From UHGV virus genome UHGV-0212642: 43,289 nt of DNA; one strand, 5' to 3'. Below the pieces are notes generated by a model, which worked only from the letters and a program-made list of their open reading frames with translations, was not told the origin of the DNA and did no database searches. Made by a program: the position numbers and the translations under genes. This stretch comes from a virus. Shown here piece by piece: positions 1-43,289 of the stretch (positions within the stretch are counted from its first letter, which is position 1; the number at the start of each line of letters is the position of its first letter).

Positions 1-39
1 ATTTTTTTCTATTTTGGTTTAGAACAGGAGAATAATGCA

Positions 40-378
40 ATGAATACTTTTCAAAGAATTCAATATTTAGCTAATAATAAAGGTATGTCTATAGCTGAAT
101 TAGAAAGAAAACTCAATCTATCAAATGGATCAATTGCTCGCTGGAAAAAATCTGCTCCCAGTTCTCGTGGCTTAACAATAATAGCCGACTACTTCGATGT
201 ATCTGTTGACTATTTATTAGGTAGAGAAAAAGATGAATATGCTGGCGAACAAGAAGATGAAGAAATTCGTATCATGCATCGTGGAGTTAAGAATATGACA
301 AAAGAAGATAGAGAAAAAGCATTAAAAATGTTTGAAACTTTCTTCGATAATTGGGACGAATACACTAAAGACAAATAA
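40..378 (+). CDS. XRE-family HTH transcriptional repressor (ImmR/cI-like lysogeny repressor)
   Basis: 112-aa ORF. N-terminal HTH_XRE-like sequence (MSIAELERKLNLSNGSIARWKK). AGGAG RBS at 26-30. First gene of a repressor-immA-int operon, divergent (across the circular junction) from a cro-like gene. Confidence 0.8.
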   Translation: MNTFQRIQYLANNKGMSIAELERKLNLSNGSIARWKKSAPSSRGLTIIADYFDVSVDYLLGREKDEYAGEQEDEEIRIMHRGVKNMTKEDREKALKMFETFFDNWDEYTKDK

Positions 379-1063
379 AGGGGATTTTATTTTGCATTTT
401 GTATATCAAAATTCATTTTTAAAAGCAGCACGAGCTGTAAGTGCATTAATTGAAACTAATTATATAGATGAATTCCCTTTACCTATTAAAGAAATAATAG
501 AGAATGATAGTAATGTGGAATTATTTACTTTTGAAGATTTTTGTAATATGACTGGATACACTTTAAATGAATTACAAACATATGGTGGTTCTGATGAGGC
601 TTTTCATATTAAAAAAGGAAACAAGTTTGCCATTATTTACAATGATGATGTATATCATAGAAGATTACGTTTTACATTAGCACATGAATATGGACACTAC
701 ATTATGGAACATGATGGTATGAGCTATAAGAAAACACCTATATTCCAAGATTCTCAACGTACTTATTTAGAAGAGTATGAAGCCAACTCGTTTGCCTCAT
801 GCCTCTTATTTCCACTTAATATAAGATACAAATATCGTAATGTATTAACTGTTGATGATGCTGCTGATTTATTCAAAATAAGTTATCAAGCAGCAAAGGT
901 CGCACTCGATATCTTTGACGAACACATGGACAGTGGTTTAGAAAATCACATATCTATATTCGAGCATAGGCACATGGAAACTTATATGTCATTTCTTGAT
1001 GAAATGCTCGGTGAACAACTAAAAGAGTATAACCACATAATGAGAGCAGAATACGGTTATTAA
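332..1063 (+). CDS. immA: ImmA/IrrE-family zinc metallopeptidase (anti-repressor protease)
   Basis: HEXXH motif (LAHEYGHYIMEH), typical of COG2856/ImmA, immediately downstream of the XRE repressor. Probable true start is TTG at 392, which has an AAGGGG RBS, rather than ATG at 332, which overlaps the repressor gene by 47 nt. Confidence 0.8.
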   Translation: MKLSSIIGTNTLKTNKGDFILHFVYQNSFLKAARAVSALIETNYIDEFPLPIKEIIENDSNVELFTFEDFCNMTGYTLNELQTYGGSDEAFHIKKGNKFAIIYNDDVYHRRLRFTLAHEYGHYIMEHDGMSYKKTPIFQDSQRTYLEEYEANSFASCLLFPLNIRYKYRNVLTVDDAADLFKISYQAAKVALDIFDEHMDSGLENHISIFEHRHMETYMSFLDEMLGEQLKEYNHIMRAEYGY

Positions 1064-1159
1064 AACTCACTACGGCGATTACTCAATTACGTTTGAGCCG
1101 TTGAGGGTTTTTAGGTTGTATGAGGTGTATTGAATTTATCTATTTTAAGGAGACAATGA

Positions 1160-1342
1160 TTGATAATTTTAAATTGCAAAATAAAATCAAATGAAATTGT
1201 TTACGAAGTTAAAACGAATAAAAATAATTACTTCACCTATTCTTTACCTAAAGATATTACATCTTATAAAGTAAGAAAGGTGCTTAAAATTATTGAGAGT
1301 AAAGTAGATGAAGACGAAGATTATTTAAGCAAAGGAGGTTGA
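1160..1342 (+). CDS. Small hypothetical protein with acidic C-terminus; first gene of the moron cassette and possible partner of the downstream HEPN-like protein
   Basis: 60-aa ORF with TTG start 7 nt after an AAGGAG RBS (1147-1152). Stop lies 3 nt before the next gene's ATG. Acidic tail DEDEDY. No recognisable family. Confidence 0.45.
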   Translation: MIILNCKIKSNEIVYEVKTNKNNYFTYSLPKDITSYKVRKVLKIIESKVDEDEDYLSKGG

Positions 1343-1345
1343 GGG

Positions 1346-2314
1346 ATGGAAAACTTAAGTAAACAATTGGTTGATAAAAGCATCGAGTCTTTTATTTTAG
1401 GTTTAGAAATATATAATAAACCAACTATTAAGTATAGAATCGAAGGCTTTTCATTTTTTATTTGTAACGCCTGGGAATTGATGTTAAAAGCAGAATTATT
1501 GAATCGTGGAGAAAATATTTATTACGAAGACAACCCTGATAGAACAATCAGTTTAAATAACGCTATTAAATTAATTTATCCCGATTATAATACTAGAATA
1601 AGATTAAATTTAGAAAAAATTGTCGATTTGAGAAATATTAGTACTCATTTTATAACCCAGGAATATGAGATCAAGTATGCCCCATTATTCCAAGCGTGTG
1701 TAATGAATTATATTAATGAGACTATGAGATTTCATAGCCAAGATGTTTCTGAAAATATTTCTCAAAATTTTTTAACTATTTCTGCTAGTTACGAACCTTT
1801 ATCTAACGAACAAATAAAGTTGAAATATCCACCAGAAATAGCAGAAAAATTAATTAAAGAGTCTAATGAGGTAGACGTATTAAGTAAAGAGTATAATTCT
1901 GATAAGTTTTCGATTGGTATTAAGCAAAACTTGTATATAACGAAAAGGTCAGAAAATGCTGATTTCACGGTAGCTGTTCATAAAAACTCAGATAATAAAG
2001 TTGATTTTATTAAAGAGTATAAAGACCCATCAGATACACATAAATATTCTTTTAAAAATGTAATAACAGCGGTGAACGAAAGGCTTAAAAAGAAAAATAT
2101 AAATATGGATTATTCTAAGGGCTTCAATCAATATGTACTAAATTTGATAATTGATTTTTATGACATAAAAAACGAGGAAAAATACGCATATAAACACACA
2201 ATAGGAAAACAAGAATCTTTCACTTATTCTCAACAATTTATTGAATTTATTGTTAGTGAAATAAAAAAGAATCCAACAAAATTTGTCGATAGTTTGAGAA
2301 ATAAAAAAAGATAA
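1346..2314 (+). CDS. Hypothetical protein with an Rx4H HEPN-like motif (candidate Abi/toxin-type RNase)
   Basis: 322-aa ORF with GGAGG RBS. N-terminal alpha-helical region contains LRNISTHF, i.e. R-x4-H, the HEPN signature. Very AT-rich. Lies between immA and int, a typical moron position. Confidence 0.5.
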   Translation: MENLSKQLVDKSIESFILGLEIYNKPTIKYRIEGFSFFICNAWELMLKAELLNRGENIYYEDNPDRTISLNNAIKLIYPDYNTRIRLNLEKIVDLRNISTHFITQEYEIKYAPLFQACVMNYINETMRFHSQDVSENISQNFLTISASYEPLSNEQIKLKYPPEIAEKLIKESNEVDVLSKEYNSDKFSIGIKQNLYITKRSENADFTVAVHKNSDNKVDFIKEYKDPSDTHKYSFKNVITAVNERLKKKNINMDYSKGFNQYVLNLIIDFYDIKNEEKYAYKHTIGKQESFTYSQQFIEFIVSEIKKNPTKFVDSLRNKKR

Positions 2315-2443
2315 CCCCAGGCACATAGGAATGCTCAGTGCTTCTGCACCTACCCCATTTTGGGACCCAGCGTTAATCCTTCTCGAGTTATCTTGACTTT
2401 ATTATATGACATTATAGGTAGTAATTCAAGAATTATAATTTTA

Positions 2444-2474
2444 GGGTAGCCCACCTACCCTTATTATTTTTTTA
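2444..2474 (+). terminator. Rho-independent terminator downstream of the HEPN-like gene
   Basis: GGGTAG-cccac-CTACCC hairpin followed by TTATTATTTTTTTA. Confidence 0.5.
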
Positions 2475-2495
2475 CCTTTTTTAGGAGATGAAACA

Positions 2496-3878
2496 ATGAA
2501 AGTAGCGATTTACACAAGAGTAAGTACATTAGAGCAAAGAGAAAAAGGCCATTCTATAGACGAACAAGAACGTAAATTGCGTTCATTTTGCGATATAAAC
2601 GATTGGACAGTTAAAGACGTTTATGTAGATGCTGGATTTTCGGGAGCTAAAAGAGATAGACCGGAATTGACGCGTTTGTTAGATGATATAAGCGAATTTG
2701 ATTTGGTATTAGTTTATAAGTTAGATAGATTGACACGTTCAGTGCGCGACCTTTTGGACTTGTTGGAAGTATTCGAGAATAACAATGTTGCTTTTAGAAG
2801 CGCTACTGAGGTATACGACACAACAACAGCAATAGGTCGGCTGTTTGTAACGTTAGTCGGCGCTATGGCCGAGTGGGAGCGTGAGACAATTAGAGAGCGC
2901 TCTTTAATGGGAAAACGTGCAGCAATTAAAAAAGGTATGATATTAACAGCTCCCCCATTCTACTATGATCGCGTAAACAACACTTATATACCTAATCAGT
3001 ACAAAGATGTTGTGTTAGATGTTTATAACAAAGTTAAAAAAGGTTATAGCATTGCACATATAGCACGTTTATACAACAATTCAGATGTAAAGCCGCCAAA
3101 TGGTAATGAAGAATGGACTACACGCATGTTGATGCACGCACTTAGAAACCCGGTCACACGCGGCCATTATCAGTGGGGAGAAATCTATATCGAAGATAGT
3201 CACGAGCCTATCATAACAGATGAAATGTACAACACAATAATAGATAGATTAGACAAGCACACGAATACTAAAGTAGTAGCGCATACATCTGTTTTTAGAG
3301 GTAAGTTAATTTGTCCTAATTGTGGTTACGCTCTAACGTTAAATTCACAAAAAAGAAAGCGTAAAAATGATACTATTGTTTATAAAACGTATTACTGTAA
3401 CAACTGCAAAATTACAAAAGGAATGAAACCACATCATATTACAGAAACAGAAACATTACGTGTTTTTAAAGATCACTTATCTAAAATAGATTTAAAACAA
3501 TATGAGACACAAGAAAAAGAAAAGCAATCACATGTAACTATCGATTTGTCTAAAGTTATGGAACAACGGAAAAGATACCATAAATTATACGCTAGTGGTA
3601 TGATGCAAGAAAATGAGTTGTTCGAATTAATAAAAGAAACTGATGAGATGATAGAAGAATACGAAAAACAAAGAAAGCAAGTTGATGTAAAAGAGTTTGA
3701 TATTGGTAAAATCAAAGAAATTAAGAATGTGCTATTAAAATCTTGGGATATATTCACATTAGAAGATAAAGCTGACTTTATACAAATGTCTATAAAAGCT
3801 ATTAATATAGAGTACACTAAGTTAAAACGCGGTAAAGCTAGCAATTCGATGAAGATTAAAGATATTGAATTCTATTAA
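2496..3878 (+). CDS. int: Large serine recombinase (phage integrase)
   Basis: 460 aa. N-terminal resolvase catalytic domain (MKVAIYTRVSTLEQ, catalytic Ser10). Recombinase domain, Cys-rich zinc ribbon (CPNCGY...CNNCK) and C-terminal coiled coil. RBS AGGAGATG. Confidence 0.9.
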   Translation: MKVAIYTRVSTLEQREKGHSIDEQERKLRSFCDINDWTVKDVYVDAGFSGAKRDRPELTRLLDDISEFDLVLVYKLDRLTRSVRDLLDLLEVFENNNVAFRSATEVYDTTTAIGRLFVTLVGAMAEWERETIRERSLMGKRAAIKKGMILTAPPFYYDRVNNTYIPNQYKDVVLDVYNKVKKGYSIAHIARLYNNSDVKPPNGNEEWTTRMLMHALRNPVTRGHYQWGEIYIEDSHEPIITDEMYNTIIDRLDKHTNTKVVAHTSVFRGKLICPNCGYALTLNSQKRKRKNDTIVYKTYYCNNCKITKGMKPHHITETETLRVFKDHLSKIDLKQYETQEKEKQSHVTIDLSKVMEQRKRYHKLYASGMMQENELFELIKETDEMIEEYEKQRKQVDVKEFDIGKIKEIKNVLLKSWDIFTLEDKADFIQMSIKAINIEYTKLKRGKASNSMKIKDIEFY

Positions 3879-4334
3879 TTTTGTACGGAAGTAGATACTA
3901 TCTTTCAATATCCATGTTACTTAGTGCCATACAAAAACCACGCTCATAAGAACGTGGCTAGTAGAATATAGTATCGATAAGACGTTATCGTTAGGTATAT
4001 TATAGCATAAAAATAGCCTACTGGGGAACGAATCGCCAGTAGGTAAAACTCCACAACCACTACTATATTTTACATTCGCGACTATAAAATATAGCTTGTA
4101 CGGTTGTGCGCCGTGTTTACAGTTTTCTATCCCACTGTCAAAGTCATAGTCGTATTCATCATTCAGACAAGAATCTACGCCTACTACGGCAAGGTTGATA
4201 AATATATTATAGCATAAAAATACCCATACTCCTAAACTAATAGGTGGTATGGCTTGGGTCGCTATGTATATACACCACATTAACCTCTTGTTTGGTATCT
4301 GTTAACAACTCAGAAAGAGATAATACTTTTAAGG
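3879..4334. other. Probable attP-containing non-coding region between int and the lysis module
   Basis: Position adjacent to the serine integrase. 8-bp inverted repeat CCTACTGG-N11-CCAGTAGG at 4017-4043. 21-bp direct repeat TATATTATAGCATAAAAATA(G/C)CC at 3997-4017 and 4203-4223. The exact crossover site cannot be determined without bacterial attB. Confidence 0.35.
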
Positions 4335-4610
4335 TCAATTATCCTGATAGCCCTTCAAAATGTCGTTTATTTCGTCTTCTGTTTTAATTTTCGTTGCGTT
4401 CACATTTGTTTTATTAATTCTTTTACTTTCGTTAACATCCATTGCATTTAAAAGCTTTTGAGCTGATTTTTGTGTAAATTTATAATCTGTAGTAATACTT
4501 ATTGTAGCCATACTACCCACATCTTTCTTTTGATATAATTGTATTTCTTCATAGTTATGATAATACTTTATATTGTCTGTATGCAATAGAAATGTGTAAT
4601 TTTTTCGCAT
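4335..4610 (-). CDS. Hypothetical protein (moron position between lysis module and attP)
   Basis: 91-aa ORF with weak RBS and no recognisable domain. This location carries accessory genes in many staphylococcal prophages. Confidence 0.3.
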   Translation of the reverse strand: MRKNYTFLLHTDNIKYYHNYEEIQLYQKKDVGSMATISITTDYKFTQKSAQKLLNAMDVNESKRINKTNVNATKIKTEDEINDILKGYQDN

Positions 4611-4660
4611 TTTGTTAAATTCATCTAGTTTTAGTTAAGTTTCTTTAATTTTAATTATAG

Positions 4661-4689
4661 AAAAACCACCCAGTGACATGTGTGGGTGG
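4661..4689 (-). terminator. Rho-independent terminator (second of two after the endolysin)
   Basis: CCACCCA-N10-TGGGTGG hairpin followed, on the - strand, by TTTTT. Confidence 0.5.
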
Positions 4690-4740
4690 TCAAGACTTCA
4701 TGGATTTCGAATGTTTAACATGTAAGTTTATTTTAACATA

Positions 4741-4770
4741 AAAAAATAGGGCAGTCGATAAGACTACCCT
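4741..4770 (-). terminator. Rho-independent terminator immediately after the endolysin stop
   Basis: AGGGTAGTC-ttatc-GACTGCCCT hairpin followed, on the - strand, by TATTTTTTT. Confidence 0.55.
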
Positions 4771-4803
4771 TTCATAATGACGTTGTAAACATATTATAAC
4801 ATA

Positions 4804-6270
4804 TTAACTTATATTTCCCCACAAAACACCCTTGCTATCTGTAGATTTATCCCAAGTTCTGACGGGTAACCATACATTTTTACCATTGTTTGCTGTATAC
4901 GATACCCAAATGTAACCGTCTTGCTTGCATACAGTGTCATAGATAATGCTTTGACCAGCTTGTAAAACTCCGGCTTGCGGACATGAAGTAAATGGCCCTA
5001 TATATCTTGTTCTAATCGCGGTATTGGGTGTAAATGTTGCATGTTCCGCTTTGTAATAAGTACCGTATTGATTTACTTTCCAGCCGTTCGAGTTTGTGCG
5101 CGTGGCAGGTGTAGAAGCACTGCCAGGTTTATTCACAATCGTTGTAGATGTAGGTTGTTTACCGGCCATATAAGCACGAATTTGTTTGATGAAGTAATCT
5201 TTTAACTTCAATCTAGCTTGTTCAGTGATAGAATTGTGTATTGGGTCTAATCCAGCGTGTAACTTCATTGATCTGTGCGGGCATGACGTTTGGCTAAATT
5301 CATTGTGTAAGCGCACAGTATTTCTGTTAGCGGGTAAACCCCATTTTTTGAGCTTCTGCGCTGCAAATTGAAATACTGCTTGTTCATTGGCTAGAAATTC
5401 TTTATCACTAGCGCTTAATGATTGGTTCACTTCTATACCATAGAAATCGTGGTTACCGCTTCCAGGATTGATACCGTCCGCACAATGCCAAGCAATGCGA
5501 CTCTCGTCTATAGCTTCCCAAATACCGTTTCTGTCTGCATATGCGTGAGCAATACCACGCGCTAATCTGTCGTAGTTAGCATTCACTAAACTATTGTAAT
5601 AATTTTGAGAATTTGCTGAACCGGCGTCATTGTGTATGACAACACCATGAGGATTATAGCCGCGTTTGTCCATTGTCCAACCAGTGATGCGTTTTGTATT
5701 TACTTCTATTTTTTTAGTTTTCGTTTTATTTGTTTGAGTAGGAGCTTTTTTTGTTTCTGTTTTTAGCACTTTAAACTCTTTTGCTACTGGAGGTACGATA
5801 AAGTGCGTTAAGCCATAGTAGTTATCCCAACGTAATGTAGGCTTTTTATTAGCATAGCCGTTCCAATTTTGTTCTAAAATTTGGAACGAGTTAGTATTTC
5901 CACCGTTATAAACAATGCCTATGTGCCCGTATTGTGCGTATGTGCCGCTTGTAAATACGGCAATCCAGCCTTTTTGCGGCACTGTTTCTGGCATATTTTC
6001 AATAACTTTCCAACCGGTAGGGAATTTATTGTTAGGGAAGTCTTTAGCGTTGCCCCACGCCTTATATTGGTTATCAGTTAACCAAAGAATATAATCTGTA
6101 GGTAAGTCGGCACATTGTGCATGATAAAAGTGGTCTACATCAACGCAACCGGGTTCCATTGTGCTAAAAGCGGGGTCGTAACTCGTCCATGTTTTCACTC
6201 TATAAGGGCTGTCTACTGTGCCGTTTTTATAAGTGTCTAAACGTGCATTAATTTGTGATTGTGTTTTCAT
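4804..6270 (-). CDS. Endolysin: CHAP peptidase + N-acetylmuramoyl-L-alanine amidase (amidase_2) + SH3b cell-wall-binding domain
   Basis: 488 aa. N-terminal CHAP Cys/His pattern (CADL...GHIGIV). Central amidase_2-like region. C-terminal SH3b-like region (WKVNQYGTYY...). GGAGGAATAACA-ATG RBS. Architecture typical of staphylococcal phage lysins. Confidence 0.9.
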   Translation of the reverse strand: MKTQSQINARLDTYKNGTVDSPYRVKTWTSYDPAFSTMEPGCVDVDHFYHAQCADLPTDYILWLTDNQYKAWGNAKDFPNNKFPTGWKVIENMPETVPQKGWIAVFTSGTYAQYGHIGIVYNGGNTNSFQILEQNWNGYANKKPTLRWDNYYGLTHFIVPPVAKEFKVLKTETKKAPTQTNKTKTKKIEVNTKRITGWTMDKRGYNPHGVVIHNDAGSANSQNYYNSLVNANYDRLARGIAHAYADRNGIWEAIDESRIAWHCADGINPGSGNHDFYGIEVNQSLSASDKEFLANEQAVFQFAAQKLKKWGLPANRNTVRLHNEFSQTSCPHRSMKLHAGLDPIHNSITEQARLKLKDYFIKQIRAYMAGKQPTSTTIVNKPGSASTPATRTNSNGWKVNQYGTYYKAEHATFTPNTAIRTRYIGPFTSCPQAGVLQAGQSIIYDTVCKQDGYIWVSYTANNGKNVWLPVRTWDKSTDSKGVLWGNIS

Positions 6271-6272
6271 TG

Positions 6273-6722
6273 TTATTCCTCCACTAACGCTTTTTCGTCT
6301 GAATTGTCGCGTTCTTCTTCTGGTACATCTGTGTAGTGACCGCCACTTTTTGCGTCATCGACTGCGACTTCATCGTCATCATCTGAAAATGGTTCTGTTG
6401 TGTCGTATGTTTTTGGAGTTAATGCGCTAGGTACAGTTGTTTCAGATTTAAATTGAACCGGATGTGTATCCTCGTTTCTAGGTTTATTCAATTGCATGTC
6501 TAAGCCAGCGTCAGAGACGCCTTTTGTGTTTGGATTAGTGATAATACCCAAGCCGGCCAGAAGCGTTAAAATAGTACCTACAATGCCGCTTACGGCCTCC
6601 AATTGTTGTGAGATATCTACACCAAAAATTTCAGCAATTTGTTTTGCCAATAAAAAAAGCGTTCCAATCAAAGCTGATAGGGTCGCCTTATTTTTAAGTC
6701 TGTTTATCCAATTAATTTTCAT
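6273..6722 (-). CDS. Holin (phi11/phage_holin_1 type)
   Basis: 149 aa with two predicted TM helices. N-terminus closely resembles the phi11 holin (MKINWINRLKNKATLSALIGTLFLL...). Highly acidic C-terminus. Stop 3 nt before the endolysin start. Confidence 0.85.
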   Translation of the reverse strand: MKINWINRLKNKATLSALIGTLFLLAKQIAEIFGVDISQQLEAVSGIVGTILTLLAGLGIITNPNTKGVSDAGLDMQLNKPRNEDTHPVQFKSETTVPSALTPKTYDTTEPFSDDDDEVAVDDAKSGGHYTDVPEEERDNSDEKALVEE

Positions 6723-6778
6723 TTAATTATCTCCTTTTGAGTAAAATAAAAAGCCGACCCGTATAGGTCAGCTTGAAA

Positions 6779-9343
6779 TTAAATTCTTAACAATCTATCA
6801 TATATTACGTTTGAAATAGCATATCCGCCATTTTTATTAGGATGTACACCATCTTTGTACATCAAACCGTTTGAATTAGTAGTGTTGAAGTCTCCTAAAG
6901 CTCTGTATAAGCTAATAAATCCAATGTCTAAATCTTTAGCGATACGATATAATGCGTTGCTATATTCTGACATTCCTAACGCTGTATTTTGTACATTGTT
7001 TCCGCTCGGACTTATCAAAAATACACTTGCTAATGGTTTGCCTTCTTTTATTCGTGAAACGATTTCTTTCATATTTTTTTCGAAATCAGTGATTGTCATA
7101 CTCGCAGCCATATCATTCGTACCAAGTAAAATACCGAATGTGTTAGCGTTACAACGTTTGATTTGTTTAAACCAGTTGTCACGATCAGTTGCTACGATTT
7201 GAGACGATTTCAAACCACCGTTGCCTATTTTATGGATAACTACACCTTTATTGCCTTTATAAGCATAAGAGCCAATAAATGACACGAGACCCTCAACAAC
7301 TTCAAGTGTAATTGTATGTTTACCTAAATCTAGTTTGATTGGCGTTACTTCTTGTTGTGTAGCATCAACACTTACCCAGTCACCAGCATCTACTTTATAA
7401 CGCCATTTACCGACATTTAACGTGTGTAACTCATAATAATCTACTTCTTCGTTAAAAGTAATTACAATGCTATCTCCAACTGTAGAACTTTCAACCATAG
7501 CAGTATCTAAACCTTTAGCTTTTGGTCCGATGTCCAAATGAGAATCATATTGCGTCCAACTGCCATTTAGTTCTACACTTACTAATCCGTTTCCAGTATG
7601 GTTGTTAGCTAAACTAATAAAGCCAATACCACCATCAGCATAACCTAGTTTCATAAATTTCTCTTTAAGTGGTAAAGTTAGTCTGTCTCCACCTCTAAAC
7701 TCTCCACCTTGAACCCAACTGTCGCCAATAAACGCAATCTCTGTTTTCCCTGCGTAATCTGCATTTAATTGTTTGCTTATGTCAGCTGTGTATGATTTAA
7801 GTGTGTGTTTACCAAAAGAATCGATGTTATAATCAGTTTTATCTTGTGCAGCTTCCTTCTCTATAAATTTGCTAGGTATCTTTATTTCATACGGTATATA
7901 GCTTTCTGGCACTTTGTCGCTTTTAACAAGCATCGTTGAATTAATCGCACTAGTTAACATACTAAATCTTATATACCAAGCGTCTTGAGGTACAGTCATT
8001 TGAGTTGTTGCTGTTGTTGTGATTGGCATAAAGTCAAAGTTTTTATTATAAAAAGCATATGTGGCAAAATTATTGTTTTTAGATAATGTTGTCGCATCTT
8101 TAATGTAAATGTAATCACTCGCAGAATAGTTTGCGTTATCTGACAAAAGTCCATTAGTCTGATTAACATATTTGCTAGTCGTCACTTTTGAACTGTCGAA
8201 TAGGTTGTCTGATTGTTTGACAAAGTTAAGTTTATTCATATCTATAGATTGATCGTAAATCATCTCGTTATTTACAAATCTGTTGGGAATATTAGGGCTT
8301 AAACCAGGCAACTTGTAATAAAACTTTTCGTACGAAGTACTTGCATCTCCTTTTTCAATTTGGTATTGCAAGTAACTATAGCCAGCATAAACACCTGGTT
8401 TGAGTGTAGAAGTTCTTATGAAATAACAATCATCCGGCGTTTTAAATGTTCTTGGTTGGTTAGGTGTCGTAGCTCTAGACAAACCACTAATGAATTTTTT
8501 AGTTACATCATAAAAAGTAACAATATCTGACTGGCTTTGCGTGTATGCTGTGTTAGGTTGTACTGGTAAAAAGTCGCTTGTTACGTAACTTTCCGCTTTG
8601 CTTTCTTGACCGTTTAAATAATTTAATAATGTATCAAAACTCAATGTATTAGGATTGAATATATTTTTCCCAGTTAAAAGATAATCTGTTTTATCGTAAG
8701 ATACCGAACGACTATATATGCTGTTCATTCCTTTTAGTTCTTGTTTTTCTGCATCTGTCAAATCGTTGAAAGATATTTTACCGTCTTTACCAGGTTCGCC
8801 TTTAGAACCTTTAAATTTGTCCGGATTTTCATTAACGTAAGTCTTTAAATCCGTTTCTAACTTTTCTTTGAAACTATCGTCTAACAACCCCATAGCGTTT
8901 TCTTTCATTACTCTTTCGACTAAGTATTGTAAGCTATCAACATGGACTTCTTTACCAATAGGCCCAGTCATACCGCTGTCAGTAATAGTAAAGTAGAAGT
9001 TAGCAACATGTATACTGTCTTTGTCATTTGCTAAGAATAATTTAGCATCCATTTTGCCAACGTGTTGAATTACGTTATCTCTGACTTTGTATTGTATAAC
9101 GCCTTTTTTAGGCATTAATATATCTAACGGTTCATTTGTAAAAATAGAACCGTCTGAACAGAATAAATCTAATCGAGGTAACATATCTGTCTTTGTAAAG
9201 TCTAATACCTCGTTGTTGTTTTTAATTGTAATTCTGATGTAAGCTGAACCGTCGTCCTCTGTATAAAAATTAGCACCTATAAACCCATTTTCTACATTAC
9301 TTACATTAATATTAGTAACAACATCTTTTAATTTTTGTATCAT
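6779..9343 (-). CDS. Tail/baseplate protein: BppU-like N-terminal domain, collagen-like Gly-X-Y stretch, C-terminal SGNH/GDSL hydrolase
   Basis: ORF track start 9397 overlaps the upstream gene. Likely start is ATG at 9343 with AGAGGTG RBS. N-terminal BppU_N-like sequence, GSKGEPGKDGK, and C-terminal GDSL blocks (IAFIGDSW ... DGVHPN). Confidence 0.7.
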   Translation of the reverse strand: MIQKLKDVVTNINVSNVENGFIGANFYTEDDGSAYIRITIKNNNEVLDFTKTDMLPRLDLFCSDGSIFTNEPLDILMPKKGVIQYKVRDNVIQHVGKMDAKLFLANDKDSIHVANFYFTITDSGMTGPIGKEVHVDSLQYLVERVMKENAMGLLDDSFKEKLETDLKTYVNENPDKFKGSKGEPGKDGKISFNDLTDAEKQELKGMNSIYSRSVSYDKTDYLLTGKNIFNPNTLSFDTLLNYLNGQESKAESYVTSDFLPVQPNTAYTQSQSDIVTFYDVTKKFISGLSRATTPNQPRTFKTPDDCYFIRTSTLKPGVYAGYSYLQYQIEKGDASTSYEKFYYKLPGLSPNIPNRFVNNEMIYDQSIDMNKLNFVKQSDNLFDSSKVTTSKYVNQTNGLLSDNANYSASDYIYIKDATTLSKNNNFATYAFYNKNFDFMPITTTATTQMTVPQDAWYIRFSMLTSAINSTMLVKSDKVPESYIPYEIKIPSKFIEKEAAQDKTDYNIDSFGKHTLKSYTADISKQLNADYAGKTEIAFIGDSWVQGGEFRGGDRLTLPLKEKFMKLGYADGGIGFISLANNHTGNGLVSVELNGSWTQYDSHLDIGPKAKGLDTAMVESSTVGDSIVITFNEEVDYYELHTLNVGKWRYKVDAGDWVSVDATQQEVTPIKLDLGKHTITLEVVEGLVSFIGSYAYKGNKGVVIHKIGNGGLKSSQIVATDRDNWFKQIKRCNANTFGILLGTNDMAASMTITDFEKNMKEIVSRIKEGKPLASVFLISPSGNNVQNTALGMSEYSNALYRIAKDLDIGFISLYRALGDFNTTNSNGLMYKDGVHPNKNGGYAISNVIYDRLLRI

Positions 9344-9353
9344 AAATACACCT

Positions 9354-11234
9354 CTATTTATATTTGTCTTGAATGAAATATTTTCCAGTCGTTCCAACCT
9401 TTTTGTACAAACTGTTTATTGTTGTTGCTTGCGTTTGACACCATTCGATAGCTGTAGCATATTGCATAGTACCAGGTTTTTTAGGGTTCCAACGCATACG
9501 ATAAAGTGTTTGTTTGCCATTGTTGAAAAAGTTGCTTCTAACAAATTTTGCACCACCAGCTATACCTTTGGCTGGAGTTGTCCAACCTTTTCGTTTAGCG
9601 TATGCAATTGAAGCGTTAGGGTTGTTGTCATATACAGCTATACCGAAATAGTTGTATATACCATAGCGCCCACTCGCAAAGTTACTTGTACCGTTTCCAC
9701 TTTCTAAAAATGCATGTGCGATTAAATAAATTTCATTCACGTTATATTTTTTACAAGCACTAGCAAACGCTTTACCTTGTCCAGCTAAAGTGCCTTTGCC
9801 TTTAAGTATTTTGTTGAGTTTATCTACCGATATGCCTTGATATCTTCCTAAATCTAGCATTTGATAGTGTTGTACATTACTTTTCCATATTCGTGTTGGG
9901 TTCATAGCATTACTTGTTTGTTGACGAGTAGCATGCACCCAACCTGACCATTGCGTCGTTTTCATAGGTTTGCCATAAGCCATTTGTCTATCAAGCGCTT
10001 GTTTAAATGTGTATGGGCTCTTTTCAACGACCACTTTTGGTTTGAGTGGCGTTATTTTAGAATGACTTGATTTATCGACGCTCGTTTCTTTTGGATTAAC
10101 TTTGATTTTCATTTTAGATGAAGTACTGTGAATTGTTTCAACAAATAATTTATCTTTATTCTTATACATCGCAATAATTTTCTTCTTGATTTCTTCGTAC
10201 TTATCGTCGTTTGGTATACCGTCGACAATAAGGTCATATCCAATTGCATCTTTCATAGTGCGCCAAATGTTTTTATCTGCTGTTATTGTTGCATTAGATA
10301 GCTCTACTTTTTCATATTTCAAGGTATCAACACCGTACACAATAGCTCTTAGTTGATTGAGTAAAAATTGACGTTTGCTGTCTGTTTGACCTCCACAAAC
10401 TTCAATAACAAACCAACCGTTATGCGCTGGCGCTACTCTGTCAGTAGGACGACATTGCCAAATCATCTCTCTATCTACGAAAACGTGTGGATACTCATTT
10501 TCTTCAAGATACTTATTGCGCTGTGCGTAGATATCTTGTACAGAACGCATATGCTGTGACTCTTTGACGTATATACCTTTTAAATCGTTTAAGAAATCTC
10601 CGAACGCAATGTGATGATAGTTATATTCAAGTTCTTTGTCATAATTCATTAAAAATGATGTATAAGATAGTTTCTTTACTTCTTTGATTATCGGTTTTGT
10701 TTCTTCTTTTGTGTTTTTAGGTTTGTTGTCCGGTTGAGGCTCTGGCTTATTATCTGGTTTGCTGTCTGTCTTTTTCGTTTCTGGCTGATAAGGTGGTCGT
10801 ACAAAACCACTAATACCGTAATAAGAATGCTTAACTTTTGCTGCTGGAGAACCATTGTAACCATTAGCTCCATACCAATTTTGATCTACACTAGTAAAAT
10901 AACTTTTCGTAGACGGTCCTACCACTACAGCTGTATGACCAGTACCATTGTTGAATGATCCTTTTCCCCAAACCGCCATATCTCCGGGTTTAGGTACGAA
11001 ACTAGCTGTATTACGATAAAATCTAAACCCTTTTGGATAGTGATACCATGCCATTGCTATAGCGTTACCAGATGTAAAGAAACCCCAATACCTTTTGAAT
11101 ATATAGTTAGGTAAATCCCAACACTGCGCACCGTAATAGCCGTCAACATTCAACCTTTTTCCTATTCTTGACTTAGCCCATGCAGCAACTTCACTCGCTG
11201 TAGGTTTTCTGTTTTTTGGGTTAGGTAATCCCAT
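9354..11234 (-). CDS. Tail-associated peptidoglycan hydrolase (CHAP + glucosaminidase, TAME-like)
   Basis: 626 aa. N-terminal CHAP (CWDLPNYIF...GHTAVV). C-terminal mannosyl-glycoprotein endo-beta-N-acetylglucosaminidase-like region (YLIAHAFLESGNGTS). Position and architecture as in phi11 gp49. Confidence 0.8.
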   Translation of the reverse strand: MGLPNPKNRKPTASEVAAWAKSRIGKRLNVDGYYGAQCWDLPNYIFKRYWGFFTSGNAIAMAWYHYPKGFRFYRNTASFVPKPGDMAVWGKGSFNNGTGHTAVVVGPSTKSYFTSVDQNWYGANGYNGSPAAKVKHSYYGISGFVRPPYQPETKKTDSKPDNKPEPQPDNKPKNTKEETKPIIKEVKKLSYTSFLMNYDKELEYNYHHIAFGDFLNDLKGIYVKESQHMRSVQDIYAQRNKYLEENEYPHVFVDREMIWQCRPTDRVAPAHNGWFVIEVCGGQTDSKRQFLLNQLRAIVYGVDTLKYEKVELSNATITADKNIWRTMKDAIGYDLIVDGIPNDDKYEEIKKKIIAMYKNKDKLFVETIHSTSSKMKIKVNPKETSVDKSSHSKITPLKPKVVVEKSPYTFKQALDRQMAYGKPMKTTQWSGWVHATRQQTSNAMNPTRIWKSNVQHYQMLDLGRYQGISVDKLNKILKGKGTLAGQGKAFASACKKYNVNEIYLIAHAFLESGNGTSNFASGRYGIYNYFGIAVYDNNPNASIAYAKRKGWTTPAKGIAGGAKFVRSNFFNNGKQTLYRMRWNPKKPGTMQYATAIEWCQTQATTINSLYKKVGTTGKYFIQDKYK

Positions 11235-11371
11235 TCGTACACCTCATTTCAAAATAAAAAAGCCGACGCAATGCGTCGACCTTTTATTAAATACTATTTG
11301 CACTTACCGAACCAGAAACAGCCCCAAAAATTGAAACCTAATAAGAATTTGAACATAGTTTACACCTCCCT

Positions 11372-11683
11372 TCAAATACCAAAGACTATTCTTAGTATTG
11401 CTACGATTAGAGAACCGACAATGGTTCCAACCAATCCCAGCACCCACATTTTTATTTCTTTGATATTCTTTTTATTCTCTTTTTTATTCTCTTGATCTAG
11501 TTCACGTTCTCTATTGATGCTGTCCAGAGTAAAATTCATTTTTTGATTGACTAAATTTTGATTGTGTTGACCGTCTTTTATTTGCTCCAAAGAGGTAAAA
11601 ATTTTCTCGTCATTATCTTCTAATCTACTTACTCGACGCTCGAGGTCGCCTCTTTGGTTATTATCAACCATATACTCACCCAC
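11372..11683 (-). CDS. XhlA-like small coiled-coil protein with C-terminal transmembrane anchor
   Basis: 103 aa. N-terminal coiled coil and C-terminal hydrophobic helix (MWVLGLVGTIVGSLIVAILRIVFGI), the pattern of the XhlA haemolysin family. Confidence 0.5.
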   Translation of the reverse strand: MGEYMVDNNQRGDLERRVSRLEDNDEKIFTSLEQIKDGQHNQNLVNQKMNFTLDSINRERELDQENKKENKKNIKEIKMWVLGLVGTIVGSLIVAILRIVFGI

Positions 11684-11847
11684 TTTTAATATTTAAACAA
11701 CATTACAATTGAGAGTCTTCGACATACTCAACGTCTGTTAATTCTTTGTATTGTTCGGAAGTAATCCACTTTGATTTTACAAAAATCTTCATTTGTTCAT
11801 TGGTATATAATCCCATTTTGTAATATTTAATAACCCATTTGCCCATG

Positions 11848-12183
11848 TTAGTGGCCTCCTTGTAATTGTGCGACTTGTAACATTAAATTTGATACAACCG
11901 CGTTATTTTCTTCTAACTTACTATTCATACCAGCAACTTGTATTGTTAAATCGGCAATTAGTGTGTCCTTTTCGTCGACTGTCACATCATCTTTTTTTAG
12001 GGTATTTTCAAAATCTTCTTTGGATTGACCCACCCATTTTTGGCCGTCGTAATAAAAAGGCGCATATATACCTTGCGGAGGCTGTTCTTCTGTGTATTTT
12101 TCTTCTGGATAGACGTATTCGCCCTCCTCATTTTGATAAACCAAAACTTGTTGCCCATTTTTCCATAAGTAAACAACTTTCAT
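11848..12183 (-). CDS. Hypothetical tail-module protein
   Basis: ORF track start 12249 overlaps the upstream gene by 62 nt. Likely start is ATG at 12183 (MKVVYLWKNGQ...) with GGAGTGAGGAT RBS, 4 nt after the upstream stop. Confidence 0.5.
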   Translation of the reverse strand: MKVVYLWKNGQQVLVYQNEEGEYVYPEEKYTEEQPPQGIYAPFYYDGQKWVGQSKEDFENTLKKDDVTVDEKDTLIADLTIQVAGMNSKLEENNAVVSNLMLQVAQLQGGH

Positions 12184-12187
12184 ATCC

Positions 12188-13717
12188 TCACTCCGTCCAT
12201 TCGATTTGTGCATATGCATAATCTGTAGATGTCCACTGCGTACTGTCATATAAAACGTTGAATGTAACCGTTCCGGACGGCGTTAAAGTAACGCGACCAC
12301 CGTATCTATTTCTTGGTACTGCAACTGGTTGCATAACCATATCTTGGACAAAATCTTTTGGTAACAAAGCAATAGTTTGGCCATGTTGAATATTAGTTGC
12401 GTTAATTCTAACGTATTTTCTTGTAATGCCATTTTCTGTAATAGAACGATAAGCCGATTTAAAGCCGTTTTGCACAGAATTGTCATTACCAGGAGTTACA
12501 CCGTTAATTAATTGTAAATCGACCCAACCGGTGTCTATTATGTCGTTACTGAATTTTGTCCACGCTGTCCAATTGTTAGCGCCGTTTTTGGTGCGTAAGA
12601 ACAATTGGTTAGTGTTATAAGGTGTGAATATAAATTTCATGTAGTTTTCGTTTGTATATATTACAAACAGCATACCGTTACTTTTTATATTTTCTGGCAA
12701 ATTACTTGCGGCATATAGGTAATAAAAACCACTACTATTTATCATTGATTCTGGAGCGTTTAAGTCAAGGTTGTACAAGCTTATTGTACGTCCGTCAGAA
12801 CTCGTTAAGGCTTTCTTTTGCCAGTTCAAAGCGTCCATTTTGCTATCAACTTGACTAGGCGTGATAAAGCCATTGTTTTTTAAAGTCTCATTAAATTGAT
12901 TTACTTTATCATCTATAGATTGATTAGCATTGGTTACGTTGTCAGTGAAAGTTTTTGAACTATCGTCAGTTAGTTTTTGGAAAGTGCTTAATGACAAGTT
13001 GTAGTCAGTTAAAACAGAGTCACGTTTTGCGTCTATTTGACGTAATGACTCATCGCTAAGCTTAGTGATTTCGTTAGATGCAGTTACTTGAGCGTTAGCA
13101 ATATTTTGCGATGCTTCCGCTCCAGCTTGATTGATTTGTGAAGTAGCGTCTTTTGCTGTTTGTTTGATAGTTTCGACAAGACTTTCTAAGCTTCCAATAT
13201 CTTCTTGTAGTTGTTGAACTTTCAACTCTAATTGAGTGCGTAAATCGTCGAACATTCTAATATATTCAACTTTGATGTCGCTTTCAATTTGGTTAACAAG
13301 GCTATCTCTTACCATAAATGTGAATGTACCTAGAACAACAGTATCGTCTTTGCCAGTGTTATTAACATCGTTTAGAGATAAATAAACCTCTCCTAAAACT
13401 CTGCTATCTGTTGCGTTTTTTAAAAACCATTGTGGTACAGTGACACCAATTAAACCTCTCATCGGGTCTATAAAATCAATATCTAGTACACCTGAAGTTG
13501 TTGGTCTTTGTTTCTCGTTATTGTTCATTTCTTTAAAGAATGCATAACCTTTAACGTTCTTGTCGCTAATCAATAGCGGTTTATCATCTTTAGATACAAC
13601 AAATTGAAATTGTGCTGTGTTTTTATCTAAATTATAAAAACCAATACCTCTGTCAGATATTGGCTTTAAATATGCTTCTTCTTCTAAATTGATGCGACCG
13701 ACTTTTTGTAATTCCAT
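12188..13717 (-). CDS. Baseplate upper protein / tail fibre (BppU-like N-terminus, coiled-coil shaft, C-terminal head domain)
   Basis: 509 aa. N-terminal BppU_N-like region, long heptad-repeat region, C-terminal globular domain. Position within the baseplate cluster. Confidence 0.65.
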   Translation of the reverse strand: MELQKVGRINLEEEAYLKPISDRGIGFYNLDKNTAQFQFVVSKDDKPLLISDKNVKGYAFFKEMNNNEKQRPTTSGVLDIDFIDPMRGLIGVTVPQWFLKNATDSRVLGEVYLSLNDVNNTGKDDTVVLGTFTFMVRDSLVNQIESDIKVEYIRMFDDLRTQLELKVQQLQEDIGSLESLVETIKQTAKDATSQINQAGAEASQNIANAQVTASNEITKLSDESLRQIDAKRDSVLTDYNLSLSTFQKLTDDSSKTFTDNVTNANQSIDDKVNQFNETLKNNGFITPSQVDSKMDALNWQKKALTSSDGRTISLYNLDLNAPESMINSSGFYYLYAASNLPENIKSNGMLFVIYTNENYMKFIFTPYNTNQLFLRTKNGANNWTAWTKFSNDIIDTGWVDLQLINGVTPGNDNSVQNGFKSAYRSITENGITRKYVRINATNIQHGQTIALLPKDFVQDMVMQPVAVPRNRYGGRVTLTPSGTVTFNVLYDSTQWTSTDYAYAQIEWTE

Positions 13718-16377
13718 TATTTAACCCCCCAAGTAACCAACGCGATAGCGCAGCCACGTTCTTCGGTGTAAGGTGTAGTAATTTCTTGAACCCAACCGCG
13801 TCCATTAACGTTATCTTTGTAACCAATTCCAGCACGAGAATTAATAAAGTCATTCGCTACTACATCTTTTTCAACGTTAGTATAGATTTGACCGATTAAC
13901 CCGACTGTGTTCCATTCTGGTCTATCAGAACGTGACACATAAGGTAAATCTGGGTTGTAGTCCGGATTTTCTACCGGCTCGTCACGCCATTCGTGCGTAA
14001 CATTGCCCTCATCGTCTACAAATTCTCTTTGTACACGTTTAGTAACAGTAACGCCGTATTCATTAACTAAATATCTGTCTTTATGATGATAAGACTTGTC
14101 ATTGGCTACAAGTGCTGCTGTACCTGATATAACGCCCAAAATACGTTCGTTTGGTTGTGCTTTTCTAATTTTGCCGTTATCCAAAGTAACAATAGTGCCT
14201 AACTCAATTGCTTGGCCTGATTGGCTTTCGTATAACTCTGCGATATCAGCACTATTTTGTGTTAATTTGCCAGCTAGCGTTAAATTACCGCTGTAAGTAC
14301 TTAAGTCAAACTTGATATTTGATGTTGAAGCGTTACCACTTGAACCATAACCACCAACGATGTGATAGTTACCAGGAGATTTGACACGGTTACTGTTTAT
14401 AATCATTTGTGTATGTCCTGATTTTTCTGTTTCTGAATTTAATGAACTTAATATTCCAGAACGTGAACCATAAGCTTTAGATCCAGAGCCAGAACCTATG
14501 ACATAACTACGATTACTATACGCTCTTGAATTACCTGTAGAGGCAATCACTGCGCTTGCTTCTGCTGTTGCTGCTGAACCTGTAGAACCGATGCTTGCTC
14601 CGCCTTTAAATGAAGTTGGGGCTACATCATATTTTTCCCCAGCGATCCACGCTGCATTTGCGTAGTTGTCGGCTGTTACACCACTTATAGTAGCTGTATT
14701 ATTTGTTACCCTTAAACCAACACCGGAGCCGTTACCTCGTAAGTTACAGTTTGTTATTTTGACGTCGTGTAGGCTACTACCAACACCAATACCGATGTTG
14801 TTAGACGAATTACAAATGTTGATGTTGTTAAGGATATATCTCGAACCTCTGTTAGTACCACCAAACAACCTAATGTCGACATCTGCATTTCTAAAGTTTC
14901 TTACGTTGATGTTATTTAAAACTACGTTTTCTGACATGAATTGTACTGCTATAGCCGGCTGTTTAGTGTCTAGTTTGCCATTGTCTAATACACCAAAATC
15001 ATTGTCGCCAATAGCCGTAAAGTTATTTACTGATACATTGCGATAAGCACTGATTAACAGTGCTCTTGGTGTAGAGCCAGGATAAACACCATTATATTTA
15101 GGATATAGAGCCAAACAGTTGTTTAATACAACATCATAAGCAGTTTTACTTTTAGGGTCTGTTTTAGCTCTGTGGTGGCCAATATGACGTATGTTATAAG
15201 CTCTTGTATCTTCTACGGACAAGTGATTATTAACAAACACTGCAGTTGCCGCACTTGCTGTTTCATGAGCTTTAATCTCTACGCCACCAAAATTACCTTG
15301 TGTTTTGTTGTCTGATAAAAAGACAAACTGTGAACCGTCGTCTATCTCAATACCGTTGTTGTTACTTCCACCAGTAGGAGAATGAGCATAACAGTTTGAA
15401 ATTGTAATATATCTTGAGTGGTGCGTTGTAATACCGTCATCCCCACAAGCATAAGCTTCACAGTTATCAATGTGAATGTGTCTACTTTCTAATGATGACG
15501 GCACTCTATTTCCGTCCCCCTCGTAGTAGTAAGCGTCATTTGCATAAGTAACGTCAATACAATGCAACAATGCATCGTGAGATTTAATATTATAAATGTA
15601 ACCGTTTGTCACACCAGCAAATCTGATGTTAGATGAACGAGAGCCTCCGGTTGGTTGCAACGCTTTATTTTGTCTAAATTTATTTCCGTCAAATTCAAAA
15701 TTTTCCAAGGAAATATTTTTAGCTGCACCACTCATTTTTAAGTTAGTGATGCCGATATTTTCAGCCGGCGTATTGTCCATAAACTTAATTTTAGTAATAT
15801 CTTTACCTTGTCCGACTAAACGCGAGTTATTAGGCATTTTGATACCAGTTGTTAAATAAGTACCAGCGCTCATAGTAACAAGTACGTTACCGTCGCCCAA
15901 CGCGTCTTGAAAGGCTTTTGTACTATCTTTTTGGCCCGTTGGATCTCCGCCAAAATCATCAACGTTAACAATACGTCTAATACGTTTGTCTAATTCGTTG
16001 AATGCTGCTTCACGCTCTCCTTTTTCACGTAAAAAGTCATGTAATAATCGAGCGTCTAACGTTTCGAAATTCTTTGCATCAATTGATGTTCGACTTGCTC
16101 TTAATTCTTGTACGCCGTCGCCATTATGCCCCAAAACAAGCTCCTCTATTTGTTTTTGTAAATAGTTAAAATATTCATTTGAATATATCTTAACACCACT
16201 TTGCAACTCGTGTATAACTTGTTCTGTTTTATGTGCAGGCTTTTGTGTTTTTTCGTGATACTTTTTATATTCTTCATTCTTATTAAGCGCACGCTCGATA
16301 ATTTCGTAATTATCTTCGTTTTGGCTAACGAATTTATTACCAAATAACGAGTGTAGCTTTTTTGTTAATTCAATCAT
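13717..16377 (-). CDS. Tail fibre/tailspike with right-handed beta-helix (pectate-lyase-3-like) putative polysaccharide depolymerase domain
   Basis: 886 aa. N-terminal coiled coil, then VDDFGGDPTGQKDSTKAFQDAL (Pectate_lyase_3 N-cap motif). Many beta-helix rungs (NCEAYACGDDGITT, NNGIEIDDGS, GNFGGVEI ...). Gly/Ser-rich C-terminal region. Confidence 0.7.
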   Translation of the reverse strand: MIELTKKLHSLFGNKFVSQNEDNYEIIERALNKNEEYKKYHEKTQKPAHKTEQVIHELQSGVKIYSNEYFNYLQKQIEELVLGHNGDGVQELRASRTSIDAKNFETLDARLLHDFLREKGEREAAFNELDKRIRRIVNVDDFGGDPTGQKDSTKAFQDALGDGNVLVTMSAGTYLTTGIKMPNNSRLVGQGKDITKIKFMDNTPAENIGITNLKMSGAAKNISLENFEFDGNKFRQNKALQPTGGSRSSNIRFAGVTNGYIYNIKSHDALLHCIDVTYANDAYYYEGDGNRVPSSLESRHIHIDNCEAYACGDDGITTHHSRYITISNCYAHSPTGGSNNNGIEIDDGSQFVFLSDNKTQGNFGGVEIKAHETASAATAVFVNNHLSVEDTRAYNIRHIGHHRAKTDPKSKTAYDVVLNNCLALYPKYNGVYPGSTPRALLISAYRNVSVNNFTAIGDNDFGVLDNGKLDTKQPAIAVQFMSENVVLNNINVRNFRNADVDIRLFGGTNRGSRYILNNINICNSSNNIGIGVGSSLHDVKITNCNLRGNGSGVGLRVTNNTATISGVTADNYANAAWIAGEKYDVAPTSFKGGASIGSTGSAATAEASAVIASTGNSRAYSNRSYVIGSGSGSKAYGSRSGILSSLNSETEKSGHTQMIINSNRVKSPGNYHIVGGYGSSGNASTSNIKFDLSTYSGNLTLAGKLTQNSADIAELYESQSGQAIELGTIVTLDNGKIRKAQPNERILGVISGTAALVANDKSYHHKDRYLVNEYGVTVTKRVQREFVDDEGNVTHEWRDEPVENPDYNPDLPYVSRSDRPEWNTVGLIGQIYTNVEKDVVANDFINSRAGIGYKDNVNGRGWVQEITTPYTEERGCAIALVTWGVK

Positions 16378-16388
16378 TGGCAGCCTCC

Positions 16389-18245
16389 TTAGCCATAAAA
16401 TGAGTAGTAGTTGTTAATTAGTTCATACATGATGACCTCATGACCTTTGTCATTGAAATGCACACCGTCCGGCATGCTTGATTTTCTGAACGACGGGCTG
16501 TAAGGTCTAAATTGTTCATATCTATAAGCATCGAAAACCGGTACATCTAATTCGTTACAAGCATCAACTTGCGCGTTGACATAATCTAATAAAGTTTTAC
16601 CATTTTCGTTTTTATCTGTGTCTTTGCGTTTGATTTTTCCGTCGTCAACATAACACTGTCTAGCAGCCGTCATAACGATTATTTTTGATTTAGGGTTATT
16701 CGTCTTGATGTTTTGAATTGCGCTGTAGAATGCCCCGTAAAACGTTTTTAAATCAGTTTTATCAGTACCGATATCAATGTTATTAATCCAGTCATCATCT
16801 GTGCCTTGTACGATGATTAAATCGGCTTTTATCTTAGAAGCTTGTTCATATATGCTGTTGTCTTTAGTTGTAGACATCGTCGCACCACTAACAGCCAAAT
16901 TCGTTTGTTTAGCTTTAATCTTTTTAGCTAACAACTGTGTAAAGTTTGTTTTAGCATAAGAACCTTTAGCGATACTATCGCCAATTGTTCCAATGCTTTT
17001 AATTTTTCTGATGTTCGATTTTGGTGCGAAGTCATGCACGATTGTTCCGTTCGCAGTTGTAACATTTTTAGAGTTAGCTTCTTTTAATTTCTTATTTAAA
17101 TCTTCCGTTTTACTAAGTAAATCACTTGTTGTCTTAGTTGCAGCACGTAACTCGGCTTGCATTGCTTTAGCGTCTTTTGCTGGATCTGATTTATTAGTTT
17201 TCAGTGCTTTAACATAGCTTGCAGCATTGTTTACAGCTTTCATATATCTATCTTGTAATCTGAAATCGCCTAGCACTACATCTTGTTTAATAATGTTGTT
17301 ATAAACGTCATATTCTGTCGTTATTTCAACAATACGAACCAAGTCATTAACGCCAATCAATTCGTCGATAACTCTTACAACGTCGCCGATTTTTGGTAAT
17401 GCCTCTGGAAACTTCTTACGTAAAGCCACAAAGTCTAAAGATATAGAAAGCGTTCTGCTTTCCATAATAGCCAATTCCATCGCTTTCTTAAGTGTGTTTT
17501 CTTTAGTCATTCGGCCGTCGATAATTGGTGGAGCCTCTCTCTTGCCTATAACTTGAGCTAACGGATCAGTGTATTCAAACTGCAAACTTGCTTCATTGAA
17601 TGTTTGTTGGTTATCAAATCCGCCATAACCTCTAATGTAGGTGTAGCATTTAGAAGCATCTTCTTGAACTTTTACGTTATTAGCATTCACACCCGCTTTA
17701 ATAAAGTAATCAGCCTCATGTTGGACTTTATCATAGAGGTTAAACGTTTTAGTTGAAGTGTCGTATTTAAACTCTAAATCGTATTGTTCTAATCCTTTTT
17801 TGAATATCTCTAAACGTGTGTCATGGTTGCCTAGATTTTCAAATTTATAAGAACTAACTTTAGAATGTAGTTTGTATTTATAGCCAGTACCTTTGAAAAC
17901 CAAGTCGAAATACCTTTGACCGGTAAAACTACCGTTATAAACCTCATAAATTCTAGAACAGTTTAAATCGTCAAGCTCGACTAATCTGGCTTTGATTGAC
18001 AACTTTTCTTTTTGTCCAATAGATGTTTTATCTATCATTACAATTCTAAATTCTCTATGATCGTTTGCGCCACCGACATTAGTTATCGTCCACATTTTTG
18101 TTATAGCTCCAACAGCGTCAAATGTGTATCGGTTTTCGATTATATCGATGTCTAGCGTGCTATCTTCGTTTATTTTTTCATTCACTTTACATGTTGCAGG
18201 GAGAGAATACCCGACACCTTGTAAACTCTTTAATAATATTGGCAT
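16389..18245 (-). CDS. Tail-associated lysin (Tal)-like protein with C-terminal SGNH/GDSL hydrolase domain
   Basis: 618 aa directly downstream of Dit. N-terminal Tal/prophage-tail-like domain. C-terminal GDSL blocks (IGTIGDSIAKGSY ... DGVHFNDKGHEV). Confidence 0.7.
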   Translation of the reverse strand: MPILLKSLQGVGYSLPATCKVNEKINEDSTLDIDIIENRYTFDAVGAITKMWTITNVGGANDHREFRIVMIDKTSIGQKEKLSIKARLVELDDLNCSRIYEVYNGSFTGQRYFDLVFKGTGYKYKLHSKVSSYKFENLGNHDTRLEIFKKGLEQYDLEFKYDTSTKTFNLYDKVQHEADYFIKAGVNANNVKVQEDASKCYTYIRGYGGFDNQQTFNEASLQFEYTDPLAQVIGKREAPPIIDGRMTKENTLKKAMELAIMESRTLSISLDFVALRKKFPEALPKIGDVVRVIDELIGVNDLVRIVEITTEYDVYNNIIKQDVVLGDFRLQDRYMKAVNNAASYVKALKTNKSDPAKDAKAMQAELRAATKTTSDLLSKTEDLNKKLKEANSKNVTTANGTIVHDFAPKSNIRKIKSIGTIGDSIAKGSYAKTNFTQLLAKKIKAKQTNLAVSGATMSTTKDNSIYEQASKIKADLIIVQGTDDDWINNIDIGTDKTDLKTFYGAFYSAIQNIKTNNPKSKIIVMTAARQCYVDDGKIKRKDTDKNENGKTLLDYVNAQVDACNELDVPVFDAYRYEQFRPYSPSFRKSSMPDGVHFNDKGHEVIMYELINNYYSFYG

Positions 18246-18256
18246 TGGTTCTCCTC

Positions 18257-19186
18257 CTATCTAAAGTAAAGTTTGTGTTTGAATGTGATTTTTTGCATTG
18301 GTACGTTAGCTCTGAAATAGTTACTCCCAGGATACAAAACAGGTTGCTGTTGTGTGATGTTGTACTTATCGATACGTAAGTTATTTCTATAAGTGTGTAA
18401 GCCGTCAAACTTAATAACATCGCCCGGTTTTATTTCTATACCTTTAATTCGAGCTATGTCACTATGTTCAGTATAGAATGTGAATTCTTGCGTTTTCTTA
18501 ACTCTCTCGCCGACTTTAATTTCAACAATTGATTTTTGGTTAAATTGGTTAATAGGTACATCGCCGTCGTAAGTGACAAAGTCGTACATTGTGTTATAAA
18601 ATGTAAATTTTCTTTCGCTTTCTGATTTATTGAAAGGTAAATCGTCAGGAACTGCCCATTTTTCCATATTCGGGTCTTTTTCAAGGTCTGTACTATATGC
18701 GATACTTTCAAAATATGGTAAATCAACTGTTTCAAATTCTATGTCTATTTCTCCAGTTAATTTAGTGGTATCTATTGATATAGAATTGACCAACCCTACA
18801 AATATTTGTCTGCCGTCAACATATTCAAGCTCAAAATCTTGCGTTTTATGGCTGAACAAACTTTCGAATTTAATTTCTGGGTTAGGCGTTGCTAACTCAC
18901 GTAAATAGTAATGACCGCTTAACAAGTTCTGCAAGCCGGTTTTAAGATGAGAAGCATAAGCCATTTTAGATACTTTGTATCGTACTTTTAAACTTACTTT
19001 TTTTAATTCTTCGTTAGTTGAATTGTAAAAGCGGCCGTTTACTCTCTCGATTTTTTCGAACTCTCTTGAATAACCAGCACCCTCTACATCAAAAGAAACA
19101 ACCTCTAATGCTTTTTGAGTAAAAGGGTTGTCACTGATTTTATATTTATTTTTGTCTTTAATTATTTCTACATCATGTGCTATCAA
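18257..19186 (-). CDS. Distal tail protein (Dit, Sipho_tail family)
   Basis: 309-aa ORF immediately downstream of the tape measure gene. Size and position typical of Dit. Confidence 0.65.
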   Translation of the reverse strand: MIAHDVEIIKDKNKYKISDNPFTQKALEVVSFDVEGAGYSREFEKIERVNGRFYNSTNEELKKVSLKVRYKVSKMAYASHLKTGLQNLLSGHYYLRELATPNPEIKFESLFSHKTQDFELEYVDGRQIFVGLVNSISIDTTKLTGEIDIEFETVDLPYFESIAYSTDLEKDPNMEKWAVPDDLPFNKSESERKFTFYNTMYDFVTYDGDVPINQFNQKSIVEIKVGERVKKTQEFTFYTEHSDIARIKGIEIKPGDVIKFDGLHTYRNNLRIDKYNITQQQPVLYPGSNYFRANVPMQKITFKHKLYFR

Positions 19187-19198
19187 TTAACAACCCTC

Positions 19199-22100
19199 CT
19201 AAAATTGACTAATTACAGCTGCTTTTGAATTTGTTTCTTCAATGTAAGATTTGATAGCTGGTATATCACTTTCATTTCTAACATTTACATTTACGATAGG
19301 TCTGTTGTTCTCTTGTAAGCTGTGTCTCACATCTTTAGACATATGAGCGTCTACAGAGCCGTTTAAAGAGCCTCCTAAGCCGTCTGTTAAGTCTGATGAC
19401 AGTGATGTGTTTAAATCAGGCTGGAAAGCATTAGTAAGGTTCTTAGCTACATTACGAACTGCGTTAATCGGTTTGTTTTGGTCTGTTAAAATACCTATTC
19501 CTAAACCTTGTGATACATATTCTCCAAGGCCTCTAAATACACGAGACGGAGAATGTATACCTAAAGCTCTTTTTGCCGCACTTACAGCACTAGAAGCTAC
19601 ATTTCTAGCAGCATCAACAACCCAAGACATACCTCTTTTAATACCGTTGACCAAACCACGCATTAAATCTAAACCGACACTGACAAATCTACCAACAAAA
19701 TTTTTGATAGCATTCCAAGCATTTTGCATGCCGTTTCGGCAAGAGTCAACAACTCTGTGGAAACCATTTACAACACCTTGTACAAATCTGACCATTGCAC
19801 TAATGATTGAAATAACCCAATTTCGAGCTGTATTAACGATGTAATTATACGCTTGCACCATTTTTTGCCAAACAGATTGAGCCACGCGGCCAAACCAACT
19901 CGTTACAGATGACCATATTCGAGTGACAAAACCGACTATAGCGGACCATATCTGACCCCAACTTGTGATATTAGTACCAAGAATTTTGTTTAAAATACTG
20001 AAAATAAAGCTAGATATCTGATTAAAAATTGATACAATCGCACTCCAAATCGTATTTAAAACATTAGAAATCGTATTGTACAAAGTAGTCCAAGCACCAG
20101 AAAAGTCGCCAGATAAAAATTGAATGAATGCAGTAAAAATACCTACAATCAATTGAACTGCCGCTGATATAACCGCTCCTATAGCCGTGAATATCACTTG
20201 TATAGCTGTCCATAACGCTTGGAAAGCAACAATTAACAATTGGATAACACCCATAACGGCAACACCTAAAATTTGCATAAACATTTGTCCTAATGCTTGT
20301 AAGATAGGCATTATCGGTTGTAACGTTGTCATTATTGAGTTCCAAAGTTGTGTTAACCAGCCAACTACGGCTGAAATCGCTGTAGAAATGGCTGTAGTTA
20401 TGCCATTCCAAGCTTCGATGATCATATTTCTAAAATCAGCGTTTGTTTTCCATAAATAGACAATTACTGTTACTAGTCCAGCAATTGCAGCAACTACCAT
20501 GCCGATAGGGCTAAATATCAATGAAAACGTTGCAGCCAATCCCTCTAACAAACTAGTAACGGATGCAATAGGGGTCATTAATAAACCAAATGCACCCTTT
20601 AAAACATTGACTACTGTAGTTATTAGACTACTACTTGCGATAAATCTACCTATAGACGTTATAGCTTGTAATATTGTCATACCAAACACGTTGCTTAACA
20701 AACTACCTATCGCTATGATTGGCGCCATTAAAGCCCACATAGCACCACCTAAAATAATCAATACACCAATAATTTTGGCTACTGCTGGATGTGCTTCAAA
20801 CAACTTAGCTACAAACTGTGCTAAACCATTGATGAAGTTGAGTAAAGCGCTAGCTATAGGTGCCATTGCTGTACCAAACGCGACAAGTATTCTAATGATG
20901 TTACCAATTAAACTCATGATAACTGGTCCGTTTTGCTGTACGTATTGTATAAACTGTTTAAAGCCCTCTGATTTGCCTACTTGTTCTGACCATGTTCTAA
21001 ATTGACTAGTCATTTTAACTAACCAATCAAATATACCGGCGCTATTTGCAGCAAACGCGTGCATAAGGTTACCAATACCCATGAACACATTTGCGAATAT
21101 TTGGCCTATTTTAGGTAAATTCGTTTTTGTATATTCGATAAAGCTTTGTATTGCATTTTGTCCGGCAACACTGTTAGCCCATTTTTGGAACGAAATACTC
21201 ATATTCTGTAAGCCTTGCGACATAAACTTGAATAAAGGCATAAATTGAGTAAATATGTTGACTAAGCCGTCGCCAAAGCGTCCAGCAGCGTTTAATAAAT
21301 CTCCAAATATTTGAACACCTACCGTATTTAACGCTTGAAACGCTTTTTTAGCTGTGTTTGATGTTGCAACCCATTTTTCAAACTTTTGAGCGTTGAAATC
21401 AACCAAATCAGCTACACCACTTAAAAATGGTGTAAGACTTTTTAACGCTGTTTGGACACCGTTCATAGCCGATGACATCGCGCCAAAAATAGAGTCAGCA
21501 TTCATCTTTATAATTTGTGTCCATTCATCTTTTAAGCCTTGTAAACTTTTCTTATAAGCGTCTGTCGCATCTGTTGATTGTAATAAGCCGTCGTTTAACA
21601 TTTTAATAGCACTGATGCCCATTCCAGCCATTGCAACAGCACCTAAACCAGCAACAGAGAATGCACCAGCTAAACCGATAACACCGCCACCTAATACACC
21701 AACAGCGTTTAATACGGCCATGAGTGCGGGTACTAGTCCAGCGATAACGGGGATAAGTGCTTGCACACTTGCAATCATTACGCCTTTAATTTGCTGACCG
21801 AATATTGTTCCAAATGTTCTTATTTTAGTTGCTAGAGCGTCCATTTTATCGCCGTATTCATCAAGCGATTGGCCTAATGCTCTAGTAAGTATTTGTGCTC
21901 TTGTCAAACCTCTTGTGTCAAAATTAACTCTGACTGTTTTGTCAAACAAAGTAGCAAGTGCAATTTTAGACGATGCAATAGCTCTTTTTAGACCACTATT
22001 ATTACCGTCAATCTTTACATTCTTTTCTCTTATACCAGCTAATTTTGCTTTTATACCGTCGATAACACGACGTAAAGGGCTAGCATTACCGTCAATGTCA

Positions 22101-22294
22101 ACGTTATGCTCACGCCACTTCATCGCCATGGCTTTAGCGCGTTGCAAAGCTTTTTGAAACTTCGATATATCAGCTTTAACATCTGTCTCTATTTCATCTG
22201 GTATAGAGGTTTTGGCTAAACTTTGAGCTTTTCGCACGTTGTTTTGAAAATCTCTAATGTTAGCCATGATTTTGGCCATAAATCTCGAGTCCAC
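19199..22294 (-). CDS. Tail tape measure protein
   Basis: 1031 aa. N-terminal coiled-coil region. Long hydrophobic, Gly/Ala-rich, low-complexity central part. Located after the G/GT chaperones. Confidence 0.85.
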   Translation of the reverse strand: MDSRFMAKIMANIRDFQNNVRKAQSLAKTSIPDEIETDVKADISKFQKALQRAKAMAMKWREHNVDIDGNASPLRRVIDGIKAKLAGIREKNVKIDGNNSGLKRAIASSKIALATLFDKTVRVNFDTRGLTRAQILTRALGQSLDEYGDKMDALATKIRTFGTIFGQQIKGVMIASVQALIPVIAGLVPALMAVLNAVGVLGGGVIGLAGAFSVAGLGAVAMAGMGISAIKMLNDGLLQSTDATDAYKKSLQGLKDEWTQIIKMNADSIFGAMSSAMNGVQTALKSLTPFLSGVADLVDFNAQKFEKWVATSNTAKKAFQALNTVGVQIFGDLLNAAGRFGDGLVNIFTQFMPLFKFMSQGLQNMSISFQKWANSVAGQNAIQSFIEYTKTNLPKIGQIFANVFMGIGNLMHAFAANSAGIFDWLVKMTSQFRTWSEQVGKSEGFKQFIQYVQQNGPVIMSLIGNIIRILVAFGTAMAPIASALLNFINGLAQFVAKLFEAHPAVAKIIGVLIILGGAMWALMAPIIAIGSLLSNVFGMTILQAITSIGRFIASSSLITTVVNVLKGAFGLLMTPIASVTSLLEGLAATFSLIFSPIGMVVAAIAGLVTVIVYLWKTNADFRNMIIEAWNGITTAISTAISAVVGWLTQLWNSIMTTLQPIMPILQALGQMFMQILGVAVMGVIQLLIVAFQALWTAIQVIFTAIGAVISAAVQLIVGIFTAFIQFLSGDFSGAWTTLYNTISNVLNTIWSAIVSIFNQISSFIFSILNKILGTNITSWGQIWSAIVGFVTRIWSSVTSWFGRVAQSVWQKMVQAYNYIVNTARNWVISIISAMVRFVQGVVNGFHRVVDSCRNGMQNAWNAIKNFVGRFVSVGLDLMRGLVNGIKRGMSWVVDAARNVASSAVSAAKRALGIHSPSRVFRGLGEYVSQGLGIGILTDQNKPINAVRNVAKNLTNAFQPDLNTSLSSDLTDGLGGSLNGSVDAHMSKDVRHSLQENNRPIVNVNVRNESDIPAIKSYIEETNSKAAVISQF

Positions 22295-22297
22295 TCG

Positions 22298-22585
22298 CTA
22301 ACCTCCTTTGCTTTGTTGTTCTAAGAAACGTCTAGTACCAGCTTTAAATAGTTCACGTCTTCGTTTTTCGTCTTCAAGTCTAGCTTTTTTGATACGTTCA
22401 TAGCTGCCAGGCTCTCTAATCTCATAACGTTGTCTTTCAATGTCTTTAGTCATTCTTTTTAGTGACTTACTAGCTTGTACTAATCCGTTCGCTTGAGCTA
22501 TTTGTATAGTTAGCTCGCGTTTATCTAAATATCTATCTTGACCGCCGATAATCCAATCTTTCCATTCGGCGGGAGTCATAAGCAT
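22298..22585 (-). CDS. Tail assembly chaperone T segment (expressed as a G-T fusion by -1 frameshift)
   Basis: This ORF's frame remains open upstream into the last codons of the preceding G ORF. It sits in the -1 frame relative to G. Conserved gpG/gpGT arrangement upstream of the tape measure gene. Confidence 0.55.
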   Translation of the reverse strand: MLMTPAEWKDWIIGGQDRYLDKRELTIQIAQANGLVQASKSLKRMTKDIERQRYEIREPGSYERIKKARLEDEKRRRELFKAGTRRFLEQQSKGG

Positions 22586-22632
22586 TAACTCGTCTTTAGG
22601 TATGTAACCAACATACCTAGATGTTAGTTGTC

Positions 22633-23136
22633 TTATTTCTGCGTAATCGAGTAAGGTTCTGCGCCCATGATTTCTTTGTAGTTCTCTTTCATGAACTCGA
22701 TGCCAGCTTTCGTTGTTTCTTTGTCCTCCGCTTTCGCCATTTGAGGAGCTTTGTTCATCTGTATCCAGAACATTTTCGATTTTTGTTTGAAAAAACCGCT
22801 ATTATTCAATACGTTTAAAGCACCTTGTAACAGCTCTAATGTGTCTTCTTTTTCTAAAATAACTTCTGCTAATGCATTTTCGATATCTTCTCGAGACGGT
22901 GCGTTTTTGCTTAAATAAGCTGTAGCACATTCCCAAAAATTTGCGATAGCGTTTGTATCACGTTCTAAAATACCGTTGTAAATAATGTTGAAACCAGGTG
23001 TAACAATCGTTTCGCCGTTTTTACCTTTTGTTTCTTCTGAAAATTTCTTAGCTTTAATGTCAAATGCGAATAACGCTTTAGCTTCTACGTCCTCGCCGTT
23101 AATTTTTAATGTTGTAATCGGATTAAATTCAGTCAA
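22633..23136 (-). CDS. Tail assembly chaperone G
   Basis: 167-aa acidic protein between the major tail and tape measure genes. Confidence 0.65.
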   Translation of the reverse strand: MTEFNPITTLKINGEDVEAKALFAFDIKAKKFSEETKGKNGETIVTPGFNIIYNGILERDTNAIANFWECATAYLSKNAPSREDIENALAEVILEKEDTLELLQGALNVLNNSGFFKQKSKMFWIQMNKAPQMAKAEDKETTKAGIEFMKENYKEIMGAEPYSITQK

Positions 23137-23199
23137 AATAAATACCTCTTTTCAAATTTTGTATAAAAAAATAGGGGCGCTAGCCCCATAAATATAAAG

Positions 23200-23745
23200 T
23201 TACAGACTTGAACCGCCACTAGATGCTTTGGCTGCTTTTTGATCTTCGAATGTGCCAACTTTTTCAGCAAAGTGTTCGTATTCGACAGTAGGTGCGCCTG
23301 CTGCTTCGAACCATTCTTGTGGTAGGTTTTCTTCTGTTCCCTCTGCAGTGTTCCATTTGATTTTTAACGTTAATTCAATTTTGTTGTCTTCGTCATCGAA
23401 TGACATTTCGTAACTTTCTGGAATTGCATAACCGAAGACACCATGATATTTACCGTCTTCGCGTTTATTACGTTCATAAAGCCATACACGTACTTGGCCA
23501 CCTTTTTGTACAGCATGCTTCATTGCTTGAATGCCGGCGTCTCCAGGCACATTACCGATTGTTAACTTAACTTCTTCTGACATTGCATTTGAAGAATAGT
23601 CAGTTTTACCACCTCTAACAATTTCTGCAAGGTCGTTTTCGATAGTATGGCCACCCTCTTGTAAGTCGCCAAGCAATAAAGCGTCAACTTTATCTAATTC
23701 GCTTTCAGCTGGTCTTACAACTGCTAAATAACTTTTTTGAGCCAT
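23200..23745 (-). CDS. Major tail protein
   Basis: 181-aa ORF following the head-tail joining genes and preceding the G/GT chaperones. Strong expression signals. Confidence 0.65.
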   Translation of the reverse strand: MAQKSYLAVVRPAESELDKVDALLLGDLQEGGHTIENDLAEIVRGGKTDYSSNAMSEEVKLTIGNVPGDAGIQAMKHAVQKGGQVRVWLYERNKREDGKYHGVFGYAIPESYEMSFDDEDNKIELTLKIKWNTAEGTEENLPQEWFEAAGAPTVEYEHFAEKVGTFEDQKAAKASSGGSSL

Positions 23746-23748
23746 TTA

Positions 23749-24180
23749 TTACACCTCTTCGTTAATTTTTTTATGTCTATAGTTAAATAAAAGTCGTATT
23801 GTTCCATGCTTCGTGAACCGGTCTATATCCGGGAACACAGCTTGGCTATCAATACGACTAAATCTAAATTCGTAATTATCAATCTCAATCGGTCTGTTTA
23901 TCACATGTCCAATTGCACTGATTATTAGTTTTGTTTCATATTGCGTTGGATATTGTGAATACACATGAAACACAATGCCAACTGTTTCGCGCATCATTGC
24001 GCTGCTTTCGTTGTTAGTGACGTTACTTTCTCCCAATACAATATATGGGTATCTAGCCTCGTCTTGAACAACATCAAAAACCCTATCGCCAACTAATTTG
24101 TTGATGATAGGGCTATCTTTCAATCGTTTATATAACTGATTTGTAAGCTCGGGCTCAACTGATACCCACATATTTAACAA
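23749..24180 (-). CDS. Tail completion / tail terminator-like protein
   Basis: 143-aa ORF. Position in the head-tail joining block. Confidence 0.5.
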   Translation of the reverse strand: MLNMWVSVEPELTNQLYKRLKDSPIINKLVGDRVFDVVQDEARYPYIVLGESNVTNNESSAMMRETVGIVFHVYSQYPTQYETKLIISAIGHVINRPIEIDNYEFRFSRIDSQAVFPDIDRFTKHGTIRLLFNYRHKKINEEV

Positions 24181-24183
24181 CTC

Positions 24184-24597
24184 CTAAGAAAAATACTGTT
24201 CAAAAGTTCGACGTCCAGCGTCTATTGCGGGGTTCCAAAATGGCTGTGGCGCTTGACCTTTAGTAGTATGCCACTTACCGTCAGCATCTTTATATGACCA
24301 CGGTATTTTGTGTGCTCTACTACCTCCGGGACCAGTTGCATATATACCAGTACCAAATTCAACATATACAGCGTAATTTGCTCCAACATTAATAACGCCA
24401 GTTAACCCACCGTTTTCGAAATCAAAGTCAATGCTTTCTTTCAAAAATCCTTGATCAACTGGTGCCAATGCTACAGCAGTATTGTATATTTTTAACGTTG
24501 TTTTCGCTATACCTTTTTTAACCCACTTCTCAATATCTTTTTGAAATCTATCTAAATCTACGATTAAAGTATCTGCGCCATATCTAACTTTGGCCAT
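24184..24597 (-). CDS. HK97 gp10-like head-tail joining protein
   Basis: 137-aa ORF. Position and size. Confidence 0.5.
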   Translation of the reverse strand: MAKVRYGADTLIVDLDRFQKDIEKWVKKGIAKTTLKIYNTAVALAPVDQGFLKESIDFDFENGGLTGVINVGANYAVYVEFGTGIYATGPGGSRAHKIPWSYKDADGKWHTTKGQAPQPFWNPAIDAGRRTFEQYFS

Positions 24598-24928
24598 AAG
24601 GCAACTCTTTGAGCCGAATTAAATTAATCTCGTGTTGACCACCTTGGTCGATAGGTTCTCCTACTATACCAAATACTCTGCCCTCATATTTAAAATAATT
24701 ATTAGTCGTTATTGGTTGGCTGTATGGTACATATAAGTTTCTATCGAACTCTTGGCTCATTTGATGATACTTTAGTTGTTCTGACGTTGTAGGTGTGTCC
24801 ATAAATCCATTTATTATTCTTTCGCTCACATAGCGCTCTTTTGCAATTGGATAATCTACAACTTTTTCGATATGACCAATAGATATTGCATGTGGGAACT
24901 CGTCAAAAGGATTAAACATGATAACCAC
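24584..24928 (-). CDS. Head closure / head-tail adaptor protein
   Basis: 114-aa ORF. Position. Confidence 0.5.
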   Translation of the reverse strand: MVIMFNPFDEFPHAISIGHIEKVVDYPIAKERYVSERIINGFMDTPTTSEQLKYHQMSQEFDRNLYVPYSQPITTNNYFKYEGRVFGIVGEPIDQGGQHEINLIRLKELPYGQS

Positions 24929-25223
24929 TCCAACGTAATTTTTTATATTTTTTTAAATAATCATACGTGCTAGTTGGTAAATCAGTTACAAAAGTATAGC
25001 TTACAGTGCCCATTGTTCTTGCTGATATATTGCCGGTTTGGCCAGCTTTAATACATTCTGCAATAAACTTCTTAACTCCAGCCGGATATGGCTCGTAAAA
25101 CTCTTGATTGCAATAGTCTTCTGCAACATCTTTGTACAACTCTATGAGTTTATTAATAACATCGTCTTTTGAGTCATCCTCAAGTGGTAATTGGTTAATT
25201 ATTTTGATGTCTTTTGCATCCAT
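24912..25223 (-). CDS. gp6-like head-tail connector protein
   Basis: 103 aa. N-terminus resembles Phage_connect_1 (acidic, DDSKDDVINKLIELYKDVAEDY). Confidence 0.55.
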   Translation of the reverse strand: MDAKDIKIINQLPLEDDSKDDVINKLIELYKDVAEDYCNQEFYEPYPAGVKKFIAECIKAGQTGNISARTMGTVSYTFVTDLPTSTYDYLKKYKKLRWSGYHV

Positions 25224-25504
25224 TATTTACCACCCTCTAACTCCTCAACCAATTCTGCTTTTTTCATATCACTGTAACCCTCGACATTGCGTTGCTTAGC
25301 ATATTCTTTCAACTCAACAACTGTGAATGTAGATAAATCTATATCCTCAATTGCTACAATATTTCTTCGGTTGTTCGTTGTGGATAATTCAGTTAATCGC
25401 TCATCAGATACATTTAATCCAGGTCTAGGGTATAAGTCGTTTACATTGTACTCATACTCGTTGTCCTGATGATCAGTAAAGTATTCTTTTACGATATACG
25501 CCAC
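25223..25504 (-). CDS. Small protein with Rho-N-like C-terminal domain
   Basis: 93 aa. C-terminal VVELKEYAKQRNVEGYSDMKKAELVEELEG resembles the Rho termination factor N-terminal (SAP-like) domain. Located between the capsid and connector genes. Confidence 0.5.
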   Translation of the reverse strand: MAYIVKEYFTDHQDNEYEYNVNDLYPRPGLNVSDERLTELSTTNNRRNIVAIEDIDLSTFTVVELKEYAKQRNVEGYSDMKKAELVEELEGGK

Positions 25505-25522
25505 TTAAATCAACTCCCTTTA

Positions 25523-26347
25523 TTACAAGCTTGAACCACCAGCAGCTTTAGTGATTTTAACCGCTTTAGCTTCATCATATAAGTAAGCTACATAGTGTTT
25601 GTCGCTATATAAAGCAGTTGTTTTTGTAGATGCGTCGCGTTCTGTTTCTAAGAAAAAGTCGCGTTTAGTGATTAATTTAACAGCACCTTTTTTAGCTAAA
25701 ATTGCAGTACCTTGTTCTAATTTGTTAGAACGTACGATGATAGCGCCTAAAGCTTCGCCAAAAGCACCTTTAACAATGATGTCGTCGCCTAATTCAGTAG
25801 CACGTGTGAAGTTAGTTGAAGCATCGCCACGTAATTTGCCAGAGTCTAATGGGTTTACGAATAAAACCATAGGTTCTAAGTCTTCATCATTGAATTTGTC
25901 GATAGCTGATTGTAAGCCGTTTAATTTAGTGATATCAGCAGATACAGTTAATTTTGCACCCATTAAAGCGTCTAATACGTCGTTATCAACTTTGTTAGCA
26001 ATAGCTAAACCATGTTGGCGTACTTGTTCTCCTTGAGGGTCTCCATATCCAGACAATAAAGCTTCGTCCGAAATAGAAGTACCTTTCGCGATTTTACGAA
26101 TTTTAGCTTCACGTTTTTTAGTTTCTAGTTGATCTGTTGGGATTTTTTCTCCCTCTGCAACAACTTGTGCATCTCCACTGTAGATAAATGCTGGGAATGT
26201 TAAAGTGTCTCCAGGTTGTCCTACTAATGTGTTGTCGATTTCAGCAAATGAAGCAAAACGCATTTTTTTGTCTAATTCGGCTTGCATCATTGGTGCTAGT
26301 ACTTCTGGTACGATTTGTGTACTTAATTTAGTTAATCCTTGAGCCAT
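25523..26347 (-). CDS. Major capsid protein
   Basis: 274-aa ORF directly after the scaffold gene. Strong RBS. Confidence 0.7.
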   Translation of the reverse strand: MAQGLTKLSTQIVPEVLAPMMQAELDKKMRFASFAEIDNTLVGQPGDTLTFPAFIYSGDAQVVAEGEKIPTDQLETKKREAKIRKIAKGTSISDEALLSGYGDPQGEQVRQHGLAIANKVDNDVLDALMGAKLTVSADITKLNGLQSAIDKFNDEDLEPMVLFVNPLDSGKLRGDASTNFTRATELGDDIIVKGAFGEALGAIIVRSNKLEQGTAILAKKGAVKLITKRDFFLETERDASTKTTALYSDKHYVAYLYDEAKAVKITKAAGGSSL

Positions 26348-26368
26348 GTTATATACCTCTTTCTATTA

Positions 26369-26965
26369 TTAGTTTTGATTTACTAATTTGTCGTATGTCT
26401 CACGGTCATTCATGTACAATTCTGTACGCTCCGCAACGTTCATACTTTCAAATTGTTCTGGTGTAATACCTGTAGGCATTGGGTTGCCGTCTTCCGGCTT
26501 TCTGCCTACCGCTTTTGTTTCGGCAAATAAATAAGGCTTAGACTCTTTAAGCGTTTCAACCGCTTTGTCTAACCCTTTCACAGTGCCGTCTTCTTGCAAT
26601 TCCAGTTCATCTTTATTGATGAATGCTAGAATATCGTCAGCATCGTTTGCATCTTTTGCAACAGCTAACTTAACAGCGTTATTCAGTTGTGATTGATTGT
26701 ACTTATCTTGCCACTCTGCGTTCTTATTTTTTAATTCGTCGAGTTCTTTTTGTAACTCGCTGTCATCTTTTACAGAGTCTTGTAATTGGGCAATTTGCTC
26801 ATCGCGATTTGATAATTCAGCTTTCAACTCTTCAATCTCGGCGTTCTTATCGTTAAGACGTGAACGTGGTACCATTCCCGATTTGCTTTCGTCGATAGCA
26901 TCTAATACTTTTTGTTTATCAATCTCGCCGTCTTTAAATTGTCCTAATAGTGCGTATAAGTCCAT
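26369..26965 (-). CDS. Scaffolding protein
   Basis: 198-aa acidic, coiled-coil-rich protein between the minor head and major capsid genes. Confidence 0.7.
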   Translation of the reverse strand: MDLYALLGQFKDGEIDKQKVLDAIDESKSGMVPRSRLNDKNAEIEELKAELSNRDEQIAQLQDSVKDDSELQKELDELKNKNAEWQDKYNQSQLNNAVKLAVAKDANDADDILAFINKDELELQEDGTVKGLDKAVETLKESKPYLFAETKAVGRKPEDGNPMPTGITPEQFESMNVAERTELYMNDRETYDKLVNQN

Positions 26966-27061
26966 TTAAACTACTCCTTTTTACGTTTTTAACGTGCAAC
27001 GCCACGAAGAATTTTTGTATAAAAAGAAGCAGTTTAACGACATGCTAAGGTCGAGTAGTGA

Positions 27062-28054
27062 CTACTTCTTGTTTTTCTTCTTGCTTTGTTCTCTTTTCAT
27101 TCGTTCCCAATGCCTATAGCGCACAAATGGTATGTTTTGCTTAGTTCTATTGTCCTTTTTAACCGTCATTGTTGTTGGTAAATCGTCTTCGCTTATGTAG
27201 TACATGAGTTTACAACGACAATTGATATTTTCTTTCGCACTCGCTACACCTACAAATAATTTAGGCGCTTGACCTACACAGCCACTTGATTTAAACGGCT
27301 CATCTATTTTCTTTTTAGAACCGTCTAAATGTCTGTGTGTGTCTCTTGTGCGTGTATCTTTAGTAGCATACCAATACTTGTACATTTGCAGCCCGTTTTC
27401 TTGTGCTACCGTTGCGCTGTCTAGTCCAGCTTGTGACATTACACGTCCTGCTTCTGTACGTGCGACACGCGTCGATTGAGCTTTAGTCATACCTATGTCA
27501 TCACGTAACGCTTTTGCTATCTTGCTGTAGCCCTCGCCGCTTATGATGCCTTGTGTGATGTGTAATCGTATCTTTTTCAATACTTCATCACGATGTTTTT
27601 GTAATGTAGGTACTAACTTAATAAATTCAATCGGTTGTTCGATAGCTCTTTGTATTGTTTGAGCATTGGGCACATCGAATTGCATTGATGTTTGACTAGC
27701 CATTTCATACAAATAAAGACTCATCATGAACTTTTCTATATAAGCGTTTTGTTGTGTTTGTTTGATTGTCTTAGCCACTCGGCTATAATCATCAGTTAAC
27801 ATCTGCGCTATACGGTCAAGTTCTTTGTTGAGCCTGTTATATTTATTAAATTCAGTCCATGTTACATGTACGTCATCAGATTGGTACTTTTCAAACATAT
27901 CAGCTATTTCTTGCTTAATCGTTTTAAATCGTTTAGCAAATAGCGTTTCTATCTCTTTTTCAGATTGACTGATAAGCTTATCGATATAATTGTCTATATC
28001 ACTCTGGTTGTTTATCTTCGGATCGCTCTTGTTCTGACTGTTCTTGCTCGCCAT
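27062..28054 (-). CDS. Minor head / head morphogenesis protein (SPP1 gp7 / Mu F-like)
   Basis: Follows the portal gene. Probable start is ATG at 28054 with GGAGGTG RBS (the ORF track used GTG at 28063). Confidence 0.65.
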   Translation of the reverse strand: MASKNSQNKSDPKINNQSDIDNYIDKLISQSEKEIETLFAKRFKTIKQEIADMFEKYQSDDVHVTWTEFNKYNRLNKELDRIAQMLTDDYSRVAKTIKQTQQNAYIEKFMMSLYLYEMASQTSMQFDVPNAQTIQRAIEQPIEFIKLVPTLQKHRDEVLKKIRLHITQGIISGEGYSKIAKALRDDIGMTKAQSTRVARTEAGRVMSQAGLDSATVAQENGLQMYKYWYATKDTRTRDTHRHLDGSKKKIDEPFKSSGCVGQAPKLFVGVASAKENINCRCKLMYYISEDDLPTTMTVKKDNRTKQNIPFVRYRHWERMKREQSKKKNKK

Positions 28055-29435
28055 TTGCAGCACCTCCGTCGTCTATGTCGGGTAGCTGTTGGTTGTATTC
28101 CATTTGCTCATGTTCAATGCGTTCTAATTCAGCGTTAGGGTCGTCTACCCACGGATGATGCGTAACGATTGTCTCTTTAGATAAGTATTGAGATTGAGCA
28201 CCTATTTGCGATTGCTCTAAGTCATTCATCATTCTATTGAAGTTGAATGTAATGCTAATGTCTTTGATGTCCACTTTCAGTTTGTAGAAATCGATAATAA
28301 ATTGCAGCAACTCTTGTATAGCTACGATTGCTTTGTTCTTAAGTTTGTTTGCTTTTAAATCTAAATTGCCGTATAAGAATTTCAAAGCTATGCCACTAGG
28401 CGCAGAGCCAAACTTATCTGTTTGGAAGTCAACACCTTGCCCAAACTCAATCAAGTTAGCGCGCATTAAGTCCAAATACTCTTTTGTGCTTGTTACTGGC
28501 ACTTCAACTTGTATTGTCTCAACGCCACCCTCACTATCAACGTTTATAGCTTTATAGTATTTAAGGCCTTGCATAAACTCTTTTAAGTCTTCGCCCTCAT
28601 AACCTTTTAAGATATATATAAGCTCTGCACTTTCATCAAACATATTTTGTGTATCTGACAATCGTTTGTCTATTGCGTCAATAATCGTCTTATACATCCA
28701 TATATCTGACATCTCTTCCGGATTATTTTTGAACGGTACAAAAGGTACACGCTCCCAGCTTCCTGTTGAGAAATGCGTTTGCTTATTATCTTGGCCATAA
28801 TAATAGTCGTTTATAAGCATGTCGTTGTCATATACATAGTAAGTAACGTCATCAGCTGTCCAATACTCTACCTTTGTTTCATTGTTAAACTCGAACACAC
28901 GTATAAATGCTTGTAATGTGTCGCGTTCTTTATCTGTCCAAATAGGTATCGCTTGTTCTGCTGGCACTCTAAATAGTTTGAAGTCCCCATTTTCATCTAT
29001 ATATGGCTGTATCCAGTCAACACCTTTATTAGATGCTGCTGTTAAGACATCAATAAGTTTGTTATCCCATTTATTGTCTAACACACTGTGTATTGCTTCT
29101 AATGCTTTGTTATCATCGCATGAATAGGTAACCGGTTTAGTAGCTAAGTACGCAACCTTTTGATCTACTAAGTTTTGATGATAGTTAGTAGTAATACGCC
29201 AATCCGGCTTATCCACATCTAATTTGCCGTCTAAATCTAATTTAGGGTATTGATTATATATGTCATTCTGTTTATTGTAATAACGTTCGCCAGTACTGAT
29301 ACGTTCGATATTACTTTGATGATTAAGTATCAATCTGACGATCATTTCTTCTTGCGTTTCTTCTTTAGGTTTCAATTGCTCGACGATTTCTTCGCCATAT
29401 GTCTTATCCCAAGGAAATCGAATAATAGTAAACAC
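27999..29435 (-). CDS. Portal protein (SPP1 gp6-like)
   Basis: 478 aa. N-terminal region aligns by eye with the SPP1 portal (MIVRLILNHQ...GERYY). Acidic C-terminus. Immediately after TerL. Exact start uncertain (GTG at 29435). Confidence 0.8.
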   Translation of the reverse strand: MFTIIRFPWDKTYGEEIVEQLKPKEETQEEMIVRLILNHQSNIERISTGERYYNKQNDIYNQYPKLDLDGKLDVDKPDWRITTNYHQNLVDQKVAYLATKPVTYSCDDNKALEAIHSVLDNKWDNKLIDVLTAASNKGVDWIQPYIDENGDFKLFRVPAEQAIPIWTDKERDTLQAFIRVFEFNNETKVEYWTADDVTYYVYDNDMLINDYYYGQDNKQTHFSTGSWERVPFVPFKNNPEEMSDIWMYKTIIDAIDKRLSDTQNMFDESAELIYILKGYEGEDLKEFMQGLKYYKAINVDSEGGVETIQVEVPVTSTKEYLDLMRANLIEFGQGVDFQTDKFGSAPSGIALKFLYGNLDLKANKLKNKAIVAIQELLQFIIDFYKLKVDIKDISITFNFNRMMNDLEQSQIGAQSQYLSKETIVTHHPWVDDPNAELERIEHEQMEYNQQLPDIDDGGAANGEQEQSEQERSEDKQPE

Positions 29436-30698
29436 CTACCTTAAAATTGATATCTTGCTTTGTCTCATATCACGCTCTAGCGCATATCTTGTTGCATCTA
29501 TAGTGTGGTTGTCTTTATCTTCTAATCTTGGCTTTACATTGCCGTCTTTATCTGTCTCATAGTCTATATTTTCAAATTCTCTGGCTATATTAGGTGTTCT
29601 ATTAGGATCTATTACAATAGCATCTAAGTCATCGAGCCATTGCTCGCCGTATTCAACGCTGTCAGCACCTTTTTTAACACCTTTAACATGCTTAATGCCA
29701 TGTTCTTTTTTAAGTTCATCAATTGACTTAGGTTCTGCGCTATCTGCAAATATCTCGTCTGATTGATAACCTTTGCTTTTAAGTTTGTTTGCAAACTCTC
29801 TATTGCTTATTTGCACGCCGTAAATTTCATCAACAGCATAAATAATGCGTTTCTTTTTGTCGTAGTGCCAACGTACAAAAGCTAAAGGATCAGTCGCATA
29901 ACCAAAGTCGACTGCGTTGCGTATATTATCAAATGAATTGTATAAATCATCTGGTATCTTTTCTATCTGTAGATTGTTAAATGGTACAACACCACTGCCA
30001 ATTGCTTCGCCTAAGTATTCCCACCGATATCGCATCTCATTACGTTGCTTAGCACTCTCGGCCTCTTGTATAAACTGTTTGGATATAAATGGGTTATTCA
30101 AGTAAGTTGAGTGATGCACAAATGTATTGTCCGGTTGAAATGATGTCTCATATTTTTTGTTAGCCCAGTGTTGTTTCCTTTTAGCCGGGTTGTATGAGAA
30201 ATAAAATTTATAGAACAACCCTTTATCTAACTCGCCACGCAACATCGAATTGGTTATTGTAGTAACTTCATCTTCAGTCTTGAACTCTCCCAATTCTTCT
30301 ATCCACATAATAGAAAAAGGAAATCGACTATCTTTTAACGATTTTAAACGCTCGGGGTTCTGCGCCCCTCTAAAAATAATTCGATTACCTCTTGGTATAT
30401 ATGTGATTTCCATTGGCGACACTTTAACTTTGAATAAATGTGACACCTTTTGTTCTTCAATCGCCCATTTAATTTGTTCAAATACTGATGTAGCTAACGT
30501 GTTATCTGTTTTACGTACTACAACCGCATTCATCGGATAACGCATAATAAGTTGAGTAATGATAATAGATATATCTGACGACTTACCACTTCCGCGCCCG
30601 CCTTTAGCCACTATATTCAATACATCTTTATTCTTTGTTGCTCGCCACAAGTCATGAAAATGCTTCGGTATCAATTCAGATAAGCTAATCGATGTCAT
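29436..30698 (-). CDS. terL: Terminase large subunit
   Basis: 420 aa. Walker A-like GGRGSGKS near the N-terminus. C-terminal nuclease region. Overlaps terS. Confidence 0.85.
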   Translation of the reverse strand: MTSISLSELIPKHFHDLWRATKNKDVLNIVAKGGRGSGKSSDISIIITQLIMRYPMNAVVVRKTDNTLATSVFEQIKWAIEEQKVSHLFKVKVSPMEITYIPRGNRIIFRGAQNPERLKSLKDSRFPFSIMWIEELGEFKTEDEVTTITNSMLRGELDKGLFYKFYFSYNPAKRKQHWANKKYETSFQPDNTFVHHSTYLNNPFISKQFIQEAESAKQRNEMRYRWEYLGEAIGSGVVPFNNLQIEKIPDDLYNSFDNIRNAVDFGYATDPLAFVRWHYDKKKRIIYAVDEIYGVQISNREFANKLKSKGYQSDEIFADSAEPKSIDELKKEHGIKHVKGVKKGADSVEYGEQWLDDLDAIVIDPNRTPNIAREFENIDYETDKDGNVKPRLEDKDNHTIDATRYALERDMRQSKISILR

Positions 30699-31122
30699 CT
30701 TTAAATGTTACCGCCTGGATAGTATTAACGTCATGCTCTGTTTTGTCTCTGTATTTGTGCGGCAATCTATTTTTAAGTGCGAATATAAGCGACGTAGGGT
30801 TAGCGTGTTCATACTTCTTAACTTTGACAACCTTACCTGCATTAGTGACCGTTTCTTCTTCGTAGTAGTAGCCTGTTGCTCTCTTATGAAGTGCGTTTTC
30901 TAATTCATAGTCAGAGACTTCTTTGCCCTTTTTTAAGGCTGCTGAAAACGCTGGGTACTTGTCCGGCGTCCATGTCCTTAGCGTAGAATAAGCGACACCT
31001 AAATTCTTAGCTATCTGCTCGTCAGTTAATCCGTCACGTTTCCAACCCTCTACTAATCCGAGCTTGCTTTCTATATCTAATTTTTCGTATGCTGTTCTTC
31101 TGCCCATTTCATTTACCACCAA
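30685..31122 (-). CDS. terS: Terminase small subunit
   Basis: 145-aa ORF with HTH-like region (LTDEQIAKNLGVAYSTLRTW). Immediately upstream of terL. Confidence 0.7.
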   Translation of the reverse strand: MVVNEMGRRTAYEKLDIESKLGLVEGWKRDGLTDEQIAKNLGVAYSTLRTWTPDKYPAFSAALKKGKEVSDYELENALHKRATGYYYEEETVTNAGKVVKVKKYEHANPTSLIFALKNRLPHKYRDKTEHDVNTIQAVTFKDDID

Positions 31123-31408
31123 CTCTCACGATATTATCTTTTATAAATTTAAAAAAGCCACCCGTGTTTCTCACGGATAGCCTAATAGGAGTAAAACATA
31201 ATTTGTTAGGAGACGAACATATAGTTTATATACCGCCCACTCATAGAGTAGACGGTTAAGCAACCAGGCGCACTACCTCCAATAGGAAAATTACTACCCG
31301 ATTACTTATACGGAAGTCTCCGCCATAAGACAACGTCTTATTACGGCGGTTCGTTCACAATACCATGATAACCCTTTTCAAACCGGACTTACATACCCTA
31401 AAAGTCCG

Positions 31409-31825
31409 CTATACGTATCCTATAAACTCGGCCAACCTACTAATCATCGCATCTCTACGTCTTAATACACTCGTTTTACTAATACCAAAGTAGTTAGCGA
31501 TGTCTTCCCACTCGTAACATCCAATAGGACACTCCCAGTATCTTAACCGTATTAAGTCTTTAGTGTCTTCATCAGCTTCGAATATAAGCTTATCTACACC
31601 TTTTACAACGTTACGCAGCATTACATATCTATTATCACTTAACTTCTTAACTGTTTCCCTTTCGATAGGATTTCCCGGTAAATTACTTTTGCCAGCTCCT
31701 ATATTCTCCGGCTCGTGGTTTTCCATTAACTCATATCCACGCATCAGAAATTCTTTGCGGTATTCCTCTATATTCTTTATGTAGTCTTCAAGCTTCTTGA
31801 TGTCATGCTTTTGAATAACTATCAT
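31409..31825 (-). CDS. rinA: RinA/ArpU-family late-gene transcriptional activator
   Basis: 138-aa ORF upstream of the packaging genes. Sequence resembles staphylococcal phage RinA (..RLRYWEC...SKTSVLRRRDAMISRLAEF). Confidence 0.65.
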   Translation of the reverse strand: MIVIQKHDIKKLEDYIKNIEEYRKEFLMRGYELMENHEPENIGAGKSNLPGNPIERETVKKLSDNRYVMLRNVVKGVDKLIFEADEDTKDLIRLRYWECPIGCYEWEDIANYFGISKTSVLRRRDAMISRLAEFIGYV

Positions 31826-31971
31826 AATGACCCTCCGTTTTTTAACTTATCTCTCAACACTTCAATTTCATATTCTTTCATCTCTATCTTGTGCTTTAAC
31901 TCTTTTTGTTCTAGCATGCAGCCGAATACAAGTATTACTAACAATATAATAGCTATGACTAACCACATCAT
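31822..31971 (-). CDS. Small transmembrane protein (49 aa, absent from the ORF track)
   Basis: MMWLVIAIILLVILVFGCMLEQKE... Start overlaps the upstream stop (ATGA) and its stop overlaps the rinA start (ATGA), implying translational coupling. Confidence 0.4.
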   Translation of the reverse strand: MMWLVIAIILLVILVFGCMLEQKELKHKIEMKEYEIEVLRDKLKNGGSL

Positions 31972-32150
31972 TCTATAAACACCTTCTTTATTTCATCCAA
32001 ATCATACTGATCTGTTATTCTCGCAAAGTCGTTTTGCGCAATATCCACCTCATCATTTGCAGTTAACCTATAATATATTTCTCTACCTATCCACTTACCT
32101 AATTCATATACTGCGACAGTAAACCATATCTTTAAAACACGTTTAATCAT
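31968..32150 (-). CDS. Small hypothetical protein
   Basis: ORF track gives start 32180. ATG at 32150 (MIKRVLKIWFTVAVYELG...) is preceded by a GAGGAGGGG RBS and is the more likely start. Confidence 0.4.
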   Translation of the reverse strand: MIKRVLKIWFTVAVYELGKWIGREIYYRLTANDEVDIAQNDFARITDQYDLDEIKKVFIE

Positions 32151-32299
32151 CCAACCCCTCCTCATACTTACGTCTCGCATCTTCTGCCCTCTCTGCCTCT
32201 ACAAGTGTGTACGTCTCATTATCATGCGGCTTAGTTACATCGACAAATGTTTCTTGCCCGTGTTTTATCTCTGTTATTAGAAATTGCGTCACTTCTCGC

Positions 32300-32686
32300 T
32301 TACTCCTTTAATATTTTGACTTCATACATTTTTGGGAAAGTATCTAACATTGGTATTCTGTAGCCAATAGTTTTAACTCTTACTTTATCGCCTTTATTCA
32401 ATTCTGCTTGAACATCTGCACTGTTAAATCTAGCTTTCATCGTGATATCTGTATTCATAATTACTTTTTTGTCATCAAGCACAATAAAGAAATCATCTTC
32501 ACTATTATTTCGTTTTGTGTATTTGTCTGTTATTGTTCCTGTAAATGTTTCTTTGTGAAAGTAACTCACAACACTATATGTTGTATAAAACAAGAATGAA
32601 CAAATTAAAAACATTATCATCATAGGGATTATAATCTTAAAAGCATAATTCATAATCTTATCTAAACGCTTTGTAAATCTTTTCAC
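32300..32686 (-). CDS. Membrane-anchored hypothetical protein
   Basis: 128 aa with an N-terminal TM helix (IIIPMMIMFLICSFLFYTTY) followed by a soluble domain. Confidence 0.5.
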   Translation of the reverse strand: MKRFTKRLDKIMNYAFKIIIPMMIMFLICSFLFYTTYSVVSYFHKETFTGTITDKYTKRNNSEDDFFIVLDDKKVIMNTDITMKARFNSADVQAELNKGDKVRVKTIGYRIPMLDTFPKMYEVKILKE

Positions 32687-32722
32687 TTCCTAAGCACCTC
32701 TTTCACTCTTTCGTAAATATTC

Positions 32723-33151
32723 TTACTGTAAGTCTGACTCTTTAATGAATGTGCCGTTGATTGTTTTTCCTTTTCGTCCTTTAATTTCATCGTATGCAAA
32801 CTGTAAACACTCCTGTAAACTCATATCATGTTGTTGGGCTAGTATTATAAGCGTAACCACCGTATCGCCTATACCGTCTTTTAATGCCTCTAAATTGCCA
32901 CGCGATAATGCTGCGCCGACTTCCCCTGCTTCTTCATAAAATTTCAATGCTTGTCTGTCTGGATTTCCGTTGTGTAAATCTTTGTCTATGCTCCATTGTT
33001 CTACTTGTTTAACTAATTGATCTAATGTTAATTGATTAATCATTATCGTTATCCTCCATTCTAATTTCATCAAAAACTTTAGCTTTCTTATATACTTTAT
33101 CCACCTCTTGTAACAACTCTTCTGTATCATCCCCAGTAAACGCACTTGCAC
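32723..33151 (-). CDS. MazG-like nucleotide pyrophosphohydrolase
   Basis: EEAGEVGAAL...DGIGDTVVTLIILAQ motif typical of the MazG/HisE all-alpha NTP-PPase fold. Confidence 0.65.
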   Translation of the reverse strand: MQVRLLGMIQKSCYKRWIKYIRKLKFLMKLEWRITIMINQLTLDQLVKQVEQWSIDKDLHNGNPDRQALKFYEEAGEVGAALSRGNLEALKDGIGDTVVTLIILAQQHDMSLQECLQFAYDEIKGRKGKTINGTFIKESDLQ

Positions 33152-33188
33152 TTATGATTGCTTGTTCTATTTGTTCACGTTTAGTCAT

Positions 33189-33587
33189 TTACTTCACCAA
33201 CTCCCCGTCTTTCCAAATGAGTGTCAATGTCATGTCTTCATTGATTAAATATAAACATGCAGTGTTAAAGTAACTCGGATTATATTCCATAATATTATTG
33301 ATACTAGTATTTTTTTGAATAACAGAAGAAATCGATCCTGGAGAATGTAGATCATTATATATCTCTAATACAGTATCTAGTTTTGTTTCTTCCGTAATTT
33401 CTTCCTCAACTTCTACAGCGAAAGTTTCGTATGCTCCAACATCAGCTGCTTCAAGTAGAGCACTTAACCTAAAATAAACATGACCACCACAATCACTACT
33501 AAACACTTTATCTCTAACGTTATTTTCCCAGCCCCATTTAATTAACTCAGGTAATTTCATTTCTTTTTTAGTTTTAATCTTTACCAT
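33189..33587 (-). CDS. Hypothetical protein
   Basis: 132-aa ORF. No recognised motif. Confidence 0.4.
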   Translation of the reverse strand: MVKIKTKKEMKLPELIKWGWENNVRDKVFSSDCGGHVYFRLSALLEAADVGAYETFAVEVEEEITEETKLDTVLEIYNDLHSPGSISSVIQKNTSINNIMEYNPSYFNTACLYLINEDMTLTLIWKDGELVK

Positions 33588-33590
33588 TCT

Positions 33591-34013
33591 CTAACCCTCC
33601 CATTTTTCAAAAACTCTTTGCACGTACCAACGCGCTTTCGCGATATCTTCTTTACCATTCTTGTGCGTCGCTCTACTTAAATATTTGATTGCGTTCCCTA
33701 TGTCATAAGCCAAATTAGACGGGTAATGTGCTGTGACTTGTTCTATATAGTCTATAACCTCTATATCGCCGTAATTATAATGTGACGGACTATTTACGTT
33801 ATCCTCTGTCTTCTCTACAACCGTAAAATCGTCGTCATCAGTTATCATTACTGGTTCTGTTAAGTTACCTACTTTGACACGTGCAAATGTCTTAAATGTA
33901 TCTTGTCCTGTCATATGCCCTTTTAGTAAAACCTCTCCCGGATAACTGTTATTGTCGTTGTCTCTTCTGAACATGATATAGTCGCCAATATTTAACTCTT
34001 TAATACTAGTCAT
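33591..34013 (-). CDS. DUF3310-like phage protein
   Basis: 140 aa. SPSHYNYGDIEVIDYIEQV segment resembles the conserved core of DUF3310 phage proteins. Confidence 0.45.
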   Translation of the reverse strand: MTSIKELNIGDYIMFRRDNDNNSYPGEVLLKGHMTGQDTFKTFARVKVGNLTEPVMITDDDDFTVVEKTEDNVNSPSHYNYGDIEVIDYIEQVTAHYPSNLAYDIGNAIKYLSRATHKNGKEDIAKARWYVQRVFEKWEG

Positions 34014-34018
34014 ATGTT

Positions 34019-34270
34019 TTAACCCCTTTGATCTCTGCCATATAGGTCAGTTTTTAGTTTTGCTAACAAGTTATTCTTACATAAGTGGTCGAACCACTCA
34101 CTTTTAACTTTATAATGCTTCACCAACTCTTTGCTGCGTCTCTCTTTTTCTGCTCGCTGCTCTTTACGTTTCAACATCAACATACGTTCGTGTCTACGCT
34201 CTGCTTGTTGTATTAAATACAACTGTCTTGAGGATAGAGAACCCTCATTTCTTTCATATATTTGCACCAT
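34019..34270 (-). CDS. Small basic hypothetical protein
   Basis: 83-aa Arg/Lys-rich coiled-coil ORF. Confidence 0.4.
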   Translation of the reverse strand: MVQIYERNEGSLSSRQLYLIQQAERRHERMLMLKRKEQRAEKERRSKELVKHYKVKSEWFDHLCKNNLLAKLKTDLYGRDQRG

Positions 34271-34272
34271 TA

Positions 34273-34587
34273 TTAGTTATCTCCCTCGAAAAAGTAGCGT
34301 CCTTTGCCGTAAATCAGTTCCGCGCCTCTCAAACCTTGTTTATATCGCTTTCTAACCGTGCTATCTGACACGTCAAAGTATTTATATACGTCACATAATC
34401 TGTAACGTTTACCGTTTAGGTTAACCATTGGCATACGGCCCTTGACGTTGATGACTGCTGTTGCTTCCGGCTGAAACGAATAAATGTGTTTTAACTCTAT
34501 GTCTTCGTTTCGTTCTGTTTTCACATCAAAGTCGCCGTAGTGCTCCATTGCATCTTGTAATTCTTCGATTAAGTCTAATGCTTTCAT
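34273..34587 (-). CDS. Hypothetical protein with C-terminal HTH-like segment
   Basis: 104 aa. VSDSTVRKRYKQGLRGAELI resembles a DNA-binding HTH. Confidence 0.4.
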   Translation of the reverse strand: MKALDLIEELQDAMEHYGDFDVKTERNEDIELKHIYSFQPEATAVINVKGRMPMVNLNGKRYRLCDVYKYFDVSDSTVRKRYKQGLRGAELIYGKGRYFFEGDN

Positions 34588-35003
34588 TCGACTTCCTCCA
34601 AACTCATTATGACTTTTGCTTGTTCTGCAAATTTTTTCAAACTATGTATTTCCACAATTTGATTGTCATCTTTCCATAAATGGCTGTTAGCAGCGTCTAA
34701 TACCGTTTTAATCAAATTGTCTATATCTGGCTTAGTGTGCTTATACTGTCCTATTGCCGTTGTTTTTTTCTTTTTGCTCCAACTTTTAGGAGGTTCAAAG
34801 CAAAATAATAGAGATACTTTTAATTTACTTTCTATCATCAATTTAGGCATTTGCTCTTTTATATACTCTTTATGCTTTGTATAAGCTGCTGGCATGTATG
34901 TTTGAACAAATTTACCTGATTTGCGAAAACGCGGACGAGGCGAGCCAATAGGTGCCTCAAACACGTCGTTAAATTTAATTTCTAATTGCATGTCCCACCT
35001 CAA
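34584..35003 (-). CDS. rusA: RusA-family Holliday junction resolvase
   Basis: 139 aa. KPDIDNLIKTVLDA and upstream PRPRFRK motifs characteristic of RusA. Confidence 0.75.
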   Translation of the reverse strand: MRWDMQLEIKFNDVFEAPIGSPRPRFRKSGKFVQTYMPAAYTKHKEYIKEQMPKLMIESKLKVSLLFCFEPPKSWSKKKKTTAIGQYKHTKPDIDNLIKTVLDAANSHLWKDDNQIVEIHSLKKFAEQAKVIMSLEEVE

Positions 35004-35248
35004 AATAAATAATCATCAATTGTAGTCTGTTGCTGTAATTCGTCTTTTCTAAATAATTTATATTTACGTTTTATCTTCGCTAATTCGTCTTTAGTTACAT
35101 ATTCTTTAAATTTATTTTTTTGCATTCCGCCCAAGTTAGCCAAATAAAACGTGTCGTCATCTCTTGGCAGTACTCTCAACATCTTCCAACCGTCACTCTC
35201 ATACAAGTTATAAGCTTTCGGTTGGTTTTCTCTAATACCCATATTCAA
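35000..35248 (-). CDS. Hypothetical protein
   Basis: 82-aa ORF translationally coupled to rusA. Confidence 0.4.
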   Translation of the reverse strand: MNMGIRENQPKAYNLYESDGWKMLRVLPRDDDTFYLANLGGMQKNKFKEYVTKDELAKIKRKYKLFRKDELQQQTTIDDYLF

Positions 35249-35392
35249 CCACGGCCTCCCTTACTCGACGTTCAGCAAGTTTTTGGTAGTATATGTCCTC
35301 TAAAACTTTTTCGTCGCCCTGTGCGTATTCTGTGATTTTATGAGCGTACACATCAGAACACTCAAGATTTTGTTTGATTTCTTCTAATGTGA

Positions 35393-36178
35393 TCAAAATT
35401 TAAGCCCCCTTGTTCTATAATCTTGACCATCCATTTTGATTAGCGTTGTATTGCTCATAATTCTACTGAATATACGCTGCATATCTTTATTTCTAGTCAT
35501 TTCTTTTTCATCTAAGTTAGTTGTAAATATATTGTGTTTGCCAACTCTACTTTCGACTAACTCGAACATCTTGCTTGTGGCAAACTCATTCATGTTAATA
35601 CCGAAGTCATCAAATACCATTAGATCCACATCGCTAATGATTTGTGCTAACTCCTGTTCAGTCATACCGTTTCTGTTGTTGTAGGTATTTTTAATTGTTG
35701 ATATGAGCTGAGGGACGTTCATATAAAGAACTGTATAACCTCTCGCCTTTACTTCTTTGACAATGCTCATTGATAAATGCGATTTTCCTGTGCCGAATGA
35801 ACCTTGTATCAATAGTGATTGTTTATTGTATAATGTGAAATTACGGGCATACCTTTCGCACAAACCTTTAGCATACTTTAACTTTTCTGATGTAGGTTCG
35901 TAGTTCTCAAATGTCACTTGTGCTAAATTTTCGTTAATTATCGATTGTTTAAATATCTTTTCTGCTTTAGATTTACGTTGTTTCTTGTGATAGTTTTCGG
36001 TAGATACTTTAGCTAGCGCAATCATGTCGCAGTCGCAACCGTCTTTGACTACTTGTCCGTTATCGAATTCATAGTAATCATACTTACGACCACAATCATT
36101 GCAATGTAATCCAAATTCTTGTTTAACTATCTTATTTCTAAAACCTGCTTGTTTTGCTAGTTTCTGGAAAGCCTCCAT
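35393..36178 (-). CDS. DnaC/IstB-like AAA+ helicase loader
   Basis: Walker A GSFGTGKSHL and Walker B LMVFDDFG. N-terminal Cys4 cluster. Follows the replisome organiser gene. Confidence 0.8.
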   Translation of the reverse strand: MEAFQKLAKQAGFRNKIVKQEFGLHCNDCGRKYDYYEFDNGQVVKDGCDCDMIALAKVSTENYHKKQRKSKAEKIFKQSIINENLAQVTFENYEPTSEKLKYAKGLCERYARNFTLYNKQSLLIQGSFGTGKSHLSMSIVKEVKARGYTVLYMNVPQLISTIKNTYNNRNGMTEQELAQIISDVDLMVFDDFGINMNEFATSKMFELVESRVGKHNIFTTNLDEKEMTRNKDMQRIFSRIMSNTTLIKMDGQDYRTRGLKF

Positions 36179-36190
36179 CTCATCACTCCT

Positions 36191-36952
36191 TTAAAACGGT
36201 AGATTTTCCATATTTTGTGAATGTGCAGCACGTTCAAATGCGTCAGTGTATTGATTGCTAGTTTCTTGTGGCATTTCTTCGCTATAGTCATTCATATAGC
36301 TTTCATTAGTAAGAAATGTTTTGGGGTATTTCTGATATTGTTTATCTTTAATGGTTTTTATATATTCTCTAGTCCCTTGCATGATCTGTTCGAAGGAATG
36401 CTTTTTAAGACAACTCTTAAATTTAGAAAACGTTAATTTCTTATCTTTCTTCTTGTCGTAAAGTTTCCACCATTCCTCAAAACGCTCATGCGTAACGTCA
36501 GTTGCGCTATTAGTTGTAGTAGTCTCTGAAGAAGTCTCTGTGTAGTCTCTGGTATTGGTCGTATCATTTTGATACACTCCATCGTCTCTTTTTGATACGC
36601 TCGTCGTATCATTTTGATACGATGGTCGTATCATACTTTCTATAGTCTGATAATTAATGCTGTACCATTTAGTTTTGTCGAACTTCGCTTTGTTATAGTT
36701 GCCTATATGCAATAAACCTTGTTTTTCTAAACTATAGATGGCTCTTTTAATAGTAATTAATGACCAAAAAGGAAATTGTTTTTGCCATTCCGGATATGAA
36801 TTGTAAATCCACTTTTTGCCATCGTATTTATGATTAGAAGTATTCAACCAATAATGCATTTGTTGTAGTATGATTGCTTCATTCAAACCAATTTCGACTG
36901 CTAATTTCGGCAATACTTGTATGGGGTAATCATCAATTAATAATTTATTCAC
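36191..36952 (-). CDS. Phage replisome organiser (DnaD-like N-terminal domain) containing origin iterons
   Basis: 253 aa. N-terminal Phage_rep_org_N-like domain. Central region encodes repeated YQNDTT peptides from DNA iterons. Confidence 0.7.
   Translation of the reverse strand: MNKLLIDDYPIQVLPKLAVEIGLNEAIILQQMHYWLNTSNHKYDGKKWIYNSYPEWQKQFPFWSLITIKRAIYSLEKQGLLHIGNYNKAKFDKTKWYSINYQTIESMIRPSYQNDTTSVSKRDDGVYQNDTTNTRDYTETSSETTTTNSATDVTHERFEEWWKLYDKKKDKKLTFSKFKSCLKKHSFEQIMQGTREYIKTIKDKQYQKYPKTFLTNESYMNDYSEEMPQETSNQYTDAFERAAHSQNMENLPF
36558..36636. repeat. Iterons (putative phage origin of replication) inside the replisome organiser gene
   Basis: GGTCGTATCATTTTGATAC at 36558-36576. TCGTCGTATCATTTTGATAC at 36601-36620. 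Partial copy GGTCGTATCATAC at 36624-36636. Confidence 0.6.
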
Positions 36953-37109
36953 CTTTTTCTCCTTTCAGCATTCTGTTTAGTCGTTCGTCTATATCCACCC
37001 AGCTGTCATGTAATTTGTATTTCTCATTAAAACTGTCCATTCCGAGGTTTTGTTGTGCCGTCGTCTTGAGAGATGTAAGATTTTATAATCGGCATTTACA
37101 CCATTCCAA

Positions 37110-37526
37110 TCAAAACGGAAGATCTGAAAATTCTTCTAAACCATTGTCAAATGGGTTGTTATCACTTTGCGCTTTTCCACTTTGTTGTGGTTGGTTGTTT
37201 GATTGAGCATTGCTATTCTTACGTTCTACAAACGTAACTTGGTTGACTGCTACATCAGTTGTGTACACACGTTGTCCGTCTTTTTCGTAACTGCCTGTTT
37301 GAATTGATCCAGTTACACCAATTTTGTTACCTTTTTTAAAGTTGTTAGCGATAATTTCTGCTGTTTTACCAAAAGCAACACAAGTGATGAAGTCTGTTTC
37401 ATACTCGTCTGTTTGCTTGTTTTTAAATGGTCGTTGTACTGCAATTCTAAAGTTAGCTACGTTGTTTTTTTGTCCTCTTAATTCTGGGTCTGCTACCAAA
37501 TTACCTAATAAATTTACTGTGTTCAT
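37110..37526 (-). CDS. ssb: Single-stranded DNA-binding protein
   Basis: 138 aa. OB-fold SSB sequence. Gln/Gly-rich tail ending in the acidic FSDLPF tip. Confidence 0.85.
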   Translation of the reverse strand: MNTVNLLGNLVADPELRGQKNNVANFRIAVQRPFKNKQTDEYETDFITCVAFGKTAEIIANNFKKGNKIGVTGSIQTGSYEKDGQRVYTTDVAVNQVTFVERKNSNAQSNNQPQQSGKAQSDNNPFDNGLEEFSDLPF

Positions 37527-38197
37527 TGTTCATTCTCCTTATATTTTTTAGCCATAGTTTGAATTTTATTAATTGTGTTTGCTGCTTGTTGTTCTGTCAT
37601 AGACGCATATTCTTGTATTCCGAATGTTTTTTCGGCTTGTTGCTGTGTGACTTCTTTTCCTAGCGACTTCATTAAAGCGACAAACTGATATACTTCTTGT
37701 TTTAAAACGCCTATTGTATTGCTACTAGCTTTGTTGTATTTTTCTTGTTTTTGTTTTGCGTCTGCGTCATCTTCGTCGGTTGGAATGTTGAAGAATTTCA
37801 TTAAGAAATAACGTTCTGCGTATGTTAGTGCTGTGCCATGCGCTTTTGATACATCATCTTGTTGGCCTACAGAATAGAAACTTACTTCAAGTTGTTCTTC
37901 CGGCTTGTCTGCATTAATCCATAAATAAGTTAACTTCATTTCTACAACAAATTCTGATGTTGTAACTTCGCGTGAAGCTTTTTTGTTAAATCTAGTTACT
38001 TCAATTTGTTTATAATTTTCATCTGATGTTTTTGGTACTAGAAGTAAATTATGCTCAATCATCTTGTTCCTAATTCTGTGTAACACTTGAGAACCACTAA
38101 CATATGAGTAGTTGTAACCTTTTGTATCTTTGGTAAATCCGTCAATATTGGCTTTAACGTCTGCTATTTTTTGGTATAAATTAAGTTGTTCAGTCAT
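37523..38197 (-). CDS. ERF-family single-strand annealing protein
   Basis: 224 aa. AHGTALTYAERYFLMKFFNIPTDEDDAD matches the ERF core (GsaiTYarRY...DDD). Overlaps the ssb start. Confidence 0.6.
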   Translation of the reverse strand: MTEQLNLYQKIADVKANIDGFTKDTKGYNYSYVSGSQVLHRIRNKMIEHNLLLVPKTSDENYKQIEVTRFNKKASREVTTSEFVVEMKLTYLWINADKPEEQLEVSFYSVGQQDDVSKAHGTALTYAERYFLMKFFNIPTDEDDADAKQKQEKYNKASSNTIGVLKQEVYQFVALMKSLGKEVTQQQAEKTFGIQEYASMTEQQAANTINKIQTMAKKYKENEQ

Positions 38198-38673
38198 TTA
38201 TCGCACCCTCAAACTTCTATTTTGTTTTAATTCGACGCCTTTTATTTCAAGTCCGTCTTTGACAGCTTTTAGCAATTCTGTTTTGTTTAGTTTAGGTTTT
38301 TGCTCTACGTAATATTGTTTCGGAATTAAACTTTCATCTTGCACATCTAAACTTGGTGAGTTCTTAGCTATGCTGTAACTATTTAACGCTGTTTTGAATT
38401 TCTCTTTGCCTGTTTCTTCCATAGCCAGTTGTAAGTTTGCTTTTAATCGTTTAATACCGTTTTCGTTCGCTGATTTACGCTGTCTCAAACGTTTGATTTC
38501 TTCATCAATTGCTTTATTGTCTGCTTCTAATGATTTGATAATGGCAACATAACTATCTGCTTTATTTTCTAAAGCATCGTTAATACTCGCTAATGTGTCT
38601 TTTAAAATTAGTTCGTTTTCTTGTTCTAATATGAGGTCATAAACTTGTTTATAATCTGCTGATAGCTCAAATA
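38198..38673 (-). CDS. Siphovirus Gp157-like coiled-coil protein
   Basis: ORF track start 38731 overlaps the upstream gene. ATG at 38673 with GAGGAGG RBS gives about 158 aa. Coiled coil. Position next to ERF. Confidence 0.45.
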
Positions 38674-38981
38674 AGTTGCTCATTGTCCACATCCTCCTCA
38701 CGCTCGTCTTCCTCTTCGTTTTGTAATTCATAAATTTTATTTTTAAGTTTTATGTTTTCTTCTTTTAACTTTTTGTTTTTTTCTTCTTCCTTCCAATATT
38801 TATGTCTATAAGTGTCTTCCTCTTTATCTTTAACAGCCTTTGTTTCAATAAGTTTTCTGTATTCGTTTAATGTGATTGTTACTGTCAATTCTTGATTTGC
38901 TACAAAGTTATCCTCATCGTTTCCATAACTTGAAAAATCTTTAGTATAATAATGTTGATTAGTTTTTATTGTTTCAGTCAT
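38667..38981 (-). CDS. Hypothetical acidic coiled-coil protein
   Basis: 104-aa ORF. Glu/Lys-rich C-terminal half. Confidence 0.4.
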   Translation of the reverse strand: MTETIKTNQHYYTKDFSSYGNDEDNFVANQELTVTITLNEYRKLIETKAVKDKEEDTYRHKYWKEEEKNKKLKEENIKLKNKIYELQNEEEDEREEDVDNEQLI

Positions 38982-39042
38982 ATTTGACTACCTCCGTATA
39001 TTTTGGTTTAATTAAGTTGTATATTTTGTTAAATACTTACTG

Positions 39043-39222
39043 TTACTTGTTGGCGCAAGTAGCAGTTTTTTTATCGAAAAAATGGTGTTCATAGAACCAA
39101 TAGACTGCTGTCGCTGTTGCTGCACTTACGACTAACCCCGTCGTAAAGTAAATTTCAAAAATGACCATTGTTATAATTGAAATAAGTACGAATGTGATTA
39201 AAGCGATTGTTAAACTTCTCAT
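39043..39222 (-). CDS. Small hydrophobic membrane peptide (59 aa, absent from the ORF track)
   Basis: AAAGGAGGGG RBS 5 nt upstream of the ATG. Translation MRSLTIALITFVLISIITMVIFEIYFTTGLVVSAATATAVYWFYEHHFFDKKTATCANK. Confidence 0.5.
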   Translation of the reverse strand: MRSLTIALITFVLISIITMVIFEIYFTTGLVVSAATATAVYWFYEHHFFDKKTATCANK

Positions 39223-39528
39223 TTCAACCCCTCCTTTTCTAGTATTTTTTTACCAACGCGTTCATACATAAAAGTGGCCCAGTAATCAATCATTTCTTGA
39301 CTCATGTTTTTGCTCCATTTCTATAATTTTTTGTATATATCCTCGCTCAAGAGCGAAATCGAATAACATTTGTTGAATATGTGGTGGCATTACTTCTCTC
39401 CCTTTCGTTAATTAAGTTTGTATTGTACGGTCACGCATGTGATGAATACGATAATCAGTAGTGCTAGCAATTTATTAGTTCCTTTCGTGTATAATGTTGT
39501 TATCCCTTTATGAAGGGAGGTGCGTATT

Positions 39529-39759
39529 ATGAATCGAAACTTAATTACTAGTTATTTAGATATTGAAAATATTGATTCTCTAACTCTAAAATTAGTAAAT
39601 AACGAAAAAATATTAATCAGAAAATTGGCTACCGACCATACTGGAAATGATTATATTCACGTTTTAGAACCTAAGGACAGAGTTATTGATTTAAACAAAG
39701 TCATTTATTTCAATATCAATACAACTAATAATGTTGGAACTGATTTCTTTCCGAATTAA
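39529..39759 (+). CDS. Small hypothetical protein on the opposite strand within the early region
   Basis: GGGAGGTG RBS with ATG at 39529 (the ORF track began at GTG 39520). 76 aa. No known motif. Confidence 0.45.
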   Translation: MNRNLITSYLDIENIDSLTLKLVNNEKILIRKLATDHTGNDYIHVLEPKDRVIDLNKVIYFNINTTNNVGTDFFPN

Positions 39760-39902
39760 TCAGTGATGTTTCTATACGCATCCACCAGATTCGCAGTTGC
39801 CTCAATCAACTGTGGGTCTGGATTTTTTTGAATTTGTTTTAACAAATAATCAATTGTTAAATACATTTCATTTGGATTAATTCTTAATAAGTTTTCTTGC
39901 AT
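39756..39902 (-). CDS. Small hypothetical protein (48 aa)
   Basis: GGAGG RBS 7 nt upstream of the ATG. MQENLLRINPNEMYLTIDYLLKQIQKNPDPQLIEATANLVDAYRNITD. Convergent with the previous + strand gene. Confidence 0.3.
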   Translation of the reverse strand: MQENLLRINPNEMYLTIDYLLKQIQKNPDPQLIEATANLVDAYRNITD

Positions 39903-39980
39903 TCCATTTCCTCCTTAAGTTGTTTGTTCGGTTGTTAGAGGTGGCTCAGAACCACCTCGTGTGGTATAATTAGGGTGTTA

Positions 39981-40748
39981 TTAAATATGCAATTTCATTT
40001 TGTCTATTTGATTATTTTGACGACGACCCTTGTTATAAATGTCTGCCACTACGAATGGTAGGCATTCTTTTTTTGTCTTGAATCCGCCCTGTTTTTTATT
40101 AATTTCTAATATGAATCCTTCGTATCCTATTTTTTGTAGTCTTGTAACTAAAATATTTAGATCTATTTCATTCAAATATACTGTTAGTAATTTTGAGAAC
40201 CCTCTTAAAATGAATGATTGATAGTTTCTAGTGTCATCTCCAAAAGAATCTTTAATTATTTCTAAAACTAAACCTAAATGGTTAGCACCATGGTTTTTAT
40301 ATATAGATTGAAGAGCTTCATAAGCTTTGATATATCCTTTTGATGGCGCGTTTTTCTCATAATCAACATTTAATCCAACGCTTCTTACTGTTTCATCTAT
40401 TGCGACAGCTACTGGTTCTTTAAAACGTAGTCTCGATTTACCTTTTTGGTTTGCATTTTTTGATGGTCTATCATTAACGCCGTAATACATTTCAGCTTCT
40501 TCTTCGACAGATAAATTTTCGTGTACAGTTGCTTCTATGAACAAGATGTTTAATTCTTTTAAGGCTTCAACTCTGTGTTGTCCGTCGATAATGTAAAGTG
40601 ACCCGTCTTTTCTTTTGCTTACTACAATTGTGTGAAGTTTCTTAGGGTCGAAATTCTTAACTATCTTTTTCACTTGTCTTTCTTGCACTGGCGATTGGTA
40701 ACTCATATCCGTTTGTAATCTGTGTACTGGTAATTGTTGGTTATACAT
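39981..40748 (-). CDS. ParB/Srx-fold protein with DGQHR motif
   Basis: 255 aa. SLYIIDGQHRVEALKEL, the DGQHR signature seen in DndB-like and ParB-like N-terminal domains. Overlaps the upstream gene by 8 nt. Confidence 0.55.
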   Translation of the reverse strand: MYNQQLPVHRLQTDMSYQSPVQERQVKKIVKNFDPKKLHTIVVSKRKDGSLYIIDGQHRVEALKELNILFIEATVHENLSVEEEAEMYYGVNDRPSKNANQKGKSRLRFKEPVAVAIDETVRSVGLNVDYEKNAPSKGYIKAYEALQSIYKNHGANHLGLVLEIIKDSFGDDTRNYQSFILRGFSKLLTVYLNEIDLNILVTRLQKIGYEGFILEINKKQGGFKTKKECLPFVVADIYNKGRRQNNQIDKMKLHI

Positions 40749-41622
40749 TTATAAAATCTCCTTTTTCTATAATTTTGTTTAATGCTTTAGAAGCTTTAAC
40801 AACTTTCGATAATTCTTCAGTGTCTCTTGATTTTAAGAAGTTTAAAGTCAACTCCAAATCTTCAATGTTATCTACTGCATAAAGTAAGTTGGAACAAACA
40901 TTAACTATGTTTGCAGCAGCAGCTTCAGACAAAGCTAAGTTCGTTTCTGCTTCACTCATGGCTTCAACTTCTGCGTTCATTCGTTCTCTTCGATCAATAA
41001 CTTGTGTTTGAGGTTTTTCTTTGACAGGCGTTTCCACTTTATCCACCTCTTTCACTTTTTCTTTAGCGCGCAGTTCATCATGCGCTTTACGAATGCTTTT
41101 TTTGCCTTCGTCAACTTCTTTGATAGTTTCTTCGTCAGCATTTTCATAGATGTATTTAGCTCTGTCGTATGTTCGACCACTACCGAAACCTGAAGCCTTT
41201 CCAACGATATCTCTAGTTTGTTTTCCTTTTTTTAGGTCAGGACCAAGGACCTTACCTTGTTTTTTAACCGCCATTCTGTCTTTGGCTTTCTTTGCTTCAA
41301 TTCTTTCTAGTTGTTTGGCATAATCCATTTTTTCTGAGTAAGTAAACTCTTTACGTTCCTCATTTTCACTTATTTCAATTTTCAGTTGATGCTCTTGGTC
41401 TTCTACTGACATCACTCTTACTTCTATCTGCTTGTAATCAAGTTTTTTCATAGCTTCTAATCTTCGTTCACCTGCAATTAATTCGTAATCGGGTGTAACG
41501 ACTGGTGGGTTAATTAGCCCTCTGTCTTGAATATCATCTGCAAGTGAAGCTATATCTCCATAATCTTTTCTGATACGTTTACCAACCGTTACTTTATTGA
41601 TATCTATTAGCAATTCATACAC
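40741..41622 (-). CDS. ParB-like N-terminal (nuclease/CTPase-fold) domain protein
   Basis: 293 aa. N-terminal ParBc pattern (LIDINKVTVGKRIRKDYGDIASLADDIQDRGLINPPVV...LIAGERRLEAM). Charged C-terminal half. Confidence 0.65.
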   Translation of the reverse strand: MYELLIDINKVTVGKRIRKDYGDIASLADDIQDRGLINPPVVTPDYELIAGERRLEAMKKLDYKQIEVRVMSVEDQEHQLKIEISENEERKEFTYSEKMDYAKQLERIEAKKAKDRMAVKKQGKVLGPDLKKGKQTRDIVGKASGFGSGRTYDRAKYIYENADEETIKEVDEGKKSIRKAHDELRAKEKVKEVDKVETPVKEKPQTQVIDRRERMNAEVEAMSEAETNLALSEAAAANIVNVCSNLLYAVDNIEDLELTLNFLKSRDTEELSKVVKASKALNKIIEKGDFINV

Positions 41623-41659
41623 TCCTTTCTGCTATACTCCTTATTAGGAGGTGATATTT

Positions 41660-41869
41660 ATGTCTAAACATATTTACGCTTGTTTACTTGGTGAATGGGT
41701 AAATCTATCAGAGTCTGAGAATGTAGTAATCGATAATAGCTATACTGATGCTAATTTGTGGTACAAAGAAGTAGGTCATAAAATGTTCGATTACAATCAA
41801 ATGCACATTGGATATAACGGCATTGACTACTTTATTCACCCTAGTTTCATCCAAGTTCTAACTAAGTAA
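41660..41869 (+). CDS. Small hypothetical protein on the opposite strand within the early region
   Basis: AGGAGGTG RBS and ATG at 41660 (the ORF track began at GTG 41651). 69 aa. Confidence 0.4.
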   Translation: MSKHIYACLLGEWVNLSESENVVIDNSYTDANLWYKEVGHKMFDYNQMHIGYNGIDYFIHPSFIQVLTK

Positions 41870-42067
41870 TTTCTTGATTACTTCACAGCTATGACTGTCA
41901 AGCTCCACCTTGACGGTCTTATGGCTGTATACTTTTTCAACTTCTTGCACAATTCTGTCCCATTCATATTTGGGCATGCCATTGATAGCTTCTAAAATTT
42001 TGTTTAAACGTTTTTGCGATTCTTGCATTTGTCATTCCTCCTTTTAAGTTGTTTGTTCGATTGTGGG

Positions 42068-42856
42068 TTATAGTTCAATTGCCGACGGTCTAACGTCTTT
42101 AATAAATTGAATGACTAAGTCTACATCTTTACGTTTGATAAGATTGTTAGCTGCGTTACCTTTCATACCTAGATGTTTTTTAGACTGAACTAGCAATTTT
42201 GACTTAACTTTTCCTAATTGATGTCTGTATTCTTCTTTGGCTTTTTTGTTTGCTAATGCTTGTTCATATACATCTCCGATTAAGAATTCGTCTATCGTTA
42301 CTTGAATACCAGCTTTACCTAGAATTTGTTCAGCTTTAGACTTGATAGCAAATTTGATTGCGTCTATATCTTGTGGAGTTACGTATTCTCCCTCGAATTT
42401 ATTGTTTAATTCTTCTAATTTTTGATTACTCACTTGTCCTGTTGAAATTAAGTAATCCAGTTTGTCGCTTACTAACTGTTCAATGAGTTGGTTCATATCA
42501 TCTAATGAAGTAATTCCATATGCACTGGCTAACTCATTATGTTGTCTTTCTACTTTGATGAAGTAACCTCTGATTTTTCTTCCTATTTCGCTACGTTGTA
42601 TCATTGAAATTTCTTTTGCCATGTCGAGTGTCATGATGTGGTCTGTGAATGTTGTTTGATTACCTTGAGCTGTTAGTCTTTTTTGACTAATAGTTATAAA
42701 ATCGATATTTTCTTCAAAACCGTAATCAATCATTCGATTAATCCATTTAGTGTATTGAGTTTCTATTTCTAATCCTTTGTGTAATTCACGACCACTTACC
42801 GCAACCGTTCCATCTTCATTTCGCTTTAAATTAAATAGTTGCTGAATTTCATTCAT
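42068..42856 (-). CDS. ant: Phage antirepressor (Ant; ORF6N-like N-terminal and KilA-C-like C-terminal domains)
   Basis: 262 aa. N-terminal ...AVSGRELHKGLEIETQYTKWINRMIDYGF... typical of ORF6N/AntA. Immediately downstream of cro. Confidence 0.7.
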   Translation of the reverse strand: MNEIQQLFNLKRNEDGTVAVSGRELHKGLEIETQYTKWINRMIDYGFEENIDFITISQKRLTAQGNQTTFTDHIMTLDMAKEISMIQRSEIGRKIRGYFIKVERQHNELASAYGITSLDDMNQLIEQLVSDKLDYLISTGQVSNQKLEELNNKFEGEYVTPQDIDAIKFAIKSKAEQILGKAGIQVTIDEFLIGDVYEQALANKKAKEEYRHQLGKVKSKLLVQSKKHLGMKGNAANNLIKRKDVDLVIQFIKDVRPSAIEL

Positions 42857-43059
42857 TAATTCTTCACCTCTTCTTTTATTTCTAAGATTTTTGCAATACG
42901 TTTCTTTTGTTCAAATGCATCTCTGCGTCCACGCAAGATGTCTGATAAGTAAGCACTTGAAATACCTAACATGTCTGCAAGTTGTTTATTCGTGATGTTA
43001 CGTTTAAGTAATTCCATTCTTACTTTCATGCCGAATTCTGTTGTTGCCATAGGTTTCAC
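42856..43059 (-). CDS. cro: Cro-like XRE-family HTH regulator
   Basis: 67 aa. HTH (ITNKQLADMLGISSAYLSDILRG). Divergent from the repressor across the window ends. Operator-like palindromes in the flanking intergenic region. Confidence 0.7.
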   Translation of the reverse strand: MKPMATTEFGMKVRMELLKRNITNKQLADMLGISSAYLSDILRGRRDAFEQKKRIAKILEIKEEVKN

Positions 43060-43256
43060 TTCCTTTTAGACTTTTTTCTATTTTTTAAATCTAACTATTG
43101 ATTTAATTTAAGTTTTAAGCTAATATATAAGCATAGTTAAATAAGCCTTTCTCCAAGACGTTTGTTTACATTAATTCGATTAAAACACTACCGTTCCTCA
43201 ACGTTGTGTTATCCGTTTTGGTTTTTGGCTAAATCAATAGCGTAACCAAAGTATAT

Positions 43257-43270
43257 TAGATTTAAATCTA
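43257..43270. promoter_or_regulatory. Perfect 14-bp palindrome TAGATTTAAATCTA; candidate repressor/Cro operator
   Basis: Exact dyad symmetry in the repressor-cro intergenic region. Related half-sites TTAAATCTA (43085-43093) and TGATTTAA (43100-43107). Confidence 0.5.
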
Positions 43271-43289
43271 TATGTCAACTATTATTTAG

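Follow-up and report, generated by a model that had tools for sequence, protein, structure and literature searches.

Virus genome UHGV-0212642 carries, between its lysogeny regulators and its integrase, a gene for a 322-amino-acid HEPN protein. On the opposite strand, converging with this gene and antisense to its 3′ end, lies a gene for a structured small RNA of ~92 nt (Table 1). Comparison of homologous loci makes it highly probable that this RNA gene is real, and it appears to be previously undescribed. The locus as a whole is best explained as a HEPN RNase effector with a conserved antisense RNA partner, most likely an RNA antitoxin, a reading to which a probability of roughly 55% is assigned. 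The original prediction for this DNA was of an undescribed two-component module made of two proteins. A two-component logic probably exists, but the second component would be the antisense RNA, and the protein family has already been catalogued. The window referred to below is the whole stretch of 43,289 nucleotides that was analysed.

Table 1. Features of the cargo slot and its surroundings, with positions in the window
Feature	Position	Strand	Basis or remark
HTH repressor	40-378	+	Pfam HTH_3
M78/ImmA-type metalloprotease	392-1063	+	Pfam Peptidase_M78
Left flank of cargo slot: intergenic stretch, 60-aa ORF and RBS	1064-1351	+	four-way DNA alignment
60-aa ORF, TTG start, 80alpha gp5 homologue	1160-1342	+	phrog_1176
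322-aa HEPN gene, ATG start	1346-2314	+	DUF3644 and EC042_2821; PADLOC PDC-S19
Rx4H HEPN catalytic motif R96-N-I-S-T-H101 (in LRNISTH)	1631-1648	+	residue conservation
Predicted gene for a structured small RNA of ~92 nt, running convergently into the HEPN gene 3′ end (antisense)	2300-2393	-	covariance model, covariation
RNA helix P1	2393-2385/2317-2309	-	holds TAA stop codon 2312-2314 on other strand
RNA helix P2	2380-2378/2321-2319	-	
RNA helix P3	2372-2370/2324-2322	-	
RNA helix P4	2368-2366/2329-2327	-	
RNA hairpin P5	2364-2361/2356-2353	-	
RNA variable hairpin P6	2350-2346/2341-2337	-	
RNA U-run	2308-2303	-	
Predicted sigma-70-type promoter of RNA: -35 TTGAAT 2429-2424, 17-nt spacer, -10 TATAAT 2406-2401	2401-2429	-	scan, 10/12 match
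Hairpin and T-run terminator, conserved right flank of slot, directly 5′ of int	2443-2474	+	terminator scan (hairpin and T-run 2443-2461 and following)
Large serine recombinase (integrase)	2496-3878	+	Pfam Resolvase, Recombinase, Zn_ribbon_recom

Both predicted open reading frames, the TTG-initiated 60-codon ORF and the 322-codon gene, are real and lie between the repressor/ImmA genes and the integrase gene. The larger one is exchangeable cargo, and its slot is bordered by the lysogeny regulators on one side and the integrase on the other. In a four-way DNA alignment with prophages of S. pragensis, S. hominis and S. borealis, the left flank of the slot is near-identical until 'GGAGGTTGAGGGATGGA', after which the sequences are unrelated, and the flank ends with the start codon (ATG) of the cargo gene that follows. 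The terminator hairpin that forms the right flank also occurs in prophages L001, L003, L004 and L005, whatever their cargo; it had been taken for the terminator of the cassette, and while the structure itself is present, it is common to staphylococcal prophages with other cargo and not specific to this one. A weaker terminator proposed at 1082-1112 was missed by the terminator scan and falls in the block conserved with other prophages. The cassette was also described as AT-rich, and its GC content (0.25-0.29) is indeed lower than that of its neighbours (0.27-0.35 upstream and 0.34-0.41 in int), although the dip is only modest. No tRNA or tmRNA was found in the window by ARAGORN.

The 60-aa ORF is a small staphylococcal lysogeny-operon gene, a neighbour of the HEPN gene and not its partner. 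It had been proposed as an acidic antitoxin or sensor, and a dedicated toxin-antitoxin or sensor-effector module of the two ORFs would be in keeping with the 3-nt gap between them and with the position of the RBS of the HEPN gene inside the smaller ORF. Such a module is very improbable in view of the distribution of the two genes. The small protein matches phrog_1176 (E 2e-23) and is homologous to gp5 of phage 80alpha (ABF71576; 55% identity, E 3e-19). Its close relatives number only 11, all of them staphylococcal, while 96 phage records from Staphylococcus or Mammaliicoccus, among them 80alpha and phi11, contain copies with ~55% identity. In the CoNS prophages L003, L004 and L005 the ORF precedes unrelated cargo, comprising a PemK-like gene, DUF6978 with DUF1828/1829, and a DUF3644 remnant with Abi_2. 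The HEPN gene, in turn, occurs without the small ORF in phage S-CoN_Ph25, in the streptococcal satellite Javan344 and at loci of non-staphylococcal genomes, where its upstream neighbours are unrelated genes. DNA conservation, moreover, stops exactly at the start codon of the cargo. Contrary to the proposal, the small protein is basic, with a pI of 8.7 and 11 K+R against 9 D+E, only its C-terminal tail being acidic.

The 322-aa protein can be assigned with near certainty to the DUF3644/EC042_2821 HEPN family, although it had been thought to match no characterised family. It contains, in N-to-C order, DUF3644 (PF12358; residues 7-177, 186.4 bits, gathering cut-off 27.6, E 5e-55) and EC042_2821 (PF18740; residues 227-318, nt 2024-2299, 118.5 bits, cut-off 24.9, E 2e-34), both above the Pfam gathering thresholds. 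The protein also matches phrog_9605 and, over its full length, the PADLOC PDC-S19 models PDLC04952 (E 1e-146) and PDLC04949 (E 9e-123). PADLOC models PDC-S19 as a single-gene candidate defence system, and the family is thus already catalogued as a candidate anti-phage gene. Homologues number 3267 at E≤1e-3. The protein is not of the Abi_2 (AbiD/F) type that had been suggested, since Pfam gives no match to Abi_2 (PF07751) at E≤1.

The R-x4-H signature LRNISTH noted in the original prediction is confirmed. R96, N97, S99, T100 and H101 are each at least 95% conserved among 73 homologues with 46-94% identity, and these five residues are invariant in the close homologue set. The predicted structure likewise contains the expected HEPN fold, an all-alpha, up-down helical domain at the N-terminus, and the presence of this domain suggests that the protein is an RNase. 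A restriction-endonuclease (PD-(D/E)xK) fold with its catalytic triad was not confirmed in the C-terminal domain, and a sequence search of the PDB returned no solved relative.

DUF3644 has been described as a HEPN family (Anantharaman et al. 2013, PMC3710099), and by HMM the protein belongs to the same EC042_2821/DUF3644 family and PDC-S19, with the Rx4H HEPN domain at the N-terminus and EC042_2821 at the C-terminus. The family is also tied to mobile elements and to R-M/defence neighbourhoods; published descriptions and models treat it as a single protein, and the papers found to name DUF3644 mention no RNA partner. PDC-S19 was unmentioned in the literature searched. Two relatives with a DUF3644 HEPN domain provide defence: HEC-08 acts against phages and loses this activity when the HEPN histidine is mutated (bioRxiv 10.1101/2024.01.29.577857), and Ishtar ist1/ist2, where the domain is present in one of two proteins, defends against plasmid RP4 (bioRxiv 10.64898/2026.07.06.735840). 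Together with the PADLOC matches, these relatives bear out the suggestion that this prophage lysogeny module carries defence-type cargo.

The antisense RNA and its promoter occupy approximately 2300-2429, inside the region considered in the original prediction, where this conserved gene of the opposite strand was overlooked. The start of the RNA is predicted at ~2394-2392, which corresponds to the first base of helix P1. The RNA overlaps the end of the ORF (2300-2314, ~15 nt, the last 4-5 codons) and its 3′ UTR, to which it is perfectly complementary, and it is presumably transcribed in vivo. Pair counts on the RNAalifold consensus show 91.6% pairing, compared with 29-54% in slid controls; 17 pairs are changed on both sides, and the covariation score was reached by none of 500 shuffles. 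Compensatory changes are found in P1, P3, P4, P5 and P6, of which P6, with its register taken from the covariance model, is 68% paired and the least certain helix. The unpaired segments GAAGGA, CUGGGU and CCUGGGG are nearly invariant. Single-sequence folding of the element gave z-scores of -2.0 and -1.5, which are not decisive by themselves.

In helices P1-P5 there are 212 G.U against 5 A.C combinations, which assigns the RNA to the minus strand, and a structure of the plus-strand 3′ UTR is rejected by this ratio together with the minus-strand promoter and U-run. The element could also be regarded as a DNA-level feature, such as a recombination or cassette-boundary site or a bidirectional terminator, given its position at the margin of a mobile cargo gene and the inverted repeat GATAAC...GTTATC that encloses it. 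This is extremely improbable: the excess of G.U is a signature of single-stranded RNA, the U-run and a promoter at the right spacing are conserved, unlike the spacer sequence, and six helices with compensatory changes go far beyond what a terminator needs. A protein-coding element is rejected as well, for the position of the stop codon shifts relative to the element and the antisense ORF is unconserved; only 18 of 71 loci have an ATG-initiated ORF of 40 or more codons that begins within the element. Rfam gave no match within 1-4600 at E≤1 and none within 2280-2440 at E≤10, which rules out abiF, tRNA-like and other curated families. No prior description of the RNA was found in a literature search on PDC-S19, EC042_2821 and HEPN antisense/RNA antitoxin.

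In all 83 genome-derived loci with sequence beyond the HEPN gene, and in 78 of 78 independent viral loci with sequence there, searches with nhmmer and the covariance model located the RNA at the 3′ end of this gene. The co-occurrence holds down to 46% protein identity, and the RNA is always antisense. Each gene locus has one copy, which aligns as a single unit, and no other matches were found within the 865 kb plus 467 kb searched. A promoter with at least 10/12 matches that ends 6-13 nt ahead of P1 was found at 59 of 71 distinct genome loci (83%); shuffled sequences gave 1.3% and the opposite strand 1/71. This is replicated at 33 of 43 independent viral loci (1.2% of shuffles). The U-run is found at 62 of the 71 genome loci. 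At 40-50% protein identity, conservation is 0.75 in the RNA, 0.57 in the CDS, 0.41 at third codon positions and 0.45 in the flank; the RNA and the protein diverge together (r = 0.73). The gene-RNA unit spans Firmicutes, Fusobacteria, Melainabacteria and Saccharibacteria, with their phages and satellites; one example is satellite Javan9 of S. agalactiae A909. The RNA was found neither in the actinobacterial relatives at 23-25% identity (L167, L168) nor in 80alpha. As judged from these sequences, it is limited to a sub-clade whose members share at least roughly 30-46% identity with the 322-aa protein. The whole family does not need it, which weighs against the antitoxin reading.

Within this sub-clade, no intact HEPN gene lacks the RNA among the loci carrying sequence past the gene. 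The RNA is kept by four pseudogenised copies (L006, L034, L037 and L042) and by the internally deleted copy L004, and it persists as two orphan copies. A scan that started from the RNA found 26 of 113 RNAs without a HEPN gene, representing 18 distinct stand-alone sequences; ~13 of these retain the promoter and the U-run, and 5 are visibly decayed. The orphan at L216 is identical to the RNA of the window. The orphan RNAs could be recent deletion remnants, which is a point against an antitoxin role.

Survival of the RNA beside pseudogenised genes and as stand-alone copies, together with the lack of intact genes without it, follows the logic of an antitoxin. The same logic is seen in the promoters, which are common for the RNA and rare for the HEPN gene, where no conserved promoter was found (a good one at 8 of 67 loci, compared with 5% of shuffles), and in the absence of a conserved protein partner in neighbour scans. 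The RNA is therefore somewhat more likely to be a negative regulator or antitoxin of the HEPN protein than to have any other role, and it may, more tentatively, act through direct protein binding.

A purely cis-acting antisense regulator, either type I-like or based on transcriptional interference, would lower the HEPN mRNA without binding the protein. Convergent, 3′-overlapping RNA antitoxins are known in type I systems of Bacillus and Staphylococcus, and the convergent direction and the perfect complementarity to the end of the gene agree with such a function. In 80alpha, the antisense promoter Pith helps to repress Tha through collision (PMC11087260). This explanation is nevertheless unlikely. 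A cis-antisense regulator needs neither a conserved sequence nor an elaborate fold, yet the three unpaired segments are nearly invariant, and the RNA is far better conserved than the gene that it overlaps, by only ~15 nt. Many stand-alone RNAs, moreover, keep the promoter and the terminator with no gene left for control in cis.

The RNA might instead be a positive cofactor, that is, a scaffold, guide or sensor for the activity or the target choice of the HEPN protein. HEPN enzymes with RNA partners exist, for example Cas13 with its crRNA; the RNA is found with every intact gene and co-diverges with the protein, and the tested relatives are not reported to be toxic alone. Strict co-occurrence is equally explained by a cofactor or guide role, and to that extent counts against the antitoxin. 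A cofactor is, however, quite unlikely, as orphan RNAs with an intact promoter and terminator and pseudogenes beside an intact RNA would be unexpected, and the RNA has no variable guide-like segment except a short hairpin stem, the two sides of which co-vary.

Under the antitoxin reading, which is preferred here, inhibition by the RNA, its mode and its trigger are envisaged as follows. The RNA would be expressed from the opposite strand by a strong promoter of its own, run convergently into the end of the HEPN gene and terminate at the stem and U-run that hold the stop codon. It would silence the RNase as an antitoxin or immunity RNA, most likely by protein binding, in the manner of type III RNA antitoxins and AbiF/RCd22, and antisense pairing with the 3′ end of the mRNA and promoter collision may add to this, as in Pith/Ith. 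An infecting phage that stops host transcription or degrades RNA would bring about the loss of the antitoxin, upon which the HEPN RNase would cut cellular or phage RNA and the infection would abort. Upon induction of the resident prophage, the RNA promoter would go on firing with the lysogeny operon switched off, and autoimmunity would thus be prevented. Stand-alone copies of the RNA on other phages may serve as anti-defence decoys. It is possible, though doubtful enough to be put forward with caution, that the RNA is the founder of a new protein-binding antitoxin/immunity class for HEPN RNases, with such phage-borne copies as its decoys against lysogens that carry the HEPN gene.

Two known systems, Tha/Ith and AbiF/RCd22, serve as precedents for the antitoxin reading; the gene-RNA pair parallels them and is distinct from both. 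Tha/Ith of S. aureus phages 80alpha and phiNM2 (Rostol et al. 2024, PMC11087260) is a HEPN RNase defence in the cI operon and occupies the same slot, with the gp5-like small ORF on one side and int on the other, as is shown directly in 80alpha. There, a convergent antisense gene overlaps the 3′ end of tha and switches Tha off, and an antisense element is found here too. The HEPN domain is C-terminal in Tha (R265/H270) but N-terminal in the 322-aa protein, which has no homology to Tha-1 (80alpha ORF3; BLASTP E 0.76). The inhibitor Ith is a protein, whereas a structured RNA is present here; an ith-like protein-coding inhibitor gene is not what the element represents, as it is non-coding. In AbiF/RCd22 from the C. 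difficile prophage phi027 (PMC12373285), a ~100-nt structured RNA binds and neutralises a prophage HEPN (Abi_2) toxin. RCd22 is equipped with a terminator and a sigma-A promoter of its own, and a promoter and terminator are likewise predicted for the RNA described here. RCd22 is, however, located upstream in the sense direction, is co-transcribed and contains two Rfam abiF motifs (RF03085), while the present RNA is downstream, antisense, single-copy and without an Rfam match.

As in type III toxin-antitoxin systems (ToxIN etc.), an RNA gene adjoins the gene of a putative endoribonuclease and the two are conserved together, but classic type III antitoxins such as ToxI consist of tandem repeats that the toxin processes. 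The RNA here is single-copy, which counts against the antitoxin reading. Type I systems such as txpA/RatA and bsrG/SR4, with 3′-overlapping convergent antisense RNAs, are frequent in Firmicutes prophages, and their toxins are small membrane peptides. The cis-encoded antisense RNA overlapping the mRNA is common to these systems and the present pair; the candidate toxin is a soluble 322-aa HEPN protein and not a small hydrophobic peptide. To our knowledge, RNAs of the txpA/RatA and bsrG/SR4 type are not conserved beyond close relatives, whereas the sequence and structure of the present RNA are conserved across phyla.

HEC-08 and Ishtar can be compared by description only. HEC-08 has an N-terminal DUF3644 HEPN domain like the 322-aa protein, but its C-terminal part contains zinc ribbons. 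In Ishtar, an Acinetobacter system reported to be monogenic and active from Ptet, the domain is likewise N-terminal, in one of the two proteins. An RNA is reported for neither. That these tested relatives (Ishtar ist1/ist2 and HEC-08) are reported as single-gene systems working from heterologous promoters is a further point against the antitoxin.

This HEPN family is widespread, stands on lists of candidate defence genes and is treated as a single-gene system. If the gene in this clade always travels with the RNA, cloning of the ORF only could mislead on toxicity or defence, and defence-finding tools would miss half of the system, as well as orphan RNAs that may be phage counter-defences. The pair would then be a second, independently evolved case of a HEPN RNase under structured-RNA control beside AbiF, and RNA-controlled HEPN proteins of this kind would bear on the origin of RNA-guided HEPN enzymes such as Cas13. 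The ‘noncontiguous operon’ logic of Tha/Ith would recur, in the form of an antisense 3′ off-switch of a prophage defence gene in which an RNA replaces the protein. With >150 instances and clear covariation, the RNA would constitute a new family for Rfam.

Four plus-strand genes and ORFs open the window, and the two ORFs of the original prediction are both real; a modest dip in GC (0.25–0.29) extends across them. Beyond the integrase, a non-coding stretch matches other staphylococcal phages at 93–95% over ~80 nt (3929–4013), probably attP, and a 488-aa ORF at 4804–6270, on the strand opposite to the integrase, is probably an endolysin. On these grounds the window resembles the genome of a temperate phage, either excised or circularly permuted; tRNA genes are absent from it.

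Features of the lysogeny region and its cargo
Feature	Position	Strand	Remark
HTH repressor	40–378	+	
M78/ImmA-type protease	392–1063	+	
60-aa ORF	1160–1342	+	TTG start
322-aa ORF (HEPN gene)	1346–2314	+	3 nt after 60-aa ORF
Antisense RNA	~2393–2300	-	~92 nt, predicted
Antisense RNA promoter, TTGAAT-17-TATAAT	2429–2401	-	promoter scan
Hairpin + T-run	2443–2461		terminator scan
Large serine recombinase (integrase)	2496–3878		downstream of the four plus-strand genes/ORFs

The 322-aa protein matches Pfam DUF3644 (residues 7–177, E 5e-55) and the EC042_2821 domain (residues 227–318, E 2e-34), as well as the PADLOC candidate PDC-S19 (E 1e-146) and phrog_9605. The family is already known and catalogued, and this protein adds a member to it. 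A HEPN candidate for defence had been rightly spotted in this hotspot of lysogeny modules; the novelty of the protein had been over-estimated. The R-x4-H motif is present as LRNISTH (R96-x4-H101), with conservation of at least 95% at R96, N97 and H101 among 73 homologues of 46–94% identity. DUF3644 was defined as the EC042_2821 HEPN family, whose members frequently carry a REase-like domain fused at the C-terminus (Anantharaman et al. 2013, PMC3710099). A DUF3644 HEPN domain is found in HEC-08, an anti-phage defence that requires the HEPN histidine (bioRxiv 10.1101/2024.01.29.577857), and in one of the two proteins of Ishtar, which clears plasmid RP4 (bioRxiv 10.64898/2026.07.06.735840). The family is large and mobile, with 3267 homologues; those of ~70% identity occur in lactobacilli, streptococci, Lachnospiraceae and Fusobacterium. 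The 47 phage records with the family are mostly streptococcal satellites, where the gene adjoins int.

Neighbour scans found no conserved protein neighbour of the HEPN gene. The commonest upstream families are HTH repressors (12/65), S24 (7/65) and M78 (7/65), and downstream 18/63 neighbours are integrases, with restriction-modification or defence genes among the others. The 60-aa protein, originally taken for an acidic partner, has a basic pI of 8.7, and its tail alone is acidic. It matches phrog_1176 and gp5 of phage 80alpha (55% identity, E 3e-19) and has only 11 close relatives, all staphylococcal; of the 96 phage records in which it occurs, 93 are from Staphylococcus and 3 from Mammaliicoccus. 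The gene order in 80alpha is cI, gp5, a 61-aa ORF, tha-1 with antisense ith-1 over its 3' end, and int. In three coagulase-negative staphylococcal prophages the same small ORF precedes other cargo: a PemK-like gene, DUF6978 with DUF1828/1829, or a 33-aa DUF3644 remnant and then Abi_2. In phage S-CoN_Ph25 the HEPN gene comes immediately after ImmA, and the small ORF is absent beside it in the streptococcal satellite Javan344 and in the non-staphylococcal genome loci. This distribution largely rules out the 60-aa ORF as the HEPN partner; judged by it, the ORF is a resident of the lysogeny operon and forms the left boundary of a slot whose cargo is exchangeable.

Staphylococcal prophages share this slot (window 1064–1351 and 2441–2495; L003, L004, L005 and L086). 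With the three coagulase-negative prophages, DNA identity starts just past the ImmA stop (~1064) and ends at the cargo start codon (1351). This left flank comprises an intergenic stretch, the gp5-like ORF and an RBS, up to the cargo ATG. The right border (2441–2495) is the conserved terminator hairpin before int; the predicted downstream terminator is present, but it is common to prophages with other cargo rather than specific to the cassette, and the weak terminator proposed at 1082–1112 was not picked up by the terminator scan. The cargo is unrelated and of defence type: Tha in 80alpha, the DUF3644 HEPN gene in the window, PemK-like, DUF6978 + DUF1828/1829 or Abi_2 genes elsewhere. Variation extends to the genes that precede the small ORF, among them an RNase_T exonuclease and a fused D12 methyltransferase–DpnII.

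Alignment of the 3' flanks of the HEPN genes reveals an ~84-nt block (GATAAC...GTTATC), which begins at the stop codon and is conserved from Staphylococcus to Streptococcus. It is present in every locus with sequence past the gene among 80 genome loci (homologues of 46–82% identity) from Firmicutes, Fusobacterium, Melainabacteria and Saccharibacteria. The stop codon lies before the block, inside it or up to ~35 nt in, and an antisense ORF across it is not conserved (18/71 loci), which rules out a protein-coding block and indicates that it is non-coding.

A sigma-70 promoter with at least 10 of 12 matches ends 6–13 nt before the first helix in 59 of 71 distinct loci, compared with 1.3% of shuffles and 1/71 on the other strand, and was replicated in 33 of 43 independent viral loci (1.2% of shuffles). 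In contrast, a good promoter of the HEPN gene's own is rare (8/67 versus 5% of shuffles). A U-run follows the closing stem in 62/71 loci. RNAalifold and pair counts support four stacked helices and two hairpins: 91.6% of cells are paired versus 29–54% with the partners slid, 17 pairs change on both sides, and the covariation score was reached by 0/500 shuffles. Pair 3:92 is AU in 48 sequences, UA in 9, CG in 9 and UG in 4, and pair 22:81 is CG in 41, GC in 15 and AU in 9. Helices P1–P5 contain 212 G.U cells against 5 A.C cells, so the predicted structure works only as a minus-strand RNA. Four lines of sequence evidence, namely promoter, terminator, structure and strand asymmetry, strongly support an RNA gene on the minus strand.

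At 2385–2410, read on the plus strand, a moderately T-rich run (TTGACTTTATTAT) comes after the P1 stem. The closing stem of the RNA may therefore terminate in both directions and end the HEPN mRNA as well. Were it leaky, lysogeny-operon transcripts would pass the RNA promoter to the terminator at 2443–2474, and promoter collision would be possible.

A covariance model built from the genome loci finds exactly one copy per locus and two orphans in 865 kb, and among separate viral contigs that did not go into the model it detects the RNA in 78 of 78 loci with sequence there. At 40–50% protein identity, conservation is 0.75 for the RNA, 0.57 for the CDS, 0.41 for third codon positions and 0.45 for the flank; by this comparison no other part of the gene–RNA unit is as well conserved as the RNA. 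It has no match in Rfam 15, even at E ≤ 10, and no description was found in the literature searched. The model did not find it in actinobacterial relatives (23–25% identity) or 80alpha, and thus the RNA marks a sub-clade of the HEPN family.

No intact HEPN gene of this sub-clade was found without the RNA, while, unlike the reverse, the RNA without an intact gene is common. Four homologues with premature stops (L006, L034, L037 and L042) all keep it (95–102 bits); in one of them, from S. edaphicus, GAA has changed to TAA near codon 105. In S. hominis GCA_003043055.1 (L004:4187–4381), an internal deletion leaves a 33-codon DUF3644 stub joined to the last codons, with the RNA and promoter intact (94 bits); a 214-aa gene, an Abi_2 gene and int lie beyond. 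The tandem orphans (L012:4334–4426 and L054:4638–4730) each lie ~1.3–1.6 kb upstream of an intact unit and carry a remnant of the gene 3' end, which suggests duplication in tandem or successive insertions at one site. When viral contigs were scanned for the RNA first, 113 RNAs were found: 84 next to a DUF3644/EC042_2821 gene, whether complete or partial, and 26 with no such gene, among them 18 distinct stand-alone sequences; ~13 of the 18 keep the promoter and U-run, as judged by eye. The sequence of one orphan (L216) matches that of the window RNA exactly. Another (L181:4273–5448, IMGVR_UViG_3300008747_000162) lies 20 nt past the stop of a convergent Abi_2 (AbiD/F-type HEPN) gene rather than DUF3644, reflecting either a change of cargo in which the RNA was retained or its use across families.

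This asymmetry between gene and RNA, the strong independent promoter of the RNA and its conserved single-stranded motifs fit an antitoxin that works partly or wholly in trans and probably binds the HEPN protein; less probably, the RNA is purely antisense in action or a cofactor. A precedent is AbiF/RCd22 of C. difficile, where a prophage HEPN toxin is bound by a ~100-nt RNA (PMC12373285), although RCd22 is upstream, in sense orientation and with Rfam abiF motifs. Tha/Ith of 80alpha shares the slot and an antisense inhibitor overlapping the 3' end, but Ith is a protein (PMC11087260); ith alone is carried by one phage as an evasion factor (PMC11087260). By analogy, the RNase would be expressed from the lysogeny operon during lysogeny and restrained by the antisense RNA, infection would tip the balance between them, and on prophage induction the operon would fall silent with the RNA still present.

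While the protein family was already known, a previously unreported antisense RNA gene that always accompanies the HEPN gene in this sub-clade is strongly supported, and the unit is therefore probably a variant of RNA-controlled HEPN toxin or defence systems not reported before.

Follow-up and report, generated by a model that had tools for sequence, protein, structure and literature searches.

The 43,289-nt virus genome UHGV-0212642, which is the window throughout, belongs to a complete temperate siphovirus, a prophage of S. lugdunensis. It encodes an 886-residue protein that a sequence-only reading had taken to be a tail fibre with a pectate-lyase-type beta-helix and a probable depolymerase. 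This raises the question of how such a protein is attached to the virion, which polymer it acts on, and whether its design is as unusual as that reading supposed. We consider it probable that the protein is a baseplate receptor-binding tailspike, a self-cleaving chimera of three modules that recognizes, and probably hydrolyzes, wall teichoic acid.

The gene and its baseplate neighbors

An 886-aa protein had been placed at 13717-16377, and the open reading frame (ORF) list and translation do show an 886-codon ORF there, on the minus strand (16377→13717), with an ATG start and a good ribosome-binding site. Translation of the plus strand over 13717..16377 meets many stops. The ORF is confirmed as a real gene; PHROG 4775 ('pre-neck appendage protein') is matched over the full length of the protein (E=0), and an identical protein sequence is held in NCBI from S. 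lugdunensis genomes under the name "peptidase G2". The gene and its neighbors are as follows.

18257..19186, minus strand: Dit (distal tail protein); PHROG 33 'distal tail protein Dit'
16389..18245, minus strand: Tal, the tail-associated lysin, which carries a GDSL/SGNH domain at its C-terminus, directly upstream of the receptor-binding protein (RBP) gene; PF24650 TT1_Tal, PF06605, PF13472
16384..16390 (16390-16384), minus strand: Shine-Dalgarno sequence AAGGAGG, 6 nt ahead of the start codon at 16377; read from the sequence
13717..16377, minus strand: whole gene, 886 aa and 96.9 kDa, probable precursor of a receptor-binding tailspike of the baseplate; ORF list, translation, PHROG 4775
12188..13717, minus strand: FibL-like lower baseplate fiber (BppU_N), its start codon and the RBP stop sharing 1 nt; PF10651 BppU_N, PHROG 257
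9354..11234, minus strand: tail-associated cell-wall hydrolase (CHAP + glucosaminidase); PF05257, PF01832, PHROG 759
6779..9397, minus strand: FibU-like upper fiber (BppU_N) that has an additional GDSL/SGNH domain at its C-terminus; PF10651, PF13472

Annotation of the neighbors by Pfam and PHROG gave the gene order Dit–Tal–RBP–FibL–…–Hyd–FibU, in which the 886-aa protein occupies the RBP slot between Tal and FibL, as in baseplates of the phi11 Gp45 / 80alpha gp61 type. Compared with the 80alpha annotation, the order is identical to that of gp58-gp68, with gp59 as the positional counterpart of Tal. The RBP stop TAA and the start ATG of the following gene share 1 nt (TAATG), and the 80alpha gp61/gp62 junction is arranged in the same way. 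The host, S. lugdunensis, is coagulase-negative, as the sequence-only reading had suspected.

An N-terminal stem of the phi11/80alpha type

15976..16377, minus strand: helical stem, predicted virion-attachment module of the phi11 Gp45 / 80alpha gp61 RBP type, aa 1-134; PDB matches, BLASTP, model
16231..16257, minus strand: His41-X7-His49, predicted counterpart of the phi11 Gp45 His42-X7-His50 Fe3+ site; register with the 80alpha gp61 alignment

In a PDB sequence search, aa 3-122 matched 6v8i_BH (E 7.9e-10), 5efv (E 1.4e-9) and 9m7x (E 1.4e-7), the phi11/80alpha RBP stems aligning with aa 7-116 at about 1e-9, and BLASTP of the stem against 80alpha gp61 gave 31% identity over aa 4-115 (E 4e-16). 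The LGHNGDG hinge motif of the phi11 Gp45 and 80alpha gp61 stem is also present, and H41 and H49, which correspond to the His-X7-His Fe3+ site defined in phi11 Gp45 (PMC4901313), are both invariant across 40 homologues. AlphaFold2 modeled the stem as helical with lower pLDDT there, a drop that is expected because a trimeric coiled coil was modeled as a monomer. On these matches, aa 1 to ~134 constitute a phi11/80alpha-type coiled-coil stem in which the predicted His-X7-His iron site is kept. The sequence-only reading had passed over both this helical stem of about 130 aa and the autochaperone described below.

The likeness to phi11 Gp45 and 80alpha gp61 (PDB 5EFV, 6V8I) consists of the genomic slot and the homologous stem, and identity overall is about 15%. 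Similarity to 5efv and 6v8i stops at aa ~116-122, and the five-bladed beta-propeller platform and tower of the phi11/80alpha proteins are absent. Where their platform and tower bind GlcNAc-ribitol-phosphate teichoic acid, the S. lugdunensis phage protein instead carries a gp12-type beta-helix and chaperone.

A phi29 gp12-type beta-helix with a conserved core

14608..15975, minus strand: right-handed parallel beta-helix, predicted enzyme domain, counterpart of phi29 gp12 D2, aa 135-590; PF12708, PF13229, gp12 alignment, model
15172..15462, minus strand: most conserved block, aa 306-402, CEAYACGDDGITTHHS...NGIEIDDGS...GGVEIKAH...RHIGHH, candidate catalytic or metal-binding center; identity to gp12, invariant residues
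14248..14607, minus strand: distal domain, rich in Gly and Ser and with short strands at regular intervals, corresponding to the final domain of mature gp12, aa 591-710; composition, model, gp12 alignment

Pfam detected PF13229 (Beta_helix) and, over aa 136-365, PF12708 (E 9.2e-14; 52.2 bits where the cut-off is 27, far above chance). PF12708 carries the name Pect-lyase_RHGA_epim in the Pfam copy used and is the family once named Pectate_lyase_3; the motif DFGGDPTGQKDSTKAFQDAL (aa 141-160), cited earlier as a Pectate_lyase_3 N-cap, lies at the start of the match. In a phmmer search against the PDB, crystal structures of phi29 gp12 matched aa 126-881 (E 4.5e-127). The AlphaFold2 monomer had a pLDDT of 83 overall, mostly above 90 and with regular strands over about aa 140-700. 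Its best Foldseek matches in the PDB were gp12 (3suc, E 2.8e-49; 3gq7, TM 0.79; also 3gq8), followed by tailspikes and polygalacturonases. The protein has a homologue of gp12 D2, a right-handed parallel beta-helix, and the structure prediction that had been proposed as a check returned the rungs expected of it.

Conservation peaks within this helix. Two 50-aa windows over aa 301-400 are 56-66% identical to phi29 gp12, against 35% for the whole protein, and D313, D314, H319, E344, D346, D347, E367, K369, H371, R397, H398 and H402 are invariant among the Staphylococcus, Bacillus prophage and phi29 sequences. We infer from this pattern that the block at aa 306-402 is a candidate catalytic center.

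The distal domain has a Gly plus Ser content of 32-40% per 50-aa window over aa ~590-700, aligns to about aa 570-691 of gp12, and in the model shows strands about every 16 residues at a pLDDT of about 90. Among Staphylococcus clades it is less well conserved than the core helix. The Gly/Ser-rich module had been assigned to the C-terminus; it is in fact internal, and the C-terminus (aa 711-886), where Gly and Ser are not enriched, is a Peptidase_G2 chaperone.

A C-terminal chaperone with a conserved cleavage motif

13720..14247, minus strand: Peptidase_G2 intramolecular chaperone, 19.8 kDa, aa 711-886, which the mature spike is predicted to lack; PF11962, PDB matches
14236..14250, minus strand: predicted autocleavage site Ala710|Asp711 with Glu714, aa 710-714; aligned to phi29 Ser691|Asp692...Glu695

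PF11962 (Peptidase_G2) matches aa 657-882 (E 1.4e-56), and the chaperone region matches the C-terminal fragment of gp12 (PDB 3gqh, E 4.4e-31). The cleavage motif is conserved, with D711, E714 and E717 invariant in every sequence compared and the residue preceding the scissile bond being Ala here and Ser in phi29 gp12. Mature gp12* terminates at residue 691 (PMC6542822), and 3suc, the uncleaved 'pre-mature' crystal form of gp12, has Gln where Glu695 stands. The C-terminal module is a chaperone of the self-cleaving kind and not a binding module, and alignment to gp12 predicts autocleavage at Ala710|Asp711. Recombinant Dpo7, a staphylococcal orthologue described below, ran mainly as an apparently uncleaved band of about 98 kDa with a minor 32-kDa fragment (PMC4658415), a result that warns against taking efficient autocleavage for granted in the staphylococcal clade.

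Relatives of the three modules

Phi29 gp12 (PDB 3GQ7, 3SUC, 6QZ9; a MEROPS G2 type peptidase) is homologous over aa 126-881, sharing the beta-helix, distal domain, autochaperone and cleavage motif X|D-x-A-E. It attaches to the podovirus collar by its own N-terminal arm, aa 1-100 (PMC6542822), in place of which a siphovirus RBP stem is found here; a gp12-type collar-binding arm is absent, the 18% identity of aa 1-125 to the gp12 N-terminus in a forced alignment being not significant.

Outside staphylococci, most occurrences of the gp12-type module are in phages and prophages of Bacillus (phi29-likes, phi105, rho14, SPR). The siphovirus and prophage homologues of that other genus (phi105 ORF41, rho14, SPR; B. 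velezensis, B. atrophaeus and B. glycinifermentans prophages) are 35-39% identical, much less than the staphylococcal orthologues. Several of the Bacillus prophage homologues span query residues 1-881, and the architecture of stem, gp12-type tassel and chaperone therefore occurs in Bacillus siphoviruses too. A further case is Dpo31, the EPS depolymerase of Cobetia phage Carin-1 (PDB 28LX / 28NB / 8CK1), which matches aa 586-880 (E 5.9e-36; chaperone D4, 28nb, E 3.2e-29). Only the distal domain and Peptidase_G2 chaperone are in common; its host is Gram-negative and its enzyme domain is unrelated in sequence, and the presence of the chaperone beside an unrelated enzyme domain indicates that the chaperone is a portable cassette.

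Among the closest known relatives is Dpo7, the gp18 'pre-neck appendage protein' that S. epidermidis phage vB_SepiS-phiIPLA7 encodes; it is collinear with the S. lugdunensis phage protein (888 against 886 aa, 76% identity). Full-length, collinear orthology (76-77% identity, 100% of length) extends to about 25 S. epidermidis phages, among them E72, 456, 459, 27, 48, CNPH82, PH15 and phiIPLA5, whose RBPs share the three modules and likewise follow Tal and precede FibL. Identities of 70-78% are found with many prophage proteins, from S. warneri, S. haemolyticus, S. pettenkoferi and other species. At the DNA level megablast detected only one isolated phage, IME1365_01. The Dpo7-clade phages infect S. 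epidermidis, whereas the source phage has S. lugdunensis as its host; against that clade the stem is only 46-48% identical (aa 1-100) and the beta-helix core 76-92%, the distal rungs and Gly/Ser domain being the most variable parts after the stem. The phage 48 orthologue (gp19) was detected in purified virions by LC-MS/MS (PMC8125051 Table S1).

Function and substrate

The proposal of a tail-fiber depolymerase or RBP gains support from the fold, from the RBP slot in a phi11/80alpha-type baseplate and, by analogy, from the enzymology of gp12 and Dpo7. In the mechanism that we favor, the stem would plug the spike into the Dit-Tal-FibL baseplate as a trimeric coiled coil with a His-X7-His iron lock, probably as six trimers per baseplate by analogy with phi11 and 80alpha, and aa ~135-710 form a tassel of the phi29 gp12 type. 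The Peptidase_G2 chaperone most likely nucleates trimerization after translation and would then cut itself off at Ala710|Asp711 through catalysis by Glu714, leaving a virion subunit of about 77 kDa. During infection of the coagulase-negative host, the mature spikes would recognize its glycosylated poly(glycerol-phosphate) wall teichoic acid and probably hydrolyze it as gp12 does. This would allow the baseplate to pass down through the layer of teichoic acid and reach the peptidoglycan, on which Tal and the CHAP/glucosaminidase hydrolase would act.

Phi29 gp12 recognizes and digests wall teichoic acid, according to a review (PMC9863714). Phage E72, whose RBP is 77% identical to the spike, depends on GroP wall teichoic acid that TagE has glucosylated, and it also transduces S. 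lugdunensis, a carrier of tagE-pgcA-gtaB; on the other side, it is blocked by cell wall and not by purified wall teichoic acid (PMC11005348). Dpo7 itself has been tested experimentally and has depolymerase-type activity (PMC4658415), giving halos and dispersing polysaccharide-type biofilms (PMC4658415; PMC11335607). Neither an ica deletion nor, in S. aureus, a tagO mutation that abolishes wall teichoic acid stopped Dpo7 from making halos (PMC11335607); because of the tagO result, wall teichoic acid is not the sole Dpo7 substrate, at least on S. aureus.

The spike might instead be primarily an exopolysaccharide depolymerase that clears biofilm matrix (PNAG/PIA, or another matrix or capsule polysaccharide) rather than processing teichoic acid, which we regard as unlikely. 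Dpo7 was first described in this way, having cleared >90% of attached cells from polysaccharide-type biofilms and not from the protein-based biofilm of S. aureus V329, and halos surround phiIPLA5 and phiIPLA7 plaques (PMC4658415). Many polysaccharide hydrolases and lyases also have the beta-helix fold. Against this, the module is spread over phages of Staphylococcus and Bacillus, whose hosts share glycerol-phosphate teichoic acid and not any common exopolysaccharide. Dpo7 was equally active on the ica-deletion strain (PMC11335607), a solved structure exists for just one close homologue, gp12, which is described as recognizing and digesting teichoic acid (PMC9863714), and E72 adsorption needs teichoic-acid glucosylation (PMC11005348).

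It is distinctly unlikely that the protein is a binding-only RBP in which the beta-helix is a rigid, lectin-like scaffold and cleavage has been lost. Beta-helix tailspikes without catalysis exist, and the authors of the E72, 456 and 48 genomes label the orthologue just as an RBP. The binding of E72 also hinges on sugar decoration (PMC11005348). This reading is disfavored because no part of the protein is better conserved from phi29 to staphylococci than the presumed active-site block, and if there were neither catalysis nor metal binding the invariance of its Asp, Glu and His residues would be hard to account for; the halos and biofilm dispersal by Dpo7 also speak against it. A genuine pectate-lyase-type polysaccharide lyase, acting by beta-elimination on a uronic-acid polymer, is highly improbable, for while PF12708 does match at the N-terminal cap and first rungs, the likeness to polygalacturonases, mannuronan epimerases and alginate lyases is at the fold level only (11-18% identity, with polygalacturonases and epimerases at 12-15%) and the specific relative, gp12, has an E-value >100 orders of magnitude better; 'pectate lyase' is a mere fold label for this protein.

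Taken as a whole, a teichoic-acid-directed receptor-binding tailspike remains our preferred reading, and its design proves less exceptional than first thought. Rarity in S. aureus siphoviruses holds, since S. aureus is given as the host in only 3 of the 74 staphylococcal phage records with the beta-helix and chaperone part, but the same design is the norm in siphoviruses of coagulase-negative staphylococci. Siphoviruses of S. epidermidis and others in this group carry it as their standard RBP, and it has been annotated and studied since 2007-2015. The S. lugdunensis phage spike is thus real but ordinary, an instance of a design already partly characterized in the phages of coagulase-negative staphylococci.

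Gene and domain organization

The 13717..16377 interval is an 886-codon open reading frame (ORF) with an ATG start on the minus strand according to the ORF list and its translation; a plus-strand reading of the same interval is ruled out, its translation being riddled with stops. An AAGGAGG motif is positioned 6 nt 5' of the ATG (at 16377), and the TAA of the gene has one base in common with the ATG of the downstream gene (TAATG). The peptide DFGGDPTGQKDSTKAFQDAL was located at residues 141-160 of the product. Searches of Pfam returned the following domains:

Residues 136-365: PF12708, E 9.2e-14, over the gathering score
Within the 886-aa protein: PF13229, Beta_helix
Residues 657-882: PF11962, Peptidase_G2, "IMC autoproteolytic cleavage domain", E 1.4e-56

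PF12708 is the family once named Pectate_lyase_3. NCBIfam contained no model for the protein, and PHROGs assigned its full length to phrog_4775, "pre-neck appendage protein" (E=0). The sequence-only reading had described a pectate-lyase-type beta-helix followed by a Gly/Ser-rich C-terminal module. The beta-helix is real and well beyond chance, and the domain description had to be mended: the Peptidase_G2 domain had been overlooked, and the Gly/Ser stretch is internal (residues ~590-700), the last 176 residues being without such enrichment.

Predicted fold and N-terminal stem

An AlphaFold2 model built from a 40-sequence alignment had a mean pLDDT of 83, with values >90 over about residues 140-700. 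The N-terminus was modeled as helical, followed by regular short strands in a long series, spaced at ~16 residues in the distal region, and by a mixed-beta C-terminal domain. Searching the PDB with this model by Foldseek placed gp12, the phi29 tailspike, at the top (3suc, E 2.8e-49; 3gq7, TM 0.79), followed by exopolygalacturonases, mannuronan epimerases and the HK620 and Phi92 tailspikes at 11-18% identity. As gp12 ranks first, a fold other than the beta-helix is not what structure prediction gives, and this part of the sequence-only reading holds. PDB sequence search likewise matched gp12 to residues 126-881 (6qz9, E 4.5e-127; also 3suc and 3gq7). By both sequence and fold the protein thus belongs to the gp12 tailspike family, with the exception of its N-terminal arm.

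That arm (residues 3-122) matched the N-terminal stems of two S. aureus siphovirus receptor-binding proteins (RBPs), 80alpha gp61 (6v8i, E 7.9e-10) and phi11 Gp45 (5efv, E 1.4e-9), in a PDB sequence search, and BLASTP of residues 1-135 against gp61 gave 31% identity over residues 3-115 (E 4e-16). In the register of this alignment, His41 and His49 align with Gp45 His42 and His50, a pair that binds Fe3+ along the stem's three-fold axis (PMC4901313). Neither histidine varies among 40 homologues. This His-X7-His Fe3+ "lock" (16231-16257, minus strand) is kept although the stem otherwise diverges more than any other part of the protein. A third solved protein, "Gp17" (PDB 9m7x_A), also has the stem in common (residues 3-122, E 1.4e-7). 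The likeness to the phi11/80alpha RBP family is confined to the stem and the gene position, as the 886-aa protein is without the propeller platform and tower.

Genomic setting

The window appears to hold an entire temperate siphovirus genome, circularly permuted. Gene calls on the source contig are consistent with its annotation, which includes the following features:

40-1063, plus strand: HTH protein overlapping an M78/ImmA-like peptidase
1346-2314, plus strand: candidate defence gene, 322 aa, with DUF3644 and an EC042_2821 restriction-endonuclease-like domain
2496-3878, plus strand: large serine integrase
6779-9397, minus strand: FibU-like protein, BppU_N plus SGNH/GDSL esterase domain (residues 724-857)
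9354-11234, minus strand: CHAP+glucosaminidase hydrolase
11372-12249, minus strand: small genes between FibL and the hydrolase (tail-fibre/assembly-like, 47-aa XkdX, DUF2951), matching 80alpha gp64-gp66
12188-13717, minus strand: FibL/BppU_N, directly after the RBP gene
16389-18245, minus strand: Tal with an SGNH/GDSL esterase domain at residues 416-606
18257-19186, minus strand: Dit
19199-22294, minus strand: tape-measure protein
42068-42856, minus strand: AntA antirepressor, at the opposite end of the window from the HTH/M78 pair

Everything besides the integrase, the defence gene and the HTH/M78 pair is on the minus strand, including the AntA antirepressor, replication genes, head genes, a holin and a CHAP-amidase-SH3_5 endolysin. 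In PADLOC, the product of 1346-2314 hit PDC-S19, a candidate defence family (E 1e-146), and its position, flanked by the serine integrase and repressor genes, makes it likely to be a prophage-borne anti-phage gene.

The order of 80alpha gp58-gp71 matches the window gene for gene, with the gene under study filling the slot of the RBP gp61. A neck or head location is rejected because the gene sits in the baseplate module, and the database names "pre-neck appendage", "neck protein", "head protein" and "minor head protein" are carry-over from phi29 annotation. The 133-aa ORF listed at 11848-12249 is probably the 111-aa product of the source-contig gene calls. The FibU-like ORF is listed as 872 aa, far longer than its 80alpha counterpart gp68 (1173-nt gene); its TTG start puts 44 nt of the ORF inside the upstream hydrolase gene, and the true start may therefore be further in. 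The GDSL domains of Tal and the FibU-like protein may be esterases whose targets are substituents of teichoic acid or peptidoglycan.

Source and relatives

The exact protein is present in NCBI (e.g., AMG64683.1) as [quoted passage not shown], and its exact sequence was found on 45 contigs, the largest being a 2.61-Mb chromosome. Family members at 99% identity carry the name S. lugdunensis, bearing out the earlier suggestion of a coagulase-negative host. Relationships to isolated phages are evident at the protein level only: megablast of the gene gave a single partial match, IME1365_01 (77% over 45%), while protein searches identified ~25 S. epidermidis siphoviruses as the best matches (full-length identity 76-77%), including CNPH82, PH15, phiIPLA5, phiIPLA7, E72, 456, 459, 27, 48 and BE20. 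Next came S. haemolyticus phage IME1365_01 at 74% identity, S. aureus phage 37 at 54% and the 6ec/SEP9 group at 52%. The protein falls within the coagulase-negative-staphylococcus RBP clade that includes Dpo7 (gp18 of phiIPLA7, 76% identical).

A query lacking the stem matched 133 phage records, 74 from Staphylococcus and 46 from Bacillus, the latter comprising phi29-like podoviruses and the siphoviruses phi105, rho14 and SPR. Only three of the 74 Staphylococcus records give S. aureus as host, in agreement with the rarity in S. aureus siphoviruses proposed from sequence. A scan of species-representative genomes showed that many Staphylococcus species carry the protein at full length and that Bacillus prophages have copies at 35-39% identity. 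Together, the phage records and the genome scan place the gp12-type module mainly in Staphylococcus and Bacillus phages, whose hosts have glycerol-phosphate teichoic acids.

RBP copies of staphylococcal or Bacillus type, 71-77% identical over the full length, were also encountered in OR842880.1 ("Xanthomonas phage SU1") and in contigs labelled Rheinheimera tilapiae and Promicromonospora sp., and one at 39% identity in a Streptomyces sp. contig. The lysis genes of SU1 and the window are 75% identical at the DNA level. We rejected these labels as true host range in favor of probable contamination or mislabelling.

Conserved core, variable regions and maturation site

Identity to the 886-aa protein by region
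Dpo7, residues 1-100: 46-48%
Dpo7, residues 150-450: 76-92%
Dpo7, chaperone: 70-76%
15 closest clade representatives, stem: 29-52%, with a single 20-aa window (81-100) at 87%
15 closest clade representatives, core helix (residues 141-460): 72-90%
15 closest clade representatives, distal rungs (residues 461-600): 49-67%
15 closest clade representatives, Gly/Ser domain: 56-76%

Identity to phi29 gp12 is 35% overall and peaks at 56-66% in two 50-aa windows spanning residues 301-400. Candidate core residues were chosen by their conservation in a set of 16 sequences that reaches from Staphylococcus to phi29, and D313, D314, H319, E344, D346, D347, E367, K369, H371, R397, H398 and H402 were invariant. 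This pattern of conservation suggests that the block of residues 306-402 and its invariant positions may form a catalytic or metal-binding center, with the stem a putative virion-specific adaptor and the distal part probably host-specific.

Mature phi29 gp12* terminates at residue 691 (PMC6542822). The phi29 sequence W-S691|D692-F-A-E695-Y-F-E-S aligns with S-A710|D711-I-A-E714-L-Y-E-S, and the uncleaved "pre-mature" crystal form 3suc has Gln in the Glu695 position. D711, E714 and E717 show no substitution in 40 staphylococcal homologues, nor in a broader set with Bacillus prophages and phi29. Autocleavage is thus predicted at Ala710|Asp711, with computed products of 77.1 and 19.8 kDa. Because recombinant Dpo7 ran mostly at ~98 kDa (PMC4658415), we do not take cleavage in the Dpo7 clade as established. 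In phi29, the intramolecular chaperone of the appendage is missing from virions (review PMC9863714).

Proposed function

Published work on orthologues and phi29 bears on what the spike does. The phage 48 orthologue (gp19, 888 aa) was found in purified virions (PMC8125051 Table S1) and assigned as the RBP of an 80alpha-like baseplate (PMC8125051). Binding of phage E72 requires that TagE has glucosylated the GroP wall teichoic acid; E72 transduces S. lugdunensis, where tagE adjoins pgcA and gtaB (PMC11005348). The S. lugdunensis GalNAc transferase TagN is functional and apparently poorly expressed (PMC6771913). The phi29 appendages recognize the wall teichoic acid of B. subtilis and digest it (review PMC9863714). 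Recombinant Dpo7 was non-lytic and dispersed staphylococcal biofilms of the polysaccharide type but not the protein type (PMC4658415), and its halos still formed on S. aureus when tagO was mutated and on a strain with ica deleted (PMC11335607). The RBP-classification preprint of Krusche et al. does not discuss this clade and mentions neither E72 nor phi29.

In the mechanism we propose, a 97-kDa precursor would be translated first, its chaperone would drive trimerization, and the trimerized precursor would self-cleave at Ala710|Asp711. The trimers would dock on the baseplate via the putatively Fe-locked stem, and the spike would recognize, and probably hydrolyze, glycosylated GroP wall teichoic acid, after which Tal and the hydrolase would approach the peptidoglycan.

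An exopolysaccharide depolymerase, which the biofilm results for Dpo7 favor and the Dpo7 halos on the ica deletion and the teichoic-acid requirement of E72 oppose, appears unlikely. An RBP that binds without hydrolysis, which the E72 binding data favor and the invariant Asp, Glu and His residues of the core and the Dpo7 halos oppose, seems quite unlikely. A true pectate lyase, as the PF12708 match might be read literally, is rejected as extremely improbable, the polygalacturonase and epimerase likeness being one of fold only at 11-18% identity.

Returning to teichoic-acid hydrolysis, we tentatively raise, at low confidence, the idea that staphylococcal gp12-type spikes are putative poly(glycerol-phosphate) phosphodiesterases in which the core is generic and sugar or host specificity lies in the distal rungs and Gly/Ser domain (residues ~460-700). 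Such a core might attack other glycerol-phosphate polymers, e.g., lipoteichoic acid, which would account for the Dpo7 halos on the S. aureus tagO and ica mutants. If this is true, nature would have provided, in the S. lugdunensis variant, a specificity swap with which the determinants could be mapped.

The chimeric architecture is already known as the common RBP of coagulase-negative-staphylococcus siphoviruses, also found in Bacillus siphoviruses; since the architecture, gene position, virion location and depolymerase-type activity of orthologues have been published, the protein raises no new question. Specific to it are the S. lugdunensis host and ~23% divergence from characterized proteins. 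Its practical value is modest, as the likely host-range determinant of a S. lugdunensis prophage and as a natural variant (~77% identical) of Dpo7, an enzyme already under study as an anti-biofilm agent. Comparison of the variants from S. lugdunensis, S. epidermidis and S. haemolyticus would set the conserved, presumably catalytic core beside the parts that vary (stem, distal rungs and Gly/Ser domain) and could help to find which residues recognize the glycosylation of teichoic acid. On this recognition depends the transfer of genes by phages between coagulase-negative staphylococci.
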